Assembly: GCA_029858565.1 (NCBI GenBank)
Contig: JAOUEV010000002.1
Span: forward strand, 64,001 to 128,000
Reading direction: 5' to 3'
Length of the DNA stretch: 64,000 bases
DNA from: Nitrospirota bacterium
GTDB lineage: Bacteria; Nitrospirota; UBA9217
Shown: one piece after another, positions 1-64,000 of the stretch
Layout: every line of letters starts with the position of its first letter
How positions within the stretch are numbered: position 1 is the first letter of the stretch
Made by a program: the position numbers and the translations under genes
The notes under the pieces: generated by a model
The model's input: only the letters and a program-made list of their open reading frames with translations
The model's database searches: none
Told to the model about the DNA's origin: nothing

Positions 1-1
1 G

Positions 2-601
2 AAAAAGACCGGAGGACGGGTCATCACGCCGGGTGTTTATCCTGCCTCGATCGACCTGGACGGCAGCGCATGCCTGTTTCAGATCACGTTCCCCGATACG
101 GCCGATGTTATTACCGAACTGGGCGAGATCCAGTGTGAATTGAAGAAGGATATCCCTCAGGCTGTTCCTGAACCTCAGGCGGTGCAAATGCCCGCGCTTG
201 TGGCCGTTGCACCGCCTGCGCACCAGTCTGCGTTGCAGGCTCCTTTCCGCGAGGTCACCGTGGGAATCCGGTTCGACCGCACCGGGAACCTGGAGCGTCA
301 GCAGGATCGCAGAGCGCTCGCGGCCCTTGCCAAGGAGCTGGAAAAGAATCCGACGCTTGCCGTTGCGATAGAAGTGCACGGCGACCGGCAGGGAACGGAG
401 CGGGACCAGCAGCGCACGGGAGCACGGGCAGCAGATCAGATCCGACGAGCGCTGATCCAGGCCGGCGTGCGCTCTGAGCGGATCGGGGCCGTCGAGAACC
501 GGGGAAGGTCGAAGATGCTGTGCTCCGAGGAAACGGCGGAGTGCGATCGCATGAACCGCCGGGCGGTCATCCGGCTGGTGGGTGAAAGTTCTGCGCGGTG
601 A
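2..601 (+). CDS. OmpA-like C-terminal domain protein (5'-truncated by window edge)
   Basis: Frame is open from position 2 (KKTGGRVITPG...). The C-terminus has an OmpA-like pattern: IEVHGDRQG...RAADQIRRALIQAGV...NRRAVI. Confidence 0.7.
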   Translation, partial: KKTGGRVITPGVYPASIDLDGSACLFQITFPDTADVITELGEIQCELKKDIPQAVPEPQAVQMPALVAVAPPAHQSALQAPFREVTVGIRFDRTGNLERQQDRRALAALAKELEKNPTLAVAIEVHGDRQGTERDQQRTGARAADQIRRALIQAGVRSERIGAVENRGRSKMLCSEETAECDRMNRRAVIRLVGESSAR

Positions 602-638
602 CCGTGCGGGCATTGATGCAGGAGCGGGAGATCTGATC

Positions 639-1829
639 ATGAAAAGAGCATTCTGGTACGCGATCTTGCATTTGACGCTGGCAGTCACGGTTGTCATGCC
701 AGCGGCGGCTGCGCCGAAGCAGGCCCCCGCTCGGCCCGTAAAGACGAAACGCCTGGTCAAGGCGAATAAGACTGTCACCCCTCTCTTGAATGTGCAGGGA
801 TTCCGCCCCGGGATGAGGATGGCGGAGGTCCGGCAACTGCTCCGGAAAAAAGGGGTGAGCGAGTACACAACCGCGTACGCTGATCTGTTCGTCTACAGTC
901 CGGCTCCGAACACCGAGATGCGGCTCCGGTTTACCTGCGGCGCCAAAGGCTGGGTGCTGGGGTCGGGCGAACTGGAAACGGTCTTCTCCCGGGAAGAATC
1001 TGCGATCGCCGTTCCACGCTACCGGGACATGCTGCTCGCGAAATACGGGACGCCGGTGCTCCCGTCCCCATCCCCGGACCGCATCGACCTCTGCTGGGGC
1101 GCGTGTCTTTCCGGCGCGAAAGGCGTCAGGGCCGTTGCCGCGACATCCGATGCTCCGGACGGGCTCGTGCGTCTTCGGCTGACCGTCGAGAACGCTGCGC
1201 TGGTGCAATCGTGCCAGGGCGATCGCGAGCGGAAGATCGGCCGTTGGCTCTCCCGGTGGACCCGGGATATCGCCAAGTTCCAGCTCGGGATGAGCCTGCG
1301 GGAGGCGTCCAAACTCTATCAGAAGCGTTATGGCGATCCGCTGCTCGTGGCGCGGGAAAAGGATGAAAGCGGCGGCAGGAAGGTCGTGACGATCCTGGCG
1401 ACGAACGAACACGATTTCTTCGCAGGCCTGGACGCCGACTCGCTCCTGTTCGAGGGAAAGGGGCCGGGACGCATTCACCTCAAATTCACCGGCAGCGAGG
1501 CGGAGTTCGCAACAGGGCTGAACCAGCGTCTCTTCGCGGCGTCCTTTACAACGACCGATTTCACGGACGAGCACCGGTTCTCCGATCTGGACGCGAAACT
1601 GGACATCTTCATCAAAGCCTACGGAAAGCCCTCCGACGTCATTCGCCTGACCGGGCTTATTACGGCCACGTGGCAGGGCGGCGGGAAACAGCGCACCCTC
1701 TCGATCGCCGACTCCGGCATGATCAGCATCGAGCAGTTCGACGGGGTCCTGCTGGAGACCTACCGGGACGCGGCGGTCCAGCGGCAACAGGGCGATGCGG
1801 GCACGAAGTTCGACCGGAACATCTTCTAG
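639..1829 (+). CDS. Exported hypothetical protein with two internally similar halves
   Basis: ATG at 639 after GGGAG. Signal peptide MKRAFWYAILHLTLAVTVVMPAAAA. Internal similarity GFRPGMRMAEV/KFQLGMSLREA and KYGTP/AYGKP. Confidence 0.7.
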   Translation: MKRAFWYAILHLTLAVTVVMPAAAAPKQAPARPVKTKRLVKANKTVTPLLNVQGFRPGMRMAEVRQLLRKKGVSEYTTAYADLFVYSPAPNTEMRLRFTCGAKGWVLGSGELETVFSREESAIAVPRYRDMLLAKYGTPVLPSPSPDRIDLCWGACLSGAKGVRAVAATSDAPDGLVRLRLTVENAALVQSCQGDRERKIGRWLSRWTRDIAKFQLGMSLREASKLYQKRYGDPLLVAREKDESGGRKVVTILATNEHDFFAGLDADSLLFEGKGPGRIHLKFTGSEAEFATGLNQRLFAASFTTTDFTDEHRFSDLDAKLDIFIKAYGKPSDVIRLTGLITATWQGGGKQRTLSIADSGMISIEQFDGVLLETYRDAAVQRQQGDAGTKFDRNIF

Positions 1830-1884
1830 AACACCACTTCCCTGCTTGTTGTCCACGATCCGCAAATCCTCTCCTTTTTTGCGA

Positions 1885-1914
1885 TTGACACTCATTTCCG
1901 CTATCTGGTATAGT
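1885..1914 (+). promoter_or_regulatory. Sigma70 promoter of the trp operon
   Basis: TTGACA (1885-1890), 18-nt spacer ending TGG, TATAGT (1909-1914), about 30 nt before the trpE ATG. Confidence 0.75.
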
Positions 1915-1943
1915 AAAAACCTATTTATTTTTCAGGGAGTTTT

Positions 1944-3428
1944 ATGATCCGTCCTACGCTCGAAGAGTTCAAAGACAAGGCGAAAAAAGGGAATCTCATT
2001 CCCGTGTACCGCGAGATCCTGGCGGACATGGAGACGCCGGTGTCGGCGTTCCGGAAGATCGACGACGGCAGGTATTCCTTTCTGCTCGAATCGGTCGAAG
2101 GCGGCGAGAAATGGGCGCGCTATTCCTTTCTTGGCAGCAGGCCTGAGGTGGTGGTGCAGAGCCGGGACCGGCGGATCGAGATCCTCCGGCGGGGGAGGAA
2201 AGAGACCCGGACCTTTGAGAACGATCCCCTTGAGGCGATAAAGGACATCATGGCTGAATACCGGCCGGTACCCGATCCCGCTCTTCCGCGTTTCTACGGC
2301 GGCGGCGTGGGGTTCATCGGGTTCGACGTGGTCCGGTTCTTCGAATCCATGCCCGAGCGCAAGAAGCCGGGCCTTGATATCCCCGATGTGCTGTTCATGG
2401 TCACCGACACACTGGTGATCTTCGACAATGCGACCCACCGGATCAAGGTCCTGTCGAACGCCCATGTGAACGGCGGGTCCGTGACAGCGGCGTACAAGGA
2501 CGCGGTCAAGAAGATCGACGGGATCGTGAAAAAGTTAAAGAGCAGGGGCCGGGGGCCGGTAGCCGGTGGCCGGGGAAAGAAATCAAAAAGCGGCCAGCTT
2601 AAATCCAACTTTACGCAGGCGAAGTACGAGCAGGCGGTGCTGAAGGCCAAGGAGTACATCAAGGCAGGCGACATCTTCCAGGTCGTGCCGTCGCAGCGGT
2701 TCGAGCGCAAGGTCACGGCCGAGCCTTTTGAGATATACCGCGCGCTGCGGCTGATCAATCCATCACCCTACATGTACTACCTGCGCTGCGGTGACACAAC
2801 GGTGGTCGGCGCCTCGCCCGAGGTGATGGTGCGGCTCGAAGGCGAACGCATCGAGCTCCGTCCGATCGCGGGCACGCGGAAGCGCGGGGCGACCGAGGAC
2901 GAGGACCTGGCATTGGAGCGGGAACTCCTGGCTGATCCCAAGGAGCGGGCCGAGCACATCATGCTTGTCGATCTGGGCAGGAACGATGTCGGTCGGGTGA
3001 GCACGGCCGGCAGCGTTCATGTGTCCGAGCTCATGGTGATCGAACGGTATTCCCACGTCATGCACATCGTCTCGAACGTGCGCGGAACGATCGCGCCGGG
3101 CAGGGATGCCTATGACGTGGTCCGGGCGTGCTTCCCGGCCGGCACGGTCTCGGGCGCTCCCAAGATCAGGGCCATGCAGATCATTGACGAGCTGGAGCCC
3201 ACGCGGCGCGGCCCCTATGCCGGCGCGGTCGGATACTTCGGGTTCTCCGGCAGCATGGACACCTGCATCACGATCCGCACCCTGGTGATCAAGGATAAGA
3301 CAGCCTACATCCAGGCAGGCGGCGGCGTTGTTGCGGACAGCGTTCCCGCGCTTGAATACCAGGAAACGGTAAACAAGGCCAAGGCCATGATGCGGGCCGT
3401 GGAGATGGCGGAAGAGGGATTGGATTAA
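1944..3428 (+). CDS. trpE: Anthranilate synthase component I
   Basis: [55 protein letters not shown] and [14 protein letters not shown] motifs. Confidence 0.97.
2545..2572 (+). repeat. Four tandem heptamers inside the trpE linker
   Basis: GGGGCCG GGGGCCG GTAGCCG GTGGCCG, encoding [10 protein letters not shown]. Confidence 0.6.
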
Positions 3429-3991
3429 TGTTATTAATGATCGACAATTACGATTCCTTCACCTACAACCTGGTCCAGTACCTGGGCGAACTGGGGCAGG
3501 ACCTGAAGGTGTTCCGGAACGACAAGCTGGCCATCGCCGAGATCGAGGCCATGCGTCCCGAACGGATCGTGATCTCGCCGGGACCCTGCACGCCGAAAGA
3601 GGCGGGTATCTCGGTCGAGGTGATCAAACATTTCACCGGGAAGATCCCGATCCTCGGCGTCTGCCTGGGCCACCAGTCCATTGGCGAGGCCATGGGCGGG
3701 GACGTGATCCGGGCGCCCTACCTGATGCACGGCAAGACCTCGATGATCCATCACGACAACAGGACCATTTTCGCGGGACTGCCGAATCCCTTTGAAGCAA
3801 CGCGCTACCACTCGCTCATCATCAAGCGCGAGACGCTTCCTCCGGTCCTCGAAGTGTCGGCCTGGACCGACGACGGCATCATCATGGGCGTGCGGCACAA
3901 ACAGCACAAGCTGGAAGGCGTGCAGTTCCATCCCGAGTCCATCCTGACCGGCGCGGGCAAGGACCTGCTGAGGAATTTTTTGAAACTATAA
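3428..3991 (+). CDS. trpG: Anthranilate synthase component II (glutamine amidotransferase)
   Basis: [36 protein letters not shown]; 1-nt overlap with trpE. Confidence 0.96.
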
Positions 3992-4053
3992 ATCAGATTT
4001 GCGAAAATAATTTGTTGTTTTTGTGCTTACTTAATTGTCATGAAGAGGGATAT

Positions 4054-5067
4054 ATGATCAAAGAGGCGATCGCAAAGGTCACAGCAAAGACGAACCTCAC
4101 CGAGGCCGAGGCCGAGACGGTGATGCGCGAGATCATGCAGGGCGAGGCAACGGACGCCCAGATCGCCGCGTATATCACCGGCCTTCGCATGAAGGGCGAG
4201 ACCGTGGAGGAGATCACCGGGTCCGCGCGGGTCATGCGGGAGAAAGCGGTGAAGGTGAAGCTGAACGCGCCGTTCCAGGTGGACACCTGCGGCACCGGCG
4301 GGGACCTGTCCCATACCTTCAATATCTCGACGACCGCTGCTTTTGTCGTTGCAGCCGCGGGCGTGTCAGTCGCCAAGCACGGCAATCGCTCTGTTTCCAG
4401 CAAGAGCGGCAGCGCAGACGTGCTTCAGGCCCTGGGGATCAACATCGAGATCCCGTCCCACCGCGTTGAAGAATGTCTCGCGGAAGTGGGGATTGCGTTC
4501 CTCTTTGCTCCGCTCATGCACCAGGCCATGAAGTACGCCATCGGGCCGCGGAGGGAGATCGGGATACGGACCGTCTTCAATGTTCTTGGTCCGCTCACCA
4601 ATCCCGCAGGCGTTTCCTGCCAGATCATGGGTGTTTACTCGGCGGACCTGACCGGCATGCTCGCGCAGGTGCTCGGGAACCTCGGCTCCACCCATGCCTA
4701 TGTGGTGCACGGCATGGACGGCCTGGACGAGATCACGACCACCGACCGGACCAAAGTGTCGGAGCTGAAGAACGGCGAAGTGAACGACTATTACATCCAT
4801 CCCTCGGACTTCGATCTGCCCGCGGGAAAACCGGCGGACCTGAAGGGCGGGGACGCGAAGCAGAACGCCTCCCTGACCCTGGAAGTGCTGAAGGGCGAGA
4901 AGGGGCCGAAGCGCGACATCGTGGTGCTGAACGCGGCAGCGGGCCTGGCAGCCGCGGGAAAGGCAAGGGATATCCGCGACGGCGTGCGTATCGCGGCGGA
5001 ATCGATCGACTCCGGAGCGGCGATGAAGAAACTGGAACAGTTGAAGTCGTTCACGAACAGACCTTAA
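4054..5067 (+). CDS. trpD: Anthranilate phosphoribosyltransferase
   Basis: DTCGTGGD, FNISTT, KHGNRSVSSKSGSAD, RTVFNVLGPLTNP; ATG at 4054 after GAGGGA. Confidence 0.97.
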   Translation: MIKEAIAKVTAKTNLTEAEAETVMREIMQGEATDAQIAAYITGLRMKGETVEEITGSARVMREKAVKVKLNAPFQVDTCGTGGDLSHTFNISTTAAFVVAAAGVSVAKHGNRSVSSKSGSADVLQALGINIEIPSHRVEECLAEVGIAFLFAPLMHQAMKYAIGPRREIGIRTVFNVLGPLTNPAGVSCQIMGVYSADLTGMLAQVLGNLGSTHAYVVHGMDGLDEITTTDRTKVSELKNGEVNDYYIHPSDFDLPAGKPADLKGGDAKQNASLTLEVLKGEKGPKRDIVVLNAAAGLAAAGKARDIRDGVRIAAESIDSGAAMKKLEQLKSFTNRP

Positions 5068-5069
5068 AC

Positions 5070-5150
5070 GTAAGGGGTAAGGGGGTAAGGGGTAAGGAGT
5101 AGTTGCAGGGGATGGAGCGACGGATTTTCCCCTCACCCCTCGCACCTGAC
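5070..5150. repeat. Intergenic heptamer-repeat inverted element
   Basis: About four GTAAGGG units, a spacer, then CCCCTCA CCCCTCG CACCTGA (complementary arm). Confidence 0.65.
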
Positions 5151-5157
5151 GGAGTCC

Positions 5158-5940
5158 ATGATCCTCGACGAGATCGTAGCATATAAAAAAGAAGAACTTG
5201 CCGAAGTAAAGCGGCGCGTGCCGCTTTCCGAGATCAGGGCGCATGTCGGAGATGCCGGTCCGACGCGGGGTTTCGGGAAGGCTCTGTCCGCGCGAACGGA
5301 TATCCGGTTGATCGCTGAAGTAAAGAAGGCGTCTCCGTCCAAGGGCGTCATCCGTCAGGATTTCGATCCGACGGGAATCGCCGGGACCTACGAACGATCG
5401 GGCGCGGCATGCCTGTCAGTGCTTACGGAAAAGAAGTTTTTTCAGGGAAGCCTTGATTACCTCGGGGCCATACGCAAGGTCGTGGGACTTCCGCTGCTCC
5501 GCAAGGACTTTATCATCGATGACTATCAGATCTTCGAGGCCAGGGCGGCCGGCGCCGACGCGATCCTGCTGATCGCGGCCTGTCTGGAACTGAGCCGGAT
5601 GGAGGACTATCTCGGCGTTGCAGCGGGATTGGGGCTCGATGTTCTGGTCGAGTCTCATACCGGAAGGGAGCTGGAGCAGTCGCTTCGGGCCGGCGCCATG
5701 CTCGTGGGGATCAACAACCGGAACCTCCTGACCTTCTCGGTGAGCATCCAGACGACCTTTGACCTGCTGAAGGACATTCCCGACGACCGCATCGTGGTGA
5801 GCGAAAGCGGGATCAAGACGCGGGAAGATGTGGTGAAGCTGCAGCAGGCCGGAGTGGACGCGATCCTGGTGGGCGAAAGCCTGATGCGGGAGAAGGACAT
5901 CGGGAAGAAAGTGAAGGAGTTGCTCGGAAAATATGATTAG
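5158..5940 (+). CDS. trpC: Indole-3-glycerol phosphate synthase
   Basis: IAEVKKASPSKG, SVLTE, LRKDFI, GINNRNL, SESGI. Confidence 0.97.
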   Translation: MILDEIVAYKKEELAEVKRRVPLSEIRAHVGDAGPTRGFGKALSARTDIRLIAEVKKASPSKGVIRQDFDPTGIAGTYERSGAACLSVLTEKKFFQGSLDYLGAIRKVVGLPLLRKDFIIDDYQIFEARAAGADAILLIAACLELSRMEDYLGVAAGLGLDVLVESHTGRELEQSLRAGAMLVGINNRNLLTFSVSIQTTFDLLKDIPDDRIVVSESGIKTREDVVKLQQAGVDAILVGESLMREKDIGKKVKELLGKYD

Positions 5941-6553
5941 GATAAAGATCTGCGGTATCACGAACCTCGATGACGCAATGGCCGCCGCGGAAGCTGGCGC
6001 AGACGCGCTGGGATTCATATTCTACAAGAAGAGCCCCCGGTACGTGGAGCCGCTGCGCGCTGCAGAGATCATCGCCCAATTACCGCCGTTCGTCACCCCC
6101 GTGGGCGTGTTCGTGAACGAACGGGAAGAGAAGATCCGGGAAACCGTTTCTCTCGCCTGTCTTCAGGCCGTGCAGCTCCACGGCGACGAGACCCCGGAGT
6201 TCTGTCAGCGTTTCGGCACACGGGTGATCAAGGCTTTCCAGATCAAGAACAAGGAGAGCCTCAAGCACATGTCCCACTTCCGGGTGAGCGCCTATCTGCT
6301 CGACAGCTACAAGGAAGGCCTTCGCGGCGGGACCGGCGAGATCTTTGACTGGCACCTGGCCGTGGTGGCGAAGACTTTCGGCCGGATCATCCTTGCCGGC
6401 GGCCTGACGCCGGACAACGTGACCGAGGCGGTGAAGCTCGTGCAGCCCTACGGCGTTGATGTGGCCGGCGGCGTGGAGCGGGAGAAAGGCCTGAAGGACC
6501 ATGGAAAGCTCAAGAAGTTCATTACCGAGGTGCGGAGGGCGTCGAGACCATGA
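5933..6553 (+). CDS. trpF: Phosphoribosylanthranilate isomerase
   Basis: [42 protein letters not shown]. Confidence 0.96.
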
Positions 6554-7740
6554 GCATGCCTGACAAGACAGGTCATTTCGGTGTCTACGGCGGCAGATTC
6601 GCGCCTGAGACGCTCATGCCGGCGCTCTTTGAACTGGAGAAGGCCTATTCTGCCGCGCGGAAGGACAAGGAATTCCAGACGACCCTGGAGTTCTACAACC
6701 GGGAGTTCATCGGCAGGCCCACGCCGCTCTACCTCGCGTCGCGGCTGAGCGACCATCTCGGCGGCGCGAAGATCTACCTGAAGCGCGAGGACCTTTGCCA
6801 CACCGGCGCGCACAAGATCAACAACTCCCTGGCCCAGGTGCTGCTGGCGAAACGCATGGGCAAGACCCGCGTGGTAGCAGAGACCGGAGCCGGTCAGCAC
6901 GGCGTGGCAACCGCAACCGCGGCGGCCATGTTCGGCATGGACTGCGAGATCTACATGGGCACCGACGATGTGGCGCGTCAGTCTCTCAACGTTTTCCGCA
7001 TGAAGCTTCTGGGCGCGACCGTCCACCCCGTGGACCTGGGCAGCAAGACGCTCAAGGACGCGATCAACGAGGCAATGCGCGACTGGATCACGAACGTGGG
7101 GACCACCCACTATGTGCTCGGTACGGTCTTCGGCCCCCATCCCTTCCCTATGATGGTACGGGATTTCCAGTCCGTGATCGGGCGGGAAGCGAAGAAGCAG
7201 ATCATGAAGATGGAAGGCCGGCTTCCTGACGCACTGGTGGCCTGCGTGGGCGGCGGATCGAACGCCATGGGCCTGTTCTACGAGTTCCTGGAGGACGCCT
7301 CGGTCAAGATGTACGGCGTCGAAGCAGGCGGGACCGGTATTGAACGGGGCAAGCACGCAGCTCGGTTCTCAGGCGGGTCACTCGGTGTGCTGCAGGGCAC
7401 CAAGACCTTCATCCTCCAGGACGACGACGGCCAGATCGAAATGACCCATTCAGTCTCTGCCGGCCTGGATTACGCGGCAGTGGGTCCTGAGCATGCGTTC
7501 TACCACGACACGGGCCGGATCGAACATCCCTATGCGATCGACGAAGAGGCCATGGAGGCATTCGATCTGCTGGCAAGGCTCGAAGGCATCATTCCCGCGC
7601 TCGAAAGCGCCCACGCCGTCGCCTATTGCCTCAAGCTCGCGCCGACCCTCGGCAAGGAAAAGGTCATTATCTGCAATCTCTCGGGCCGCGGGGACAAGGA
7701 CGTGATGCAGGTGGCGAAGATGAAGGGTGTGGAGTTGTAG
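6550..7740 (+). CDS. trpB: Tryptophan synthase beta chain
   Basis: [49 protein letters not shown]. Confidence 0.98.
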
Positions 7741-7770
7741 CGATTGCAGATTGCGGGATAACGGCCGACT

Positions 7771-8265
7771 ATGCTCGACTACCTAGGGATATTCAAGAGA
7801 TTTAATGAAGAAGGTGTTCGCTACCTTGTGGTGGGTGGCTTGGCAATGAACCTTCTTGGGGTTCCCCGGGTCACTTACGACATCGATATTCTGATCGATA
7901 TGACGGATGAAAATATCGAAGTGTTGATGCGCCTCATGAAAGAGTGGGGATTCAAGCCGAAGCTCCCCGTGAAAGTCATGGATTTTGCAGACAGGGAAAA
8001 GCGTAAAGATTGGATAGAGACGAAGCATATGAAAGCGTTCAATCTGGTGAATGCAAAATGGGCGCTGTCCGAGATCGATATAATCATCGATGCTCCGGTT
8101 GCATACCCTGAGGCGCGCAAACATGCTAAAAAGATATCGGTGCAGGGAATATCCATCCCGGTTATTTCGATAGATGATCTCATTAAGATGAAAACGACGG
8201 CCGGCCGTGAGATGGATAAGGCGGATATCCAGTATCTCCGCAGGGTGAAAAATGGGAAAAAGTAA
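7771..8265 (+). CDS. Nucleotidyltransferase (DUF6036/AbiEii-like fold)
   Basis: VVGGLA...PRVTYDIDIL and C-terminal K..AGR..D.AD. Visibly more AT-rich than the trp genes. Confidence 0.8.
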   Translation: MLDYLGIFKRFNEEGVRYLVVGGLAMNLLGVPRVTYDIDILIDMTDENIEVLMRLMKEWGFKPKLPVKVMDFADREKRKDWIETKHMKAFNLVNAKWALSEIDIIIDAPVAYPEARKHAKKISVQGISIPVISIDDLIKMKTTAGREMDKADIQYLRRVKNGKK

Positions 8266-8431
8266 AAACAAGGGGTTCCGCTATTACGTAAGCGAGGACA
8301 TGCTTGAGCGGTATCAGAAAAAGCCCGTTTCCTTGCGTTTGCAGTGGCTCTATATGGCAAATGTGCTCCGTAAGGGGCTGAGCAAGCGGACTATTGCGAT
8401 GCAGGACCGGTTCCGGGAAGGTAAAGGCTGA
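8252..8431 (+). CDS. 59-aa basic protein overlapping the nucleotidyltransferase end (not in ORF track); possible antitoxin/partner
   Basis: Manual translation: MGKSKNKGFRYYVSEDMLERYQKKPVSLRLQWLYMANVLRKGLSKRTIAMQDRFREGKG*. 14-nt overlap with the upstream gene. Confidence 0.65.
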   Translation: MGKSKNKGFRYYVSEDMLERYQKKPVSLRLQWLYMANVLRKGLSKRTIAMQDRFREGKG

Positions 8432-8559
8432 ATCGCCGCTGTAACAAGTGCCCTTTGATCCGACGGGTCTTGAAAAACGATGGCGATAAACTGGCAGGCA
8501 GCATCACGGTCATTACCAAGGAAAAGATCAGACTCATTCCCCTGCAAGAAGTGCGATAA
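8431..8559 (+). pseudogene. Possible C-terminal remnant of a DUF5615 PIN-like protein
   Basis: Frame reads NKCPLIRRVLKNDGDKLAGSITVITKEKIRLIPLQEVR*, resembling from memory DUF5615 C-termini. No N-terminal half. Confidence 0.3.
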
Positions 8560-8620
8560 CGAACAAACGCCGCAGCTGATTGAGGCGAAGAAGTAAGTAT
8601 TTGCCGATGAGGTAATGGTA

Positions 8621-9433
8621 ATGAAGAGGATCGTGTTCATACTTGCCTTCCTATTGTTTCCGCTGCTGGCGATCGGGCAGGAGCCCCTTTGGGTGGAGGC
8701 CGCCGGCGAATCGCAGATGGGCGAGATGGACATGCAGAAAGAGGTCAAGGACCGGGCAAAGCGCGATGCCCAGGCCAAGGCCGTGGAGCAGGCCGTGGGC
8801 GCGTTCGTCAAGTCTCACACGCTGGTCTCGAACAACCAGGTTGCCGAGGACCTGATCTTCGCGGCAGTTCGCGGCAAGATCGATAAGATGAACGTCCTGT
8901 CCGAGGGATGGGACGAGAAGGACCGGAGCATCTACCGGGTCAGGATCAAGGCGCTGGTGGCGCCGGTCTATCCGGAAAAGGGCGAAGGCCTGAACGTGAA
9001 AGCGAACCTGCACAAGAGTGTGCTGAAAGAAGGCGAGGAGACAAAGATCTCCTTTCAGGCCAACGAGGACTGCTATGTCTATATCTTCTCGGTTGCTGCC
9101 GACGGCTCCGTGACCCTGCTTCTGCCGAACTCGCAGAACAAGGACAACAAGGCGGTCAAGGACAAGGTCTACACCTTCCCGGACGAAAAGAGCGAGATCT
9201 CGCTGCAGGCGCAGTTCCTGCCTGATTTCAAGGGAGAACGGGCCGAGGAGAAGATCAAGATCCTTGCGACGAAAAAAGAAGAGGCCCTGATCCCACTCGG
9301 TTTCCAGGAGGGGATGTTCAAGGCCTATGACGCAAAGTCTACGGGAATGATCAACGACCTGGTGCGGAAATTGAGCCACATCGACCCCACGGAATGGGCG
9401 GATTTTACCGTCACCTATACCATAACGAGATAG
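8621..9433 (+). CDS. Exported DUF4384-domain protein with N-terminal FlgT/LPP20-like region
   Basis: Signal peptide; A.RDAQAKAVEQAVG; GEETKISFQANEDCYVYIFSVAADGSVTLLLPN (DUF4384 pattern); GAGGT RBS. Confidence 0.75.
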   Translation: MKRIVFILAFLLFPLLAIGQEPLWVEAAGESQMGEMDMQKEVKDRAKRDAQAKAVEQAVGAFVKSHTLVSNNQVAEDLIFAAVRGKIDKMNVLSEGWDEKDRSIYRVRIKALVAPVYPEKGEGLNVKANLHKSVLKEGEETKISFQANEDCYVYIFSVAADGSVTLLLPNSQNKDNKAVKDKVYTFPDEKSEISLQAQFLPDFKGERAEEKIKILATKKEEALIPLGFQEGMFKAYDAKSTGMINDLVRKLSHIDPTEWADFTVTYTITR

Positions 9434-9450
9434 CAGCGAACGAGAGGACC

Positions 9451-10263
9451 ATGTCCAGGATCAAGAACACCTTCAACCGATTGCGCAAGCGGAACGAACC
9501 GGCGCTCATCCCCTACCTCATGGCCGGGGACCCTGATCTGGCAACGACCAGGGAGATCATCCTTGCCCTGGAAAAGGCGGGCTGTGATATAATTGAGCTT
9601 GGCGCTCCATTTTCCGATCCTCTGGCAGACGGGCCGACCATTCAGAAGGCGGCCCTCCGTTCTTTGCAGCACCATACGAGCATCAAGGATGTGCTCGGCC
9701 TTGTCGCCGATGTCCGCACGGTCAGCAAGATCCCGCTCATCATCATGACCTACTATAACCTGATCTTTCACTACGGCGAGGAGCGGTTCGTGCATGACGC
9801 GGTTGCCGCTGGTTTGGACGGGATCATCCTGCCGGACCTGCCTCCGGAAGAGGCGGGAACGCTGATCACCGCCGCGAAAAGGGAAGGCCTGGACACGATC
9901 TTCCTGCTCGCGCCCACGAGCACTGACGAACGCATGAAGGTCGTGGCGCGGGCGTCCCAGGGATTCATCTACTATGTTTCGCTCACCGGCGTGACCGGCT
10001 CCACCGTGGGGCTCCAGCAGTCCGCCATCGCCGGGTCCCTTGAAAAGATCCGGGCGTTGACGGACAAGCCCGTGGCCGTGGGATTCGGCATTGCCACGCC
10101 GGACCAGGCGGCGCAGGTGGCGACCTGGGGCGCCGACGGAGTGATCGTGGGCAGCGCCCTGGTAAAAGTGATCGAGCAGCACGCGGCATCTCCCGATGTC
10201 GCTGATCGGGCAGCGGAGTTCGTGAAGTCCCTCAAGCAGGGTGTGCTGGCGACGCGGTCCTAG
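9451..10263 (+). CDS. trpA: Tryptophan synthase alpha chain
   Basis: YLMAGDP, IELGAPFSDPLADGPTIQ, MTYYN, DLPPEE, GVTG, VGFGI, DGVIVGSA. Confidence 0.98.
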   Translation: MSRIKNTFNRLRKRNEPALIPYLMAGDPDLATTREIILALEKAGCDIIELGAPFSDPLADGPTIQKAALRSLQHHTSIKDVLGLVADVRTVSKIPLIIMTYYNLIFHYGEERFVHDAVAAGLDGIILPDLPPEEAGTLITAAKREGLDTIFLLAPTSTDERMKVVARASQGFIYYVSLTGVTGSTVGLQQSAIAGSLEKIRALTDKPVAVGFGIATPDQAAQVATWGADGVIVGSALVKVIEQHAASPDVADRAAEFVKSLKQGVLATRS

Positions 10264-10302
10264 CGGGTCGCTGCTCGCCGTGTCGCAGGGGGGGAGGGTC
10301 CG

Positions 10303-12021
10303 ATGAAGGCCAAGCGCAAGAAAACGTCCTCGTCGAAAGCGTCCTCGAAAAAAAGCGCGAAGAGAACAGGCGCTCGAACCTCTGTTGACAGATGCTCGGT
10401 CGATGTCCTGCGCGCGCAGGCTCAGGCCCTGAAGGAACTTCTATCTCTGCACAAGGCCAAACAGGCATTCCTCTCCGGTCAGCCGGCAGCAGATATGAAC
10501 CGGCTGCTCTCCGATTACCTCAATGTCATCCTGAGCCTTACCGGTACGACCGCGGGCACCATCTTTCTCCGGGAAGAGAATGAGCTGGTGTTCCGCGCCG
10601 TGCGCGGACCGCGGGCCAGGGCGCTGATCAACAGGCGGCTCTCCCTGAGCGAAGGGATCGCCGGCTGGGTCGCACGGAACGGAAAGACCTGTGTGAGCAG
10701 GGATGTGGCAAAGGATGTGCGATGGAGCAGCAGGATCAGCGCCGAACTCAAGGTCCCGACCGTGAACATCCTTGCCGCGCCCCTGCGGATCGCTGACGGC
10801 GTCATCGGGGTTATCGAGGTCCTGAACAAGAAGAACGGCCTGCCCTTTGACAAGACCGACCGGGAGCTGCTCGAGACACTGTCGGGCCAGCTGGCCCTTG
10901 ATGTCGCCTATGTCCAGTCCCTGATCAGGACGCGCCGGGACGCCGAGCGCAAGGCCATGCAGGCGCAGTTCTCCATGGTGCTCAACTCGACCCTTGACCA
11001 GCGCGAGGTGCGCAAGCGGGCCATGGAGGCGGCAACGAACCTCATGGATGCCGAGGTGGGGTCCCTGCTGCTGGTGGATGAACAGTCAAATGAGCTCTTC
11101 TTCGAGGTTGCGCTCGGCGACAAAGGGGACCAGCTGAAGCAGGTTCGCCTCAAGATGGGCGAAGGCATCGCAGGCTGGGTTGCGGCGAACGACCAGGCCG
11201 CCATTGTCAACGACGTGGCCAACGACCCGCGGCACTTCAAAAAGGCGCAGAACATCATCCAGTTCGTCACGCGAAACATGATCTGCGTGCCGGTCCGGGT
11301 GCGGGGACGGGTGCTCGGGGTTCTCGAGGCGATCAACAAGCGGGACAACAGCTTGTTCACCGAGCAGGACCTGGAGGCTTTCTGGATGCTGGCAAACCAG
11401 GTCGCGGTCGCGCTCGAGAACGCGAACCTCTACGCGGAACTGCAGGAGACCTTTGTGAACACCGCTGAGGCCCTTGCCGCGGCCGTTGAGAAGAAGGACC
11501 CCTATACGGGCGGGCATATCATGCGCGTGGTGGAATACAGCCTGGCCATCGCCAAGCACCTGGCCGTTCCGTTGCCGGACATGGATCAGCTCCGGCTCGC
11601 GGCGGTGCTTCACGATATCGGCAAGATCGGGGTGAAGGACAGCGTTCTGCTGAAACAGGGCAAGCTGACGCCCGAGGAATTCGCGCACATGCGGGAGCAT
11701 CCGGTGGTCGGGGACGACATCATCGCGCATATCAACCAGATGCACAAGGTGCGGCGGGCGATGCGGGCCCACCACGAGAAATGGGACGGCAGCGGCTATC
11801 CCGACGGCTTGCGGGGAGATCAGATACCGCTCCACGCGAGGATCATCCTCGTGGCCGATACGCTCGATGCCATAACCACGGACCGGCCCTATCGAAAAGC
11901 GGCGGACCTTCAGACGGCCCAGGAGGAGATCAAGCGCTTCATGGGCAAGGAGTTCGACCCGCGGGTGGCCGAGGCGTTCTTCCGGGCCTGCGAAAAAGGG
12001 GACATCACGATCAGCAAGTGA
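10303..12021 (+). CDS. GAF-GAF-HD-GYP cyclic-dinucleotide phosphodiesterase
   Basis: Two GAF domains (GIAGWVA...GVIEVLNK; GIAGWVA...GVLEAINK). Intact HDIGK and HHEKWDGSGYPDGL. Confidence 0.92.
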   Translation: MKAKRKKTSSSKASSKKSAKRTGARTSVDRCSVDVLRAQAQALKELLSLHKAKQAFLSGQPAADMNRLLSDYLNVILSLTGTTAGTIFLREENELVFRAVRGPRARALINRRLSLSEGIAGWVARNGKTCVSRDVAKDVRWSSRISAELKVPTVNILAAPLRIADGVIGVIEVLNKKNGLPFDKTDRELLETLSGQLALDVAYVQSLIRTRRDAERKAMQAQFSMVLNSTLDQREVRKRAMEAATNLMDAEVGSLLLVDEQSNELFFEVALGDKGDQLKQVRLKMGEGIAGWVAANDQAAIVNDVANDPRHFKKAQNIIQFVTRNMICVPVRVRGRVLGVLEAINKRDNSLFTEQDLEAFWMLANQVAVALENANLYAELQETFVNTAEALAAAVEKKDPYTGGHIMRVVEYSLAIAKHLAVPLPDMDQLRLAAVLHDIGKIGVKDSVLLKQGKLTPEEFAHMREHPVVGDDIIAHINQMHKVRRAMRAHHEKWDGSGYPDGLRGDQIPLHARIILVADTLDAITTDRPYRKAADLQTAQEEIKRFMGKEFDPRVAEAFFRACEKGDITISK

Positions 12022-12023
12022 TC

Positions 12024-12119
12024 ATTGCGGATTGTGGATTGCGGAATGCGGATTGAAAGTCCGGTTTGGACGATCGAGGTGAATCTGCAATCCGAAATCT
12101 GCAATCCGAAATCGAAAAT
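12024..12119. repeat. Intergenic heptamer-repeat inverted element
   Basis: ATTGCGG ATTGTGG ATTGCGG AATGCGG ... AATCTGC AATCCGA AATCTGC AATCCGA AATCGAA. Confidence 0.8.
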
Positions 12120-12135
12120 TGTAAGGGGGTAGGGT

Positions 12136-12777
12136 ATGGCTGAAGCATCACAGATGTTCGCCAAGTTCGGGAAGCATTTTCCCGCGGGCACCGTCCTGTT
12201 CAATGACGGGGACAGCGGCGAAGAGATGTTCATCGTTCAGTCCGGGAAAGTGAAGATCAGCAAGAAGATACGCGGCGTGGAAAAGACTCTGGCGACACTT
12301 GAAAAGGGCGAGTTCTTCGGCGAAATGGCGATCCTGAACGACAAGCCCCGTTCCGCCAGCGCGGAGGCGATCGAGGACTGCGAAATGCTGGTCATCGACC
12401 GAAAGACCTTTGAGACGCTGCTCCGGAGCAACGTGGAGATCGCCATCCGGTTCATCAAGCGACTTGCCGACCGGCTGCGCGAGGCCAACGACCAGATGGA
12501 AGCGCTGATGATCAAGGATAACACGAGCCGTCTGCTCAACATCCTCTCGAAAAAGGTGCGGGAGTCAAAGAGCGATCAGATGTCCCTTGCCATAGAGGAC
12601 CTGGGCGGGATGGCGGGCATCGACGGCGGCCAGGCGCGGATGATCCTGGAAAAGCTGGCCAGCGTGCGCATACTCTCGCTGACGGCCGACGACCGTATCG
12701 TCATCTCAAGCAAGGACCAGGTTGACCGGCTGCTCAGGTATCTGGAAATGCGCGAGATCTTCGGCGAAATGGTGTAG
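12136..12777 (+). CDS. CRP/FNR-family cyclic-nucleotide-binding protein
   Basis: GEFFGEMAILNDKPRSASA phosphate-binding cassette; C-terminal HTH-like region. Confidence 0.88.
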   Translation: MAEASQMFAKFGKHFPAGTVLFNDGDSGEEMFIVQSGKVKISKKIRGVEKTLATLEKGEFFGEMAILNDKPRSASAEAIEDCEMLVIDRKTFETLLRSNVEIAIRFIKRLADRLREANDQMEALMIKDNTSRLLNILSKKVRESKSDQMSLAIEDLGGMAGIDGGQARMILEKLASVRILSLTADDRIVISSKDQVDRLLRYLEMREIFGEMV

Positions 12778-12824
12778 GGGCAGCGACAAGTGACGAGAGA
12801 TAAGAGAGGGAGGAACCGGGAACC

Positions 12825-14714
12825 ATGAGCCTGCCCAATAGCAAGCGCACGGGGATCTATATCGCGCTGATCGTGGCGATCACGCTATCCTTGTTCCATG
12901 TCACCAGCTTCCGGTTCTTCGATATCCTGGATCAGAAGACCCTTGATCTGCAGTTCGCGCTGCGCGGTCCCCTCGCACCGGGTCCGGAAACGGTCATTGC
13001 AGCCATCGATGAAAAGAGCATCAGCCGCCTGGGCAGGTTTCCCTGGCCCCGTTCCACCTGGGGACGGATCGTCGACCGGCTGACCGAAGAGGGCGCGAAA
13101 GTGATCGTTTTCGATGTTTTCTTCACCGAGCCGGAGAATGTTACGTCCGACGACCAGTTCCAGAAGGCCATACGGGAAAGCGGGCGGGTCGTGCTGCCCA
13201 TGGTCTTTGACCTCCAGGGGGCCTTTGGCGAGACGGGCTTCACCGACCAGAAGGTGGATTTTCTGATGCCCGCGGCCTATAGCGCGTTCCGCAATCCCGA
13301 GCAGGACGCGATCCCCGAGGCAAAAATGGTGCTGCCCTCGCTGATGCGGTTCTCGACCTATGCCAAGACGCTGGCGCACATCAATATGAATCCCGACAGT
13401 GACGGCACCCTTCGCTGGGAGATGCTCGCGGTCAAGTATAAGGATGATTACTACGCGCCCATAGGACTCCAGGCGGCTCGGCTCTTTCTTGACCTGCCGA
13501 GCGAACGCATGGTCCTCGACATGGCCGGCGGCGTCACGATGAACAACACGGTCATTCCTACCGACGCGTACGGCCGCATGCTGATCAACTACCGCGGTCC
13601 GAACAAGACCTTTCCGATGTATTCCCTGTCGGACCTCCTGGACCGCACCCTGCCCGCGGGGACCCTCAAGAACAAGGTCATCCTGATCGGCGCGACTGCG
13701 ATCGGCATCTATGATCTGCGTGTGACGCCCTATTCCACGAACATGGCGGGGATCGAGAAACATGCCAACGTGGTTGACAATATCCTTCACGGCGATTTCC
13801 TCCACCGTGCGGCTGATTACGACATTCCGCTGATCTTCCTGTTCACGCTGGTCATGGGCGCGTTGCTTCCCCGGCTCGGCGCCAAGGAGGGGGGGCTGCT
13901 GTTCCTGGCCCTGCTGGCCGGGTTCTCCGGTTTTGTGTACTACCTTTTTGCTGCCCGGGGGGTCTGGTTCAGCTGGGTCTACCCGGCATCAGCTATCTTT
14001 TTCGGCTACATGAGCCAGACAGCCTATCGGTTCTTCACCGAGGAGCGCCGCGCCCGGGATATCCGGAAGATGTTCTCGAGCTACGTGTCCAAACGCATCG
14101 TTGATGAACTGATCCGCGACCCCAGCAAGATGAAGCTCGGCGGAGACCGCAAGGAATTGACGGTGCTGTTCTCGGATATACGGGGATTTACCACCTTTTC
14201 GGAGAAACACCAGCCCGAAGAGGTCGTGTCCCAGTTGAACGAATACCTGGGGGCCATGACGCATGTCGTGTTCGAGCACGAGGGGACGCTGGACAAGTTC
14301 GTCGGCGACGCGGTGATGGCGTTTTGGGGGGCTCCCCTGGACCAGCAGGACCACGCTGTCCGGTGCGTACGGTGCGCACTGGATATGATCAAGAAGCTCA
14401 AGGCGCTTCAGGAGAAGTGGGCCGCGGAAGGGAAGCATGTCATTGATATCGGCGTGGGCATCAACAGCGGCGATATGATCGTCGGGAACATGGGAGCGGA
14501 AGGGAAAAAGATGGATTTCACCGTGATCGGCGACAACGTGAACCTCGCAGCGAGGGTGGAGGGCTTGACAAGACAGCATAACTGTCATATTATCATTACG
14601 GAATACACCTATGCCAAGGTCAAAGATGTTGTGAATGTTCAGGAATTGGGCGCGGTCACGGTCAAGGGAAAAGCGCAGCCCGTGTTCATGTACGCGGTTC
14701 TCAGCGAGAAATAA
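12825..14714 (+). CDS. CHASE2-domain class III adenylate cyclase
   Basis: CHASE2 (IDEKS..GRFPWPR, DSDGTLR, LIGATA), three TM segments, then FSDIRGFT, DKFVGDAVMA, DFTVIGDNVNLAARVE. Confidence 0.93.
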   Translation: MSLPNSKRTGIYIALIVAITLSLFHVTSFRFFDILDQKTLDLQFALRGPLAPGPETVIAAIDEKSISRLGRFPWPRSTWGRIVDRLTEEGAKVIVFDVFFTEPENVTSDDQFQKAIRESGRVVLPMVFDLQGAFGETGFTDQKVDFLMPAAYSAFRNPEQDAIPEAKMVLPSLMRFSTYAKTLAHINMNPDSDGTLRWEMLAVKYKDDYYAPIGLQAARLFLDLPSERMVLDMAGGVTMNNTVIPTDAYGRMLINYRGPNKTFPMYSLSDLLDRTLPAGTLKNKVILIGATAIGIYDLRVTPYSTNMAGIEKHANVVDNILHGDFLHRAADYDIPLIFLFTLVMGALLPRLGAKEGGLLFLALLAGFSGFVYYLFAARGVWFSWVYPASAIFFGYMSQTAYRFFTEERRARDIRKMFSSYVSKRIVDELIRDPSKMKLGGDRKELTVLFSDIRGFTTFSEKHQPEEVVSQLNEYLGAMTHVVFEHEGTLDKFVGDAVMAFWGAPLDQQDHAVRCVRCALDMIKKLKALQEKWAAEGKHVIDIGVGINSGDMIVGNMGAEGKKMDFTVIGDNVNLAARVEGLTRQHNCHIIITEYTYAKVKDVVNVQELGAVTVKGKAQPVFMYAVLSEK

Positions 14715-14777
14715 CAGTACGCATCGCCGCACACGGTCCGATGCGATGAGCCAAGTTTACGGTCACAGGGAGGGCCG

Positions 14778-15545
14778 ATGAAGGTCAAAGTTCTGGGATG
14801 CTCGGGATCCGAAACGATCGGTCACAATCCGCCGGGATTTCTGGTCAACGACACCGTTATGCTCGACGCGGGGACCATTACCGCGGCGCTGACGATCGAA
14901 CAGCAGAGCAGGATCACCGATGTTTTCATCAGCCATACCCATCTGGACCACCTCAAGAGCCTGTTGTTCCTGGCCGACAATGTCATCGGACGGATCAGGA
15001 AACCCGTGAAGATCCATTCGATACCCAAGGTTCTTGACGCTATCAGAAAGCATCTCATGAACGAGCTGATCTGGCCGGATTTCACGAAAATACCGACACC
15101 CAAGAATCCGGTGCTCGCGTACGCTCCCTTCGCCGCCATGAAGACTATCCGGGTCGCTGGCCTCTCGGTCAAGGCGGTGCCCATGAACCACCCGGTCCCC
15201 GCCGTCGGCTTCCTGGTGAGCGACGGCAAGACCTCGTTCATCTATACGGCTGACACCGGGCCGAACGAGCGGATCTGGAAAGAGGCCGCAAAAGCGAAGA
15301 ACCTGAAAGGGATCATCGTGGACACATCGTTTCCCAACAGCCTGGGTTTTATCGCTGACGCGAGCGGCCACTTCACTCCGGGACAGCTTGCGGCGGACCT
15401 GGCCAGGGCGAATGTCGGCTACGATGTCCCGATCTATATCTATCACATCAAGCCTGTGCACAAGAAGAAGGTCATTTCCGAGCTTCGCGCCATGGGCAGA
15501 AAGAACGTCAAGATCCTGCAGGAAGGAAAGACTTACACGTTCTAG
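14778..15545 (+). CDS. Class II 3',5'-cyclic-nucleotide phosphodiesterase (metallo-beta-lactamase fold)
   Basis: VLGCSG, DAGT, SHTHLDH, N.LIWPDFT, ADTGP, SFPN, SGHFTP, YHIKP. Confidence 0.85.
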   Translation: MKVKVLGCSGSETIGHNPPGFLVNDTVMLDAGTITAALTIEQQSRITDVFISHTHLDHLKSLLFLADNVIGRIRKPVKIHSIPKVLDAIRKHLMNELIWPDFTKIPTPKNPVLAYAPFAAMKTIRVAGLSVKAVPMNHPVPAVGFLVSDGKTSFIYTADTGPNERIWKEAAKAKNLKGIIVDTSFPNSLGFIADASGHFTPGQLAADLARANVGYDVPIYIYHIKPVHKKKVISELRAMGRKNVKILQEGKTYTF

Positions 15546-15684
15546 ATCCGCTATCCCCGGTCCGCATACCTCAAGCACTGGTCATATCCAGGATTTCGCC
15601 GTCCGAAACCGTGGAAATTTGACCGTGTAAGCCTGGGATGCGGCAGGGATGCGCAGCTTGGGATCTGGAACTCGTCCTCTCATT

Positions 15685-16530
15685 ATGGCCTGGTTCAAAA
15701 AAGAACGTCCTGAAAAACTCGGCTCTGAAGCGCCGTCCAAGAAGGTCAAGATCCCCGAAGGTCTCTGGGTCAAGTGCGACAATTGCAAAGAGATCATCTA
15801 CCGGAAGGAAGTGGAGAAGAACTTCAAGGTATGTCCGAAGTGCGATTACCACTTCCGCATATCTGCCTCGGAGCGTCTTCCCTTTCTTGTCGATGAAGGA
15901 AGTTTTCTCGAAGTGGAGGACGGCCTCTCCCCCAAGGATTTCCTGAACTTCAAGGACTATAAGGACAAATTGAAGAGCAGCCGCAAGAAGACCGGTCTCA
16001 AGGATGCGGTCATCTCCGGAGAAGCCAGGATCGGCGGACACCCTGTCCAGATCGTGGTCATGGACTTCAACTTCATGGGCGGCAGCATGGGCTCTGTGGT
16101 CGGCGAGAAGATCACCCGCGCTGTCGAGCGGGCGATCGAAAAGAAAACCCCGTTCATCGCGGTCGCGGCATCGGGCGGCGCGCGCATGCAGGAAGGCATC
16201 CTCTCGCTCATGCAGATGGCCAAGACCTCGGCGGCCACGGCGCGGCTTGCCGACGCAGGGCTTCCGTACATCTCCATCCTCACCGATCCGACCTTCGGCG
16301 GAGTGACCGCGAGCTTCGCCATGCTGGGCGACCTCATCATCGCCGAGCCGAAGACGCTGATCGGTTTTGCCGGTCCCCGGGTCATTGAGCAGACGATCAA
16401 GCAGCAGCTTCCTGCGGGTTTTCAGCGCGCCGAGTTCCTTCTGGAACATGGTATGATCGACATGATCGTGTCGCGCAAGGACATGCACGGGACGCTTGCC
16501 AAGGTCCTGGAGTTCTTCTCGAATGCATGA
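15685..16530 (+). CDS. accD: Acetyl-CoA carboxylase carboxyltransferase beta subunit
   Basis: [10 protein letters not shown]...CPKC zinc finger, [33 protein letters not shown]. Confidence 0.97.
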
Positions 16531-16741
16531 GCTGGGAAAGGGTCTCGTCGTCCTGGGGCTCCTATTGACGGCAGTCGGCGCAGCACTCCTGCTGGCTCAC
16601 AAACTTCCGCTCATCGGAAAACTGCCTGGCGACATCCTCATCAAGCGCGGGAATTTCACATTCTACGCGCCCCTTGCCACCGGGATCGTCCTGAGCCTGC
16701 TGGTCAGCCTTATCCTCTTTCTTATTGGAAAATTTCGGTAG
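16523..16741 (+). CDS. DUF2905 small membrane protein
   Basis: [22 protein letters not shown] between two hydrophobic helices; overlaps the accD stop. Confidence 0.85.
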
Positions 16742-16750
16742 CGTTTTTCC

Positions 16751-16806
16751 GTAAACTATCCTGTAAACTATCCCGCCTTGACAGTCGCCGTGATCGCAGA
16801 TATAGT
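16751..16806 (+). promoter_or_regulatory. Sigma70 promoter with upstream direct repeat
   Basis: GTAAACTATCC twice (16751-16761, 16763-16773), then TTGACA (16778), N17, TATAGT (16801). Confidence 0.75.
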
Positions 16807-16865
16807 CTAAGCATTCGCACTGCTCCATCAACCGCTTCCTCATATCTTCTTTCCGGAGGTGCAGC

Positions 16866-17762
16866 ATGGACCGCAGAGACTTCCTGAAAACCGCGGCGAT
16901 CAGCGGTGTGGGACTTGCCATCCCCGCACTCGATCCCCTTTCCGCGCTCGGTGAGCCCCGGCATCCGGACCTTGCTGTTGCGCAGGGACCATCCCCGGGA
17001 AAGACCGTCCGGGCGGCGATCGACGCTCTAGGCGGCATCAAACGGTTCATCAGCCGCGGCGATGTCGTGGTCGTGAAGCCGAACATCGCCTGGGACCGCG
17101 TTCCCGAGCAGGCCGGGGACACAAATCCCGAGGTGGTTGCGGCGGTGGTGAAGCTGTGCTATGAGGCGGGCGCAAGGAAGGTCAAGGTCTTTGACCGGCC
17201 GGTGAACGATCCGCGGCGCTGTTACATCCAGAGCGGGATCGAGCCTGCTGCAAAGGCTGTTGATGCTGATGTAAGCCACATGGATGAACGCAAGTTCCGG
17301 GACATTGCGGTCAACGGCCTTGCGCTCAAGACCTGGCCGCTCTACACGGAGGTGTTCGAGGCGGACAAGGTGATCAATGTCCCGATTGCCAAGCACCACG
17401 GCCTGGCAAAGCTCACGATGGCCATGAAGAACTGGATGGGCATCATGGGCGGATCGCGCAGGATGATCCACCAGAAGATCGATGAAAGCCTCGTGGACCT
17501 TGCCATGAAGGTGAAACCGGCGCTCACGGTCCTGGACGCGGTCCGCATACTGACCGCGAACGGCCCCCAGGGCGGGGACCTCAGGGACGTGAAAAAGCTC
17601 GACACGATCGTCGCCGGCATTGACCAGGTAGCCATTGATTCCTACGGCGCCACGCTCTTCGGCATGAAAGGGAGCGATCTGGGATATGTCCGCATTGCAG
17701 CGCAGCATGGATTCGGTGTGATGGACCTGAACAGGCTGAGTATCAAGAAGGTCAGCGTTTAA
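16866..17762 (+). CDS. Tat-exported DUF362-domain protein
   Basis: MDRRDFLK twin-arginine signal; VVVKPN, TNPEVV, INVPIAKHH, MKNWMG. Confidence 0.88.
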   Translation: MDRRDFLKTAAISGVGLAIPALDPLSALGEPRHPDLAVAQGPSPGKTVRAAIDALGGIKRFISRGDVVVVKPNIAWDRVPEQAGDTNPEVVAAVVKLCYEAGARKVKVFDRPVNDPRRCYIQSGIEPAAKAVDADVSHMDERKFRDIAVNGLALKTWPLYTEVFEADKVINVPIAKHHGLAKLTMAMKNWMGIMGGSRRMIHQKIDESLVDLAMKVKPALTVLDAVRILTANGPQGGDLRDVKKLDTIVAGIDQVAIDSYGATLFGMKGSDLGYVRIAAQHGFGVMDLNRLSIKKVSV

Positions 17763-17826
17763 CGTATCATTTCCTGCTGTTTGCTACAGCCTGACCTTGC
17801 ACGGCCAACTGTCTCTTGTATCCCGC

Positions 17827-20800
17827 TTATTGCCCCTTTTCTTCGTCAAGCACGGTCCTTATCTTTTTCAGCAGCGCGGGGATCGGCACGGGCTTGTAGA
17901 CCACGGGCACATTCTGTTCGAGCAGCGTCTTTTGACGGACCAGGTCGGGATCGTATCCGCTCGCAAAGATGACCTTGATGTCCGGCCGCGCAAGCCGGAT
18001 TTCGTCATAGGCGTCCTTGCCGTTCTTCCTCGGCATGATAAGGTCGAACAGGAGAAGCGCAATGCTGTCCTTGTTCTCCGCGAACTTCTCGATTGCGTCT
18101 ACCCCGTCCTCGGCCGTGATGACCCTATAGCCCATGTCCCGCAGTATATTCGCGGTGACGTTCCGGACGCTCTTGTTGTCTTCCGCCAAAAGGATCGTTT
18201 CCGGGCCGCCCACGGGCCGTTCCTCCGCGACGTTTTCCCTTTCCTCAATCGCGGCCCCCGCGATAACGGGCAGATAGATACGGAAGGTCGTTCCCTGGCC
18301 CGGCTCGCTGTATACAGTCACCAGCCCGTCATGCTGTTTCACGATGCCGTACACGACCGCCATGCCGAGCCCGGTGCCTTTCCCGACCTCTTTGGTCGTG
18401 AAGAAGGGCTCGAATATCCGCTGCCTTGTATCCTCATTCATTCCCCGGCCTGTGTCCGACACGGTTATCAAGGCATATTTGCCTGGCGTCCCGAGCCCAT
18501 GGGCGGAAGTGAATGTTTCATCCAGCAGGACCTGGTCCGTTGTTACGCTGAAAGCGCCCCCCTTCGGCATGGCGTCCCGGGCGTTCGTTGCCAGGTTCAT
18601 CAGCACCTGGTCGAGCTGGTGGGAATCCGCAAGAATGCGGATGGCCCCTCCGGACAGTCTGGTTTTAAATTCGATGTCCTCTCCGATCACTCTCGCCAGG
18701 AACCTGCCCAGTTTATGGATGTTCTCATTCAGATCCACGGATTTTCTGTTTATCGGCTGTTTTCTGCTGAACAGAAGGAGGTCCCTGGTAAGATGGACGG
18801 CCCGTTCCACCGATTCCAGGATGTCCCGGACGTTCTGGAGAAGGGGGTCGCCGGCCGGCATCTTCATGAGCAGCAGGTGGCCGGAGCCGGAGATGGCGGT
18901 AAGGATATTATTGAAATCATGGGCCACCCCGCCAGCAAGCGTCCCGATGGATTCCATCTTCTGGGCCTGGCGAAGCTGGTCTTCAAGCTTCTTGCGCCCG
19001 GTGATGTCCTGGAAAAAAGAGATGAATATCCCGCCGTGCTCGTGCAAATATTGGGCGCTTATTTCCAAGTCCATGATCGTCCCGTCCTTGCGCCGGTGCC
19101 TTGATTCAAACCGTTCATACCCCTGCCTGATGACTTTGTCGATATGCCGCGCGATCTCCTCCTGATTTTCCACGACATCCAGGTCCGCAACGCTCATCAG
19201 CATCAGCTCTTCGCGGCTGTAGCCGCTCATCCGGCAGTATGCGTCATTCACTTCAAGCAGCCGGCCATGGGAATCGCTGACCCAGAAACCGTCAATGGCG
19301 GTTTTCAGGATGTGCTGGTATCGCTGCTCCGCCTGCATGCGCTCGGTGATGTCCTGGAAAATACAGTATGCGAAAACGCGCCCGCCGAGTTCAAGCGCCT
19401 TCACCGATACATGGACATTCCTGAGCTCGCCGCTCTTTGTGCGGTGCAGGGTGTCGAAATCGTCGCCGCCGTCGCGCAATATTTTATCGATGCGTCTTTC
19501 CGTGTCCTCCGGCCGCTCCAGCACTTCGTAGTCGGAGATTCTCAGGGCGGCGAACTCTTCCCGCGTGTACCCCAATTGCCTGTGGGCGACTTCATTCGTT
19601 TCGACGGCCTTTCCTGTTTCAAAATCAATCAGCAAAACGCCGTTCGGCGACTGCTCGAATAACAGGCGATAGCGCGCTTCCGCGTCCCGCAGCGCCTGCT
19701 CGGCGCGTTTGCTTTCCGTGACGTCCAGCAGGACTAAGAGCAAGGCCTCGACGTTGCCGTCGGCATCCTTGAGCGGATGGAGCGTCCAATCCCAATAGGT
19801 GATGCCCCATTCCGGGTGACCGGGATTTGCGAACGGTTTTGCCCGGATCATGAATGCGTTCCCTGTTTTTACCACCTCGCGAAAGATGGCTTCATTTTCA
19901 GCGTTCGGATACAGCTGGAAATGGTTTTTGCCCGGGAAGAAGTCCTCCGGGCAGCCGCACGCTTTTGCATATGCCGTATTGACCCGTATGAAATTGAATT
20001 CCCTGTCGAGATAAACAAGGCTGAAATGCGTTGTCGCGAAGATCCTTTCGAGCAGTTCGCTTTTACTCCGCAATATTTGTTCCGCTCTCTTGTTCTCGGT
20101 AATGTCCTGGATAAAACCATAGACCCTGCGGTGTTCCAGGTCCGCTTTTCCCCGGACATGAACGCTCCGGCGATTGCCCTTGGCAGTGATGATCTCCAGT
20201 CTCTCATCAAACGGCTCTCCGTGCTCGACAGCCCGATGCACGGCCCGTTCAATAAGCGGCCGGGAAGCGGGAGTATAGAAATCGGTCACCTTTCCCGCTG
20301 TCGGATCGTAGGCGAGGTCCGCTTCATGAAGGTTATAGAGTTCCTCCGTCCAGGTCAGTTTTCCGGTGTCGATATTCAATTCCCAGCCGCCGACCTTTCC
20401 GAGCTTTTCGGTTTCCGCGAGCATGTGCCGGCCCTTATCCAGAGCCTCTGCCGCCTGAAACCGCTCGCGGTAATAAAGAAGGGCCTGCTGACGCCAGACA
20501 AAGGCAAGGCCCGCGCCCGCGCCGAAGAGCAGCGCCGCCACAAGCCCGAGGAACGTCCATAAACGCTCTCGCATCGGCGCATACACCTCCGAGGCGTTCA
20601 TGCGGGTCACCAGAAACCACGGCGAGCCGGGCACGGCCCGTACGTCGGCGATGACCTGTTCGTTTTGGTGGTCCGGACCTTCCACGATCCCGGTCCGCCC
20701 CAGCGCAGCCATTACAGGCGGGACATCCGTCCTGGTAAGAGGGATACGGAGCCTGAGCGCCGCGTCTTTTCTGAATTTAAGCTCGTTCAGATAAAGAACG

Positions 20801-21468
20801 GCGTCCCCTTCGCGCCGGACGAGCACGGTCTCCGCCGTCGTGCTGGGTGTGGGCCACCGCAGGATAAAGGGAAAAAGATATTTTTCAGGATCCACCCGCA
20901 GGGAGATAGCCCCGATCGCCCGATTTCCCGTCGATACATCGAGGATGGGGATGAGCACTGAGAGATATATTCTCTGGTCATGGTCGTGCAGGTAGAAATC
21001 CACAAACGTTATCCGTCCTGACCGCAGGACCTCGGGCACGCTTTGTAATACAGCTGCCGGGACAACCGTTCGCCCCGACGGGGATGACATGCGCACTGCT
21101 CCCTTCGGATCGAGCAGGCTGACCTCGTCATAGTCATAGTGCCCTTGGTATTGGCTTACCCAGACGCGCATCTGCTGCTCGACCCCATCGTCCTGAGGGT
21201 TCCTGAAATAGTGCGAAGTCTGCCTGAACAGGGCGGTGTTATTGAAAATGATTTTGGCATCCCCCAGGCGCTCCCTCCGCCATTGCTTCAGTTCTTCAAC
21301 CTTCAGATCGGCAATGGCCGACAACTCACGCTCCACCTGGGCTCGGTAGCGCTTTTCGTAGCCCTGGTAACCCAGAAAGCCGGCAACCATGAAGCCCGCC
21401 GTCAGGACGGCAAATATCCCGATGAATCCCAGCGGGACGGTATTTTTCTTCTTGATTTCAGCCGACAT
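17827..21468 (-). CDS. Membrane hybrid sensor histidine kinase (Cache-like, multiple PAS, HisKA, HATPase, REC)
   Basis: Two TM segments, PAS repeats ending DIT, GGVAHDFNNIL, NLATNARDAM, GTGLG, C-terminal REC. Confidence 0.92.
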   Translation of the reverse strand: MSAEIKKKNTVPLGFIGIFAVLTAGFMVAGFLGYQGYEKRYRAQVERELSAIADLKVEELKQWRRERLGDAKIIFNNTALFRQTSHYFRNPQDDGVEQQMRVWVSQYQGHYDYDEVSLLDPKGAVRMSSPSGRTVVPAAVLQSVPEVLRSGRITFVDFYLHDHDQRIYLSVLIPILDVSTGNRAIGAISLRVDPEKYLFPFILRWPTPSTTAETVLVRREGDAVLYLNELKFRKDAALRLRIPLTRTDVPPVMAALGRTGIVEGPDHQNEQVIADVRAVPGSPWFLVTRMNASEVYAPMRERLWTFLGLVAALLFGAGAGLAFVWRQQALLYYRERFQAAEALDKGRHMLAETEKLGKVGGWELNIDTGKLTWTEELYNLHEADLAYDPTAGKVTDFYTPASRPLIERAVHRAVEHGEPFDERLEIITAKGNRRSVHVRGKADLEHRRVYGFIQDITENKRAEQILRSKSELLERIFATTHFSLVYLDREFNFIRVNTAYAKACGCPEDFFPGKNHFQLYPNAENEAIFREVVKTGNAFMIRAKPFANPGHPEWGITYWDWTLHPLKDADGNVEALLLVLLDVTESKRAEQALRDAEARYRLLFEQSPNGVLLIDFETGKAVETNEVAHRQLGYTREEFAALRISDYEVLERPEDTERRIDKILRDGGDDFDTLHRTKSGELRNVHVSVKALELGGRVFAYCIFQDITERMQAEQRYQHILKTAIDGFWVSDSHGRLLEVNDAYCRMSGYSREELMLMSVADLDVVENQEEIARHIDKVIRQGYERFESRHRRKDGTIMDLEISAQYLHEHGGIFISFFQDITGRKKLEDQLRQAQKMESIGTLAGGVAHDFNNILTAISGSGHLLLMKMPAGDPLLQNVRDILESVERAVHLTRDLLLFSRKQPINRKSVDLNENIHKLGRFLARVIGEDIEFKTRLSGGAIRILADSHQLDQVLMNLATNARDAMPKGGAFSVTTDQVLLDETFTSAHGLGTPGKYALITVSDTGRGMNEDTRQRIFEPFFTTKEVGKGTGLGMAVVYGIVKQHDGLVTVYSEPGQGTTFRIYLPVIAGAAIEERENVAEERPVGGPETILLAEDNKSVRNVTANILRDMGYRVITAEDGVDAIEKFAENKDSIALLLFDLIMPRKNGKDAYDEIRLARPDIKVIFASGYDPDLVRQKTLLEQNVPVVYKPVPIPALLKKIRTVLDEEKGQ

Positions 21469-21608
21469 AATGCGTCCTTGGCATTTTGCCCGAGTATTCA
21501 GCCATGACAGCGTTCTCTTCACTTCATCCGGCGCATATTCAAACGGCGCCGTTATGTCTATAAATGTATTTTACACTACTACTGAACTATCGTCCGGCGA
21601 GAGCGGAT

Positions 21609-24497
21609 TCACCGATCCAGGAGCTCGCGAATCCTGGTCAGCAGCATGACAGGCGAAGACGGTTTTGTCAGGAAGTTCAGGCTTTCGTCGAGAACGTCTT
21701 TCCGGTGAATGATCTCATCGGAATAGCCGCTCAGGAAAAGGGCCTTTACCTCCGGCTTCATCGCCTTGATCTCCTCGTACGCTTCCATGCCGCTCTTCCC
21801 GGGCATGAGGACGTCCATGATGAGCAGTTGAATGTCGTTCCTGTTCTCGTTGAATTTGCGGACAGCGTCCTCCCCGTCCGACGCGTCGATGACCCGGTAC
21901 CCGGATTCCTCGATGACTTCTTTTGTGGTTTTCCTCACCATTGCGTCGTCATCGGCGAGAAGAATACATTCTTTCCCGCGCGCAGGCGCGCCGGGCCGCT
22001 CTTCAGCGCCGCGTTCGTCCAAGGCCAGGGGCAGATAGATGTTGAACACGGTCCCCGCGCCAGGCGCGCTGAAACAGTCGATAAAGCCGTTGTGCTGCTT
22101 GATGATGCCGTATGCGATGGAAAGTCCGAGGCCCGTGCCTTTTCCGAGTTCTTTTGTCGTAAAGAACGGCTCGAAGATCCTTTTCCGCGTTTGGTCGTCC
22201 ATGCCTGTTCCGGTATCGGCAACTGACAGGTGCGCATAGTCGCCGACCCTGCCGAACCCGTATTCAGCTATGTAGGCGTCATCCATCCTCGCGCGTCCCG
22301 CGGATATCGTGAGCGTTCCGCCCCGGGGCATGGAATCCCGAGCATTGGCGACCAGGTTCATCAGGACCTGCTCCAATCGGCCGCTGTCCGCCAGGACCGT
22401 CAAATCCGGATCTGTTTGCACGATATTCAGGTGGATTTCCTCGCCCGCCATTCCGGCCATGAGCTTTTGCATCTTTTGCACCAGCGCATTCACGTCCAGG
22501 GGCCTCGGATTGATGACCTGTTTTCTGCTGAACGCGAGGAGGTCCCTCGTAAGAGCGGCCGCCTTCTCGGAAGAAGCGCGAATGTCCTCGATGTAGGGGG
22601 TCAGGGGGCCCTGGTCGCCCAGTTTCATTCCCAGGATATAAACGTCACCCAGTATCGCCGTCAGGATATTGTTGAAATCATGGGCCACGCCGCCGGCAAG
22701 CTGGCCCACCGCCGCGAGCTTTTGCGACTGGAAGAGCTGCTCCTCGAGCTTTTTTCGTTCCGTGATGTCCCGCACCACGTGGATAAAACCGACCATCCGG
22801 TCATTTTTGTCAAGACGGGGAATCGCCCGGATCTCGATGAACTTGTTCAGGTGCGGTTCGAACATCTCAACGACCGTCAGTTGGCCGGTGATCAGGCTTT
22901 TGCAGCTTGTGCAGGAAGCGGGCGGGGACTCAGCGCCATGATAAAGCCGGTAGCATTTTCGAGAGGAGTCGCCGAGCAGCGGCAGGTTCAGCAGTTGTTC
23001 CGCCGCCTTGTTCGCCCTGATGACGTTGAAATTCTTGTCATGGATCGTGACCATGTCGGTGATCGTGTTGAAAGTATCTTCCCAGTCTTGTTTTGACTGA
23101 AGGATCTTTTCCTCGGCCTGCTTCTGTTCGGTGATGTCCTGAACGGTGCCGACCAGCCGAATGGGCCGGCCGGTCCCGGAGAGAATCATCTCGCCCCGTC
23201 CTCGCAACATGCGGATCGAGCCGTCGGGCAGGATGACGCGAAATTCCAGTTCGTCGGGAGCGGCGCCGGTCCCCATGGCGAGGGCCTTGATATGCTCCCG
23301 CATCGCCTCGCGGTCCTCGGGATGAAGCAAGCCTATCAGGGATTCCGCGGTAGGCGTGAATTGCCCGGGGGAAACGCCGTAGAGGCGATAGGTTTCCTCC
23401 GTCCAGGTGATCGCATCCGTTGCCAGATCGGCCGACCAGCTCCCGATGTGGCCGATCCTCTGTGACTCGGACAGGAGATATTCCTTTTCCCGCAGCGCTT
23501 CCTCGGCCTGCTTGCGTTCGGTGATATCGCGGATGAATGAAATGAATACTTTTTGGGAGCGAAAATAGGCAAGGCTGATCTCGACGTCGAAAACCCGGCC
23601 TTCTTTGTCCCTGTGCCTGCTTTCGAACCGGGCTTTCCCGTCGGCAATGACCTTCCGTATGCGCCGGGCGACATCCTCGGGGTTGTCGATTACCTCAAGA
23701 TCGGGGATCGAAAGGGAGGATAATTCCTCCTTTGTGTATCCGGTCATCCTGCAGTAGCTCTCATTTGAGTCCAGTATGTTCCCCTTTTCGTCAACCAGCA
23801 GGTATCCGAACAGATCGGTCGCTTTTAACGTCTCGTATTGTTCCGCGTATCCTTTGATCGCTTCCTCGGTCCGCCTGCGCTCGGTGATGTCCTCGCCGGA
23901 AAAAAGCGCGCCGATGATCGTCCCCTGATCGTCTTTCAGCAGCGCGGTATGCCATGCAATGGTCCGCTCTTCGCCGTTTTTCGTAATAACAGCGCCCTCG
24001 AAATACTCCGGCTGCTTGGCATCCGGACCGCTGTCCATGATCCGGCTGAAAACCGATTTCACATCGCTCCGGACCTTCTCCGGCACGGCAAGCTCGAACC
24101 AGTTCTTGCCCATGAGGTCGCTTTTTTCATGTCCCAGCACGTTGCAGCCTTTCCTGTTGATCAGCGCAATGCTCTGGTCGCGGTTGATGACCACCAGCAT
24201 GGTCCCCGCGACATCGAGATAGCGCTGCATCCGGTCCCGCTCCGTGTTGACGATCTTTTCCGTCAATGCCCGCCGCTCCGCGAGCAGGAGCGGCTTGAAA
24301 ACCCAGAAAAAGAGGGCTGTCAGCGAAGCAAGGGCGAGAGTTGCGACATCGGTAACGGCACGCGCTGTTTCAGACATCCAGGTTTCGGATTTCGACACGT
24401 GAAAGAAAACATGGATCAACAGTTCCACGAGGGCGACCGTTCCAACGACCATCAAGAGAGAGCGTAAAGCGGAATATGTGCGGAATTGCCTGGGCAT
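21609..24497 (-). CDS. Hybrid sensor histidine kinase (4 PAS, HisKA, HATPase, REC)
   Basis: AHDFNNIL, NLVANARD, FEPFFTTK, GTGLG, REC (LADDD...D...KP). Confidence 0.92.
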   Translation of the reverse strand: MPRQFRTYSALRSLLMVVGTVALVELLIHVFFHVSKSETWMSETARAVTDVATLALASLTALFFWVFKPLLLAERRALTEKIVNTERDRMQRYLDVAGTMLVVINRDQSIALINRKGCNVLGHEKSDLMGKNWFELAVPEKVRSDVKSVFSRIMDSGPDAKQPEYFEGAVITKNGEERTIAWHTALLKDDQGTIIGALFSGEDITERRRTEEAIKGYAEQYETLKATDLFGYLLVDEKGNILDSNESYCRMTGYTKEELSSLSIPDLEVIDNPEDVARRIRKVIADGKARFESRHRDKEGRVFDVEISLAYFRSQKVFISFIRDITERKQAEEALREKEYLLSESQRIGHIGSWSADLATDAITWTEETYRLYGVSPGQFTPTAESLIGLLHPEDREAMREHIKALAMGTGAAPDELEFRVILPDGSIRMLRGRGEMILSGTGRPIRLVGTVQDITEQKQAEEKILQSKQDWEDTFNTITDMVTIHDKNFNVIRANKAAEQLLNLPLLGDSSRKCYRLYHGAESPPASCTSCKSLITGQLTVVEMFEPHLNKFIEIRAIPRLDKNDRMVGFIHVVRDITERKKLEEQLFQSQKLAAVGQLAGGVAHDFNNILTAILGDVYILGMKLGDQGPLTPYIEDIRASSEKAAALTRDLLAFSRKQVINPRPLDVNALVQKMQKLMAGMAGEEIHLNIVQTDPDLTVLADSGRLEQVLMNLVANARDSMPRGGTLTISAGRARMDDAYIAEYGFGRVGDYAHLSVADTGTGMDDQTRKRIFEPFFTTKELGKGTGLGLSIAYGIIKQHNGFIDCFSAPGAGTVFNIYLPLALDERGAEERPGAPARGKECILLADDDAMVRKTTKEVIEESGYRVIDASDGEDAVRKFNENRNDIQLLIMDVLMPGKSGMEAYEEIKAMKPEVKALFLSGYSDEIIHRKDVLDESLNFLTKPSSPVMLLTRIRELLDR

Positions 24498-24594
24498 GGG
24501 ATTATCGGCTTACCTTTCAGCTGGTTACATTGTATTCAATTATAACGCATTGTGCGTCCGCGCGGCCGGGAAATCCGGGCATCAGGGGCGTCAG

Positions 24595-25701
24595 CTACGC
24601 GGGGCAGGCTGTCCTGCCGAGAAGGGAATGGTCTTCCGCTTCATCGCTGATTTTCTCGAACAGGGGCGCCGCGCGGAGAAAGGCCTTCAGCACCTCGGGA
24701 TCGAAGTGCGAAGGCGACGTCCGTCCGTCGCCGTGCAGGATTATATCGCATGCGGTCTTGTGATCGCACACGGGTTTATACGGCCTCTTGCACCGCAAGG
24801 CGTCATACACGTCCGCAAGCATGACGATCCTGCCTTCCAGGGGGATCTCGTCGCCCTTCAGACCGTTCGGATATCCCGAGCCGTCCCACCGTTCGTGGTG
24901 GTTCAGAGCGATCGATGCGGCCATCTGCACGGAAGGGTATGAGGAGCCGGAAAGCATTTCCGCCCCGAGGAGGGTGTGCGTTTTCATGATCTCGAACTCC
25001 CGCATTGTGAGTTCGCCGGGTTTCAGCAATACGCTGTCCGGAATGGCGATCTTTCCGATGTCGTGCATGGTGCTCGCAAAGGAAATCCTCTCGACGAAAT
25101 CCGGCGCTTTGCCCAGCGCTTCGGCGAGCTTGTTCGAGTACAGCCTGATCCGGGAGATATGCGAGCCCGTGTCCCTGTCCCGGTATTCCGACACGACGAT
25201 CAGCCGCTGAATCAGCTCCGTATTCATGCATTTCATCTGCAGCAGGGCCTCGGACAGTTCCTGCGTTTTCTGTTTGACAAGGGTCTCAAGCAGGCTTTTC
25301 CCGTTTTTCTCAAGCCGCCGGTTTTTTCTGCAATCCACCGCCCGCTTTATGGAATCCAGGAGATAGTCGGGCTGATAGGGCTTGGTCACAAAATCGAAGG
25401 CGTCTTTTTTCACCGCGTCGATCGCCATATCAAGCTCGGCCGATCCGGTCATCAGTACGACGGGCAGCTCCGGGTCGACGGCATGGATTTCGTTCAGCAG
25501 CTGAAGGCCGGAAAGCCCCGGCATTTTGATGTCCGACAGCACGGCGTCAAAATCAATGCACTGCAGTTTGTCGACCGCCTCCCGCGGGTCTCCGCAGGAA
25601 ATCACTTCGTAGCCTTTTTCACGAAACAGCGATGAGGTGACCCGGAGGGCGGCCTCGTTGTCGTCGACTATCAGTATTGAATCGCGAAATGATACGCTCA
25701 T
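24595..25701 (-). CDS. REC-HD-GYP response regulator phosphodiesterase (RpfG-like)
   Basis: N-terminal REC; HDIGK; HHERWDGSGYP; RPYK. Confidence 0.93.
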   Translation of the reverse strand: MSVSFRDSILIVDDNEAALRVTSSLFREKGYEVISCGDPREAVDKLQCIDFDAVLSDIKMPGLSGLQLLNEIHAVDPELPVVLMTGSAELDMAIDAVKKDAFDFVTKPYQPDYLLDSIKRAVDCRKNRRLEKNGKSLLETLVKQKTQELSEALLQMKCMNTELIQRLIVVSEYRDRDTGSHISRIRLYSNKLAEALGKAPDFVERISFASTMHDIGKIAIPDSVLLKPGELTMREFEIMKTHTLLGAEMLSGSSYPSVQMAASIALNHHERWDGSGYPNGLKGDEIPLEGRIVMLADVYDALRCKRPYKPVCDHKTACDIILHGDGRTSPSHFDPEVLKAFLRAAPLFEKISDEAEDHSLLGRTACPA

Positions 25702-25716
25702 ACGCCGGCCTCTTCT

Positions 25717-26145
25717 TCATGCCGGCTGCTTGACCGTGGTGCGGCATCGATCAAGAAGGCCGAACTTGCTTATTTCTTCGAGCAGCTTTTCCCTGCTGAT
25801 CGGCTTGACAAGGTACGCTGTCGCGCCGCCCTGGTAATACGAGGCGAAAACGTTCTTGGGCGTGTCCAGGGCCGAGATCATGAGCACCTTGACCTCATCC
25901 CGGCTTTTGACGCCCTGCGTTTTCTCGAGTTCCCGTATCCTGACGAGGGCCTCCTGCCCGTCCAGCTTCGGCATCATGATGTCCAGGCAGATCAGTTCGT
26001 ACGGCTTTTTATCCTCCCATGCAAGGCGATATGCCTGGACGGCCTCGCTGCCGTCAATGGCGATGTCGCAGTCTCCGTGCGGAGAGAGTATGTCCTTCAA
26101 GATGCGGCGCGATATGAAATCGTCTTCAACAATCAGGGTCTTCAT
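25717..26145 (-). CDS. Single-domain response regulator (CheY-like)
   Basis: LIVEDD, LDIMMP, YLVKP; 4-nt overlap with the upstream kinase. Confidence 0.9.
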   Translation of the reverse strand: MKTLIVEDDFISRRILKDILSPHGDCDIAIDGSEAVQAYRLAWEDKKPYELICLDIMMPKLDGQEALVRIRELEKTQGVKSRDEVKVLMISALDTPKNVFASYYQGGATAYLVKPISREKLLEEISKFGLLDRCRTTVKQPA

Positions 26146-28049
26146 GTTTCCGTCCTCCTGGATATTGTTCCTTGCCTGTCCCGGTCGGCATTGATCCGGT
26201 CAAAAAGCGCTGCTGAACGTTCAAGGTCGCCTTTTCTTGCCGCAAGCTGGACCCTGAACGCGTCATCCGAAAGTTTGCCTAAATTCGCGGCCGCGGCGCT
26301 GTCTTTCAGCTTCCGCGCGTATTCCTCTATCAGGACATCGTTCCGGAGAGCGATTGCGCTGCTCAACGCATGAATGTGTTCCCGCACCTCGTGAAGGCCG
26401 CCGGCCCCGTCGGTTTGCCGAGCCTCGCGGTCCCGCCTCCCGTCGGGGCACTCTCCCTCTGGTCCGACGGACCACGTGACCCAATCAACAGGCGGGGCCG
26501 CCTTGGGCCGTTGAAGCCCCGCCCGAACGATAACGTAAAACGCGCTTCCCTTCCCGATCTCGCTCTCGACCCGGATGCCGCCGCCCATCAATTCCGCGAG
26601 CCTTTTCGCGATGCTTAAGCCCAGCCCGGTGCCGCCGTATTTCCGGGTGGTCGAGCTGTCGACCTGCCGGAAGGACTCGAAAATAGCATGAAGGCGATTC
26701 TGCGGTATTCCGATGCCCGTATCGCGCACGACAAAGCGCAGCGCCGTCGAGGCCCCGTTCTGCTCGTCCGCGGTCACGGAGACCGACACTTCTCCGTGAA
26801 GGGTGAACTTGATCGCGTTGTTGACCAGGTTCGTGATGATCTGTCTCAGCCTGCCGGCGTCACCGACAAGAAGGTCCGGCACAACGGCCGGGACCGCGCA
26901 GCGGAAAGCGAGGCCTTTTTTGCGAAGCTCCACGAGCAGCGGGCTGATGGAGGCCTTTACGGTTTGCCTCAGGCTGAAGGCGTGTCGGTCGAGCTCGAAC
27001 CGGCCCGATTCGATCCTGGATACATCGAGGACATCGTTCAAAAGTCGCAGCATCGCCTCGGCGGATGTTTTGCACATGCCGATATATTCGCGCTGCTGCC
27101 GGTCGGCCCCGGCATTGAGCAGCAGGTCCAACATGCCGATCACGCCGTTCATCGGGGTGCGGATCTCGTGGCTCATGTTGGCGAGGAATTCCGATTTTGC
27201 CCGTGAGGACTCGATTGCGGCCTTCCGCGCCTCGATCAATTCCTCCTCGGCCTTCTTGCGGTCCGTGATGTCCCTGACGATATGGATCAGTCCGATCACT
27301 TCCTTTTTGCCGTTGAGGCGCGGGAGCGCCCTGAATTCGAGGTGTTTGTTCAAATGCGGCTCAAAGGTCTCGAAACTGACCGGTTTCCCGGTCAGTAATG
27401 CGGCGCAGGACGGGCACCCCGGCGTCGTCGTATCGGTCCCATGATAGTGTTTGCAGCACCTCGGCTTTCCCGGAATGCATGACGACAGCCGCAGGGTCTC
27501 TCGCGCGGCCTTGTTCGCGAAAATGACATTATAGTCCCTGTCATGAATGGTGATCATGTCCGTTATCGTATTGAAGGTATTTTCCCAGTCCTGGGCCGAC
27601 TGGGCCACCGTTTCTTCAAGCAGGGCTACCGCATGCTTATCGGCCTGGATGCGCTTGAATTCGCTTATCGCGCGTTCCACGATTTGGACAAGCTGTTCAT
27701 GCCGATAGGGCTTGATAATGAAATCAAAGGCGCCTTTTTTCACGGCGTCTATCGCCATGTCCAGGTCCGCGTGCGCCGACATCAGCACCACGGGAAGGTC
27801 CCGGTCCCGTTCATGGAGCTTCTCGAGAAGCTCCAGGCCGCTCATTTCAGGCATCTTGATGTCCGAAATCACCGTTGCATAGGCGTTCTTCCGCGCAAGC
27901 TCCAGGGCTGTGACGGGATTGTCCGCAGGATCAACAGGGAATCCGTGAAGTTCCAGGAGATCCCTTACGGTTCTCAGCACCGAAGCCTCGTCGTCGACCA
28001 GCAGGACCCGCTGGTCGTTCCGGATGACTATCGTCTCGTTTGTATGCAC
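26142..28049 (-). CDS. REC-PAS-histidine kinase with degenerate HPt-like tail
   Basis: REC; PAS; FLANMSHEIRTPMNG; NAIKFT; GGTGLGL; tail ARKLKDSAAAANLG. Confidence 0.88.
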   Translation of the reverse strand: MHTNETIVIRNDQRVLLVDDEASVLRTVRDLLELHGFPVDPADNPVTALELARKNAYATVISDIKMPEMSGLELLEKLHERDRDLPVVLMSAHADLDMAIDAVKKGAFDFIIKPYRHEQLVQIVERAISEFKRIQADKHAVALLEETVAQSAQDWENTFNTITDMITIHDRDYNVIFANKAARETLRLSSCIPGKPRCCKHYHGTDTTTPGCPSCAALLTGKPVSFETFEPHLNKHLEFRALPRLNGKKEVIGLIHIVRDITDRKKAEEELIEARKAAIESSRAKSEFLANMSHEIRTPMNGVIGMLDLLLNAGADRQQREYIGMCKTSAEAMLRLLNDVLDVSRIESGRFELDRHAFSLRQTVKASISPLLVELRKKGLAFRCAVPAVVPDLLVGDAGRLRQIITNLVNNAIKFTLHGEVSVSVTADEQNGASTALRFVVRDTGIGIPQNRLHAIFESFRQVDSSTTRKYGGTGLGLSIAKRLAELMGGGIRVESEIGKGSAFYVIVRAGLQRPKAAPPVDWVTWSVGPEGECPDGRRDREARQTDGAGGLHEVREHIHALSSAIALRNDVLIEEYARKLKDSAAAANLGKLSDDAFRVQLAARKGDLERSAALFDRINADRDRQGTISRRTET

Positions 28050-28161
28050 GGTTCTTTCCTTCCGCTGCGCGTGACGCCTTTGTCAGGGCCGGCGATGCGC
28101 GCTCCGCAAGCGCCCGGAGGACCGCCGCGGGAACATCGGCAGCAGGCGCGCCGTTCTCTCT

Positions 28162-29037
28162 TCATTGCGGCCTCCGGTAGATCGTCGGGGCCGTTGCGAC
28201 CAGCGGCACGTCCATGTTGTGGATGGTCTCGGAGTGGCCCAGGAAAAGGTAGCCGCCCGGCCCCAGGTGGCGGCAGAATTTATTCATCAGCTGCTCCTGC
28301 GTAGGCCTGTCGAAATAGATGATGACGTTGCGGCAAAAAATGACATCGATCTTGTCTCGAATGGAGAATCGGTCCTCCATGAAATTCAGCCGCTGGAATG
28401 CCACCTTTTCCCTGATCCAGGGCGCAATGCGCACGAGGTTCTTGCTGCTGTCCTTGCTCCGCAGCAGGTATTTCGCTTTCAGCTTTTCGGGGATCGGGGC
28501 CGCTCTTTCCCGGTCGTATACGGCAAGCCAGGCCTTTTCCAGCGCACGGGTGCTGATGTCCGTGGCCAGGACCTTGAAATCGAAACCCGGCCGGGTCTCG
28601 GCAAATTCGCTCAGGACCATCGCCAGGGTATAGGGCTCTTCGCCCGTGGAGCAGCCTGCGCTCCAGACGGTGATCCGCTTGCGCTCCCTCCCTGCGCCTG
28701 CATCGATGAGCGAGGGCAGGGCTTGCGCTGCAAGATAATCGAAGTGGGAGGGTTCCCTGAAAAAATCGGTCTTGTTCGTGGTGACGGCGTCGATGCAGTG
28801 GATGAGCTCGCCGTTCCTCCCTGCATCGGTGAGCAGGTATTCACGGTAATCCTTGAGCGTCGTGATGCCGAGTGCCCGCAGGCGTTTCTGCAGCCGGGCT
28901 TCAAGCATGACCCTTTTGGCAGGGGGCATTTTGATGCCGCATTCCTTCTGAATAAAGGCGCGCAGGCTGCGCTGATCGTCCCCGGGCGATGAGGACGTCA
29001 CGGGACCGGATTTCAATGAAGTCTCCACGGTAATCAT
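28162..29037 (-). CDS. cheR: Chemotaxis methyltransferase
   Basis: TTNKTDFFRE, WSAGCSTGEEPY, ATDIS, IFCRNVIIYF, LGHSE. Confidence 0.95.
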   Translation of the reverse strand: MITVETSLKSGPVTSSSPGDDQRSLRAFIQKECGIKMPPAKRVMLEARLQKRLRALGITTLKDYREYLLTDAGRNGELIHCIDAVTTNKTDFFREPSHFDYLAAQALPSLIDAGAGRERKRITVWSAGCSTGEEPYTLAMVLSEFAETRPGFDFKVLATDISTRALEKAWLAVYDRERAAPIPEKLKAKYLLRSKDSSKNLVRIAPWIREKVAFQRLNFMEDRFSIRDKIDVIFCRNVIIYFDRPTQEQLMNKFCRHLGPGGYLFLGHSETIHNMDVPLVATAPTIYRRPQ

Positions 29038-29214
29038 AAAGCGTAACCCCTTCCGTAGGGCAGGTCGTTCTTCGCCGTGTTTCCTGTCTGAGAGCGCGGT
29101 GCGTTCCCGGCCCCGGGCCGTTTCGGCGATTGGTCCCTCCGCTTTCTTCACGGACGAACAAGTACCTCATAGCATGGCGGCCCAGTTCCGTAATAAACCG
29201 GAATGGACCTCCGC

Positions 29215-29709
29215 TTACGCCGCAACCTCGCCGGCCTCGTGGATGTCAGCCAGTTCGTCCGACGAAAACACACTGTCGATATCGAGAATCATGAGAAAAC
29301 GGTCATTCTGCTTTCCCATGCCCTTGATGAAGTCCGTTTTCAGGTGCGTGCCGATCCGCGGCGCTGGTTCGATGTTGTCCGCGTCGAGATCCATCACCTC
29401 CTGGACGGAGTCCGCCAGCACGCCGAGAATGACGGTTTCATTGTTGACCTTCACCTCGACAATGATGACGCAGGTGTTCACTGTCTTTTCCGTCACCGTC
29501 ATTCCGAACTTCAGCCGGAGGTCGATGACCGGGACCACGCTTCCCCGGAGGTTGATGACGCCGCGCATGAATTCGGGCGTCTTCGGCACCTTGGTGACGC
29601 TGGTGAAGTCCAGTACCTCGCGGACCGTGGATATATCGAGGGCGAAGATCTCGTCCTGGAGTTTGAAGGTCAGGTACTGCGTCATTTGACTTATTTCCGC
29701 TACGCTCAT
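29215..29709 (-). CDS. cheW: Chemotaxis coupling protein
   Basis: QYLTF, VREV, GVINLRGSVVPVIDLR. Confidence 0.95.
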   Translation of the reverse strand: MSVAEISQMTQYLTFKLQDEIFALDISTVREVLDFTSVTKVPKTPEFMRGVINLRGSVVPVIDLRLKFGMTVTEKTVNTCVIIVEVKVNNETVILGVLADSVQEVMDLDADNIEPAPRIGTHLKTDFIKGMGKQNDRFLMILDIDSVFSSDELADIHEAGEVAA

Positions 29710-29726
29710 GGAAAGCCTCCTTGAAT

Positions 29727-29826
29727 CAGAAGCCAGAGGCCAGACGGTCAGAAGACAGGCGAGGGCGGCATCGTCTTATCCATAGCACCTGTCTGTCCTC
29801 TGTCCTCTGTGCTCTGTAGTCTGGTT
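29727..29826. repeat. Intergenic heptamer-repeat inverted element
   Basis: CAGAAGC CAGAGGC CAGACGGT CAGAAGA ... CTGTCCT CTGTCCT CTGTGCT CTGTAGT. Confidence 0.7.
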
Positions 29827-31407
29827 CTAATATTTATCAAACTCTTTGTCCAGTTTGTCGTGGCCGTTGCCGTGCCCCAGGTCGAGCTTCACGCCCGCGC
29901 CCGCGTGGACCAGTTCCCCGGGCTGCTGAACGTCCCGCTTCTTCCCGAGGGGTTTGTGCGCAACCGGCGCGTGGACCGTCTTATGAGCGGCCTGCCGGGC
30001 AGGGGCCGCCTTCGCCTGCTTGTATGTTCCCTTGTCCGTGGTGTCGATCAGCGATGCGATCAGGTTCTGGAGCTGTTCCGCCTGGGCCGCCATTTCCTCA
30101 GCCGTGGACGCCAGTTCCTCGGACGCGGACGCGTTCTGCTGGATCACGGTGCTGAGCTGCTGGATCGCGTTGGTGATCTGCACGGTGCCCTGGTCCTGCT
30201 CCTTGCTGGCCGCGCTGATCTCCTGCACCAGTTCGGCGGTCTTTTTAATGTCCGGCACGAGCTGGTTCAGCATCTTGCCGGCCCGTTCCGCGTCCTTCAC
30301 GCTGGTGGAGGACAGCTGGCTGATCTCGGCGGCGGCCTCCTGGCTCCGCTCCGCGAGCTTCCGGACCTCGGACGCCACGACGGCAAAGCCCTTGCCGTGC
30401 TCGCCGGCCCGGGCCGCTTCGATGGCCGCGTTCAGGGCCAGCAGGTTCGTCTGGCGGGCGATCTCCTCGATGATCGAGATCTTGCTTGCAATGTCGTTCA
30501 TGGCGTTCACCGTGATCGTCACGGCCTCTCCGCTCTGCATGGCGTCGCTGGAGGCCTTGCCCGCGATCTTTTCGGTCTGCAGTGCGTTGTCCGTGTTCTG
30601 CTTTATGTTCGCGCTCATCTGCTCCATGGACGAGGTGGTTTCCTCGACCGAGGACGACTGTTCAGTGGACCCCTGGGAAAGCTCCTCTGAGCTCGAGCTT
30701 ACTTCCTGGCTTGCGGCAGCAACGTTGTCAGCAACAGACTTTACTTCACGCAGGACCCTGGTCACACCGCTGGTGATGAACAGGCCGATCGCTATTGCCA
30801 GGCCTATGGCGATTGCGACTATGATCAACAACGTCGTAACAGAGCTTGCCATCGTAGCGTCTGCATCCTCTTTCTCGGCATGAGCGACCTTCATATTCAG
30901 GTCGGTTATTTCATTCAGCAGCTTTTCCGCAACTTCAAACGTTTCATGAGCGGTGCCGAACGAGATGGCCTGGGCTTCTTTCAATTTACCGTCATTGACC
31001 AGGTCCATGACCTTTTGATGTTCTTTCTTCCATGCCTCCCAGGCAGGAACAAACTTCTTCCACAGCATCTCTTCCTCTTTTGTCTGCGGCAGCGGCTCGT
31101 AGATTTTCCAGCCCTTGTTCGCATCGTCCCATGAGCCTTTGAGATCCTCCTTCTGCGCCGCAGCGTCTTCCTTGCTTAACGCCAAGAACGAGGCTCGTTC
31201 CGCCTTTTGAATCGCGGTCTGGGCCTCGTTCAGGATCCCGAGCGCATAAATGCTCGGCATCCTGACGTCGGATATGTCGGTCAGGTCTTCTTCGATTTTA
31301 TACATCCCGATGTAACCGATCAATCCGACGATTCCGGCGATCATGGCAACCAACAAGAAGCCGCTGATCAATTTTGCGCCGATCTTTAAATTATTAAACC
31401 ACTTCAT
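29827..31407 (-). CDS. Methyl-accepting chemotaxis protein (four-helix-bundle sensor)
   Basis: TM-4HB-TM; [40 protein letters not shown]. Confidence 0.95.
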
Positions 31408-31494
31408 AGCTATTTCCTCCTTTGGGTTGGTATTTCTGCAACATGGTTATTTCATGCGCTTTCTCAGGTCGTTAGAAGCGTATCAGCGTCTTCA

Positions 31495-33681
31495 TCATGT
31501 GATTCCTCCTTCAAACGGTTCTTGCCGGGTCTTCCCTGTTTGTTTAGTTCCTTTCGTCACGAGGGCCGTTTGTTCCTCGTTCTCCATCTGTTGAATGAGT
31601 CGCGGCGCATCCAGGATCAGCGCAACGGCGCCGTCCCCCAGGATCGTCGCTCCGGAGATGCCGTCGATGTCCTTGTAAATGCTCCCCAGGTTCTTGATCA
31701 CCGTCTGGTGTCCGCCGACTACGCGGTCCACCACGAAACCGGCGCGCCGGCCTTCTATCGAGACGATCACGATCTGCTCCCGGGGCGGCCTTTCCCCCGT
31801 GATCCTGAATTGTTCGCGGAGCCGTATGTATGGCACGATCTTTCCCCGCACATGGGCCAGGTCCCGTCCATTGGCCTTTTGAATGTCCATTCGGGTCAGC
31901 TCAACGCATTCCTCCACCAGGGAAAGCGGCATGATGAACGACTCCGCGCCGATCTTGACCAGGAGCCCTTCGATGATCGCGAGGGTGAGGGGGAGCTTCA
32001 AGGTAATCGTTGTTCCGGCGCCTTTTCGGCTGCTGATCTCGATGGATCCGCGCAGCGAATCAATGGCGCGTTTCACCACGTCCATGCCCACGCCGCGGCC
32101 TGAAACGCTCGTCACCTTTTCCGCGGTGGAAAAACCGGGGTCGAGGATGAGCGCAAAGAGATCCTTTTCCGTCAATTTCGCGTCTGAAGCTATCAGCCCT
32201 TTTCCCACGGCTTTTGCGCGGATCGCGTCGGGATCGAGCCCCTTGCCGTCGTCCCGGACCTGCACCAGGACATGGGCGCCCGAATGCTTTGCAGACAGGT
32301 GGACCGTGCCGATCCGGGGTTTATTCGCAGCCACGCGATTCCCCGGCTGTTCAATGCCGTGATCGATGCTGTTTCTCAGAATATGCACCAGCGGATCGCC
32401 GAGTTTTTCAATAACCGTTTTATCCAATTCGGTTTCCGCGCCGTCCGTTGTAAGCTCGATCTCCTTGCCCATTTCCCGGGAGAGGTCGCGGACGAGCCGC
32501 TGGAACCTGCTGAAGGTGGAGCCGATGGGCAGCATGCGGATGCCCATGGTAATGTCGCGGAGTTCCGCGGTCAGGCGTTCCACGGCCTCCGCGATCGCCG
32601 GTATCTTCGTTTTTTTGAACAGGCCCGCGGTCTGGCTGAGCAGCGACTGGAGCGTTACCAGCTCGCCCACCAGATCGACGAGCTTGTCCAGTTTGTCCGA
32701 CGATACCCGTATGCTCGACGCCGGGTCCTTGGCCTGCTTTTTCTCGTGCTGCGCTTTTAAATGCCGTTGTTCCGCCAGGGCGGGGGCCACGGTGTCCGAC
32801 TGAGGGGCACCCATTTCTACAAGCTCCCGGCCGGACCGTTTTTGCCCGGGAAGCCCTTGTCGGACGAGTTCGGGCGTCGCCTCGCCGCGCTCCAGGTGAA
32901 TGTCTCCGGGATTTTTCAACCCGGCCTCGTCATGATCTACAGGATCACTATTGATCAGGTCGATCTTCACCTCGGCGTCGTCCTGAATGAAGAGAAAAAC
33001 GTCTTCCACGTCGTTAAGCTTTTTGCGGGTCGTGAGGACCACGTCCCAGCACAGGTAGCAGGTTTCCGCGTTCAGTTCATCCAGAGGAGGGACGTCCTGG
33101 GTCCTCGCCGTGATCGCGCACTCGCCCATCCAGCAAAGTTCATTCAGCACGCCGAGAGGGTCCAGGCCCCGTGACGCGATGTCCCGGGGCGGACGGAAAT
33201 GGATTCTGCAGGTAATTTTCTTGTCGGCGCGCTTGGGCTGAAAGTCCGCGACAATAGGGGGGGGGAGGGGGCCTGCCTCGGCGGCTGCGGGCCTGCCCAG
33301 GATAAGCCTCCGCAATGCGGTGATGATCCTGCGGCCCTCGCCCTTGTCTTCTTCCTGAGCGCCTCCGGATGCCCCGAGCATGGACCGTATATGGTCCCGG
33401 GCCGAAAGAGTCAGATCGATAAGCTCCTTGGTGACGGGAATTGAGCCGTTCCGGACGAGGTCGTAAACGGTCTCGACCTCATGGGTGAAAATGGATATCG
33501 CCTCGAACCCGAACATAGCCCCGGTCCCTTTTATCGTATGCATGGCCCTGAAGACCCTGCCGACGAGGTCGGCGTCATCGGGCCGTTTCTCCAAGTCGAG
33601 CAGCGACGTCTCGAGCTCGACCAGCAGTTCGCGGGCCTCCTCCTTAAATGCTTCCTGGTGTTGATCCTTCATGTCGCTCAT
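31495..33681 (-). CDS. cheA: Chemotaxis histidine kinase
   Basis: FRAMHTIKG (P1), LVHILRNSIDHG, DDGKG, SGRGVGMDVV, LPLTLAI, CheW-like P5. Confidence 0.96.
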   Translation of the reverse strand: MSDMKDQHQEAFKEEARELLVELETSLLDLEKRPDDADLVGRVFRAMHTIKGTGAMFGFEAISIFTHEVETVYDLVRNGSIPVTKELIDLTLSARDHIRSMLGASGGAQEEDKGEGRRIITALRRLILGRPAAAEAGPLPPPIVADFQPKRADKKITCRIHFRPPRDIASRGLDPLGVLNELCWMGECAITARTQDVPPLDELNAETCYLCWDVVLTTRKKLNDVEDVFLFIQDDAEVKIDLINSDPVDHDEAGLKNPGDIHLERGEATPELVRQGLPGQKRSGRELVEMGAPQSDTVAPALAEQRHLKAQHEKKQAKDPASSIRVSSDKLDKLVDLVGELVTLQSLLSQTAGLFKKTKIPAIAEAVERLTAELRDITMGIRMLPIGSTFSRFQRLVRDLSREMGKEIELTTDGAETELDKTVIEKLGDPLVHILRNSIDHGIEQPGNRVAANKPRIGTVHLSAKHSGAHVLVQVRDDGKGLDPDAIRAKAVGKGLIASDAKLTEKDLFALILDPGFSTAEKVTSVSGRGVGMDVVKRAIDSLRGSIEISSRKGAGTTITLKLPLTLAIIEGLLVKIGAESFIMPLSLVEECVELTRMDIQKANGRDLAHVRGKIVPYIRLREQFRITGERPPREQIVIVSIEGRRAGFVVDRVVGGHQTVIKNLGSIYKDIDGISGATILGDGAVALILDAPRLIQQMENEEQTALVTKGTKQTGKTRQEPFEGGIT

Positions 33682-33690
33682 AAGCAGACC

Positions 33691-34026
33691 TCACTCCCTG
33701 TTCCATGGACAGGTTATATTCTCACGACACGCGGCGGCGCGGCCGTAACCGGCCAGGCTGACCGCGTTCCGGAACGCCTCGGATTGCACCCCGACCAACG
33801 TCAGCTTTTTGCCCGCTTTCATCGCGGAGCGGTGCGCGGAGCACAGTGTCTGGAGCCCGAACAGGTCCGCTTGATCGACATGCTCTATATCAATGTCCAG
33901 GGAGTCCCCGTTCTTCAGCGCCTCCAGCAGGATTTTTTTCAGTTCTTCCGCGTGTTCGACGACCAGCTCTCCTTCGAGCACAAGAGGCCCGGTTTTTCCT
34001 GTTTGTTCGGTCCTTGTTTTCAGCAT
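33691..34026 (-). CDS. STAS-domain protein
   Basis: LEGEL...DIEHVDQADLFGLQTL; lies between cheY and cheA. Confidence 0.85.
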   Translation of the reverse strand: MLKTRTEQTGKTGPLVLEGELVVEHAEELKKILLEALKNGDSLDIDIEHVDQADLFGLQTLCSAHRSAMKAGKKLTLVGVQSEAFRNAVSLAGYGRAAACRENITCPWNRE

Positions 34027-34036
34027 GATGCCTCCT

Positions 34037-34402
34037 CTATCTGGCGAGCCTATTGACGGTTTCCAGCAGCTTGCTCGGAGAAAAAGGCTTGAAAATCCAG
34101 CCGCTCGCGCCCGCCTGTTTCCCCTTCTCCCGTCCGACCACTTCCGATTCCGTCGTGAGCATGACGATGGGGGTAAATCTGTTCGCCGGTGTTTCTCTGA
34201 GCTCTTTGATCAAGGCGATGCCGTCCATCCCGGGCATATTGAGATCGGTGATGACCATGTCGATCTTTGCGCCGCCGGATTTAGCCAGGGCGTCCTTGCC
34301 GTCCACGGCAGTGATCACCTCGAACCCCGCGCTTTTGAGGGTAAGGCCCACCATTGTTCTCATGGTTGCGGAGTCATCCGCTACCAGTACGGTTTTTGTC
34401 AT
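34037..34402 (-). CDS. cheY: Chemotaxis response regulator
   Basis: MTKTVLVADDS..ITDLNMP..LTTES..WIFKPF; AGGAGGT RBS before ATG 34402. Confidence 0.93.
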   Translation of the reverse strand: MTKTVLVADDSATMRTMVGLTLKSAGFEVITAVDGKDALAKSGGAKIDMVITDLNMPGMDGIALIKELRETPANRFTPIVMLTTESEVVGREKGKQAGASGWIFKPFSPSKLLETVNRLAR

Positions 34403-34468
34403 TGCCTTCACCTCCTGAGACGCCGCATCCGAGCATGCGCGGAATGCGGCTGGATTGCCTGATTGTTT

Positions 34469-34484
34469 AGCAAGAGCCGTGCCG
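34469..34484 (-). promoter_or_regulatory. Sigma54 (-24/-12) promoter of the che operon
   Basis: Minus strand CGGCACGGCTCTTGCT (GG-N10-GC), about 65 nt upstream of cheY. Confidence 0.75.
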
Positions 34485-34775
34485 ATCATGATGGTGTTGT
34501 ATTTGTTGAGAAATGATCTTGAGTGGCGGGAAAAGAGTATTGCAATTATCCATAGTATTGCAAATTGCGCGTGTGTATTGCCGACAGTGAGGAGAGATCG
34601 GAGGGAAGTGAATTGCAATGATAAGAATTGTCCTGGGCAATGGCAGCGGACCGCGATTGCCGCAAATGAGGGCGAAAAGAAAAGCAAGAGTTGCGGGTTT
34701 GACCCTTTTCAGCTTTGGGGCGCTGCGCGAAAGAATGCTGCTTGATTCGGGTTTGTTCTTGATGCGGGGGGCGGG

Positions 34776-36131
34776 TCAGGACGTGATGCCGTACTGTTTT
34801 ATCTTTCTCATGAGCGTTGAATAATCGATATCGAGTATTGCCGCAGCCTTCTTCTTGTTGCCCTTGGTGGCTCCGAGGGTCCGTTGAATGGCCTGTTTCT
34901 CGATTTCCGAAAGGCTTTGATCGGCATGTTCGTCCGGCAGCGGCTGTCCGGGAACAGCGTGTTCAGCGGCAATGAGGAACTCGATCCGCTCGGGCATGAT
35001 GATGTCGCCTGCGGAAAGAAGCACTGCCCGCCTCATGACGTTTTTCAGCTCCCTGATGTTTCCCGGCCAGGGATACTCTCTAAGGAGTTTTTCCGCGGCC
35101 CCGGAGATCCCCCGGGACTGTTTTTTCAGCTCCGTTGCCGCCTCATTGCAGAATCGTTGCGCCAGGAAAGGGATGTCTTCGGTCCGCTCCCTGAGCGGCG
35201 GTATGACGATCATGAATTCGCCGAGCCGGAAGAACAGGTCCTCGCGGAATTTTTTTTCCGCCACGGCCTGCTTGAGGTTCGTATTGGTCGCGGCGATGAT
35301 CCGGGCGTTTATATCCAACGGTTGGGTGCTTCCAAGGGGATAGCCTTTTTTCTCCTCCACCACCCGGAGCAGTTTGCTCTGCACGAAGGGGGACATGTTC
35401 TGCACTTCGTCGATGAGCAGGGTGCCGCCGCCGGCAAGCTCGAACAGGCCCCGTTTCTTCTTTTCAGCGCCGGTGAACGCCCCTTTTTCAAAACCAAACA
35501 GCTCGCTCTCAACCAGGGTCTCCGGTATCGCGCCCATGTCAACCGTCATGAAGGGGCCTTTTTTCCGCGCGCTCAGGTTGTGGATCAGGTTTGCTATATA
35601 CGATTTGCCGGTCCCTGTTTCTCCCTGGATGATGATCGAAAAATCGCTCCAGGCGACCTGGTGTATCTGTTCGATGACTTTCTTTATGAGCGGACTCTTC
35701 CCCAGCAGCCACTCCAGGGATTCTTCCATCTCCGTGTTCAATCGCCGGACTTTATTTTCCAGTTCCCGTTTTTCCAGCGCCTTGGTCAGCGTGATGATGA
35801 GATAATCGAAATCAGGCGGCTTGAGCATGAAATCATTTGCCCCGAGCTTGATGGCTTCGACCGCGGTCGGCACATCGCCGTGCGCAGTAATAATGATGAT
35901 CGGCATGGAGGGGTCGATCTTTCGTATTTCGCGCAACGTATCGAATCCGTCCATGCCCGGCATTTTCAGGTCGAGGAGCGCGAGGTCGGTCTTCATTGTC
36001 CGGACGAGGTCCAGGGCTTCATGGCCGCTGGAGGCCTCGATGGGGAAGAAACCCTTTGTCTTCAGGATCTCAGCCAGGATCTGCCGAATTCTCGAATCAT
36101 CATCGATAATGAGTATTTTATACGTGGTCAT
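34776..36131 (-). CDS. Sigma54-dependent activator (REC-AAA+-Fis HTH, NtrC family)
   Basis: GETGTGK, ESELFG, GAFTGA, FREDLFFRL, WPGNIREL, HTH. Start may be 36155. Confidence 0.94.
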   Translation of the reverse strand: MTTYKILIIDDDSRIRQILAEILKTKGFFPIEASSGHEALDLVRTMKTDLALLDLKMPGMDGFDTLREIRKIDPSMPIIIITAHGDVPTAVEAIKLGANDFMLKPPDFDYLIITLTKALEKRELENKVRRLNTEMEESLEWLLGKSPLIKKVIEQIHQVAWSDFSIIIQGETGTGKSYIANLIHNLSARKKGPFMTVDMGAIPETLVESELFGFEKGAFTGAEKKKRGLFELAGGGTLLIDEVQNMSPFVQSKLLRVVEEKKGYPLGSTQPLDINARIIAATNTNLKQAVAEKKFREDLFFRLGEFMIVIPPLRERTEDIPFLAQRFCNEAATELKKQSRGISGAAEKLLREYPWPGNIRELKNVMRRAVLLSAGDIIMPERIEFLIAAEHAVPGQPLPDEHADQSLSEIEKQAIQRTLGATKGNKKKAAAILDIDYSTLMRKIKQYGITS

Positions 36132-36515
36132 TGGACGGGTAACGAAAACCGGCATCTCATGCGACCGGACCTTTAAGCGTTCCTGCTAACAGAAGCATAA
36201 TAGAGGCGAATGGAAAAGGCAAGTCCTGAATGCGCAATTGTCGATCGCCTGAAAAAACCACGGCGGGGCCTTGTCCGGACGGGATCCCGATGCCCCCTGC
36301 AAAACATTCATGTATTGCGGAAACGGAGGTGAAACCGCGCGGGAGAGGGGGTGTCCCGGATCTATGAAAATTGATCACAAGGCTTTTATTTTGCTGTATA
36401 ATGACCGGCGAGGACGTGAACGAGAAGACCATCGGACCGGGCCACGCGCAGGAGGCTTGGGCGGGAACGAATCTGAAGGCGCTTTGCCGCGGCGGTGAAA
36501 GGACGTGCGAAGGAC

Positions 36516-38111
36516 ATGCGTCATCTCACTATTCAAATCATTCGCAGACTTGTTCAGGGACTGTTCCTGCTTTTTTTCCTCTTTCTCTTCGTCCAGACGG
36601 AGTCGAAAGGGAGTGATGAGCTGGGTTATCCGGTCCGGCTCTTTCTCGACTTCGATCCGCTGATCCTGTTCACGACGCTTCTGTCCGCGCATGCCGTTGC
36701 CAAGACATTTCTCCTCTCCCTGATTCTTGTCGTTTTCACGCTGGTTCTGGGCAGAGTTCTCTGCGGCTGGATCTGTCCGCTCGGCACGCTGAACAACATG
36801 ATTGGCTCGCTCATAAAACCGAGGATAGAGCAGAAACCCCGGAACTGGCACCGCATAAAGTATCTCCTTCTCATCGGCCTTCTCGCCTCATCCCTGTTCA
36901 CGCTTCAGCCGGTCGGTATCCTGGACCCGCTGTCGCTCCTGATCCGGTCATTTTCCATCAGCGTTTATCCGCTCTTCAATCACGCGGTTCGATCCTCCTT
37001 TGATGCCGCTTACTCGGTCAATCCCGCGGGCATTGCCTTGGTCACCGAACCGGTCTATACAGTGCTGAAAAAGTCGGTCCTGTCGTTCAATCAGCCGGTG
37101 TATCGCCAGGGTGTCCTTATCGGGATACTGTTCCTGACCGTTCTCGGCCTGAACCTGGTGGAAAAGCGGTTCTGGTGTAAGTATCTTTGTCCGCTCGGCG
37201 CCTTGCTCGGGCTCCTGTCCCGGTTTTCGCTTCTTAAACGGTCGGTCAGCGAAGCCTGCACTGAATGCGGGGCCTGCGCGGGTGTTTGTCAGGGCGGCGC
37301 GTCGCCGGACGTAAAGGGGGAGTGGAAGGACGCGGAGTGCTACTATTGCTGGAACTGCGACGACATTTGCCCGAACAATGCCGTCTCCTTCGGATTCTCA
37401 GGCAAGAAGATTACGCCTGCCATGGACCTGGGCAGGCGGCGTGTCGTTGCCTCGGCGCTGTCGGGGATCGCCGCGGTGCCGCTGCTCAGGATCACGCCGC
37501 TCGGTCTGGCGAACGCCAAAGACCCGGCACTGCTCCGGCCGCCGGGTTCACTCGACGAAAAGGAGTTCCTGGCTAGGTGCGTCAAATGCGGGGAGTGCAT
37601 GAAGGTCTGTATAACGAACGGTCTGCAGCCGACTTTGACGGAGGCGGGAATGGAGGGCATCTGGTCGCCGGTGCTCGTGCCGCGTATCGGGTACTGCGAA
37701 TACCGCTGCACGCTGTGCGGCCAGGTCTGCCCGACCGGAGCCATAAAGAAACTATCGCTGCCGGAAAAGGCAAAGGTCAAGATCGGCCTTGCCATGATCG
37801 ATAAGGGCCGCTGTCTACCCTGGGCACATGCGACTCCCTGCATTATGTGCGAAGAGGTCTGTCCAACGCCAAAGAAGGCTGTCTGGCTGGAGGAAACCGC
37901 TGTCCGCGACCGGTCAGGCAGGATGGTCAAGGTCCAGCAGCCCCGGGTTGACCTGGAACTGTGCATCGGCTGCGGCATCTGCGAGACAAAATGCCCGGTG
38001 CTCGGCAGGCCCGCGATCTCTGTATCCAGCGTGGGAGAGAGCAGATCAAAGGAGAACCAGCTGTTGCTGTCCGAAAGGAACATGCATGAAAGAAACAGTA
38101 CGACCGGATGA
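36516..38111 (+). CDS. Membrane polyferredoxin (NapH/MauN-like TM region plus several 4Fe-4S motifs)
   Basis: CGWICPLG, RFWCKYLCPLG, CTECGACAGVC, LRPPG...CVKCGECMKVC, CIGCGICETKCP. Confidence 0.9.
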   Translation: MRHLTIQIIRRLVQGLFLLFFLFLFVQTESKGSDELGYPVRLFLDFDPLILFTTLLSAHAVAKTFLLSLILVVFTLVLGRVLCGWICPLGTLNNMIGSLIKPRIEQKPRNWHRIKYLLLIGLLASSLFTLQPVGILDPLSLLIRSFSISVYPLFNHAVRSSFDAAYSVNPAGIALVTEPVYTVLKKSVLSFNQPVYRQGVLIGILFLTVLGLNLVEKRFWCKYLCPLGALLGLLSRFSLLKRSVSEACTECGACAGVCQGGASPDVKGEWKDAECYYCWNCDDICPNNAVSFGFSGKKITPAMDLGRRRVVASALSGIAAVPLLRITPLGLANAKDPALLRPPGSLDEKEFLARCVKCGECMKVCITNGLQPTLTEAGMEGIWSPVLVPRIGYCEYRCTLCGQVCPTGAIKKLSLPEKAKVKIGLAMIDKGRCLPWAHATPCIMCEEVCPTPKKAVWLEETAVRDRSGRMVKVQQPRVDLELCIGCGICETKCPVLGRPAISVSSVGESRSKENQLLLSERNMHERNSTTG

Positions 38112-38406
38112 GTTGGAGCAGCTGTTGGCCGGCGAGAAACCTCCACTTCTCCTCGATGTGCGGAGACGGTCCGACATCGAGAGTGATCCCGCCATGATCC
38201 CGGGCGCCCAATGGAAGGACCCGGAAAAGGTCGCAGTGTGGGGCCGGGACCTGGGGACATATGACGTGGTGATCTACTGCGTGCGCGGGGGATCGGTCAG
38301 CAGAACGGTGCAGGAAAAATTGCGTGAAATGAACATAAGCTCCCAGTTCATTGAAGGCGGGATCGACGCGTGGAAACAGGCTGGGAAGGGGATGCAAAAG
38401 CCTTAG
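38086..38406 (+). CDS. Single-domain rhodanese-like protein
   Basis: LLLDVRR, IPGA, YCVRGGSVS, IEGGIDAW; AAGGA RBS. Confidence 0.85.
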   Translation: MKETVRPDELEQLLAGEKPPLLLDVRRRSDIESDPAMIPGAQWKDPEKVAVWGRDLGTYDVVIYCVRGGSVSRTVQEKLREMNISSQFIEGGIDAWKQAGKGMQKP

Positions 38407-38432
38407 AAGGTCTAATTCCGAGGCCAGTTGCA

Positions 38433-39515
38433 TCAAATCCGACTAAATGCGGTCGCAACAGATTTGTTCACGATTTCCCCCCTGTACGTATTTAACGCGC
38501 TTTTGATCTCCGTGCTCTCCTGAATCACTTTCTCGATCCCCCTGGTCGCCAGCAATTTGATATAGGGCAGTGTTGCGTTCGTGAGGGCGAGCGTGGATGT
38601 GCGAGGATAAGCGCCTGGCATGTTTGCCACGCAGTAATGCACGATGCCGTCCACTTCGAATGTCGGATCAGCATGGGTCGTCGGCCGGCTGGTCTCGCAG
38701 CATCCGCCCTGGTCCACTGACACGTCAACGATCACCGATCCTTGTTTCATGGTTCCGAGAATTTTTCTCGTTATGAACACCGGCGTCCTCCCCCCGGGGA
38801 TAAGGATGGAGCCGACGACGATGTCCGCGGTCCGAATCTCCTGCTCCAGGGTTCGTGGCGAGAGCGGCAGGGTCTCGATCCTGCCCTGGAACATGTCATC
38901 GATGACCTTCAGCCGGTCCGTGGTCTTGTTCATGACAAGGACCTCCATGCCTATTCCAGCTGCGACGCGCGCGGCATTGGTACCAACCACCCCGGCGCCG
39001 AGTACCAGCATCCTTGCCGGTTTGACACCCGCGGTGCCGGTCGGCAGGATACCGGAACCGCCCCGATGCTTCTGGAGGTGGAACGCCGCAGCCAGCGGAG
39101 CCATCCGTCCGGCGATCTCGCTCATGGGGGCAAGGAGCGGCAGTGTGCCGTCCTTTGACAGAGTCTCGTAGGCAAGCCCGATGATCTTCTTCGCAAGCAG
39201 GATGTCGGTCAATTCACGGTTCGGTGCGAGATGCAGATAGGTGAAAAGAGCCTGGCCGTCTCGAAGAAGAGCGTATTCTGCCGGGAGGGGCTCCTTGACC
39301 TTGATGATGAGCTCCGCGCGGTTAAACAGCGTTTTCCGGTCAACGATGTCTGCGTCAGCATCAAGGTACTCATCGTCGGAAAATCCGCTGCCCCTGCCCG
39401 CTCCCGTTTCAACAAGGATAGTTGTGCCGAACCGCTTGACCTCCCGGGCAGCATCAGGCGTCATGCCTACACGGTACTCCTCGGTCTTGATCTCCTTTGG
39501 CACTCCGATGATCAT
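38433..39515 (-). CDS. ald: Alanine dehydrogenase
   Basis: MIIGVPKEIK..E.RV, KVKEP, LPLLAPMSEIAGR, GAGVVG, DQGGC, HYCVANMPGA. Confidence 0.96.
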   Translation of the reverse strand: MIIGVPKEIKTEEYRVGMTPDAAREVKRFGTTILVETGAGRGSGFSDDEYLDADADIVDRKTLFNRAELIIKVKEPLPAEYALLRDGQALFTYLHLAPNRELTDILLAKKIIGLAYETLSKDGTLPLLAPMSEIAGRMAPLAAAFHLQKHRGGSGILPTGTAGVKPARMLVLGAGVVGTNAARVAAGIGMEVLVMNKTTDRLKVIDDMFQGRIETLPLSPRTLEQEIRTADIVVGSILIPGGRTPVFITRKILGTMKQGSVIVDVSVDQGGCCETSRPTTHADPTFEVDGIVHYCVANMPGAYPRTSTLALTNATLPYIKLLATRGIEKVIQESTEIKSALNTYRGEIVNKSVATAFSRI

Positions 39516-39646
39516 GGTATAAACCTCCATTTGATAAAAGTATAGCATCTCCTGCAGAAGGCATGCAGGAGTAGAATGCTCTTGACTCGCGGTCGGGTTT
39601 TCTGTAGTATTTTCCGCCGAACAGATCGTCATCCGGAGGATATGGT

Positions 39647-40174
39647 ATGGCTGAAGAGAAGAAGGAACCGTGGCTTAATTATCTTGCGCTCACGACCGTC
39701 GTTTTTGCGGTGTGCGCGACCCTTTCGACACTGAAGGGCGGAGGGTTTTCCACAAAATCGGTGATGATGCAGGCCCAGGCATCGGACCAGTGGGCCTATT
39801 TCCAGTCCAAGAGCATTAAGGGATACCTGTACGAGCTTCAGCGGGACAAACTGGAGATGGAACTGAAGGCCGGCGTGCGCGGGGCGGCCGGTGAGTACCG
39901 GAAAAAGATCGACTATTATCAGCAGGAGATCACCCGGTACAAGGCCGAAAAAGAGGAGATCAGGAAGAAAGCCGAGGAATTCGAGAAAACGCGCGATGAA
40001 GCGCGGACCCACTCAGGTGCATTCGGCATGGCGGCAATGTTCCTCCAGATCGCCATCCTGCTTTCCTCCATTGCTGCGTTGATGAAACAGAAGTACTTCT
40101 GGTTCCTGGGGATGGGGGCCGGATGTTTCGGGCTGTTCTATTTCTTCAATGGGTTCTTCCTGTTCATGAAATAA
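39647..40174 (+). CDS. DUF4337-like membrane protein
   Basis: ASDQWAYFQSKSIK; LQIAILLSSIA; TM segments at both ends. Confidence 0.8.
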   Translation: MAEEKKEPWLNYLALTTVVFAVCATLSTLKGGGFSTKSVMMQAQASDQWAYFQSKSIKGYLYELQRDKLEMELKAGVRGAAGEYRKKIDYYQQEITRYKAEKEEIRKKAEEFEKTRDEARTHSGAFGMAAMFLQIAILLSSIAALMKQKYFWFLGMGAGCFGLFYFFNGFFLFMK

Positions 40175-40276
40175 GGATGTTTTTCCCGGCGGTTCTCCGG
40201 GCAGGACCCGAGGTTTGCTATAATCTAGTCGTGCGGGATTGACGGGTCGTGCCATGGGTAGAAGGGGGCTGCGACC

Positions 40277-40857
40277 GTGAAACAGATCAGGAACCAGGTT
40301 GTACTTGGCGTCACGCTCATTATCATCTCATCGGCACGCTATGTTGCCCGGATCAGGATTTTTCATTCCGCGCGGAGGACCTTCCTGCTGGGTTTGTTGG
40401 AGAACCAGAATCTTCTTGAGCATGAGACCTTCACTGAGCTGCTCTGGGGCCTTGATTACATCACCGGACCGGAGATTTCCTTTGTAGTGTTCTTCCTCTT
40501 CCCCATATTTCTCGTGACGTGGTATGCTGGCGAAGGAGCGGGGATTGTCATATCCCTGCTGTCCGGGATAGCATGGTTCACCTCGGACGTGCTGACCTCG
40601 GCCTCCGATGCCTATCCCCATCCAGGTGTCATCGCTCCGGCGATCGCAGGACCGTGAACGGAATATGGCGAGAACGGACTATCTGGCCAAAGTTGACAAT
40701 TCCAGGTACTTTGCCGAACTTGCGCAGGCCGAGATCAATCGCGCTGCCCGACAGCGCCGATGGCACGATCAGGACCGCGGACGACTTCATGTGTTCGGTT
40801 AAGCACGGAGGCAAGGACCGGATCGAGCATTGGGAGTTAAAATACAAAGCGGCCTGA
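40277..40857 (+). pseudogene. Mosaic remnant: membrane-protein fragments plus a GGDEF gene whose catalytic core is missing
   Basis: Fragments in three frames: LDYITGPEISF (TM sensor), ARTDYL...SRYFAELAQAEINRA (GGDEF start), ADDFMCSVKHGGKDR (GGDEF end). No GGDEF motif. Confidence 0.7.
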
Positions 40858-40872
40858 GGATTCAGGCCGCTT
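40847..40872 (-). terminator. Intrinsic terminator downstream of the LysM gene
   Basis: AAGCGGCCTGA-GGAT-TCAGGCCGCTT, an 11-bp stem; the minus strand continues TGTATTT. Confidence 0.65.
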
Positions 40873-40903
40873 GAAGGGTAATTATTCTTTGAAGGGAAGC
40901 GGA

Positions 40904-42217
40904 TCAGTTCTTATGCTGGAAATTGTCTCCCCGCGACAGGCTGTCCCAGCTTTTTTTGACAACTGCGGTTGCAGTACGTGTTTTGACCAGGATGACCTGG
41001 ACCTCGCCAATCACCTTATTTACACCTGAGTCGTTCCCGCCGTCGGCATATATAAGGTAGCGGTCCCCGGGATCAACGCCATCCTCTTTCCCTTTGTCCA
41101 AATAGACGATATCCACCTGCCCGTTGAGATCCCGCCGATCGACCACTTCCAGGATCTGCCCGGTAAGGTTCTTTGTCGGCCGCGGAGTCGATGTCGGGTA
41201 GATAAGCGTCGGTTCCTGATAGGGCATGAGCAGACTCCCTTTTTCGGCCGCGTCAAAGGACAGAATGATGCTTGCGGTTGCGGTCGTGGATCCTTCGTCG
41301 TTGACCTTAGTTACTTTCAGGATGCCCAGGATCTTATACAGTTCACCAAAGTACTTGTTGGTGGCAGGGTGTTTTACCGTGTTGACCGGTTGAAAGATCA
41401 GGAACCGGTCGCCGACAGCGACCGCGGGGCGGGAATGAATCGATATGTAGACGACATCATCATGGCCGAAGATCGTTTTCGCGGCATCGGCTGAAGATCC
41501 GATAATATAATCATCGCTATCCTCTTCACTGACAAAACCGGCGCTTAACATGATGTACTTATCGACAACAGGCCGCTCTGCTTCCGTGGGCAGGATTAGT
41601 CTGCTTCCTGGGGCTGGTTCCTCCTGTCCGGGAGCGGCGGCATCGATCGACTGCTTCCTGAAGAACGAGGGAAGCACCGGCTGATCCGGTGCTGGCGCAG
41701 CAGCGACAGGCGCCGGGGCTTCTTTCGCCGTGATGGTCTTTTCTTCGACCGGCGCAGGTTCCTGAGGAGCGCTCATTGCTCGTTCCACAGGAGCAAGGCT
41801 CGGGATCACCAATTGCCGGCCGGGATAGATAAGATCAGGATCGGCGATGACTGGATTGGCCTGCCAGATAAGCGGCCACAGGAAGGGATCTCGATAATGG
41901 GCAGACGCAATGTCCCAGAGCGTATCACCTTCCTTGATGACATATTGTCCCGGTTGGTCCGAAGAGGCAGCTGCCTCGGCTGCTTCGGCCGCAGATGCCG
42001 GCTGGTCTTTCTTGTCCCCCGGGGGAGTGACAGGAGCTCCCGGAAGAGCAACAGTGCCCTGCGATGCCCCCCCCTGGTCCTGTGTGTTGCCTCCGGCCGG
42101 TGCGGCGGTGTTCGCAGGTTCCTGGACCCACGCGGTCTGGGGGCATGTCAGGATGACAAGTAGGGTGAGTATGATCCCGCTGGCGGGGATGTACCGGATG
42201 GACCTCCTGCTGGTCAT
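40904..42217 (-). CDS. Exported LysM peptidoglycan-binding protein
   Basis: YVIKEGDTLWDIA...WPLIWQANP..DPDLIYPG; Pro/Ala linkers; C-terminal VYLDKG..DG...GD. Confidence 0.9.
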   Translation of the reverse strand: MTSRRSIRYIPASGIILTLLVILTCPQTAWVQEPANTAAPAGGNTQDQGGASQGTVALPGAPVTPPGDKKDQPASAAEAAEAAASSDQPGQYVIKEGDTLWDIASAHYRDPFLWPLIWQANPVIADPDLIYPGRQLVIPSLAPVERAMSAPQEPAPVEEKTITAKEAPAPVAAAPAPDQPVLPSFFRKQSIDAAAPGQEEPAPGSRLILPTEAERPVVDKYIMLSAGFVSEEDSDDYIIGSSADAAKTIFGHDDVVYISIHSRPAVAVGDRFLIFQPVNTVKHPATNKYFGELYKILGILKVTKVNDEGSTTATASIILSFDAAEKGSLLMPYQEPTLIYPTSTPRPTKNLTGQILEVVDRRDLNGQVDIVYLDKGKEDGVDPGDRYLIYADGGNDSGVNKVIGEVQVILVKTRTATAVVKKSWDSLSRGDNFQHKN

Positions 42218-42612
42218 TGCTCCTGCCTCCTCACGGGCTTCGCTTTCTTATTTTTCTTTTTCACAGTGCTCTTCTGTTTTTTCTTTCCCGACGAAGTGTT
42301 CTGACCGTTAGTTTGGGACGATCCGACAGATGATCCCGAGTCGGCCGAAGTGATCCGGGAAGCCTGGGAACGCTGCTCTTCGACGGCCTTGAGACGGGTG
42401 GTCAGCGCCTCGGTCGTGCTCGTCTGTTCGTCCAGTTTTCGCCGGGTCTCTTTCTGGAGGGACTGGAGCTCAAGCAGCTGTTTTTGAAGGATGAGGACCT
42501 GATCCTTGACTGGATCTGCGGGAGGTGGGGCTGGTTTTGTGGATGCGCATGCGGTGACAACAAACGCGAGAACGGCAGGAAGTATCGCATGGAGCACCAC
42601 TCTTCGTTCCAT
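42214..42612 (-). CDS. Lipoprotein with coiled coil and basic tail (CpoB N-terminal-like)
   Basis: Lipobox VTAC; QKQLLELQ coiled coil; ATGA overlap with the LysM gene. Confidence 0.7.
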   Translation of the reverse strand: MERRVVLHAILPAVLAFVVTACASTKPAPPPADPVKDQVLILQKQLLELQSLQKETRRKLDEQTSTTEALTTRLKAVEEQRSQASRITSADSGSSVGSSQTNGQNTSSGKKKQKSTVKKKNKKAKPVRRQEQ

Positions 42613-42764
42613 CCATCCTCCTTCCGGTCGATTAGCAAGCCTGTTGAGCACCGAATTGCACTTAAGATAGCCGAGAAACCCGTTGTTTGTCAAGAGAATT
42701 CCTCGATGACGCCGGCGCAGGGAGCATGTGGCGCTGCCCTTTACGCTCTATCCGCGGCATGTGT

Positions 42765-42849
42765 TGACAGCGGACATGCGGTGACAGCGGACATGCGGTG
42801 ACAGCGGACATGCGGTGACAGCGGACATGCGGTGACAGCGGACATGCGG
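42765..42849. repeat. 17-bp tandem repeat, 5 perfect copies
   Basis: (TGACAGCGGACATGCGG)x5 between divergent genes. Confidence 0.95.
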
Positions 42850-42853
42850 TGCC

Positions 42854-42882
42854 TTGCTTTCCCTGGGCTATTTTGGTATTCT
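42854..42882 (+). promoter_or_regulatory. Putative sigma70 promoter for the NtrY-like kinase
   Basis: TTGCTT-N17-TATTCT with a TG extension, 9 nt before ATG 42892. Confidence 0.45.
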
Positions 42883-42891
42883 GCCGTCATC

Positions 42892-45060
42892 ATGAACCAT
42901 GATGAACCACAGGTGGTGAAGCGGGTGAGCTTCAAGGGAGTGCTGTTCCTTGCGGCTTTTGTTATCCTGACCGCGGCAGCCATCGTCCTGCAGATCCGCT
43001 TTCGCGGATTCGGGGGCCCGCTTTCGGACAACCTGCTCATTCTGATCCTGATCAACGCTAATTTCCTCCTCCTGGCAGCCGTCATATTCATGATCGGCAG
43101 GAGCCTCTGGAAGCTTTCAGCGGAACGCAGAAGCAAAGTCCTGGGAGCGAAGTTCCGCACCCGCCTGGTGGCCGCCTTTGTGAGCCTTTCGTTCATCCCG
43201 ACGGTGCTCCTGTTTGTCATCGGCAGCGGCATCTATACCCGCGGCATGGAGCGTCTTTTCAGTCTCCGGCTCGAGAACACCCTGCAGGAATCGGTTTCGG
43301 TGTCTCAGGCCTTTTATGATCATTTGACCGGCCAGGCACGGGGATTCTCCCGGCAGATCAGCGGGCAGCTGACCGAGGAACGGATGGTGGCCCGGTTCGA
43401 ACCCGCGGTGCTTCGCGACTATCTGACACGGAAGTCGCAGGAATACGGCATCGGAGCGGTCGAACTCTACGGAGAGAACCGCAGACTGCTCACATCGGTC
43501 GTGACGTCCCAGTTCCCAGCCCGGACATTCTCCGGAGCCGACCCGGGACTTGTCGCTGCTGCTTTTGAGGCAAAGGAGGCGACGGACAGGACGGACCTCG
43601 GAAGAAAGGGAGAGATCGTGCGTGCCGCCGCTCCGCTCTACGGGGTCGAGACCGGATCAACGGTGGTCGGCGCTGTGGCCGTGAGCTATTATGTTTCCTC
43701 GAGCCTGACCAGCAAGATCGATGAGATCCGCGCCGGGTACATAGAATACCGGTCGGCATTCAAGAATAAGGAACTGCTCAAGCTGTCCTATCGGCTCGGC
43801 TTTCTGGCGGTTATGCTCACACTGGTTCTGGCTGCCATCTGGGTCGCCCTTCGGGTTGCGGCGGGCATCACCGTTCCGATCAGAAAGCTTGCCGAGGGGA
43901 CCGTCGAGGTTGCGCGGGGAAACCTGGATTACCGGATCGACGATCCGTCAGGCGACGAGGTCGGTCTGCTGGTGGGATCCTTCAACCGGATGACGGCAGA
44001 TCTGAAGCATTCCAGCGAGCAGCTCCGCCAGGAAGTATCCAACCGCGAGATCATCCTGACGACCATTGACGCGGGTGTCGTGTCCCTTGACCGAAGCGGC
44101 AGGATCACCACGATCAATCCCGCTGCATCAAGGATCCTCGGTGTGGTATCCGAAGACCTGCTCGGACGGCGGTATGATGACGCTTTCGGATTCATTGATC
44201 TCAAACCGATCCGCAGACTGTTCCGGAAGCTGGAGGAAGGTCATGGACGGACCGAGGAAGAGCTCACGCTGTCGGTCCGGGGGAGGACCCTCACCCTTCG
44301 GATGCGCGTGTCCACGCTTCGGGACAGCGCCGGAACGCTGATGGGGTCCGTGATCACCTTTGATGACCTGACCGAGTTGCTGCGCGCGAAGAAGGCTGAG
44401 ACCTGGCAGGACGTGGCGCGCAAGATAGCTCACGAAGTGAAGAACCCGCTTACCCCTATCAAGCTGTCCGCTGAACGCCTCCGGAAGAAATATCTGGAAC
44501 GTTCGCCGGATTTCGACCGGGTCTTCGACGAGTCGAGCCAGACGATCATCCAGCAGGTCGATGGCCTGAAGGGACTCCTGGACGAGTTCTCCGAATATGC
44601 GCGGATGCCGCGGCCCAATCCGGCGCCTCAGGCGCTGGGGCCGGTCGTGGACAGCGTTGTGAAGCTCTACGACGGTATGCATAAAGGGATACAATTCCGG
44701 CAGGAGATACCGCAAGGGCTACCCGACCTGCCGATTGATCAGGAACAAATGAAACGGGTGTTCATCAACCTTGTCAAGAACGCAATTGAGGTCATGGACC
44801 AGGGTGGTACGATCGGCATCACGGCGCAGGCAGATGCGGCGGGAAACACCATTCGTATCGATGTGTCCGATGACGGCCCCGGTATCTCCGAGGAGGACGT
44901 GGTCCGCCTCTTCGAACCGTATTTTTCGCGGAAGAAAAAGGGTGGTGGCCTCGGGCTGGCCATTGTTGAGCGCATCGTCGCCGATCACAACGGAACGATC
45001 CGTGCCGAGCGGAACCATCCTCAGGGGGCCAGGTTCATCATTGAGTTGCCCGTGAAGTAA
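42892..45060 (+). CDS. NtrY-like membrane sensor kinase (TM, HAMP, PAS, HisKA, HATPase)
   Basis: GAKFRTRLV.AF, HAMP DEVGLL..SFNRM, WQDVARKIAHEVKNPLTPIKLSAERL, GLGLAIV. Confidence 0.9.
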   Translation: MNHDEPQVVKRVSFKGVLFLAAFVILTAAAIVLQIRFRGFGGPLSDNLLILILINANFLLLAAVIFMIGRSLWKLSAERRSKVLGAKFRTRLVAAFVSLSFIPTVLLFVIGSGIYTRGMERLFSLRLENTLQESVSVSQAFYDHLTGQARGFSRQISGQLTEERMVARFEPAVLRDYLTRKSQEYGIGAVELYGENRRLLTSVVTSQFPARTFSGADPGLVAAAFEAKEATDRTDLGRKGEIVRAAAPLYGVETGSTVVGAVAVSYYVSSSLTSKIDEIRAGYIEYRSAFKNKELLKLSYRLGFLAVMLTLVLAAIWVALRVAAGITVPIRKLAEGTVEVARGNLDYRIDDPSGDEVGLLVGSFNRMTADLKHSSEQLRQEVSNREIILTTIDAGVVSLDRSGRITTINPAASRILGVVSEDLLGRRYDDAFGFIDLKPIRRLFRKLEEGHGRTEEELTLSVRGRTLTLRMRVSTLRDSAGTLMGSVITFDDLTELLRAKKAETWQDVARKIAHEVKNPLTPIKLSAERLRKKYLERSPDFDRVFDESSQTIIQQVDGLKGLLDEFSEYARMPRPNPAPQALGPVVDSVVKLYDGMHKGIQFRQEIPQGLPDLPIDQEQMKRVFINLVKNAIEVMDQGGTIGITAQADAAGNTIRIDVSDDGPGISEEDVVRLFEPYFSRKKKGGGLGLAIVERIVADHNGTIRAERNHPQGARFIIELPVK

Positions 45061-45073
45061 GACTTGTACTGAC

Positions 45074-45146
45074 CGCAGATCGCGGATCGAGCGGAAACGT
45101 TCACGTGGATGACACGGGAATCGGCGATCCGATATCCGGGATCTGC
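45074..45146. repeat. Degenerate heptamer-repeat inverted element
   Basis: CGCAGAT CGCGGAT CG ... ATCGGCG ATCCGAT ATCCGGG ATCTGC. Confidence 0.45.
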
Positions 45147-45177
45147 AGGCGGTAATTTTTGCTGAGGAGGTTGTATC

Positions 45178-45549
45178 TTGGATACTTTTTCCATAGTACT
45201 GATCGTGTTTTTCGGCGCATATGTTGCTATCAAGCTCCTGGGCTATCTGAGCAGGCTCGGGATCAAGCAGGTGACCGCGCGTCAGATCGATCAGATGAAG
45301 GGCATCATGCTCCTCGATGTGCGCTCGGACAAGGAGTTCAAACAGGGGCACATCCCGGGATCCATCCACATTCCCCTTGAAGAAGTGGGGAGCAAGGCAA
45401 AGAAGCTCCGGAAAGACAAGGAGCTTGTCGTGTACTGCCAGAGCGGGAACCGGAGTATCTGGGCGATCAAGCGGCTCATGGGGATGGGATTTACGAACCT
45501 TCATAATCTGAAGGGCGGCTATCATGCCTGGAAGCGCATCCATCGTTGA
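45178..45549 (+). CDS. Membrane-anchored rhodanese-like protein
   Basis: TTG start after AGGAGG; N-terminal TM; LDVRS..EF..GHIPG; YCQSGNRS; LKGG..AW. Confidence 0.88.
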   Translation: MDTFSIVLIVFFGAYVAIKLLGYLSRLGIKQVTARQIDQMKGIMLLDVRSDKEFKQGHIPGSIHIPLEEVGSKAKKLRKDKELVVYCQSGNRSIWAIKRLMGMGFTNLHNLKGGYHAWKRIHR

Positions 45550-46177
45550 ACTGAAGCGGGACTATCGGGCGAAGAAGCGAGCCATCGAGTCCCGGCTCAG
45601 GGAGTTCCGGAAGGTCCTCCCACGGGGTGATGAAGCGGTCTTCGAGGAGCTTTGTTTCTGCATACTCACTGCCGGCAGCAGCGCGCGCATGGGGATGAAG
45701 ACCATCGCGGCCCTGCGCGACCTTCTTCAGACCGGGAGCGAGGAGGAACTGCAGGAACGGGCGGGAAAGAACCGTGTCCGGTTCTGGAGAGTGCGGCCAT
45801 CCTATATCTACCAGACCCGGGAGTACCTTCGTCAGCACTGCGGACTGCGGCTACGGGAACTTCTCGTCTCCTTTGAAGATCCCCAGGAACGCCGTGATTT
45901 CTTCGCCGGGAACAGGGCGATCAAAGGCCTGGGGTACAAGGAGACCAGCCACTTTTTGCGGAACATCGGCTTTGGCGGCTACGCGATCCTGGACAAGCAT
46001 ATCGTGAACAGCCTGCGGGAACTGGGCGTGATCGGTAAACAGCTTAAACCGACGACCCGGAAGGGATATCTTTCGATCGAGAATAAGATGAGGCGGTTCG
46101 CCGAAGAGATCGAAATCGATATGGACCACCTGGACCTGCTGCTGTGGTCGCGCAAGACCGGGGAAATACTGAAATAG
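45524..46177 (+). CDS. ogg: 8-oxoguanine DNA glycosylase/AP lyase (archaeal/Thermotoga-type Ogg)
   Basis: ELCFCILTA, KGLGYKETSHFLRNIG, AILDKH, LDLLLW..KTG.ILK. Confidence 0.88.
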   Translation: MPGSASIVELKRDYRAKKRAIESRLREFRKVLPRGDEAVFEELCFCILTAGSSARMGMKTIAALRDLLQTGSEEELQERAGKNRVRFWRVRPSYIYQTREYLRQHCGLRLRELLVSFEDPQERRDFFAGNRAIKGLGYKETSHFLRNIGFGGYAILDKHIVNSLRELGVIGKQLKPTTRKGYLSIENKMRRFAEEIEIDMDHLDLLLWSRKTGEILK

Positions 46178-46271
46178 ACGGCAAGCCGGAGGGTGGTCTT
46201 CCGTAGGTCGCACAGGTGGCGGGGAATGGAACCATAACCGTAGATCCGCTGAGCGTAGTCGCGAGGGGAAC

Positions 46272-46568
46272 ATGGCTGACAAGGGACTGAAGAAAGCGAT
46301 CATCATCGGCGCCGCTCTCGGCGCCGTTCTTACTCTGGGCGTGGCCCTTTCAATGGACTACTTCCTGTCGAGTTCTCTGCAGGGGACCTGGCGGGATGCT
46401 GCCGTGAAGGATGTGACCAAAATGTTCGGACCATCTTGCGGTCAGAACTGGTTCGCGGTCACCCTGGTCCTGGTGTTCGTCATGGCCTTTCTTGCCGGTT
46501 TCGGTGCGATACTCGGGACCGTGGGCGCCGTCATCATCAACCGGTTCTTTAAATTCCTCCTGAAATGA
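46272..46568 (+). CDS. Small two-TM hypothetical protein
   Basis: GAGGGG RBS; two hydrophobic helices. Confidence 0.75.
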   Translation: MADKGLKKAIIIGAALGAVLTLGVALSMDYFLSSSLQGTWRDAAVKDVTKMFGPSCGQNWFAVTLVLVFVMAFLAGFGAILGTVGAVIINRFFKFLLK

Positions 46569-46710
46569 TTATGATCCCGAAGCGGTTCACAGGCAGCGGG
46601 AGTACGTTTCCTCTCTGGTACGCAGGGACGCTGTCCGGATTTGTCTTTTTTTTCGACAGGGAAAGTGCGATAATTTTCCGATATCAGCCGCTCCATGACT
46701 AGGTCAGCCT

Positions 46711-47937
46711 ATGTTGTTCAATATCCTTAAACGCTCATTCCTGAACCAGAAGCGCGCGATGGCGGTCATGATCGTGTCCGTGGCCGTCGGGACCGCTATA
46801 GCAGCGTCCCTGCTCGCGCTATCCTTCGATATTTCATCAAAGGTCTCCAGGGAACTTCGTTCCTTTGGCGCGAATATCGTGGTCCAGCCCCGGATAACAG
46901 GATTGGCAGGCGTGAGCGGACAGAAACGCTATCTGCGCGAGGCCGACATTCCCAAGGCAAAGACCATCTTCTGGAGGCACAACATCCTCGGTGTTGCACC
47001 ACTGCTCGTTGTGCGTGATGAAAAGCAGAACGCCCAGGTGCTCGGGACCTGGTACCTCAGGACGATCGCCTTGCCGGGAGAAAAAAAAGGATTCGATACC
47101 GGCGCTTCTACGGTCATGCCATGGTGGTCTATAGAGGGGAAATGGCCAGCGGGGGACAGCGAAATCCTGGCGGGCATCGGCATTGCAGAAAAGAAGAACC
47201 TTAAGATCGGGGACCGCGTTGCCGTAGGAGGAAGGCAACTCAGGATATCGGGCGTCCTGAACGCCGGCGGGAGAGAAGATGACATGTTCGTCGGCGAGCT
47301 CGCGACGGTACAGCTCTTATACGGCCTCCCCGGCAGGATATCCCAGGTCGCGGTGAGCGCGCTGACCACGCCCATGGACGATTTTGCCTATAAGGACCCG
47401 GCGACCATGTCCCGGAAGGAATATGAGAAGTGGTACTGCACGGGGTATGTCACCTCGATCGCAAAGCAGCTCGAAGAGGTCTTCGCAGGCTCGGTTGCCC
47501 GTCCCATCTGGCCGGTCGCCGAGGCAGAGGGAAATGTGTTAAGCCGACTTGAGCTCCTGATCATACTGCTGACCGCAGTGTCGCTCCTTGCCGCAGCCCT
47601 GGGTATATCCACGACCATGATCATGAGCCTGCTTAAGCGGACCGAGGAGGTCGCGCTCATGAAAGGGCTCGGGGCGAACACGCTGCAGACGGTTACCGTG
47701 TTCCTTTCCGAGGCGCTCCTCATCGGCCTGGCCGGCGGCGCGGTCGGTTATCTTCTTTCCCTGGGCATATCAAGCTATCTCGGATATCAGGTCTTCGGCA
47801 CGGCGCTGGAGCAGAAGGGGATGCTTCTGCCGATCAGCATCGGCGTATCCGAGGTGATCTCGGTGCTCGGGGCCTACCTCCCGATCAGGCGTGCGCTTCG
47901 GATAAAACCAGCAATTGTGCTGAAGGGAGGCCAATAG
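46711..47937 (+). CDS. MacB/FtsX-type ABC permease (Fet-like)
   Basis: ELRSFGANI, EKWYCTGYVTSIA, R.EEVALMKGLGA, FLSEA, PAIVLKG. Confidence 0.88.
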   Translation: MLFNILKRSFLNQKRAMAVMIVSVAVGTAIAASLLALSFDISSKVSRELRSFGANIVVQPRITGLAGVSGQKRYLREADIPKAKTIFWRHNILGVAPLLVVRDEKQNAQVLGTWYLRTIALPGEKKGFDTGASTVMPWWSIEGKWPAGDSEILAGIGIAEKKNLKIGDRVAVGGRQLRISGVLNAGGREDDMFVGELATVQLLYGLPGRISQVAVSALTTPMDDFAYKDPATMSRKEYEKWYCTGYVTSIAKQLEEVFAGSVARPIWPVAEAEGNVLSRLELLIILLTAVSLLAAALGISTTMIMSLLKRTEEVALMKGLGANTLQTVTVFLSEALLIGLAGGAVGYLLSLGISSYLGYQVFGTALEQKGMLLPISIGVSEVISVLGAYLPIRRALRIKPAIVLKGGQ

Positions 47938-47974
47938 TCGATCTGCGGAAGCTTTACGCAAGATACTCTTCCTT

Positions 47975-49054
47975 ATGAATGCCTGGTTCAGATATTTCCT
48001 GACACGATCGATCTCTCAGCGGAGGGGGCGGTTCATACTGTCGTCATCGGCCGTGCTGCTGTCCGTCATGGTGGTGACCGCGCTGGTCACGGTCTCGCTG
48101 GGAGTGCGCGAAAAGATCGGCGCGGAGCTGAAGCGCTACGGCGCCAACATGATAGTGACACACGGGGAAGGACAGTTGATCCCGGGAGCTGTCGCACAGG
48201 AGGTTCGTGGTCTTTCTCCGGCGATCAAGGACGCAGCATCGCAGCTCTACGGCAGCGCAATGCTCCGGCAAACGGCCGTGGAGATCGTTGGGATCGAACC
48301 AGGGAAAATGGCCGGCTACCGGGTAGCTGGCTCCTTGCCGGCCGGCCCCTCCGAACTGATGGTCGGTGTCAATCTGCGCGAGGCCATCAAGGTCAAACAA
48401 GGAGGCACGATAGCATTTGACGGTCATTCCGGGGAGTTCACCATTTCGGCTTTTTTTGAAAAAGGGCCTGACGACGATTCCACGATCGTGCTGACCCTCG
48501 CAGGAGCGCAGAAACTGCTTGCCATGGATGGCGTGAGCGCTGTGCTCCTGAACGCGGATTCCGCCCGGCTGCTGGAGGTTGAGCGCCGGGTGCGTGAACG
48601 CTGGCCTTTTCTCGAGGTGAAGACCCTGAAACAGGTTGCTGTTGCCGAGGAGCGGATACTGGGCAGGATCCAGCTGCTCATGCTGCTGGTGACGGTGGTG
48701 GTGCTCTTTTCCTCCATGGTCGCCTTGGGAAGCACAATGGGCGCCAACGTGATTGAACGCATGGAGGAGATCGGATTGATGAAGGCCATCGGTGCGACCC
48801 GGGGCGACATCCGCAGTTTTTTCATGGCTGAGGCGGCCCTGGCCGGGCTCACTGGTTCGCTTGCGGGATACGGAGGCGGCGTTCTGGCTGCCGAGGCTGT
48901 TTCTCGCACAGCTTTCGGTTCCTTCGTTCCCTTGAACGTTCTTGTCATTCCCGGTGCGCTGGTCCTGGGGATGGTCATTGCCATAGCCGCAACCTATATC
49001 CCGGTACGAGGCGCCATGAAGGTAGTGCCAGCCAGGATACTGCGCGGCGAATAG
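47975..49054 (+). CDS. MacB/FtsX-type ABC permease
   Basis: ELKRYGANM, ERMEEIGLMKAIGA, PARILRGE. Confidence 0.88.
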   Translation: MNAWFRYFLTRSISQRRGRFILSSSAVLLSVMVVTALVTVSLGVREKIGAELKRYGANMIVTHGEGQLIPGAVAQEVRGLSPAIKDAASQLYGSAMLRQTAVEIVGIEPGKMAGYRVAGSLPAGPSELMVGVNLREAIKVKQGGTIAFDGHSGEFTISAFFEKGPDDDSTIVLTLAGAQKLLAMDGVSAVLLNADSARLLEVERRVRERWPFLEVKTLKQVAVAEERILGRIQLLMLLVTVVVLFSSMVALGSTMGANVIERMEEIGLMKAIGATRGDIRSFFMAEAALAGLTGSLAGYGGGVLAAEAVSRTAFGSFVPLNVLVIPGALVLGMVIAIAATYIPVRGAMKVVPARILRGE

Positions 49055-49191
49055 AGTGAAAGGTGAAGCTCCTTTCGCGGAATTAGGATTGCTGCGGGAT
49101 TTCGAGAGGATTATCCATGTTTCCCGCTCTTTTGTCAGTATTGAACAACCACCCCTGTTAACGGGCCGGAATCTTGTTGAGGATCGATACA

Positions 49192-49860
49192 ATGTCTTTT
49201 ATAACCATTGAGAAGGTGAGCAAGGAATACGCAACGACCCGCGCGCTGAATGGCGTGGATTGCACGATCGGATCGGGCGAGTGGGTCAACATCATGGGGC
49301 CGTCGGGGTCGGGAAAAAGCACGCTTCTGAACATCCTCGGGGGACTCGACAGGCCCACCGAGGGCATTGTTACCATCAACAGCACGGACATCAACAGACT
49401 GTCGGAGGATGAACTTGCACGCTTTCGGCGGGAGACGATCGGTTTCGTGTTCCAGCAATCGCACCTGATACCTTACCTCGATGCCACCGAGAACGTGATG
49501 CTTGCCCAGTATTTCCACAGCATCCCAGACCGCGGGGAGGCAGAAGAGGCGCTGAAGCGCGTTGGACTGGGCCACCGCCTCCGGCATCGGCCGGCCGAGC
49601 TCTCGGGCGGCGAGCAGCAGCGCGTCGGGATCGCCCGCGCGCTGATCAACAATCCCAACCTGCTGCTCGCTGACGAACCGACCGGCAACCTTGACCGTTC
49701 CAATACCAGGAACATCCTCGAACTGCTCAAAGAGCTTCACGCCCAGGAAAAGTTCACCGTCGTAGTAGTGACCCACGACCCCTTTGTGTCCCAATGGGCC
49801 CGTCGGGTGATCTCCATGGAGGACGGAAGGATCATCAGGGATGAGCCGGTTCGTTCTTGA
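49192..49860 (+). CDS. ABC transporter ATP-binding protein (LolD/MacB type)
   Basis: [30 protein letters not shown]. Confidence 0.93.
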
Positions 49861-51229
49861 AGCGCTGTTCATTGGAGCGAAAGAAGGCGTCAAGCTTTCT
49901 TTTTGCACTCTGCTGGTATTCTCGCTTCTGAGCGGTCGCGAGCGTCTTCCCCTGAAACGGTCCGTGATTGCCGGACTCCTTGTCGTGTTCCTTGCCTCTT
50001 TTCTCCTGCTTACCCTGCCGGTCACGTTCGAAATGCGCGAAATTATCGTTCGGATGATAGGGTATGTCTTTGGAATTTTCTTTTTTCTTTCCATTGGCGC
50101 GCTCTTTCACGAGTCAGGGACCGATATCATCGGCCCTTTCCGCAGCGTTGGCGGGAAAAGGGTGCTCCAGATCCCTATCCTGCTGGTCTTAACCATTGGT
50201 TATTTTGCGCCTGACATGGCCGGCTCTGCGCTGTTCATTGCAGACCTTGCATCCATGGCACAGGCGCCTATGCCGGTCTTTCTTGCTTCCGGGCTCGGGT
50301 TTGTCCTGTTCATTGCCGGGACCGCTGCCCTTGGCAGGAAGGTACAGCCTGTGTTCCCGCGTCTTTTTGGTTTGCCCCAGGTGCTGCTGACCCTGGCACT
50401 CATCAAACTGCTTGCCGGCGGGATACGGGGATTTGCCGAACTTACTCTCATCCCGGCGGTGCAGGCTGGTCTCATGAAACTGGTCCACGATGTCATTCAC
50501 CAGACCTTTGTCATGATCCTTGTGCCTGACCACCCCGTGCTTTCGACGACAACATGGAACTTTGTGGGTTTCTTGTTTCGGGAGACCGCGGGGCTTTGGT
50601 TGTCTCTGATCCTGCTGGTAACGCCGCTCGTCCTGTTCGTGATCAAACATTTCCGGGAGCCCCTTCGGTATCCCGGGAGCATTGATCGTCCGTCTCAAAG
50701 ACGCATGTTCATCAGGTCTATTCGCGATCAGCGGCTTCTCAAATCGCTTCCCGTGCTTTTCTTTTTAGCGGTAATCATCATGACCTGGTTCTCCCAGCAG
50801 GACGCGCCCGGTGTAAGCCTGTATCTACCGGACCCTAAACCTGTCGCTGCGGACGGAGATGCATTGAATATTCCCATCCAATCGCCGACAGAAGACCTTC
50901 GCGACGGCGCTATTCATAAATTTTCGCTCCTGATTCGTGACGAACAGGTCAGGTTACTGATCATGAAAAAGCCTGACGGGACGCTCACGGCATGCCTCGA
51001 TGCATGCGAAATATGCCCGCCCGATGGTTATGGCCAATCACGAGAACATGTTGTCTGCCTTTACTGTAAAACCCCCATCCCCTTTGATACGGTCGGGAAG
51101 CCCGGTGGATGCAATCCAATCCCCCTGCCAACTGTTGTGACGGACAAGGAAGTGCGGCTGACAATGAAGGATATCTCCGAAAAATGGGTCCTGGTGAAGT
51201 CCGGGGCATCCAAGACTACTGTAAAATGA
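49841..51229 (+). CDS. Polytopic membrane protein: FTR1-like N-terminus plus DUF2318 Cys-rich domain
   Basis: About 8 TM segments; KEGVK at the RExxE position; DACEIC...VCLYC...GGCNPIP. Confidence 0.8.
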   Translation: MSRFVLEALFIGAKEGVKLSFCTLLVFSLLSGRERLPLKRSVIAGLLVVFLASFLLLTLPVTFEMREIIVRMIGYVFGIFFFLSIGALFHESGTDIIGPFRSVGGKRVLQIPILLVLTIGYFAPDMAGSALFIADLASMAQAPMPVFLASGLGFVLFIAGTAALGRKVQPVFPRLFGLPQVLLTLALIKLLAGGIRGFAELTLIPAVQAGLMKLVHDVIHQTFVMILVPDHPVLSTTTWNFVGFLFRETAGLWLSLILLVTPLVLFVIKHFREPLRYPGSIDRPSQRRMFIRSIRDQRLLKSLPVLFFLAVIIMTWFSQQDAPGVSLYLPDPKPVAADGDALNIPIQSPTEDLRDGAIHKFSLLIRDEQVRLLIMKKPDGTLTACLDACEICPPDGYGQSREHVVCLYCKTPIPFDTVGKPGGCNPIPLPTVVTDKEVRLTMKDISEKWVLVKSGASKTTVK

Positions 51230-52224
51230 AATCGATTGCCGCCCGAATATATGCATTTCTGCGCTCTGCTGCTCTCACGGTCTGGCTTGTGGGATTGTTC
51301 CTGTTCTATTATCTCTCGATGGCCGTGTGGAGCAATGAAGCTTTTGGTATGTACATTGTCCATCTTTCTTCGAATAACCTGTTTCGTGGGTTTTATCTTT
51401 TATTCCTCTCCAATGTGGTTCTTCGTCTCATAGAGAGACTGCAACGCCTTTGGTCAACAAGGGCGCAATTCATTCTCCAATTGCCCTTGTTGGTGGGGCT
51501 TTTGCTGTTCCTGCCGGCCTTGTTCCTGAGCTTGAACATGAGAAAGACACTGCGAACTCCACCGGTTGGCATGGGAGACATCATCACTGTTCCCCACGGC
51601 ACGGAGAAGTATCAGATCCAGTCTGTTGAGCCTGCGCTCAAGAAACGCTCTCTCAGGAATGAAGGGGCCGCGGTCTTTGATTACGAACCGGGGCTCATGC
51701 TCCTGGATCCTCAGGGAAGAACGTACCGGGTCGGCGCTTTTCCTCCCAGTCCTGTCGGCTCAACCTATATGCATGTGCTGACATTCGGGATCGGCCCTGG
51801 TGTGGAACTTAAAAAGGGGAGAGAAGTGGTATTTCGCGGATATATAGCGTTGCAGTTGACGCCATTTGGAAATGTCGACGTTTTTGACAATTCTGATTTG
51901 CCCTATAAGTTCTATTTGAGCATAATTCCCAATAGTACAATAAGAAAAGGAAAGGAATCCGCGAATACGTATGACCTTGAGAAACCGCGGTATAATGTCA
52001 CTGTCGTAAAGGAAGAACAGACCATTTTAAACGGGGAAACAGATTCTTCGATCAGAATTGATGAAAACCTCACTCTTTCGTTCTTTACGCCATCGGACTG
52101 GGTCATAGTTGAAGTTGTTCAAGATAGGTTTTTGCCATGGTTTGTTCTTTCGATATGCTTAATCTGCGTGGGAATTGTGCCCTTCCTCTTCTCAATGGTG
52201 ATGTCTAAACTAAGGGCGAAGTGA
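51226..52224 (+). CDS. ResB/CcsB-like cytochrome c biogenesis membrane protein (divergent)
   Basis: Three N-terminal TM segments (FLRS..L, LFLSN), large soluble domain, C-terminal V.QD...TM; ATGA-coupled to the DUF2318 gene. Confidence 0.55.
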   Translation: MKSIAARIYAFLRSAALTVWLVGLFLFYYLSMAVWSNEAFGMYIVHLSSNNLFRGFYLLFLSNVVLRLIERLQRLWSTRAQFILQLPLLVGLLLFLPALFLSLNMRKTLRTPPVGMGDIITVPHGTEKYQIQSVEPALKKRSLRNEGAAVFDYEPGLMLLDPQGRTYRVGAFPPSPVGSTYMHVLTFGIGPGVELKKGREVVFRGYIALQLTPFGNVDVFDNSDLPYKFYLSIIPNSTIRKGKESANTYDLEKPRYNVTVVKEEQTILNGETDSSIRIDENLTLSFFTPSDWVIVEVVQDRFLPWFVLSICLICVGIVPFLFSMVMSKLRAK

Positions 52225-52469
52225 ACGGCTTTTTATTTCGTTTGAAATGCGCAATAGTTGTCGTACATAAGTCCCTATCGGACGGCAGATTAGGATGAAC
52301 TTGGCTAGTTATTGTTGAGGAACAAAATTATTAGGTGTTTTTTTTATTAAATTTCATGGCATTATAAAAAAATTGCTTTGAGCATTATAAGTCTAGCATG
52401 TTTGAAAACCAACAAGGCTTTTGAGCGATAACACTCAAAATAAGTCATTGGTGTCTTGTAATATAAAGC

Positions 52470-52516
52470 TAATATATTGATATTTAAAGAATGCCTATGC
52501 TGGTATATGAATTGCA
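52470..52516 (+). promoter_or_regulatory. Sigma54 promoter with IHF site upstream of the cytochrome cluster
   Basis: TGGTATATGAATTGCA (52501-52516, GG-N10-GC). Minus-strand TATCAATATATTA (52470-52482) matches WATCAANNNNTTR. Lies in a very AT-rich ~365-bp spacer. Confidence 0.7.
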
Positions 52517-52590
52517 AAGTATATTAATTGAAAAAGTAATGTATATAAGCTTGGAAATCTATTAAACATATTGATTTTTAAGGAGAAGCG

Positions 52591-53391
52591 ATGGCCACTT
52601 GCAATAGATTCACGAAAACCAATCCCTTTATCTCATTGCTTGCGCTTGGCTTGGTTTGTGTATGTTTTGCTGCTCCGGTTGATGCGCTGACAATCGTCGG
52701 TAGCAAGCATGATTTTACATCGACTGCCTCGGGCACGAACAATTTCGCGGATAATTTCTTTGTGCCGGATCCGGCAACGGGATTCCCAACGCCGATCGAT
52801 CAGGTCTGCGTTTTCTGTCATACGCCTCACCATGCAGCGCTCGGCGCAGCCGCCCCTCTGTGGAACAGGACCTCGTCGCCTCCTGATGCGACGTATACAT
52901 TCAAAATGTATACAAGCGAGTCCTTCACGTATGGTCCTGTTGGCGGTCCCACGGGCATCAGCGCCTTGTGCATGAGCTGCCATGATGGTGTATCGTCTAT
53001 CGCGGTGAGCACGCTTCTGAACCCCCCGGGAGACGCGACGCCCGATCAGGTCACTACATCGATGTCCTCCAATGGTGCAATAGGTGCGGTGTATAATGGT
53101 GATCCTCTTACGAATGGATGGGGCGCGAACCTTGGTAATATTGACCCCTTGTTCCCGGGAACCAAGATCATAGACCTGAGCAACGATCATCCGATTTCAT
53201 TCGTCTATCCGACCAGTGCTTCGGGCATCTATCCTTCTACTTCGATAGATACTCGTCTCCGTCTCTTTGGTGCTAGCAAGGACATGGTCGAGTGTGCGAC
53301 CTGTCATTTGGTGCACGACAACCAGTACGAGCCTTTCCTGGCAATGCCGAACAACGGCAGCCAGATGTGTCTATCCTGTCATCAAAAATAG
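52591..53391 (+). CDS. OmcE-like tetraheme c-type cytochrome
   Basis: Signal peptide; SKHDF, QVCVFCHTPH, PLWNR, LCMSCHDG, DLSNDHPI, VECATCHLVHDN, PFL, GSQMCLSCHQK. Four CxxCH motifs. Confidence 0.85.
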   Translation: MATCNRFTKTNPFISLLALGLVCVCFAAPVDALTIVGSKHDFTSTASGTNNFADNFFVPDPATGFPTPIDQVCVFCHTPHHAALGAAAPLWNRTSSPPDATYTFKMYTSESFTYGPVGGPTGISALCMSCHDGVSSIAVSTLLNPPGDATPDQVTTSMSSNGAIGAVYNGDPLTNGWGANLGNIDPLFPGTKIIDLSNDHPISFVYPTSASGIYPSTSIDTRLRLFGASKDMVECATCHLVHDNQYEPFLAMPNNGSQMCLSCHQK

Positions 53392-53472
53392 ATCCGGAAC
53401 TGCAGCCATCTGTAGTCGGAAATATTTATGAAGAATTATTTAAGAAGAGTGAACGCGGCCTCGGAGGTGGGT

Positions 53473-56214
53473 ATGAAAACGGTGAAGATTTCGATCATTC
53501 TGATGATTGCCATCGTGGCAGTGGCCAGTGCTGCCTTCGCGGCCCCGGTCCGGATCGGGACCCTGGAGCAGAATATCTCGGACCCTGTGCGGGTGGCTTT
53601 GGATGCTCAGGGGAATATATATGTGACCGAGGCACAGCGCGACCTCGTCCTGGTTTATACCAGTAAAGGTCAGCATAAGACTGGCCTTTCGGTTCCTCGA
53701 CCGCTCGGTGTTGCGGTTGACGGGAACGGAACGATTTATGTAAGTTCTGGAAATCAGAGGACCAAAAACCCGGTGTATGTATTCACCCCGGACTTTGTGA
53801 AAGCCGGATGCCTGGGTGGGGCATCATGCGCGGAATTTGTAAAGCCCATCGATGTGGCTGTTGATGGAAAAGGCAATGTGTATGTCGTAGACAATGACCC
53901 TGATTATAGTGTGGTCAAGGTGTATGACGGTGCAGGCTCACTTATCCGTACGATTGCCGGCAGTGGCGCATCGCGGTTGAATAAACCCATGAGTGTTGCC
54001 ATCGACGATACAGCCGGGGAAATCATAATTTCCGATCAGCCGGATGTGATTGTTGCTGGTCAAAAGGCGATTGGCGCACGGATCCAGGCTTTTGATGGAT
54101 CTGGAATTGCTGTGCGGACGATTGGTCAGTATGGGATCGAGGTCGGTCAGTTCAAAGAAGCTACAGATATTGCCATTGATGCCAAGGGGCAGCTGTATGT
54201 TACTGACGGCGCTTTGGGTGTCACTAATATTATCAATGCCTCCGACGGGAACATCGTCGGTATTCTTTATGACGCCGGCAAGCCTGGTTATAACCCTAAC
54301 GGTGTTGTGGTAAGCAAAAATGGACTTGCGTATGTGGTCATGCAAAAAGGCGAAGGCAGCAAGGGCAGGATTGACATTTACGCTCTTGAAGGATATGTGA
54401 CGATGGCGGCTGCGCCTGCAGCGCTGATGTTCGAGGCTCGGCAGTTCTCGGGCAATCCTTCCGCTCAGACGGTATCGGTAAGCAACAGCGGCAGCGGCAC
54501 TCTCAACTGGACGGCATCGAAGAGCCAGTCGTGGATCGTGCTGGGGCAGGATGCAGGTACGGCGGGACCGAATGGATCTTCCGGTCTTCCCGTTGGTATA
54601 GACATCTCCGCGTTGAAGGCGGGAATTTATACAGGCACTGTTGCGGTCGTATCGGATTTCGGCCAGACGGAGTCAGTCGGTGTTTCTGTGAATGTGCTGA
54701 ATCCGCTGATCCTGAATATCAGCAAGAGCACGATGACATTTACTGCTAAGAAGGGCAAAACAGCGGCTGCCCAGTCTCTTGCAACAGGGATCGACAACGT
54801 CACCACGGCAACGGCGTGGAGCGCGAAGTCCGATTCAACGTGGCTTTCTGTAACACCGGCATCGGGAACTGCGACTGCCGCGTCTGCGGTTGCTGGTGCA
54901 AACGTAACGATCAACACCGCTGGCATGGGTGTTGGAACCTATAAGGGTGCTATCACGGTATCTGCCCCCGGAGCTATCGGAGATGGCAGTGCTGTTATGG
55001 TTATGCTTACGATAACCCCGACCACGAAGATCACCGTAAATACGAACAATGAAAATGCCAAGTTCTCGGTAAGCGGCCCGTCGACATACAATGGTAGCGG
55101 CTCATCATGGAGTGTGGAAGATGTTCCTGCGGGCGATTATAAGGTCAACTTTGAGCCTGTTGCCGGCTATCGCAAACCGAAGGCAGCGATGGGGGCTGTC
55201 CCGGCGGATGGCGAGGTTTCCTTCTCGGGAAATTATACGTCCTTCGCTGATATTGCTGCGCGGCGGAATATCCTTGTGGCCGGTGCTCTTGGCGTAAAAG
55301 CGCGTGATTCTGAGGTCAGTGTGTATAGCAATACGGGTGCTCTTTCGCAGGCAATTGATCTGTCAGCGAATTACGGTGCCAGCGTGGCGGTCGCCGATGT
55401 TGACAATGACGGCGCAGAAGAGATTATTGTTAGTGCCGCAGAAAAGGGGAGCAATCCCGCGACGGTTACGGTTATGAAAGCTGACAGGACCGTACTGAAC
55501 AGCTTCGTTCCTTTTGCGAATGCCAATGCTGTTCGGGTCGCGGCAGGAGACATGGATGGAAATGGGTCTGCGGAAATTGTCGTCATCCCAGCGCCTACCA
55601 GAAACGGCGCTGCCGGGACCGCAGCAGTGTATACCTACGACAGTGCGAGCGCGAAGATGATCGAAGTCGCGGCAGTGACCATGTATAAGAAGACGTCAAT
55701 AGTTGACGTTGCTGTCGCGGATATTAATGGTGATGGAAAAGCGGAACTTTTAACACTAGCCGCGTTTGAAGGAAAATCAGCAGGAATGGTAAAAGCCTGG
55801 AGCGTGAGCGCTGCAAAGGGTGGTTGGTCAGCAGCCTTGATCAACGATATCACCATGAACGGTGAAATGATGGGCGCTGCAGTGGCCGGTGGCGATGTCG
55901 ATGGAGACGGTGTAAGTGAGATTATTGTCGGTTCCGCGGCAGATGCGGGTGGTATGCTGACCATCATTAAAGGCGACGGAACTCAGACGAAGGTGAAGGT
56001 CTTTGGCAGGAAGGATGTGGCTGGTATGACGCTGGCCGTTGCTGACCTCGATGGCGACGGTAAGGCTGATCTCGTTGCGGCGCCTGTGCTTGAGAGTGGG
56101 AATGCGAAGAAGGATGGTGCGATCGAGGTCCTGAATTCGAATGGCACCTTGATGTTCTCGATCGATGTCAAGGCGGATGGTGCGAATGTTGCCATCGGTG
56201 AACTTGGTCTCTAA
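53473..56214 (+). CDS. Exported NHL-repeat/BACON/FG-GAP protein
   Basis: Signal peptide; NHL repeats (P..VAVD..G.IYV); two BACON-like units (NWTASKSQSW, AWSAKSDSTW); five DxDxDG repeats. Confidence 0.85.
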   Translation: MKTVKISIILMIAIVAVASAAFAAPVRIGTLEQNISDPVRVALDAQGNIYVTEAQRDLVLVYTSKGQHKTGLSVPRPLGVAVDGNGTIYVSSGNQRTKNPVYVFTPDFVKAGCLGGASCAEFVKPIDVAVDGKGNVYVVDNDPDYSVVKVYDGAGSLIRTIAGSGASRLNKPMSVAIDDTAGEIIISDQPDVIVAGQKAIGARIQAFDGSGIAVRTIGQYGIEVGQFKEATDIAIDAKGQLYVTDGALGVTNIINASDGNIVGILYDAGKPGYNPNGVVVSKNGLAYVVMQKGEGSKGRIDIYALEGYVTMAAAPAALMFEARQFSGNPSAQTVSVSNSGSGTLNWTASKSQSWIVLGQDAGTAGPNGSSGLPVGIDISALKAGIYTGTVAVVSDFGQTESVGVSVNVLNPLILNISKSTMTFTAKKGKTAAAQSLATGIDNVTTATAWSAKSDSTWLSVTPASGTATAASAVAGANVTINTAGMGVGTYKGAITVSAPGAIGDGSAVMVMLTITPTTKITVNTNNENAKFSVSGPSTYNGSGSSWSVEDVPAGDYKVNFEPVAGYRKPKAAMGAVPADGEVSFSGNYTSFADIAARRNILVAGALGVKARDSEVSVYSNTGALSQAIDLSANYGASVAVADVDNDGAEEIIVSAAEKGSNPATVTVMKADRTVLNSFVPFANANAVRVAAGDMDGNGSAEIVVIPAPTRNGAAGTAAVYTYDSASAKMIEVAAVTMYKKTSIVDVAVADINGDGKAELLTLAAFEGKSAGMVKAWSVSAAKGGWSAALINDITMNGEMMGAAVAGGDVDGDGVSEIIVGSAADAGGMLTIIKGDGTQTKVKVFGRKDVAGMTLAVADLDGDGKADLVAAPVLESGNAKKDGAIEVLNSNGTLMFSIDVKADGANVAIGELGL

Positions 56215-56292
56215 TTCATGATCGTGACCAGCATGAACATGAATGGAATTAAAAGATTGATACGGCGTACTCTGCAAGAAGGAGCGGTGACT

Positions 56293-59200
56293 ATGAAGAA
56301 ATCTACTCTACTTACGATTTCAATTCTGATTATGCTGTTCGGCATGCTGATTGCCGTGCGGGACGTCGCGGCACTCGATGCCCCGCATAACGCGAACGAC
56401 GTATCTCGGTCGATCACCTGCTCCACGTGCCACGTTTCTCCATTGGGACCGACCCCGACGTGGAAAACAATCCCGACGACCACGGACAATACCTATACAA
56501 ACAATCTTTGTACAAGCTGTCACGCGAGCGGCAAGCTCACGACCAGCAAGTATGAGGATATTAAGACCCACTCTGCGGCGAACACGGGAAGCACCCGGTG
56601 GGGCGGTGGCTGGACGGTTGAGTGTCGTGTCTGCCATCATGCCCATAACCAGGCGCAGCAGACCACGTTCTATTCAGATGCTAATAATAATGTGCTGACC
56701 GGTACGGTGGCGGCGCTGACGTCGTCGGTATCTGCGACCATGTCCACGCTTACTGCGTCCGCGGGGTCGATGGGAACCGATGGTTACGTTGGTTACCTTC
56801 TTATCCCGAATACCGCATATCCTACGATCATGTATCGTGTTATAGCCAATGACGCGACGAAGTTTACCGTGAAAGGTGCTATTAACCTGGCTCGTACGGC
56901 AGTGGGAAAGACCTGGGCACTGCGCTACGGCAAAATGGTGAAAACGCAAATTGCCTATACGAACCCGACTTCGGTGAATGCCTCGGTCAAGTTCTACAAT
57001 AATGCAGGCAACAATTCCTTTGCAGAAACCGCGAGCCCATCAACATCCCTTTGCATGGTCTGTCATACCCAGACCAAGCATTTCAAGAATGACGGAACAT
57101 TTGAGACTGCAGGTCATCCGGCAGCTGTCGGAACGGCCTGCACTTCCTGCCATAAACATAATACGGGCTTCAAGGCAAGCGGATGTAATGGCTGTCACGG
57201 CCAGAGCGGATCGACCGGCGCGCCTCTTGTTGCCGGTGATCTTGTCTCGCCAGCAACCGGCCACGCCGAAGGCGCACATCTGCGGCATGCGGTGACCCTG
57301 TCTCTGAGTTGTGCTGTCTGTCACGCTGGAAATACCATGCCTGCGCTCGACAGCGAGATAACCATGTCGTTCAGCGACGCGGCAGCAGGTGGAGCATATC
57401 AGGGCACTGCTCTCAACGCTCCTTACACCTATAGCGCCAATGTCACCCTGGGCGGCACGCAAACCTGTTCCTCTTTATATTGCCATAGCTCGGGTCAGAG
57501 TGCCACGGGTGGTTCGCTTGCCGGCGGAGACTACAAGTCAGTGAACTGGACAGGAGCCGGCCTGAACTGCGGCAGCTGCCACGTTGATATGGATGCAAGC
57601 GCATCGGCAACTGGCAGCCATATTAAGCACGCACAGGATAAGGCCATTGCTTGTGCGACCTGCCATGATGGATACACAGAAACGTCAACGGCCGCGGCAA
57701 CGCACGCAAATGCCTCGATCAATCTGAGCTTCAGCGGTAGGGCTGCTGGCTCGACATACTCCCAGGGAAACTCCCATGCTGTGCAGAACGGATACGGCCA
57801 GTGTTCAACGAACGATTGCCATAGCACCGGCCAGGGTTCCGATGGCAGTTCGTCCGGCATTACCTATGCGTCTCCGACGTGGGGCGGAACGGTGAATTGC
57901 AGCTCCTGCCACAAGAACATGGATGCTGATGCGACCGCACCGGGCAGCCATGTGAAGCACGCGCAGAGCGCGGCGATTGCCTGCGCCACCTGTCACAACG
58001 GATACACCGAGACCACCGCAGCCGTGGCAACCCATGACGACGGCACGGTGGACATGAGCTTCAGCGGTCCGGGAGACGGCACGTTCTACACCGGCGGTAC
58101 GACGAGCGGCAACTACGCGCTCGGCGGCGGTTACGGTTCTTGCTACACCAGCTCCTGCCACAGCTCGGGCCAGTCCGCCACGGGTACGGCCTCGCCGCTG
58201 ACCTATGGTTCACCGGTATGGGGCGGTACCTTGGACTGCGGTTCCTGCCACACGAACATGGATACTGATGCGACCGCACCGGGCAGCCACGTGAAGCATG
58301 CCCAGAGCGCGGCCATCGCTTGCGCCTCCTGTCACAGCGGTTACACTGAGACCACGGTTGCGGTTGCAACGCATAATAACTCGACAGTCAACGTGACGAT
58401 GGCGACCGGCTTCTACACCGGCGGCACAACGAGCGGCAACAACGCGCTCGGCGGCGGCTATGGTTCCTGCTACACCAGCTCCTGCCACAGCTCGGGCCAG
58501 TCAGCCACGGGTACGGCCTCGCCGCTGACCTATGGTTCTCCGGCATGGGGAGGTACACTGGACTGCGGCTCCTGCCATAAGAACATGGATACTGATGCGA
58601 CCGCACCGGGCAGCCACGTGAAGCATACCCAGAGCGCGGCCATCGCTTGCGCAACCTGTCACAACGGTTACACCGAGACCTCGGTTGCCGCGGCATCGCA
58701 TAACAACGGCACGGTGGATATGAGCTTCAGCGGGACGGGTGCCGGGACGTTCTACAGCGGCGGCACAGTGAGCGGCGACAACGCGCTCGGCGGCGGCTAC
58801 GGTTCCTGCTACACCAGCTCCTGCCACAGCTCAGGCCAGTCAGCGACGGGTACGGCATCACCGTTGACCTACGGCTCTCCTGCGTGGGGCGGAGCGCTGG
58901 ATTGCGGCTCCTGCCACAAGAACATGGATACGGATGGAACTGCGCCGGGAAGCCACGTTGGCCATGCACAGACAGCGGCGATTGCGTGCGCAACCTGCCA
59001 CAGCGGGTACACCGAGACGACGGTTGCGGCTGCAACGCATAATAACTCGACAGTCAACGTGACGATGTCGACCGGCTTCTACAGCGGCGGCACGGTTTCG
59101 GGTGACAATGCGCTGGGCGGCGGTTATGGAACCTGTTTCACAACGAACTGCCATGGCTCATCCTCACCCGTCTGGGGCACGAACACCACGAATGCTTCCT

Positions 59201-60174
59201 GTACGAAGTGCCATGGTGTTTCCGGCGCAACCCCTGCGCAGTATACCGCGGATAACAATATAGCGGCGCCTGGATATGTTTCTGTCGCTCCGGTCGGTAC
59301 CGGTCGCGCAACATCTGGTGCGACAGCTGCGACAGATCCGAAGGTCGGAGCTCATAACGCACACCTTAAGGGCGTGAGCAACTATTCGGATCCCATTGCC
59401 TGCAGCGCCTGCCACAATACGTCATCAGGGCACATGGATGGTTCCGGCACACTGACATTCAGCGGTTTGTCTACATCGAACGGCGCCGCTGCAAATTATA
59501 GCGCGCCGAATTGTTCAACAACCTACTGTCATTTCGGTAAATCGATCAATTTGTACTCGCCGGCAGTTTCGAGCGCTACAGTGACCTGGAATGATACGGC
59601 TTACCTGAGCGGCACACCGAGCATCGGCGGAGACTGCGCGAAGTGCCATCTCTCACCGCCTTCGGCAACAGGGACCCATGCAGGCTACAGCACCTTCACA
59701 GACTGCAACACCTGTCATCCTCATGTGAGCACAGACGGTACGTTCAACAACAAATCGCTGCATATCAACGGCGTAGTCGAAGCCGCAAGCGGTTGCGACG
59801 GCTGCCACGCATATCCGCCTGCAATAGGCGACGGCAAGGCGTATAAGGGTTCCGCGCTGCTCGGTAAAGGAGCGCATACATCCCATGTCAACTATCTCCT
59901 CCTGAGGACCGGATTGACCCTTAGCGCTAAGGGTGATACTTATACCGGTGCAACGGTTGCGGCGATCTGCGGCGTTTGTCACAACACGTCAGCCGATGCC
60001 TTCCATAAGAATGGCAATGATGTCCGTGACCTCCTGATCCCATCGTCTTACCTCTTTGGTACGGGGACGCCGACATATAACGGGAATCCCGCGACTACGA
60101 CCAATAAGAACTGCTCGAATGTCAGCTGCCATTTCAATGTAACTCCGCTGTGGCAGCAGACCGCGGGTCAGTAA
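56293..60174 (+). CDS. Giant multiheme c-type cytochrome with CxxxxCH/CxxCH repeats
   Basis: Signal peptide; manual count of 23 CxxCH plus 8 CX4CH; GAAGGAG RBS. Confidence 0.92.
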   Translation: MKKSTLLTISILIMLFGMLIAVRDVAALDAPHNANDVSRSITCSTCHVSPLGPTPTWKTIPTTTDNTYTNNLCTSCHASGKLTTSKYEDIKTHSAANTGSTRWGGGWTVECRVCHHAHNQAQQTTFYSDANNNVLTGTVAALTSSVSATMSTLTASAGSMGTDGYVGYLLIPNTAYPTIMYRVIANDATKFTVKGAINLARTAVGKTWALRYGKMVKTQIAYTNPTSVNASVKFYNNAGNNSFAETASPSTSLCMVCHTQTKHFKNDGTFETAGHPAAVGTACTSCHKHNTGFKASGCNGCHGQSGSTGAPLVAGDLVSPATGHAEGAHLRHAVTLSLSCAVCHAGNTMPALDSEITMSFSDAAAGGAYQGTALNAPYTYSANVTLGGTQTCSSLYCHSSGQSATGGSLAGGDYKSVNWTGAGLNCGSCHVDMDASASATGSHIKHAQDKAIACATCHDGYTETSTAAATHANASINLSFSGRAAGSTYSQGNSHAVQNGYGQCSTNDCHSTGQGSDGSSSGITYASPTWGGTVNCSSCHKNMDADATAPGSHVKHAQSAAIACATCHNGYTETTAAVATHDDGTVDMSFSGPGDGTFYTGGTTSGNYALGGGYGSCYTSSCHSSGQSATGTASPLTYGSPVWGGTLDCGSCHTNMDTDATAPGSHVKHAQSAAIACASCHSGYTETTVAVATHNNSTVNVTMATGFYTGGTTSGNNALGGGYGSCYTSSCHSSGQSATGTASPLTYGSPAWGGTLDCGSCHKNMDTDATAPGSHVKHTQSAAIACATCHNGYTETSVAAASHNNGTVDMSFSGTGAGTFYSGGTVSGDNALGGGYGSCYTSSCHSSGQSATGTASPLTYGSPAWGGALDCGSCHKNMDTDGTAPGSHVGHAQTAAIACATCHSGYTETTVAAATHNNSTVNVTMSTGFYSGGTVSGDNALGGGYGTCFTTNCHGSSSPVWGTNTTNASCTKCHGVSGATPAQYTADNNIAAPGYVSVAPVGTGRATSGATAATDPKVGAHNAHLKGVSNYSDPIACSACHNTSSGHMDGSGTLTFSGLSTSNGAAANYSAPNCSTTYCHFGKSINLYSPAVSSATVTWNDTAYLSGTPSIGGDCAKCHLSPPSATGTHAGYSTFTDCNTCHPHVSTDGTFNNKSLHINGVVEAASGCDGCHAYPPAIGDGKAYKGSALLGKGAHTSHVNYLLLRTGLTLSAKGDTYTGATVAAICGVCHNTSADAFHKNGNDVRDLLIPSSYLFGTGTPTYNGNPATTTNKNCSNVSCHFNVTPLWQQTAGQ
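57568..59154 (+). repeat. Intragenic tandem repeats of 327-339 bp, each a three-heme module
   Basis: Units start at 57568, 57898, 58237, 58564 and 58903 (spacings 330, 339, 327, 339 bp); the later units are highly similar at DNA level. Confidence 0.9.
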
Positions 60175-60183
60175 GGGAGGGTG

Positions 60184-60212
60184 TGGACGTGTATACCGTA
60201 CTGAGGTATAAT
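60184..60212 (+). promoter_or_regulatory. Possible internal sigma70 promoter for the second giant cytochrome
   Basis: TGGACG-N17-TATAAT. Confidence 0.4.
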
Positions 60213-60308
60213 AGCCAGCCTGCATGCAAGGCTGCAGTTCATAATCAGAAACGCTCAGCCGCATCCGTGGAATCGACCGGCAGAGCTCTTACAGAAGGCG
60301 AGGTACTT

Positions 60309-62852
60309 ATGATGAAGAAAGCTTGTAACGATAGCGCGGTAAGCCGGCTCACATGGCTGGGGCTTGCGGTAGTCCTGATCATGCTGATCTCCGCATTCGT
60401 TGCTGTACCTCAGGCAACAGCCGGAACGTATACGGTAGATACGTGCGGCGATTGCCACGCATACTCCACGGGAACGTTCACGGACGGTTCGGCCCGGAAT
60501 AATCCGGCCGGCGCCTTCCCGGGCTCGCATCAACAGCATGTGACGACCTACCAGATGGCCTGCACGGTCTGTCACATCAACAACGGAGCTAATTTTGCCC
60601 ATCGGAACGGCAATGTTGATATAAATGCCTCGATCAGCGGAGGCACATACAGCAAAGGTTCATTCTCCCAGGTTAATACGACATCTCTGGGTCGGTGCAC
60701 TAACGTCTCTTGCCATAGCAACGGAACCCCGCTGAACGGTACAGCAACATTCGCAACAGCGACCTGGGGTTCTCCGGCAACAGGTGCTTGCGGAACCTGC
60801 CACGGCGTCCTGGCTTCCAGCGCTCCGACCTCAACGCATCACAGCAAACACGTGGGAGCTGCTGCGGGATATCAAAACGCCTGCGGTTGGTGCCATAGCA
60901 GCACGGTGAACATGACAGCGAATTCAACCGTTCAGGCGACGGTCACTTCAACTACGCTGCATGTCAACGGAATCAAGAACGTCTCCTTTGAAACCACCAC
61001 GAACGCCGGGGCGAACGCCTACGGAAGCGGGCAGGCCTATAGCTGCACCAACCTCTACTGTCATAGCCAGGGGAACACGTTCACATCACCCTATACAGCG
61101 CCGAACACGACAGCGCTCTGGACATTGGCTGCAGGTTCGCTGAACTGCAACAGCTGCCATGGTTCGACCGTAGCAACAACCACTCGCGGTAATGGCAAGC
61201 CTGAGTACGCCAACGGCACGCCGAAGAAGAACAGCCATGCGGGCCATTTCCCGTGGAACACGCTCCAGTCCTGCCAGATCTGCCATTCGGCAACGACCAC
61301 GGACGGGGTGAGCGTTACGAACAAAGCGAACCATGTGAAGAAGTCCTACAACGTGGGTTCCTACACGGGAGGCGGTGCCTGGAACACCTTGGCAAACTTC
61401 ACCTATACCTATAATGCCAATGGCAGCACCTGTAATACCAACCAGTGCCATGCTGGGCTGAACGCACAGTGGGGCTCGACAGGAGCCGGCTCCGGCAGCG
61501 AATGGAACTGCATTACCTGCCACTCCAGCTCGTTCAAGAAGTTCCTCGGCACGGGAACGATCCGGCAGGTTGTCGGTACGACCAACGCCGCTGATTTCAA
61601 CATGTCAACGATCGGGAACGGCGCAGGTTCGCGTCACCTGTACGGTGCTTCGACAATCGTGAAATGGGACTGCATCATCTGTCACGAGGAAGGTCAGGCA
61701 ACGGGCGCTCCTGGAAGGGTTGACTGGCAGAACCATAATGACTTGGGCGGCTTGATCCATCTGCGGAACGTGGACACGATCGATCCTGCGAACTCGGGCT
61801 GGGCGATTAACAACAAGTCCTGGACGACGACCGATTATCAGAGTATGGACGAGTTCTGCGTCTCTTGCCATGATTCCAACGGGGCAAGCGCGATCGCGGT
61901 GAATGCTGCGAACAACGGACTCTTCACCGGCACTGCTGCCTGGAACACCTATCGTGCAGGCTGGAAATCAATGGCAGGAACTTTCCCCGGCAGGGCAGCC
62001 CTGGCACCGTTCAACTCCACGGACTGGCGTTCTGGTTATCTGGTTGCATCCACCTCGTCAGTAGGCGCCGGCGAGGGCAGAGCAAAGATCACTGACGTGA
62101 AGACCCAATTCTACGCAGGTACTGCAGGCAACTGGGCGACAACGAACTACAACGGCAATCCGTCGCAGCACGCGGTGCTCGGTACCCGGTACGGCCGGGC
62201 CTGGAACACCTGGACCGCCGCAGCCTGGTCGAGCTACTTCATGAAGAAGTCTCGTGCGAACATCAACGCCATGCGTGAGACCGCGCTACTCTCATGCGCT
62301 GACTGTCACGTGCTCGATGCTCCAGGTGTGGGCGGCAATGCTCATAGCGGTACAGTGAAATACATGCTGTCTACAGTCACTAGTGATGGCATCTGCACAA
62401 AGTGTCATTCGACAACTGCCTACGCTGCGGCGAGCGCTATATCCCGGTGGAATCACAGCTACTCAAGAGGCGGTTACAATGCCTATGGTCTTTCCAACGC
62501 AGCAGGTACGGGTTCTCAGCTCGCCTGTATGATGTGCCATGCTGGCTGGCAGATAGAGTCAACGGTCTCGAGACAGAGGAGCTACGGCGGCATCCATGGA
62601 TCCTGGACGACCTTCTATCCCATGAGCACGGTAGGAAGTGGAAACCTGACGACCTACCGGTTCTTCCCCGGGACCTGGAGAAAGCATTCATATAGTGCTG
62701 ATAACCAGTGGGGCTCCATGACAGCTTCGACCTGTTACTTCGGGGCTACAACCGATAATAGCGGATTTGCGAGCTGTACGTCACATGGAAGCGCGACCGG
62801 CAGAACTGGAACGACGTACACGCCGACGTACACGCGTCCGGTCAAGTACTAA
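60309..62852 (+). CDS. Multiheme c-type cytochrome with CxxxxCH/CxxCH repeats
   Basis: Signal peptide ending PQATA; manual count of 12 CxxCH plus 3 CX4CH; GAGGT RBS. Confidence 0.92.
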   Translation: MMKKACNDSAVSRLTWLGLAVVLIMLISAFVAVPQATAGTYTVDTCGDCHAYSTGTFTDGSARNNPAGAFPGSHQQHVTTYQMACTVCHINNGANFAHRNGNVDINASISGGTYSKGSFSQVNTTSLGRCTNVSCHSNGTPLNGTATFATATWGSPATGACGTCHGVLASSAPTSTHHSKHVGAAAGYQNACGWCHSSTVNMTANSTVQATVTSTTLHVNGIKNVSFETTTNAGANAYGSGQAYSCTNLYCHSQGNTFTSPYTAPNTTALWTLAAGSLNCNSCHGSTVATTTRGNGKPEYANGTPKKNSHAGHFPWNTLQSCQICHSATTTDGVSVTNKANHVKKSYNVGSYTGGGAWNTLANFTYTYNANGSTCNTNQCHAGLNAQWGSTGAGSGSEWNCITCHSSSFKKFLGTGTIRQVVGTTNAADFNMSTIGNGAGSRHLYGASTIVKWDCIICHEEGQATGAPGRVDWQNHNDLGGLIHLRNVDTIDPANSGWAINNKSWTTTDYQSMDEFCVSCHDSNGASAIAVNAANNGLFTGTAAWNTYRAGWKSMAGTFPGRAALAPFNSTDWRSGYLVASTSSVGAGEGRAKITDVKTQFYAGTAGNWATTNYNGNPSQHAVLGTRYGRAWNTWTAAAWSSYFMKKSRANINAMRETALLSCADCHVLDAPGVGGNAHSGTVKYMLSTVTSDGICTKCHSTTAYAAASAISRWNHSYSRGGYNAYGLSNAAGTGSQLACMMCHAGWQIESTVSRQRSYGGIHGSWTTFYPMSTVGSGNLTTYRFFPGTWRKHSYSADNQWGSMTASTCYFGATTDNSGFASCTSHGSATGRTGTTYTPTYTRPVKY

Positions 62853-62882
62853 CAGCTTCGAGGTCTTGAAGGCAACAAATGT

Positions 62883-62916
62883 AGCGGAGGCTCATATGAG
62901 CCTCCGCTTTTTTTTT
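62883..62916 (+). terminator. Rho-independent terminator ending the cytochrome operon
   Basis: Perfect palindrome AGCGGAGGCTCATATGAGCCTCCGCT followed by a T run. Confidence 0.9.
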
Positions 62917-63251
62917 GTTTTTTACAGCGGTGAAGGCGGTTCCTTGTGTTTAACGATAGGGATGTGTTGGTGCACGGTGAAGGAGCAAGGTAAATTGGAC
63001 GGGAAGCCCGGTGGCCCAAAGTCCGATAAACAAGAGTACGGTAGTGAAGTTGCGGCAGCGATCATCTGGGATGAATAAGGAGCCTCTTTCCTGAATGAAC
63101 TTTCGATCCGCCCTGGTGATATGTTTCAGACCTCTTTTTATCGGAGCTAGTGCCAACCGCTGTCGCCAATCGGGAGATGTCAACGAAGTGTGCTCAATCG
63201 TCATCAGAAACAGAGTGCATTAGCAAGGTGTTGAGAACGTCCTCTGGTGTT

Positions 63252-63374
63252 GCCATAGCGAGAAGCATAAGCGACCAGGCAATCTCGTATTTTATGGAAA
63301 CGCATAACCAGGAATTTGAGGAGTCTGATCCAGGCGAAGGGAATGCAAGATTGCTTTGCTTCGCTCGCAATGAC
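63252..63374. repeat. REP/RPE-like palindromic element
   Basis: Left arm GCCATAGCGAG...GCAATCT; right arm AGATTGCTTTGCTTCGCTCGCAATGAC. Confidence 0.6.
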
Positions 63375-63536
63375 CAGTGCAGGACCTGCTCGGAGAGACA
63401 CTTGAAGGCATTTTTCAGCAAACAGTTCGTGAATTGTGAAGAGGGGGTAGGGGGGCAGAGAAGTCCGAGCCGTGGCAGTCCCCAGCTAGGCGCGAACGCA
63501 GAAAATCGAACGATATGCTGAAAGGACCATAATTTA

Positions 63537-63998
63537 CTACGGCAATGACGGTGAAGAAAGCAGGTAACTGTAGAGAAAAGCAGGGACCATGCGTCCGGTG
63601 ACGAATGGATACAGATAAAGCCCCCAGACTGCAGTGAGGCAAAAGAGAATACTAAAGACCTTTCGGGATCGGCCAGAGCCCATGGTCAAAGATGCAAGCG
63701 AGTACGCGATCAGTAGATAGGCAAATGGCAGCACCGCAAAGGCTGAATAGAGGAACACCGGACGCTTCACCAGGATGAACTGTAAGTACGATGAAGCAAA
63801 GAGCAGCAAGACCAGGGGGAGGCTCCGCTCTCTGCGTTGATACGCATAATACAGCCCATAGACCGCAGCAGGTATGGTCAGGAGCCAGATCGGCGGATTG
63901 CTCATGAAGGTGAAGAACTTTCCCCACCCGGCATTCACGAAGATCGGTTCGCCGTGTATCAGCGGCTTGACGAACCAGTGCCAGGGAACTGATGGCGA
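63537..63998 (-). CDS. PMT-family (GT-C) protein glycosyltransferase, C-terminal part (5'-truncated by window edge)
   Basis: Frame open to the edge: SPSVPWHW...SNPPIW...RPVFLYS...LPF...YLYP, the PMT C-terminal 4TM pattern. Confidence 0.72.
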   Translation of the reverse strand, partial: SPSVPWHWFVKPLIHGEPIFVNAGWGKFFTFMSNPPIWLLTIPAAVYGLYYAYQRRERSLPLVLLLFASSYLQFILVKRPVFLYSAFAVLPFAYLLIAYSLASLTMGSGRSRKVFSILFCLTAVWGLYLYPFVTGRMVPAFLYSYLLSSPSLP

Positions 63999-64000
63999 AG

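Follow-up and report, generated by a model that had tools for sequence, protein, structure and literature searches.

A candidate extracellular electron transfer operon with an OmcE-type cytochrome in an uncultured Nitrospirota bacterium

The locus analysed here looks like a real, seemingly undescribed variant of the machinery that moves electrons outside the cell. Four plus-strand genes, A-B-C-D, occupy 52591-62852 of the window (the whole 64-kb stretch of DNA that was analysed); a sigma-54-type promoter precedes them and a strong terminator follows. They encode a homologue of the nanowire cytochrome OmcE, a large haem-free protein and two giant multihaem cytochromes. On balance, we lean slightly towards the joint reading that this operon is under sigma-54 control from its predicted promoter and that it builds an outer-surface electron-transfer assembly centred on the OmcE-type cytochrome. 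The host is a sulfur-cycling, uncultured Nitrospirota bacterium and not a Geobacter, and its genome carries dsrAB, rpoN and 40 ORFs with at least four CxxCH motifs. An earlier note on this DNA had suggested that the lineage may not be Geobacter and had proposed a check of its taxonomy with the trp genes; that check agrees with the suggestion, because the named close homologues of TrpB, as well as those of A and B, are Nitrospirota.

The features of the locus are as follows.

52470-52482, minus strand: IHF-consensus-like site, an exact match to WATCAANNNNTTR, separated by about 20 nt from the -24 element that follows it
52501-52516, plus strand: sigma-54-type -24/-12 element, TGGTAT-N5-TTGCA, with the ATG of A following 75 nt downstream
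52591-53391, plus strand: A, OmcE-family tetrahaem c-type cytochrome precursor, 266 aa (four CxxCH motifs, PDB matches)
53473-56214, plus strand (ORF opens at 53428): B, haem-free protein, 913 aa (Pfam, AF2 model)
56293-60174, plus strand (ORF opens at 56218): C, 31-haem cytochrome (motif count, Pfam, module alignment)
57862-59046, plus strand: tandem repeat within C, 339 bp, 3.5 copies, 82% matches, encoding trihaem modules (Tandem Repeats Finder)
60309-62852, plus strand (ORF opens at GTG 60150): D, 15-haem cytochrome (motif count, Pfam)
62883-62916, plus strand: intrinsic terminator, a GC-rich hairpin followed by a T run

Layout and control of the operon

The likely true starts of B, C and D (53473, 56293 and 60309) are each preceded by a Shine-Dalgarno-like run; that of B sits behind GGAGGTG, and the resulting 913-aa protein is also the recorded form (P0127). 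With these revised starts the intergenic gaps are 81, 78 and 134 nt. The single compact unit that had been claimed, with the promoter at its start and the terminator at its end (a stem of 11 bp with 8 GC pairs, 62883-62908), is supported, and the four genes are probably co-transcribed.

The promoter sequence, TGGTATATGAATTGCA at 52501-52516, is the sole match to TGGYAYN5TTGCW in the window, where 0.19 matches were expected and where 18 of 100 shuffles gave at least one. It has TGG at -24, TTGC at -12 and the GG-N10-GC spacing, in a genome that encodes rpoN, and four of seven relatives have a near-identical element 72-118 nt ahead of their A orthologue. No enhancer-binding protein gene adjoins the operon, the nearest sigma-54 activator being 16 kb off (34776-36155). 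The promoter had been proposed to combine sigma-54 and IHF elements; the sigma-54 part stands, given the unique match and its recurrence in relatives, while the evidence for IHF is weak because the number of WATCAANNNNTTR-type sites with at most one mismatch is not above chance (23 in the window against 26.4 expected).

Judged by eye, the N-termini of all four proteins begin with a charged segment, followed by a hydrophobic stretch and a site of AxA type (VDA/L, AFA/A, VAA/L and ATA/G in A to D, respectively), and the lipobox [LVI][ASTVI][GAS]C is absent from them, in line with the cleavable signal peptides described previously. The haem numbers given in the earlier note (four in A, about 31 in C, about 15 in D and about 50 in total) were reproduced exactly by a motif count of 4 + 0 + 31 + 15, or 50 motifs.

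The encoded proteins

Its sequence marks A as a homologue of OmcE, the nanowire subunit, that is predicted to be exported by Sec and that has every haem-binding and haem-ligating residue. Its matches in the PDB were the two solved OmcE filaments, 7tfs_A (E 1.1e-22) and 9yuq_N (E 3.5e-19), with 6.9e-51 and 5.5e-41 for 7tfs and 9yuq in a profile search, and besides these the PDB search gave no matches of note. Because these filaments are its sole PDB sequence matches, A was classed as OmcE-like, which bears out the earlier assignment; the four CxxCH motifs are kept, at residues 73, 127, 235 and 260. Members of the OmcE family, of about 200-270 aa with four CxxCH motifs, have four further His residues as distal ligands of the bis-His haems, and one of these serves a haem in the neighbouring subunit. 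The haem-ligand His residues of A (H40, H77, H80, H131, H200, H239, H242 and H264) are invariant in 26 aligned sequences, including those outside the CxxCH motifs (H40, H80, H200 and H242; 26/26), and the same set of four CxxCH motifs and four further His is described as conserved among OmcE homologues in the available part of a recent study (PMC13712944). Cys 23 and Cys 25, which follow Val in the hydrophobic stretch of A, show no conservation. A quick tree placed the A orthologues in two starred clades (100 and 99), both inside a weakly supported group (86) with the Geobacteraceae/Desulfuromonadales OmcE clade.

Tetrahaem OmcE-like genes are very widespread (1523 matches; 578 loci), and to our knowledge most of their products have never been shown to polymerise. 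That NHL-repeat genes neighbour such cytochromes, as had been stated, holds well beyond this locus: an NHL match was found in 69 of 80 named OmcE-like loci from many phyla, and within 3 kb of 113 of the 138 OmcE-like ORFs.

B is a predicted secreted, haem-free protein in which two beta-propellers are joined via Ig-like domains. All three Pfam families previously attributed to it were matched (NHL, 2.7e-14; BACON_2, 1.9e-14; FG-GAP, 8.4e-20), in the order six-blade NHL propeller, two BACON-like Ig domains, another beta-sandwich and FG-GAP propeller. The AF2 model is all-beta (pLDDT 87.3), and its N-terminal domain resembles NHL propellers, with a TM-score of 0.85 on the target. B contains no haem motif, and its signal peptide contains neither Cys nor lipobox. 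Full-length relatives of B numbered 30.

C and D are predicted to be exported multihaem cytochromes, with 31 (23 CxxCH and 8 CxxxxCH) and 15 (12 CxxCH and 3 CxxxxCH) haem motifs, respectively. From its N-terminal side, C consists of a conserved 6-haem domain, five near-identical trihaem modules of about 110 aa, each with one CxxxxCH and two CxxCH in the module alignment, and a degenerate sixth, followed by a C-terminal part with similarity to MtrC/MtrF domain II/IV. C was enlarged through tandem duplication of a c7-like trihaem module, and its orthologues carry from 15 to 41 haem motifs at loci with a complete ORF. Cytochrome_C7 was matched by both proteins (1.5e-25 over four stretches in C; 1e-17 in D), as was PF09698, the Geobacter CxxxxCH...CxxCH motif family. 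The C-terminal 480 aa or so of D are a module that ends many giant multihaem proteins; the AF2 model of this part was unusable (pLDDT 41), and no relative of D was found in the PDB.

The GSU1996 family comprises dodecahaem polymers of c7-type trihaem domains, and by analogy the system might be a periplasmic electron store or wire, with C and D as soluble c7-type polymers, A as a small tetrahaem and B as a chaperone. The Pfam matches of C and D would fit this reading, as would the Sec-type signals, the only ones that A-D carry, and an operon that encodes no secretion component. We nevertheless regard it as improbable, since a PDB sequence search with C gave nothing at E <= 0.1, GSU1996-type structures included, those relatives of A with a solved structure are all extracellular filaments, combinations of BACON, FG-GAP and NHL are typical of surface or secreted proteins, and an OmcE cluster with a barrel co-occurs with the operon, as described below.

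Genomic context and proposed function

The comparison of synteny suggested in the earlier note was carried out, and the order A, B, giant multihaem cytochrome was kept in eight of the 24 same-family genomes searched; all eight related genomes with a full-length B show the three in succession. Both the gene order and the promoter element are conserved in several genera that belong to a single Nitrospirota family. In G019, a second B-like gene is followed by genes for 5- and 12-haem proteins, and no OmcE-like gene was detected there.

Downstream of the operon, the minus strand carries two PMT (GT39-type) genes, a 757-aa TPR gene, two radical-SAM/B12 genes and two GDSL genes. None of these, and none of the upstream FtsX/FtrD-type genes, stands beside the operon in 11 related loci, in which 2-7 kb beyond the operon were covered. 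The proposals that the upstream genes serve the system in maturation or iron supply, and that the downstream PMT-type glycosyltransferase belongs to it, are not supported, neither the flanking iron-transport genes nor the glycosyltransferase being syntenic in relatives. A beta-barrel, a SurA-like isomerase and a lipoprotein were absent from the operon and from about 10 kb on either side, and no beta-barrel gene occurs from 36 kb of the window to 18 kb past the operon.

The earlier note had mentioned neither this missing barrel nor a second cluster elsewhere in the genome, on contig C131. That cluster encodes an OmcE-like protein, an NHL lipoprotein with a ...LIGC lipobox, a SurA-like isomerase and a 635-aa beta-barrel-like protein resembling PEP-CTERM-associated and MtrB/PioB-type outer-membrane barrels. 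A homologue of this barrel was found in nine of the 24 same-family genomes, that is, all eight with the operon and G011, which has a B fragment, and in none of 16 genomes of other families, a co-occurrence counted over related, non-independent genomes. The genome also harbors a pair, on C106, of an NHL protein and a 10-haem protein with an OmcE-like N-terminus.

Under the favored reading of an outer-surface assembly, A would polymerise head to tail like OmcE, a His of one subunit completing the haem of the next, to give an insulated haem wire. B might act as a non-redox scaffold or assembly factor, a role similar to that of the separate NHL propeller proteins beside OmcE-like genes in many phyla, and C, perhaps with D, may form long haem cables linking the periplasm or the outer membrane with the filament or with the surface of a mineral or partner. 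Passage across the outer membrane could be supplied in trans by the C131 cluster. This reading draws on the PDB matches and invariant residues of A, its place in the quick tree, the conserved gene order and promoter element, the NHL genes beside OmcE-like genes, the C131 cluster and the richness of the genome in cytochromes. Against it stand the missing barrel, isomerase and lipoprotein genes in and around the operon, the lack of a lipobox in B, the lack of BLAST similarity between C and D and the 8-10-haem cytochromes of Geobacter-type clusters, and the wide spread of OmcE-like genes. Both the formation of filaments and the extracellular location of the system are what we infer from these comparisons.

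A rather unlikely alternative is a non-filamentous outer-surface complex, in which A, monomeric or oligomeric, would be held with C and D by B, with no micrometre-long wire. NHL propellers have been proposed to stabilise the outer-membrane cytochrome complexes at the surface of Desulfovibrio ferrophilus (Deng et al., Sci Adv 2018; PMC5815863, available sections), and those of the Uet module of Tenderiales, for which a like arrangement has been proposed, accompany a tetrahaem, a PPIase and a barrel, as far as the accessible text describes it (bioRxiv 10.1101/2022.05.06.490989). The pairing of NHL and OmcE-like proteins is also far commoner than proven nanowires; the lack of a barrel in the operon and the G019 locus with its B-like gene fit such a complex as well. 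However, A retains the exact residue set of the two solved OmcE filaments and is as near to them (E 1e-22) as is the paralogue in the barrel cluster (E 1.7e-23), and sequence cannot tell a monomeric from a polymerising form.

A more elaborate form of the outer-surface assembly, which we put forward tentatively as possible rather than probable, is a nanowire system that is split over two loci and confined to a single family of dsr-bearing Nitrospirota. The Uet/OmcE-type cluster would mount filaments on the outer membrane, and the operon would add a second OmcE-type subunit, an adaptor with two propellers and haem cables (31 and 15 haems) that measure tens of nanometres. The cables would plug the filament into the periplasm, or extend or decorate it. 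If true, such a cytochrome wire, with large cytochromes dedicated to it as accessories, would be of a kind not yet described, and through it sulfate-reducing Nitrospirota could be in direct electrical contact with minerals or partner cells.

One report (PMC13712944) names the secretion, anchoring, initiation and termination of cytochrome nanowires as an open question. The operon joins an OmcE-type subunit with a non-haem protein that is conserved and folds well in prediction, and with giant cytochromes, and its genes are separate from those of the barrel and isomerase, which co-occur elsewhere in the genome; this yields concrete candidates for the adaptor, base or tip. As the number of trihaem modules varies among the C orthologues, they offer a natural series on the tuning of haem-chain length. 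In addition, OmcE-type hardware is extended to uncultured dsr-bearing Nitrospirota, which are common in sediments and aquifers, and direct electron exchange of these organisms with iron minerals or partners, if it occurs, would alter the view of their part in the sulfur and iron cycles.

Comparison with known systems

The operon resembles the omcE cluster of Desulfuromonadia in several respects: both have a tetrahaem OmcE homologue with four CxxCH motifs and four conserved His and an adjoining NHL beta-propeller gene. In outline only, the two further multihaem cytochromes of the unit recall those of the published cluster, and the GT39-type (PMT) and TPR genes nearby recall the freshwater Geobacter pattern. 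The solved structures are those of Geobacter sulfurreducens OmcE (7TFS) and of Desulfuromonas soudanensis OmcE bundles (9YUQ). Petersen et al. (mBio 2026; PMC13712944) list Nitrospirota among five phyla with OmcE homologues and take a nearby barrel as a criterion for nanowire competence. The differences are considerable. OmcE comes first in the Nitrospirota operon, whereas it follows two cytochromes and a propeller in the Geobacter-type clusters L033, L047 and L020; where the published cluster has two propeller lipoproteins, the operon has a single fused NHL-BACON-FG-GAP protein that is not a lipoprotein; and giant modular cytochromes of 31 and 15 haems lie downstream instead of two with about 8-10 haems, to which, in those three clusters, C and D show no BLAST similarity. 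The published cluster carries an outer-membrane beta-barrel and the Nitrospirota unit does not, and the sigma-54 promoter is a further difference. The glycosylation-type genes, which in freshwater lineages form a block of GT2/4/39 and TPR genes behind the cluster, are on the opposite strand here and non-syntenic in relatives.

The sulfate reducer D. ferrophilus IS5 also encodes multihaem cytochromes with NHL propellers; by its description in the available sections, an OmcE-type tetrahaem and a fused double propeller set the Nitrospirota operon apart (PMC5815863). The cytochromes of that organism have been tied to electron uptake from solids (same sections), and Uet, the closest described non-Geobacter module, belongs to an electroautotroph and has also been tied to electron uptake in the accessible text of the preprint (bioRxiv 10.1101/2022.05.06.490989). 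Hence it is conceivable, as a minority view, that the hardware works inwards, taking up electrons from a mineral, an electrode, Fe(II), reduced sulfur or a syntrophic partner; the genome carries dsrAB, and sulfate or sulfite could therefore accept the imported electrons. Against this, OmcE in Geobacter is associated with export, the physiological need for OmcE itself being disputed (PMC13194489), and the sequences set no direction, bis-His haem chains being reversible.

In Candidatus Tenderia electrophaga and the Tenderiales, Uet comprises the tetrahaem UetA, the PPIase UetB, the beta-barrel UetC, the c7-type trihaem units UetD/E/G, the six- and seven-bladed propellers UetI/UetH and the undecahaem UetJ (bioRxiv 10.1101/2022.05.06.490989, accessible text). 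Compared by these descriptions, the parts list overlaps that of the Nitrospirota system, and the C131 cluster and C106 pair mirror the module. As a further difference, no cupredoxin was seen for the Nitrospirota system. Unlike in Uet as so described, the PPIase and barrel lie outside the operon, elsewhere in the genome, and the operon has its trihaem units fused in one giant protein and its two propellers joined in another.

Organization and predicted expression of the operon

Four ORFs on the plus strand between 52.5 and 62.9 kb make up the operon (52591-62852), which encodes an OmcE-family tetrahaem cytochrome (A), a haem-free NHL/BACON/FG-GAP double-propeller protein (B) and two giant multihaem cytochromes (C and D). 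In total, 50 haem motifs were counted over A to D, in agreement with the approximately 50 haems claimed in the earlier note.

Features of the operon and its flanks
Upstream flank: two FtsX-type permeases, an FtrD-like protein and a membrane protein
52501-52516, in the spacer preceding A: sigma-54 -24/-12 element TGGTATATGAATTGCA, sole consensus match in 64 kb
A, plus strand: 266 aa, four CxxCH
B, plus strand: 928 aa counted from the first ATG, no haem motifs, two Cys only
C, plus strand: 1318 aa, 23 CxxCH and 8 CxxxxCH
D, plus strand: 900 aa counted from GTG, 12 CxxCH and 3 CxxxxCH
62883-62916: terminator, 11-bp GC-rich hairpin and T run, closing the operon
Downstream flank, minus strand: two PMT/GT39-type transferases, two radical-SAM/B12 proteins, an amine oxidase, two GDSL proteins and a TPR protein

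Later starts are indicated by Shine-Dalgarno-like runs for B (53473), C (56293) and D (60309), and that of B is also the start of its database form (P0127). As had been proposed, all four proteins appear to carry cleavable signal peptides: judged by eye from the N-termini, a Sec-type signal and an AxA-like site are present in each, and a lipobox in none.

The spacer preceding A is AT-rich and 366 nt long. The scan of 64 kb that found its sigma-54 element had an expectation of 0.19 matches, and at least one match occurred somewhere in 18 of 100 shuffles. Near-identical elements (TGGTATGCGTATTGCA and similar) were located 72-118 nt 5' of the A orthologue in four of seven related genomes, and rpoN is present in the genome. 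The earlier note had drawn the unit from a sigma-54 promoter with an IHF site to a strong terminator; the sigma-54 element and the terminator were recovered, and the IHF site corresponds to a single exact consensus match (52470-52482) that is statistically unremarkable. As the intergenic gaps within the operon contain no convincing terminator, and with the sigma-54 element in front and a terminator at the end, co-transcription of A to D is well motivated on sequence grounds. A search of sequencing runs listed no RNA run, one DNA run (a sediment metagenome, possibly the source) and two runs with small shares.

The G+C content is 0.47-0.52 across 50001-54000 (promoter, A and the start of B), compared with 0.55-0.63 in most of the window. 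A dense signalling block at 12825-36155 encodes a CHASE2 cyclase, an HD-domain response regulator, CheR, an MCP, CheA and two PAS-rich hybrid histidine kinases (1231 and 962 aa), together with a sigma-54 activator response regulator (34776-36155, minus strand), which could be the activator of the operon.

The four encoded proteins

The OmcE-like character ascribed to A was borne out, as its sole sequence matches in the PDB were the OmcE filaments of Geobacter sulfurreducens (7TFS, E 1.1e-22) and Desulfuromonas soudanensis (9YUQ, E 3.5e-19); a profile built from 26 relatives lowered these to 6.9e-51 and 5.5e-41, respectively. Four CxxCH motifs and H40 (KHD), H80 (TPH), H200 (DHP) and H242 (VHD) are invariant in the alignment of these relatives, which is the identical set, four CxxCH and four further His, described as conserved among OmcE homologues in section 7 of Petersen et al. 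(mBio 2026, PMC13712944). A is homologous to the OmcE filament subunits with all ligand residues, and it belongs to the OmcE family. Its ninth His, H81, is non-conserved, and the segment from the second haem motif to the DHP histidine is longer in A and its close relatives than in shorter family members. The operon-linked A orthologues formed two well-supported clades (100 and 99) in a quick maximum-likelihood tree built from 89 relatives with four or five haems; both clades were enclosed with the Geobacteraceae/Desulfuromonadales OmcE clade in a weakly supported group (86), and the genome's other tetrahaem paralogue was placed elsewhere.

The operon would work like the OmcE family, with A polymerising into a filament. 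The most likely rival explanation is a surface cytochrome complex with no long filament. Complex prediction with the NHL domain of B and mature A gave a score of 0.01 against a mark of 0.32, which carries no weight for or against binding.

Pfam assigned NHL, two BACON-like domains and FG-GAP repeats to B, and an AF2 model based on 31 sequences was confident (pLDDT 87.3) and all-beta, with a propeller at either end and three beta-sandwich domains between them. The N-terminal one of these propellers can be superposed on NHL domains (TM 0.85 on target, rmsd 2.4 A), and a fold search with the model returned only generic propellers, such as the NHL domains of TRIM proteins, and no functional information. 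At a coverage of at least 94%, only 30 other clusters were found in a set of 5.8 billion proteins, the single organism-named one being from Nitrospirota.

C is modular: its best conserved part, an N-terminal 6-haem domain (34-47% identity in relatives), is followed by five nearly identical modules of ~110 aa (CxxxxCH, CxxCH, CxxCH) and a degenerate sixth, encoded by a 339-bp tandem repeat (3.5 copies at 82%), and its C-terminal part shows similarity to domains II/IV of MtrC/MtrF. In D, the N-terminal half is similar to parts of C-type proteins. The C-terminal module of D, with ~480 aa and six haems (61362-62852) and the conserved end ...NYxRPVKY, also forms the C-terminus of numerous giant multihaem proteins, the longest of about 4500 aa; there are 880 representatives at an E-value cut-off of 1e-3 and 200 at 1e-30. 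No solved relative of C or D was found by sequence; a profile search of the D module against the PDB gave only marginal matches driven by haem motifs, and its AF2 model (23 aligned sequences, no haem) was unusable, with a pLDDT of 41. A kinship of D to the pentahaem polysulfide reductase MccSep (PMC13510729) was dropped, as no match at E <= 0.1 was found in a PDB set that may omit MccSep, and a beta-barrel at the C-terminus of D received no support from the AF2 model, itself poor.

Conservation of the unit, its flanks and its host

Full-length B was detected in 8 of 24 same-family genomes, comprising three of the same genus (identity only 43-47%) and the related genomes G007, G009, G019, G023 and G024, and was not detected in any of the 16 genomes taken from the phylum's other families. 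The comparison of synteny that had been suggested as a check revealed the order OmcE-like tetrahaem, B, giant multihaem cytochrome in all eight, and both the unit and its sigma-54 element are conserved among relatives. Complete ORFs of the giant cytochrome contain 15 to 41 haem motifs. There are three consecutive giant cytochromes in G019, and G007, G009 and G024 have a second, distantly D-like cytochrome next in line. Three of the genomes have a contig end within the unit or immediately beyond it. Within the genus, A and B orthologues share only 43-55% identity, so that these are fast-evolving genes of the surface type.

Two variant arrangements were also observed. In Bacterium BMS3Bbin08, a named genome from outside the set compared here, a fused-propeller B homologue and a C-like gene are divergent from a 5-haem OmcE-like gene (the whole arrangement at 2608-10774 of locus L022), and five-haem OmcE-like proteins have been proposed as a possible new nanowire family (PMC13712944, section 9). 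At locus L095 of G019 (6639-13780), genes for a 5-haem and a 12-haem protein come after an additional B-like gene (929 aa, 27% identity), and no OmcE-like gene was detected there.

Upstream of the operon, 46711-52224 encodes two FtsX/MacB-type permeases, an ORF at 49174-49860, an FtrD-like membrane iron-sulfur protein and a multi-pass membrane protein (P0124), which looks like an iron-uptake-type gene set. Iron-supply or maturation genes upstream and a glycosyltransferase downstream had been counted as candidate parts of the system; none of them was found within the 2-7 kb examined beyond the operon in 11 related loci, and the flanking genes were rejected as system parts because of this lack of synteny.

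The assembly (3.92 Mb, 144 contigs, completeness rating 100%) contains a dsrA over the curated cut-off with an adjoining dsrB-like gene, as well as 40 ORFs with at least four CxxCH and 12 with at least ten, of which C is the largest. The suspicion that the lineage may not be Geobacter was well founded, as the named close homologues of A (51% identity) and B (46%) are from Nitrospirota; the closest non-self match of A among 5.8 billion proteins was 68% identical. Taxonomic placement through the trp genes, run with TrpB, agreed: homologues were 87-89% identical, and among the 120 matches listed, three of the four naming an organism were Nitrospirota and the fourth was "Betaproteobacteria bacterium". 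The locus is neither from Geobacter nor a characterised cluster. The tryptophan operon itself lies at 1944-10263 (trpE, trpD, trpC, trpF, trpB and trpA by NCBIfam), with a 272-aa ORF of no assigned family (8615-9433) between trpB and trpA.

OmcE-type loci in the same genome and in other organisms

The genome harbors two further OmcE-like genes. On contig C106 (locus L096, 3846-7046), an NHL protein is followed by a protein of 692 aa and 10 haems, OmcE-like at its N-terminus. The cluster on contig C131 (locus L097, 9824-15213) opens with a 222-aa tetrahaem protein that matches 7TFS as closely as A does (E 1.7e-23); next come an NHL protein bearing a ...LIGC lipobox, a SurA-like peptidyl-prolyl isomerase and a 635-aa protein. 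The last has no Pfam family; in a protein atlas it resembled PEP-CTERM-associated outer-membrane proteins (feature score 0.98, TM 0.75-0.78) and, more distantly, MtrB/PioB-type barrels (TM 0.54-0.56), and it may be described as an outer-membrane barrel look-alike. The MtrB/PioB porin family itself had no match in the genome.

Homologues of the 635-aa protein were found in 9 of the 24 same-family genomes, namely all eight with the operon and G011 (85% complete), in which a fragment matches B residues 672-927; they were found in none of the 15 others and none of the 16 genomes of other families. In G024, a single contig carries both the operon and the barrel cluster, with 12 kb between them. Because the genomes counted are kin, this co-occurrence is suggestive and does not constitute a test. 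Under the reading in which A polymerises, the operon products would be situated outside the outer membrane, B may act as a scaffold or in assembly, C and D would feed or extend the wire, and the C131 barrel might serve the operon in trans; any direction assigned to the electron flow would be conjectural.

OmcE-like genes occur very widely, with at least 578 stretches confirmed in species-representative genomes. The statement that NHL-repeat genes neighbour such cytochromes held, with an NHL-propeller match in 69 of 80 loci (the best 80 of the at least 578, from many phyla). Among the 138 OmcE-like ORFs in all loci examined, an NHL-only protein was found within 3 kb of 103, the fused B type of 10 and neither of 25, some of which sit at contig ends. 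In many loci, the propeller is paired with an 11-haem protein of ~550-600 aa with an OmcE-like N-terminus; more broadly, an NHL propeller of ~340-400 aa next to a 10-11-haem protein of ~550-700 aa with such an N-terminus is a recurrent pairing, present on contig C106 and in many of the named loci L006-L085, in Planctomycetota, Verrucomicrobiota, Pseudomonadota, Acidobacteriota and others. In the uncultured loci L011, L024 and L010, 15- to 25-haem proteins come directly after the OmcE-like gene.

Nitrospirota are among the phyla with OmcE homologues in the main text of PMC13712944. Neither this operon nor a fused NHL-BACON-FG-GAP protein beside an OmcE-like gene is described in the literature searched, although the supplements of PMC13712944 may list such loci, including Nitrospirota ones; PMC10954620 and bioRxiv 10.64898/2026.05.27.727921 added nothing on the cluster. 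The extracellular electron uptake module (Uet) of Ca. Tenderia electrophaga and Tenderiales (bioRxiv 10.1101/2022.05.06.490989) shares the parts list of the C131 cluster, i.e., tetrahaem protein, isomerase, barrel (UetA/B/C) and NHL protein, and the NHL and 10-11-haem pair resembles its UetI/UetJ. In the published omcE cluster, OmcE is accompanied by a pair of multihaem cytochromes, a pair of propeller lipoproteins and a large beta-barrel, and 15-70 glycosylation genes often come after them (PMC13712944, section 8). The Geobacter-type loci L033, L047 and L020, with a 9-10-haem protein, an 8-haem protein, an NHL propeller and OmcE (and, in L020, a second propeller lipoprotein), agree with this description, and the published barrel has a putative counterpart in the C131 cluster. 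In contrast, the operon has no barrel and no propeller lipoproteins, and its cytochromes are different. Thus, the operon is best called a variant of the OmcE-type cluster that fails three defining features of the Desulfuromonadia cluster as set out in that section.

Follow-up and report, generated by a model that had tools for sequence, protein, structure and literature searches.

The window (the whole stretch of Nitrospirota DNA that was analysed, 64,000 nucleotides) contains an intact open reading frame of 266 codons with an ATG start (52591–53391, + strand) that encodes an OmcE-like protein, P0001. A ribosome-binding site, AAGGAG, lies at 52580–52585, 5 nt 5' of this ATG, and a drop in GC content, to 0.47, extends across positions 52001–54000. 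The gene is preceded by an AT-rich leader. A consensus scan of the + strand of this leader (52225–52590) recognized no sigma-70-like promoter, and inspection by eye located no sigma-54 promoter in it, the GG-GC spacing being unsuitable. The N-terminus of the encoded protein reads as a signal peptide: it has a basic N-terminus, a hydrophobic core and an AxA-type site (V-D-A32), and a lipobox is absent. Cleavage after V-D-A32 would make L33 the first mature residue and H40 the eighth. In the AlphaFold2 (AF2) model of the protein, a helix formed by residues 12–26 falls within this segment. The product is thus predicted to be a secreted, Sec-exported four-heme protein. Its gene is distantly related to that of Geobacter OmcE and, by analogy, the protein may form filaments. 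The features of the locus are collected in Table 1.

Table 1. Coordinates of the omcE-like gene, its internal features and its neighbors in the window.
Feature	Position	Strand	Basis or remark
332-aa membrane protein, possibly short ResB-like	51226..52224	+	kept 5' of the orthologue in L086, L120 and L081
AT-rich intergenic leader, 366 bp; presumed promoter region of the omcE-like operon	52225..52590	+	sequence read
omcE-like gene, tetraheme c-type cytochrome precursor	52591..53391	+	ORF; 7tfs_A, 9yuq_N; Pfam; AF2 model
Predicted Sec signal peptide, residues 1–32	52591..52686	+	read from sequence, no predictor
H40 codon, SKHD motif, His of the N-terminal arm	52708..52710	+	invariant in homologues
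Insertion 1, residues 56–68, FFVPDPATGFPTP	52756..52794	+	clade-specific; modelled beta-hairpin
Heme-1 motif C73-V-F-C76-H77, then distal H80 and non-conserved H81	52807..52830	+	homologue alignments
Heme-2 motif C127-M-S-C130-H131	52969..52983	+	invariant
Insertion 2, residues 170–190, GDPLTNGWGANLGNIDPLFPG	53098..53160	+	clade-specific; conserved G176, W177, N180, G182
H200 codon, DLSNDHP motif, predicted distal heme ligand	53188..53190	+	D199, H200 and P201 invariant
Heme-3 motif C235-A-T-C238-H239, distal H242, heme-4 motif C260-L-S-C263-H264; doubled-CXXCH domain	53293..53382	+	PF09699; residues invariant
928-aa secreted protein: NHL propeller, two BACON-like Ig domains, FG-GAP propeller	53428..56214	+	Pfam
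1318-aa multiheme cytochrome, 23 CxxCH + 8 CxxxxCH, seven TIGR01904 repeats	56218..60174	+	motif count, family search
~846-aa multiheme cytochrome, 12 CxxCH + 3 CxxxxCH	60312..62852	+	motif count; ORF open from 60150
PMT/GT39-type glycosyltransferase gene, 3' part, runs past 64,000	63537..64000	-	Pfam PMT, PMT_2 on the full gene

The omcE-like gene is the first of a conserved module, predicted to serve extracellular electron transfer, in which it stands ahead of the propeller gene and of the genes for two cytochromes with ~31 and ~15 heme motifs. The propeller gene starts 36 nt 3' of the omcE-like gene, and no lipobox is found at the N-terminus of its product. For the smaller of the two cytochromes, the start was assigned to 60312 on account of the signal-like segment that comes after this position. 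The order OmcE-like protein, fused propeller, giant cytochrome is kept in L085, L086 and L160 and in four of the four genomes of the same order that were examined (G015, G041, G050 and G019); in each of these loci, a homologue of the 1318-aa cytochrome follows the propeller gene. The propeller gene lies directly 3' of the orthologue in all of them, as it does in L081–L084, which have the same order as far as their short contigs reach. In L017, the propeller gene is situated just upstream of the orthologue, on the opposite strand. Across the family, 137 of 159 loci encode an NHL propeller no more than 3 kb away; where the contig extends 3 kb or more to each side, the figure is 66 of 73.

The genes that flank this module were also examined. 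Upstream, there is a 4-base overlap between the stop codon of an FtrD-like gene and the ATG of the gene for the 332-aa membrane protein. This protein had no match in Pfam or NCBIfam, and BLASTP showed no significant similarity to Geobacter ResB (E = 0.28). Among its matches by Atlas features, 25 of 30 fell in a set whose cluster has PF05140 (ResB) on 29% of its members (score 0.94); as a lead only, these features suggest that the protein may be a short relative of ResB. Downstream, a glycosylation region begins with the GT39/PMT gene on the opposite strand; two B12-radical-SAM, amine oxidase, SGNH hydrolase and TPR genes are found with it within 14 kb. Genes of the GT2, GT4 and GT39 types follow the Geobacter-type (freshwater) omcE clusters (PMC13712944).

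The OmcE-like protein has nine histidines, four of which belong to the CxxCH motifs at C73, C127, C235 and C260. Its motifs are arranged in the order SKHD (H40), CVFCHTPH (C73–H80), PLWNR, CMSCHDG (C127–H131), DLSNDHP (H200), ECATCHLVHDN (C235–H242), PFL and GSQMCLSCH (C260–H264). The initial annotation had given this as the order in OmcE of G. sulfurreducens, and correctly so, since the same motifs occur in the same order in the phmmer alignment to 7tfs_A. It had also proposed that the extra histidines could be distal ligands, and the pattern of conservation agrees with that proposal across the family. H40, H200, H242 and all four CxxCH motifs are invariant in 29/29, 121/121 and 90/90 homologues, the last set being the stand-alone (not fused) ones; H80 is invariant in 29/29 and 90/90 and nearly so in the 121-row alignment. 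W91, N92 and D199 are also invariant in the sets of 29 and 90. Residue 81, by comparison, is a histidine in this protein but G, N, Q or A in most homologues.

The published signature of OmcE homologues consists of four CxxCH motifs and four other histidines (PMC13712944), and the protein matches it because H40, H80, H200 and H242 are retained together with the four motifs. All four hemes are therefore predicted to be bis-His ligated, with the four CxxCH histidines on one side and H40, H80, H200 and H242 on the other. In OmcE, the second histidine of heme 2 is supplied by the adjacent subunit, according to a review (PMC12203936). Which residue would have this role here? Two features make H40 the most likely donor to a neighboring subunit's heme: it lies on a short N-terminal arm that does not vary, and both the phmmer and the VIA alignments pair it with 7TFS residue 31, which comes second among the residues modelled in that chain. 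The arm itself (I35–F42) is invariant or nearly so within the clade to which the protein belongs. A loss of the donated histidine had been named beforehand as a result that would speak against kinship with OmcE; all eight axial-ligand positions are kept, so no such loss is seen, whichever of the four histidines is the one donated.

Does the protein belong to the OmcE family? In a phmmer search of all PDB chains, it matched 7tfs_A (E = 1.1e-22; query 33–266 vs. chain 24–232) and 9yuq_N (E = 3.5e-19), and no other chain came under E = 0.2. Judging by what PMC13712944 describes, we take 9yuq_N to be the OmcE bundle of D. soudanensis, although the PDB code does not occur in the portions of that paper drawn on here. 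In Pfam, the sole family above the cut-off was PF09699 (Paired_CXXCH_1; E = 7.1e-9, residues 234–266). Because neither Pfam nor NCBIfam holds an OmcE-specific model, no curated family test was possible.

The predicted fold was compared with known structures. The AF2 model, calculated from an alignment of 121 sequences, had a pLDDT of 78.5. Foldseek returned 7TFS as the sole significant match in the PDB (E = 1.3e-7, probability 1.00, TM 0.43/0.52, 30% identity), with the next match at E = 4.5. VIA-align placed residues 39–265 of the model on residues 30–231 of the 7TFS chain (176 of 202 residues, rmsd 4.2 Å, 39% identity) with Z = 7.9, a value just below 8 and thus middling by the tool's own note, in a match that spans nearly the whole chain. 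A complex prediction with two copies of residues 33–266, for which four of the eight hemes were supplied, reached a score of 0.09 vs. a mark of 0.42 and thus speaks neither for nor against a polymer. Sequence, predicted fold and the eight axial-ligand positions together support membership in the OmcE family.

The description of the protein as a “close” OmcE-type subunit was thus half right: the family assignment stood, and the closeness did not. Identity to 7TFS was 30–39% in the structural alignments. Scored against 7TFS, the protein reached 84 bits, compared with 215 for the OmcE orthologue of a Geobacter sp. metagenome-assembled genome (MAG); BLASTP against that orthologue gave 34% identity with 24% gaps. 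Even a paralogue in the same genome, a stand-alone tetraheme protein of 222 aa encoded on contig C131, scored 87 bits against 7TFS, and it scored 83 against 9YUQ, where the OmcE-like protein reached 73. The two paralogues are 42% identical, over residues 16–167 only. A third family member, on contig C106, is a 10-heme protein of 692 aa with an N-terminal OmcE-like module, and another NHL propeller is encoded before its gene.

A phylogenetic tree was inferred in IQ-TREE (LG+C20, SH-aLRT) from 75 rows: 28 distant rows from the other half of a first tree had been dropped, four of these were added back as an outgroup, and nine orthologues from the same order were included. The OmcE-like protein fell in a clade of 16 rows (support 99), nested in a clade of 22 rows (97) with L053, L116, L006, L008, L120 and L160. 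The 22-row clade, a Geobacter-type clade (96) and a Desulfuromonas-type clade (99) all emerge, among many other branches, from one polytomy. A sister relationship to Geobacter OmcE, which FastTree had returned with a support of 87, was rejected in view of this polytomy. The tree assigns the gene to a distinct clade within the OmcE family, and support for that clade is high.

The family is large. Among 2591 candidates, 1523 proteins matched at E ≤ 1e-3, and relatives are encoded at no fewer than 639 genome loci and at least 582 metagenome loci, in Acidobacteriota, Planctomycetota, Verrucomicrobiota, Pseudomonadota, Nitrospirota and others. A metagenome scan with the single protein as the query retrieved no locus; with the alignment as the query, 80 loci were found. 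Four-heme forms are encoded at 78 of the 159 family loci, 11-heme forms at 50 and 5-heme forms at 16, some of these frames being cut by contig ends; in the 11-heme proteins, the tetraheme module constitutes the N-terminus. The closest named homologue of the OmcE-like cytochrome comes from a Nitrospirota MAG. TrpB encoded in the window has many matches at 86–95% identity; among the 120 listed, four bear an organism name, three of them Nitrospirota MAGs and one a Betaproteobacteria MAG. Within the source genome's order, 30 of 64 genomes had a family match at E ≤ 1e-10, and 12 other genomes of the order carry an orthologue at 44–56% identity (50–55% at most for genomes of the same genus). The neighboring genes are equally divergent, at 37–42% in the same-genus genome G041. 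Such rapid divergence of the gene and its neighbors fits surface-exposed proteins.

The initial annotation had also pointed to additional loops, and these proved to be real; they are insertions found throughout the clade and are not unique to P0001. The segment from H40 to C73 has 33 residues vs. 12–21 in the nine OmcE genes that adjoin a Geobacter-type barrel, and the segment from H131 to H200 has 69 vs. 37–49. In the BLASTP alignment, the first insertion faces a 14-residue gap in the Geobacter orthologue. Ten residues in or near the insertions (F52, G64, I69, G162, G165, Y168, G176, W177, N180 and G182) vary little or not at all among 40 sequences. The AF2 model is confident for residues 51–70 (pLDDT 89–91), where it has strands at 56–59 and 66–68; for residues 161–200, the pLDDT is 67–80. 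Because of the residues conserved across the clade and the confidently modelled hairpin, both insertions appear to be structured, selected elements, not floppy additions.

Comparison with the characterized OmcE systems exposes both likenesses and differences. The protein shares with G. sulfurreducens OmcE (GSU0618, PDB 7TFS) the order KHD, CHTPH, LWN, SCHDG, DLSNDHP, CHxVHD, PFL, CH.K, the four CxxCH motifs and four distal histidines, the same fold as far as the model goes, and a signal peptide ahead of a short arm with the first histidine; besides the low identity, it differs by ~14 and ~22 extra residues in the conserved insertions. In the Geobacter sp. MAG (L028), the cluster has the order purD-resB-ccsB-2 cytochromes-NHL-omcE-806-aa protein-glycosyltransferase. 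At both loci, an NHL propeller gene adjoins the OmcE gene, multiheme cytochromes are encoded nearby and glycosylation genes lie downstream. However, the propeller is ~380 aa long there and an NHL/BACON/FG-GAP fusion of 928 aa here, the cytochromes have 334 and 328 aa there compared with 1318 and ~846 aa here, and a barrel of the 806-aa type adjoins omcE there but not here.

The OmcE of D. soudanensis WTL (9yuq_N) has the same eight ligand positions. It forms anti-parallel nanowire bundles, the interface loops of which vary among lineages (PMC13712944), and lineage-specific loops, presumably on the surface, are a feature common to that protein and ours. Its minimal cluster, as described in the sections of PMC13712944 cited here, codes for OmcE, a barrel and a pair each of cytochromes and propeller lipoproteins, and glycosylation genes are not part of it; the present locus, in contrast, has a glycosylation region and no recognized barrel. 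The propellers of the published clusters are lipoproteins (PMC13712944), whereas the 928-aa propeller protein has no visible lipobox. With five-heme OmcE-like proteins, which are noted in the same paper (PMC13712944), and with the 10–11-heme forms, the protein has in common the N-terminal tetraheme module with its KHD histidine. Unlike them, it is a stand-alone four-heme protein that ends in CH-Q-K, as OmcE does, without an extra heme or a C-terminal extension.

The absence of a barrel deserved particular scrutiny. In the sections of their paper cited here, Petersen et al. limit nanowire-capable homologues to those near a large outer-membrane barrel and a propeller (PMC13712944). Measured against the cluster composition given there, the present locus has the adjacent propeller, the two multiheme cytochromes and the downstream glycosyltransferase, TPR and sugar-modification genes, which are optional (PMC13712944). 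The nearby large outer-membrane barrel, in contrast, was not recognized: no large beta-barrel gene came to light among the ORFs scanned at 31.5–62.9 kb of the window or in the 20 kb beyond it. A downstream ORF of 680 aa (L001:13603-15642) was considered as a barrel and rejected as a low-complexity antisense frame. With the 806-aa Geobacter barrel as the query, homologues were found in 9 of the 159 family loci, and none was found in the source genome (100% complete, 0.5% contamination). Outer-membrane barrels diverge fast, so a divergent one could escape this query.

The gene for the C131 paralogue lies in a different setting. Behind it come genes for an NHL propeller, a SurA-like chaperone and, last, a protein of 635 aa that carries a signal peptide and ends in Phe. 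In the Atlas, the 635-aa protein groups with outer-membrane barrels (feature score 0.98), with TM values of 0.54–0.56 to clusters of the MtrB/PioB type. We conclude that it is a putative outer-membrane barrel.

What, then, does the omcE-like product do? In our judgment, the best reading, and by a little the probable one, is that of an exported bis-His tetraheme cytochrome that polymerizes as OmcE does. By analogy with OmcE of G. sulfurreducens and D. soudanensis, subunits would join head-to-tail outside the cell, each lending a histidine, most probably H40, to complete the heme coordination in the next. The outcome would be a continuous, insulated chain of hemes, and the two structured insertions might decorate or widen the filament. 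The name “nanowire subunit” would extend to the product by the same analogy. This reading is favored by the tree, in which both types of solved filaments share the polytomy with the protein's clade; by a genomic context partly like that of the published clusters (propeller, two cytochromes, a ResB-like candidate and GT39/TPR/radical-SAM genes); and by the presence in the genome of a putative barrel beside the C131 paralogue. Against it stand the lack of a recognized adjacent barrel, the 30–39% identity to the proven subunits, the loss of the sister relationship to Geobacter OmcE under IQ-TREE, and the scores of the paralogue beside the putative porin, which equal or exceed those of P0001 against 7TFS and 9YUQ. 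Nor does the tetraheme module alone prove a filament, because it is often the N-terminus of 10–11-heme proteins and also occurs in 5-heme forms.

Several of the same facts could be accounted for by a monomer that does not polymerize but docks on the NHL/FG-GAP propeller and shuttles electrons to or from the giant cytochromes, in a complex that would be periplasmic or at the cell surface; all eight histidines would then ligate hemes of their own chain. We regard this as a serious contender, though less likely than not. Eight ligands for four hemes suit a monomer as well as a polymer, and no porin gene was recognized in the omcE-like cluster. An NHL propeller accompanies the family in the great majority of loci (the 137 of 159 given above), also where the cytochrome is a fused 10–11-heme form, as at the C106 gene of this genome, and such propellers have been proposed to stabilize outer-membrane cytochrome complexes in D. 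ferrophilus (PMC5815863). The pairing with NHL propellers does not, however, tell against filaments, because canonical nanowire clusters carry an NHL propeller too. Moreover, every family member that has been characterized experimentally, namely 7TFS and the bundle of D. soudanensis, is a filament, and the short N-terminal arm with H40 is invariant, as would be expected of a donated ligand. Alternatively, the protein might cap or anchor a filament built of the C131 paralogue. The idea draws on its nine histidines, with H81 beside H80, since nine histidines and four hemes make up the anchor composition proposed by Petersen et al. (PMC13712944), and on the location of the second stand-alone tetraheme paralogue next to the putative porin. 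Yet H81 is not conserved, being G in all of the close clade relatives shown, and its position immediately after H80, a ligating histidine, makes it a poor substitute for the N-terminal arm. The two paralogues are also distant from one another, and the clade of the OmcE-like protein keeps a conserved operon of its own. We thus consider a cap or anchor very improbable.

OmcE homologues outside the Desulfuromonadia, including some from Nitrospirota, are already in print (PMC13712944), and the sections of that paper cited here count only two solved OmcE filaments, both from Desulfuromonadia (PMC13712944). New here are a separate clade with two conserved insertions and an operon that joins its gene to a fused double propeller and giant cytochromes with no adjacent porin, as well as a second module in the same genome that is linked to a putative porin. 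A full-text search found no description of the OmcE/fused-propeller/giant-cytochrome architecture; such loci may be listed in the supplements of PMC13712944. A broader proposal would be that the source bacterium's order and metagenome contigs harbor a distinct class of OmcE-type nanowires, composed of the insertion-bearing subunits, assembled or anchored by the fused NHL/Ig/FG-GAP propeller and not by an adjacent porin, wired to the cytochromes with ~31 and ~15 heme motifs, probably glycosylated through the GT39 region, and served in trans by a porin from the second OmcE/NHL/SurA/barrel module. We offer this composite tentatively; as a whole, it is rather unlikely to be correct.

Whether the widespread OmcE-like genes of other phyla make wires is a question for which this locus is a well-delimited test case. 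One genome combines a conserved four-gene module without an adjacent porin and a porin-linked paralogue, and the pair could reveal which genomic signature predicts filaments; a comparison of the two paralogues would show whether the conserved insertions alter the surface of the filament or its bundling. Should the product be merely a soluble or complex-bound tetraheme protein, it would counsel caution in annotating nanowires from sequence alone. The two kinds of modules can also occur close together: in G015, the barrel module lies ~9 kb from the omcE-like propeller module, and the two share a LysM-kinase-Ogg backbone. In G013 and G014, two family genes are 17–21 kb apart.

The genome that contains the window harbors a second OmcE-family module on a different contig, C131. 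It comprises genes for a tetraheme cytochrome of 222 aa and an NHL propeller of 384 aa, together with one for a SurA-like PPIase. A further 635-aa product, a putative outer-membrane beta-barrel, terminates in Phe. The published “OmcE + propeller + porin” signature is better fit by this module, which lacks additional cytochromes, than by the window locus. In G015, a genome of the same family, a barrel-linked module and a window-type module lie only ~9 kb apart, and both reside on the LysM-NtrY-like kinase-Ogg backbone that is common to the window. Unlike this arrangement, the barrel module of the window genome occupies a separate contig, and within the window an ABC/FtrD-like/332-aa operon separates Ogg from the omcE-like gene as an insertion. 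Yet another form is found on contig C106, where the OmcE-like tetraheme module constitutes the N-terminus of a 692-aa cytochrome. Such fusions are frequent: 11-heme versions occur at 50 of the 159 family loci, with some ORFs cut by contig ends.

Coordinates of the features examined (G000, genome of the window; L-numbers, loci around family genes; L001, sequence beyond the window end)
Feature	Location	Strand	Remark
332-aa membrane protein gene	window 51226-52224	+	translationally coupled to FtrD-like gene
H81 codon of omcE-like gene	window 52831-52833
1318-aa cytochrome gene	window 56218-60174	+	31 heme-binding motifs
GT39/PMT glycosyltransferase and neighbors	window 63537-64000 (-) + L001:1537-13929		immediately 3' of cytochrome module
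Second OmcE-family module	G000:C131:19823-25212 (locus L169:4823-10212)		different contig from window
NHL propeller gene, then 692-aa cytochrome with 10 CxxCH	G000:C106:3846-7046 (locus L170)
Module pair compared	L183/L184 (G015:C8:399485-420000) vs. window 40904-53391

Cytochrome orthologues within the same genus were only 50–55% identical in an order-wide comparison, and in the one same-genus genome examined (G041), the propeller and the giant cytochrome were 42% and 37% identical, respectively, to their window counterparts. By comparison, TrpB had many matches at 86–95% identity among the matches listed. Judged by these sequence identities, the whole module seems to be evolving unusually fast.

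The OmcE-like protein has nine histidines vs. eight ligands, i.e., one surplus residue. Nine His and four hemes are the filament-anchor signature that Petersen et al. proposed (PMC13712944). The extra histidine, H81, is not kept among relatives and is probably incidental.

The gene for the 332-aa membrane protein is located directly 5' of omcE-like genes, a placement that is kept in three metagenome loci (L086, L120, and L081). Searches of Pfam and NCBIfam with this protein returned no match, and its BLASTP comparison to Geobacter ResB was not significant. Atlas features indicate ResB-bearing clusters, which we treat as a lead only.

The motifs of the 1318-aa cytochrome form seven TIGR01904 CxxxxCH/CxxCH units; the central ones recur with a period of ~110 residues and are strongly similar to one another. 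Past the cytochrome module, the opposite strand carries the GT39/PMT glycosyltransferase gene. Its neighbors there encode two radical-SAM enzymes of the B12-binding type as well as a flavin amine oxidase, an SGNH hydrolase, and a TPR protein.
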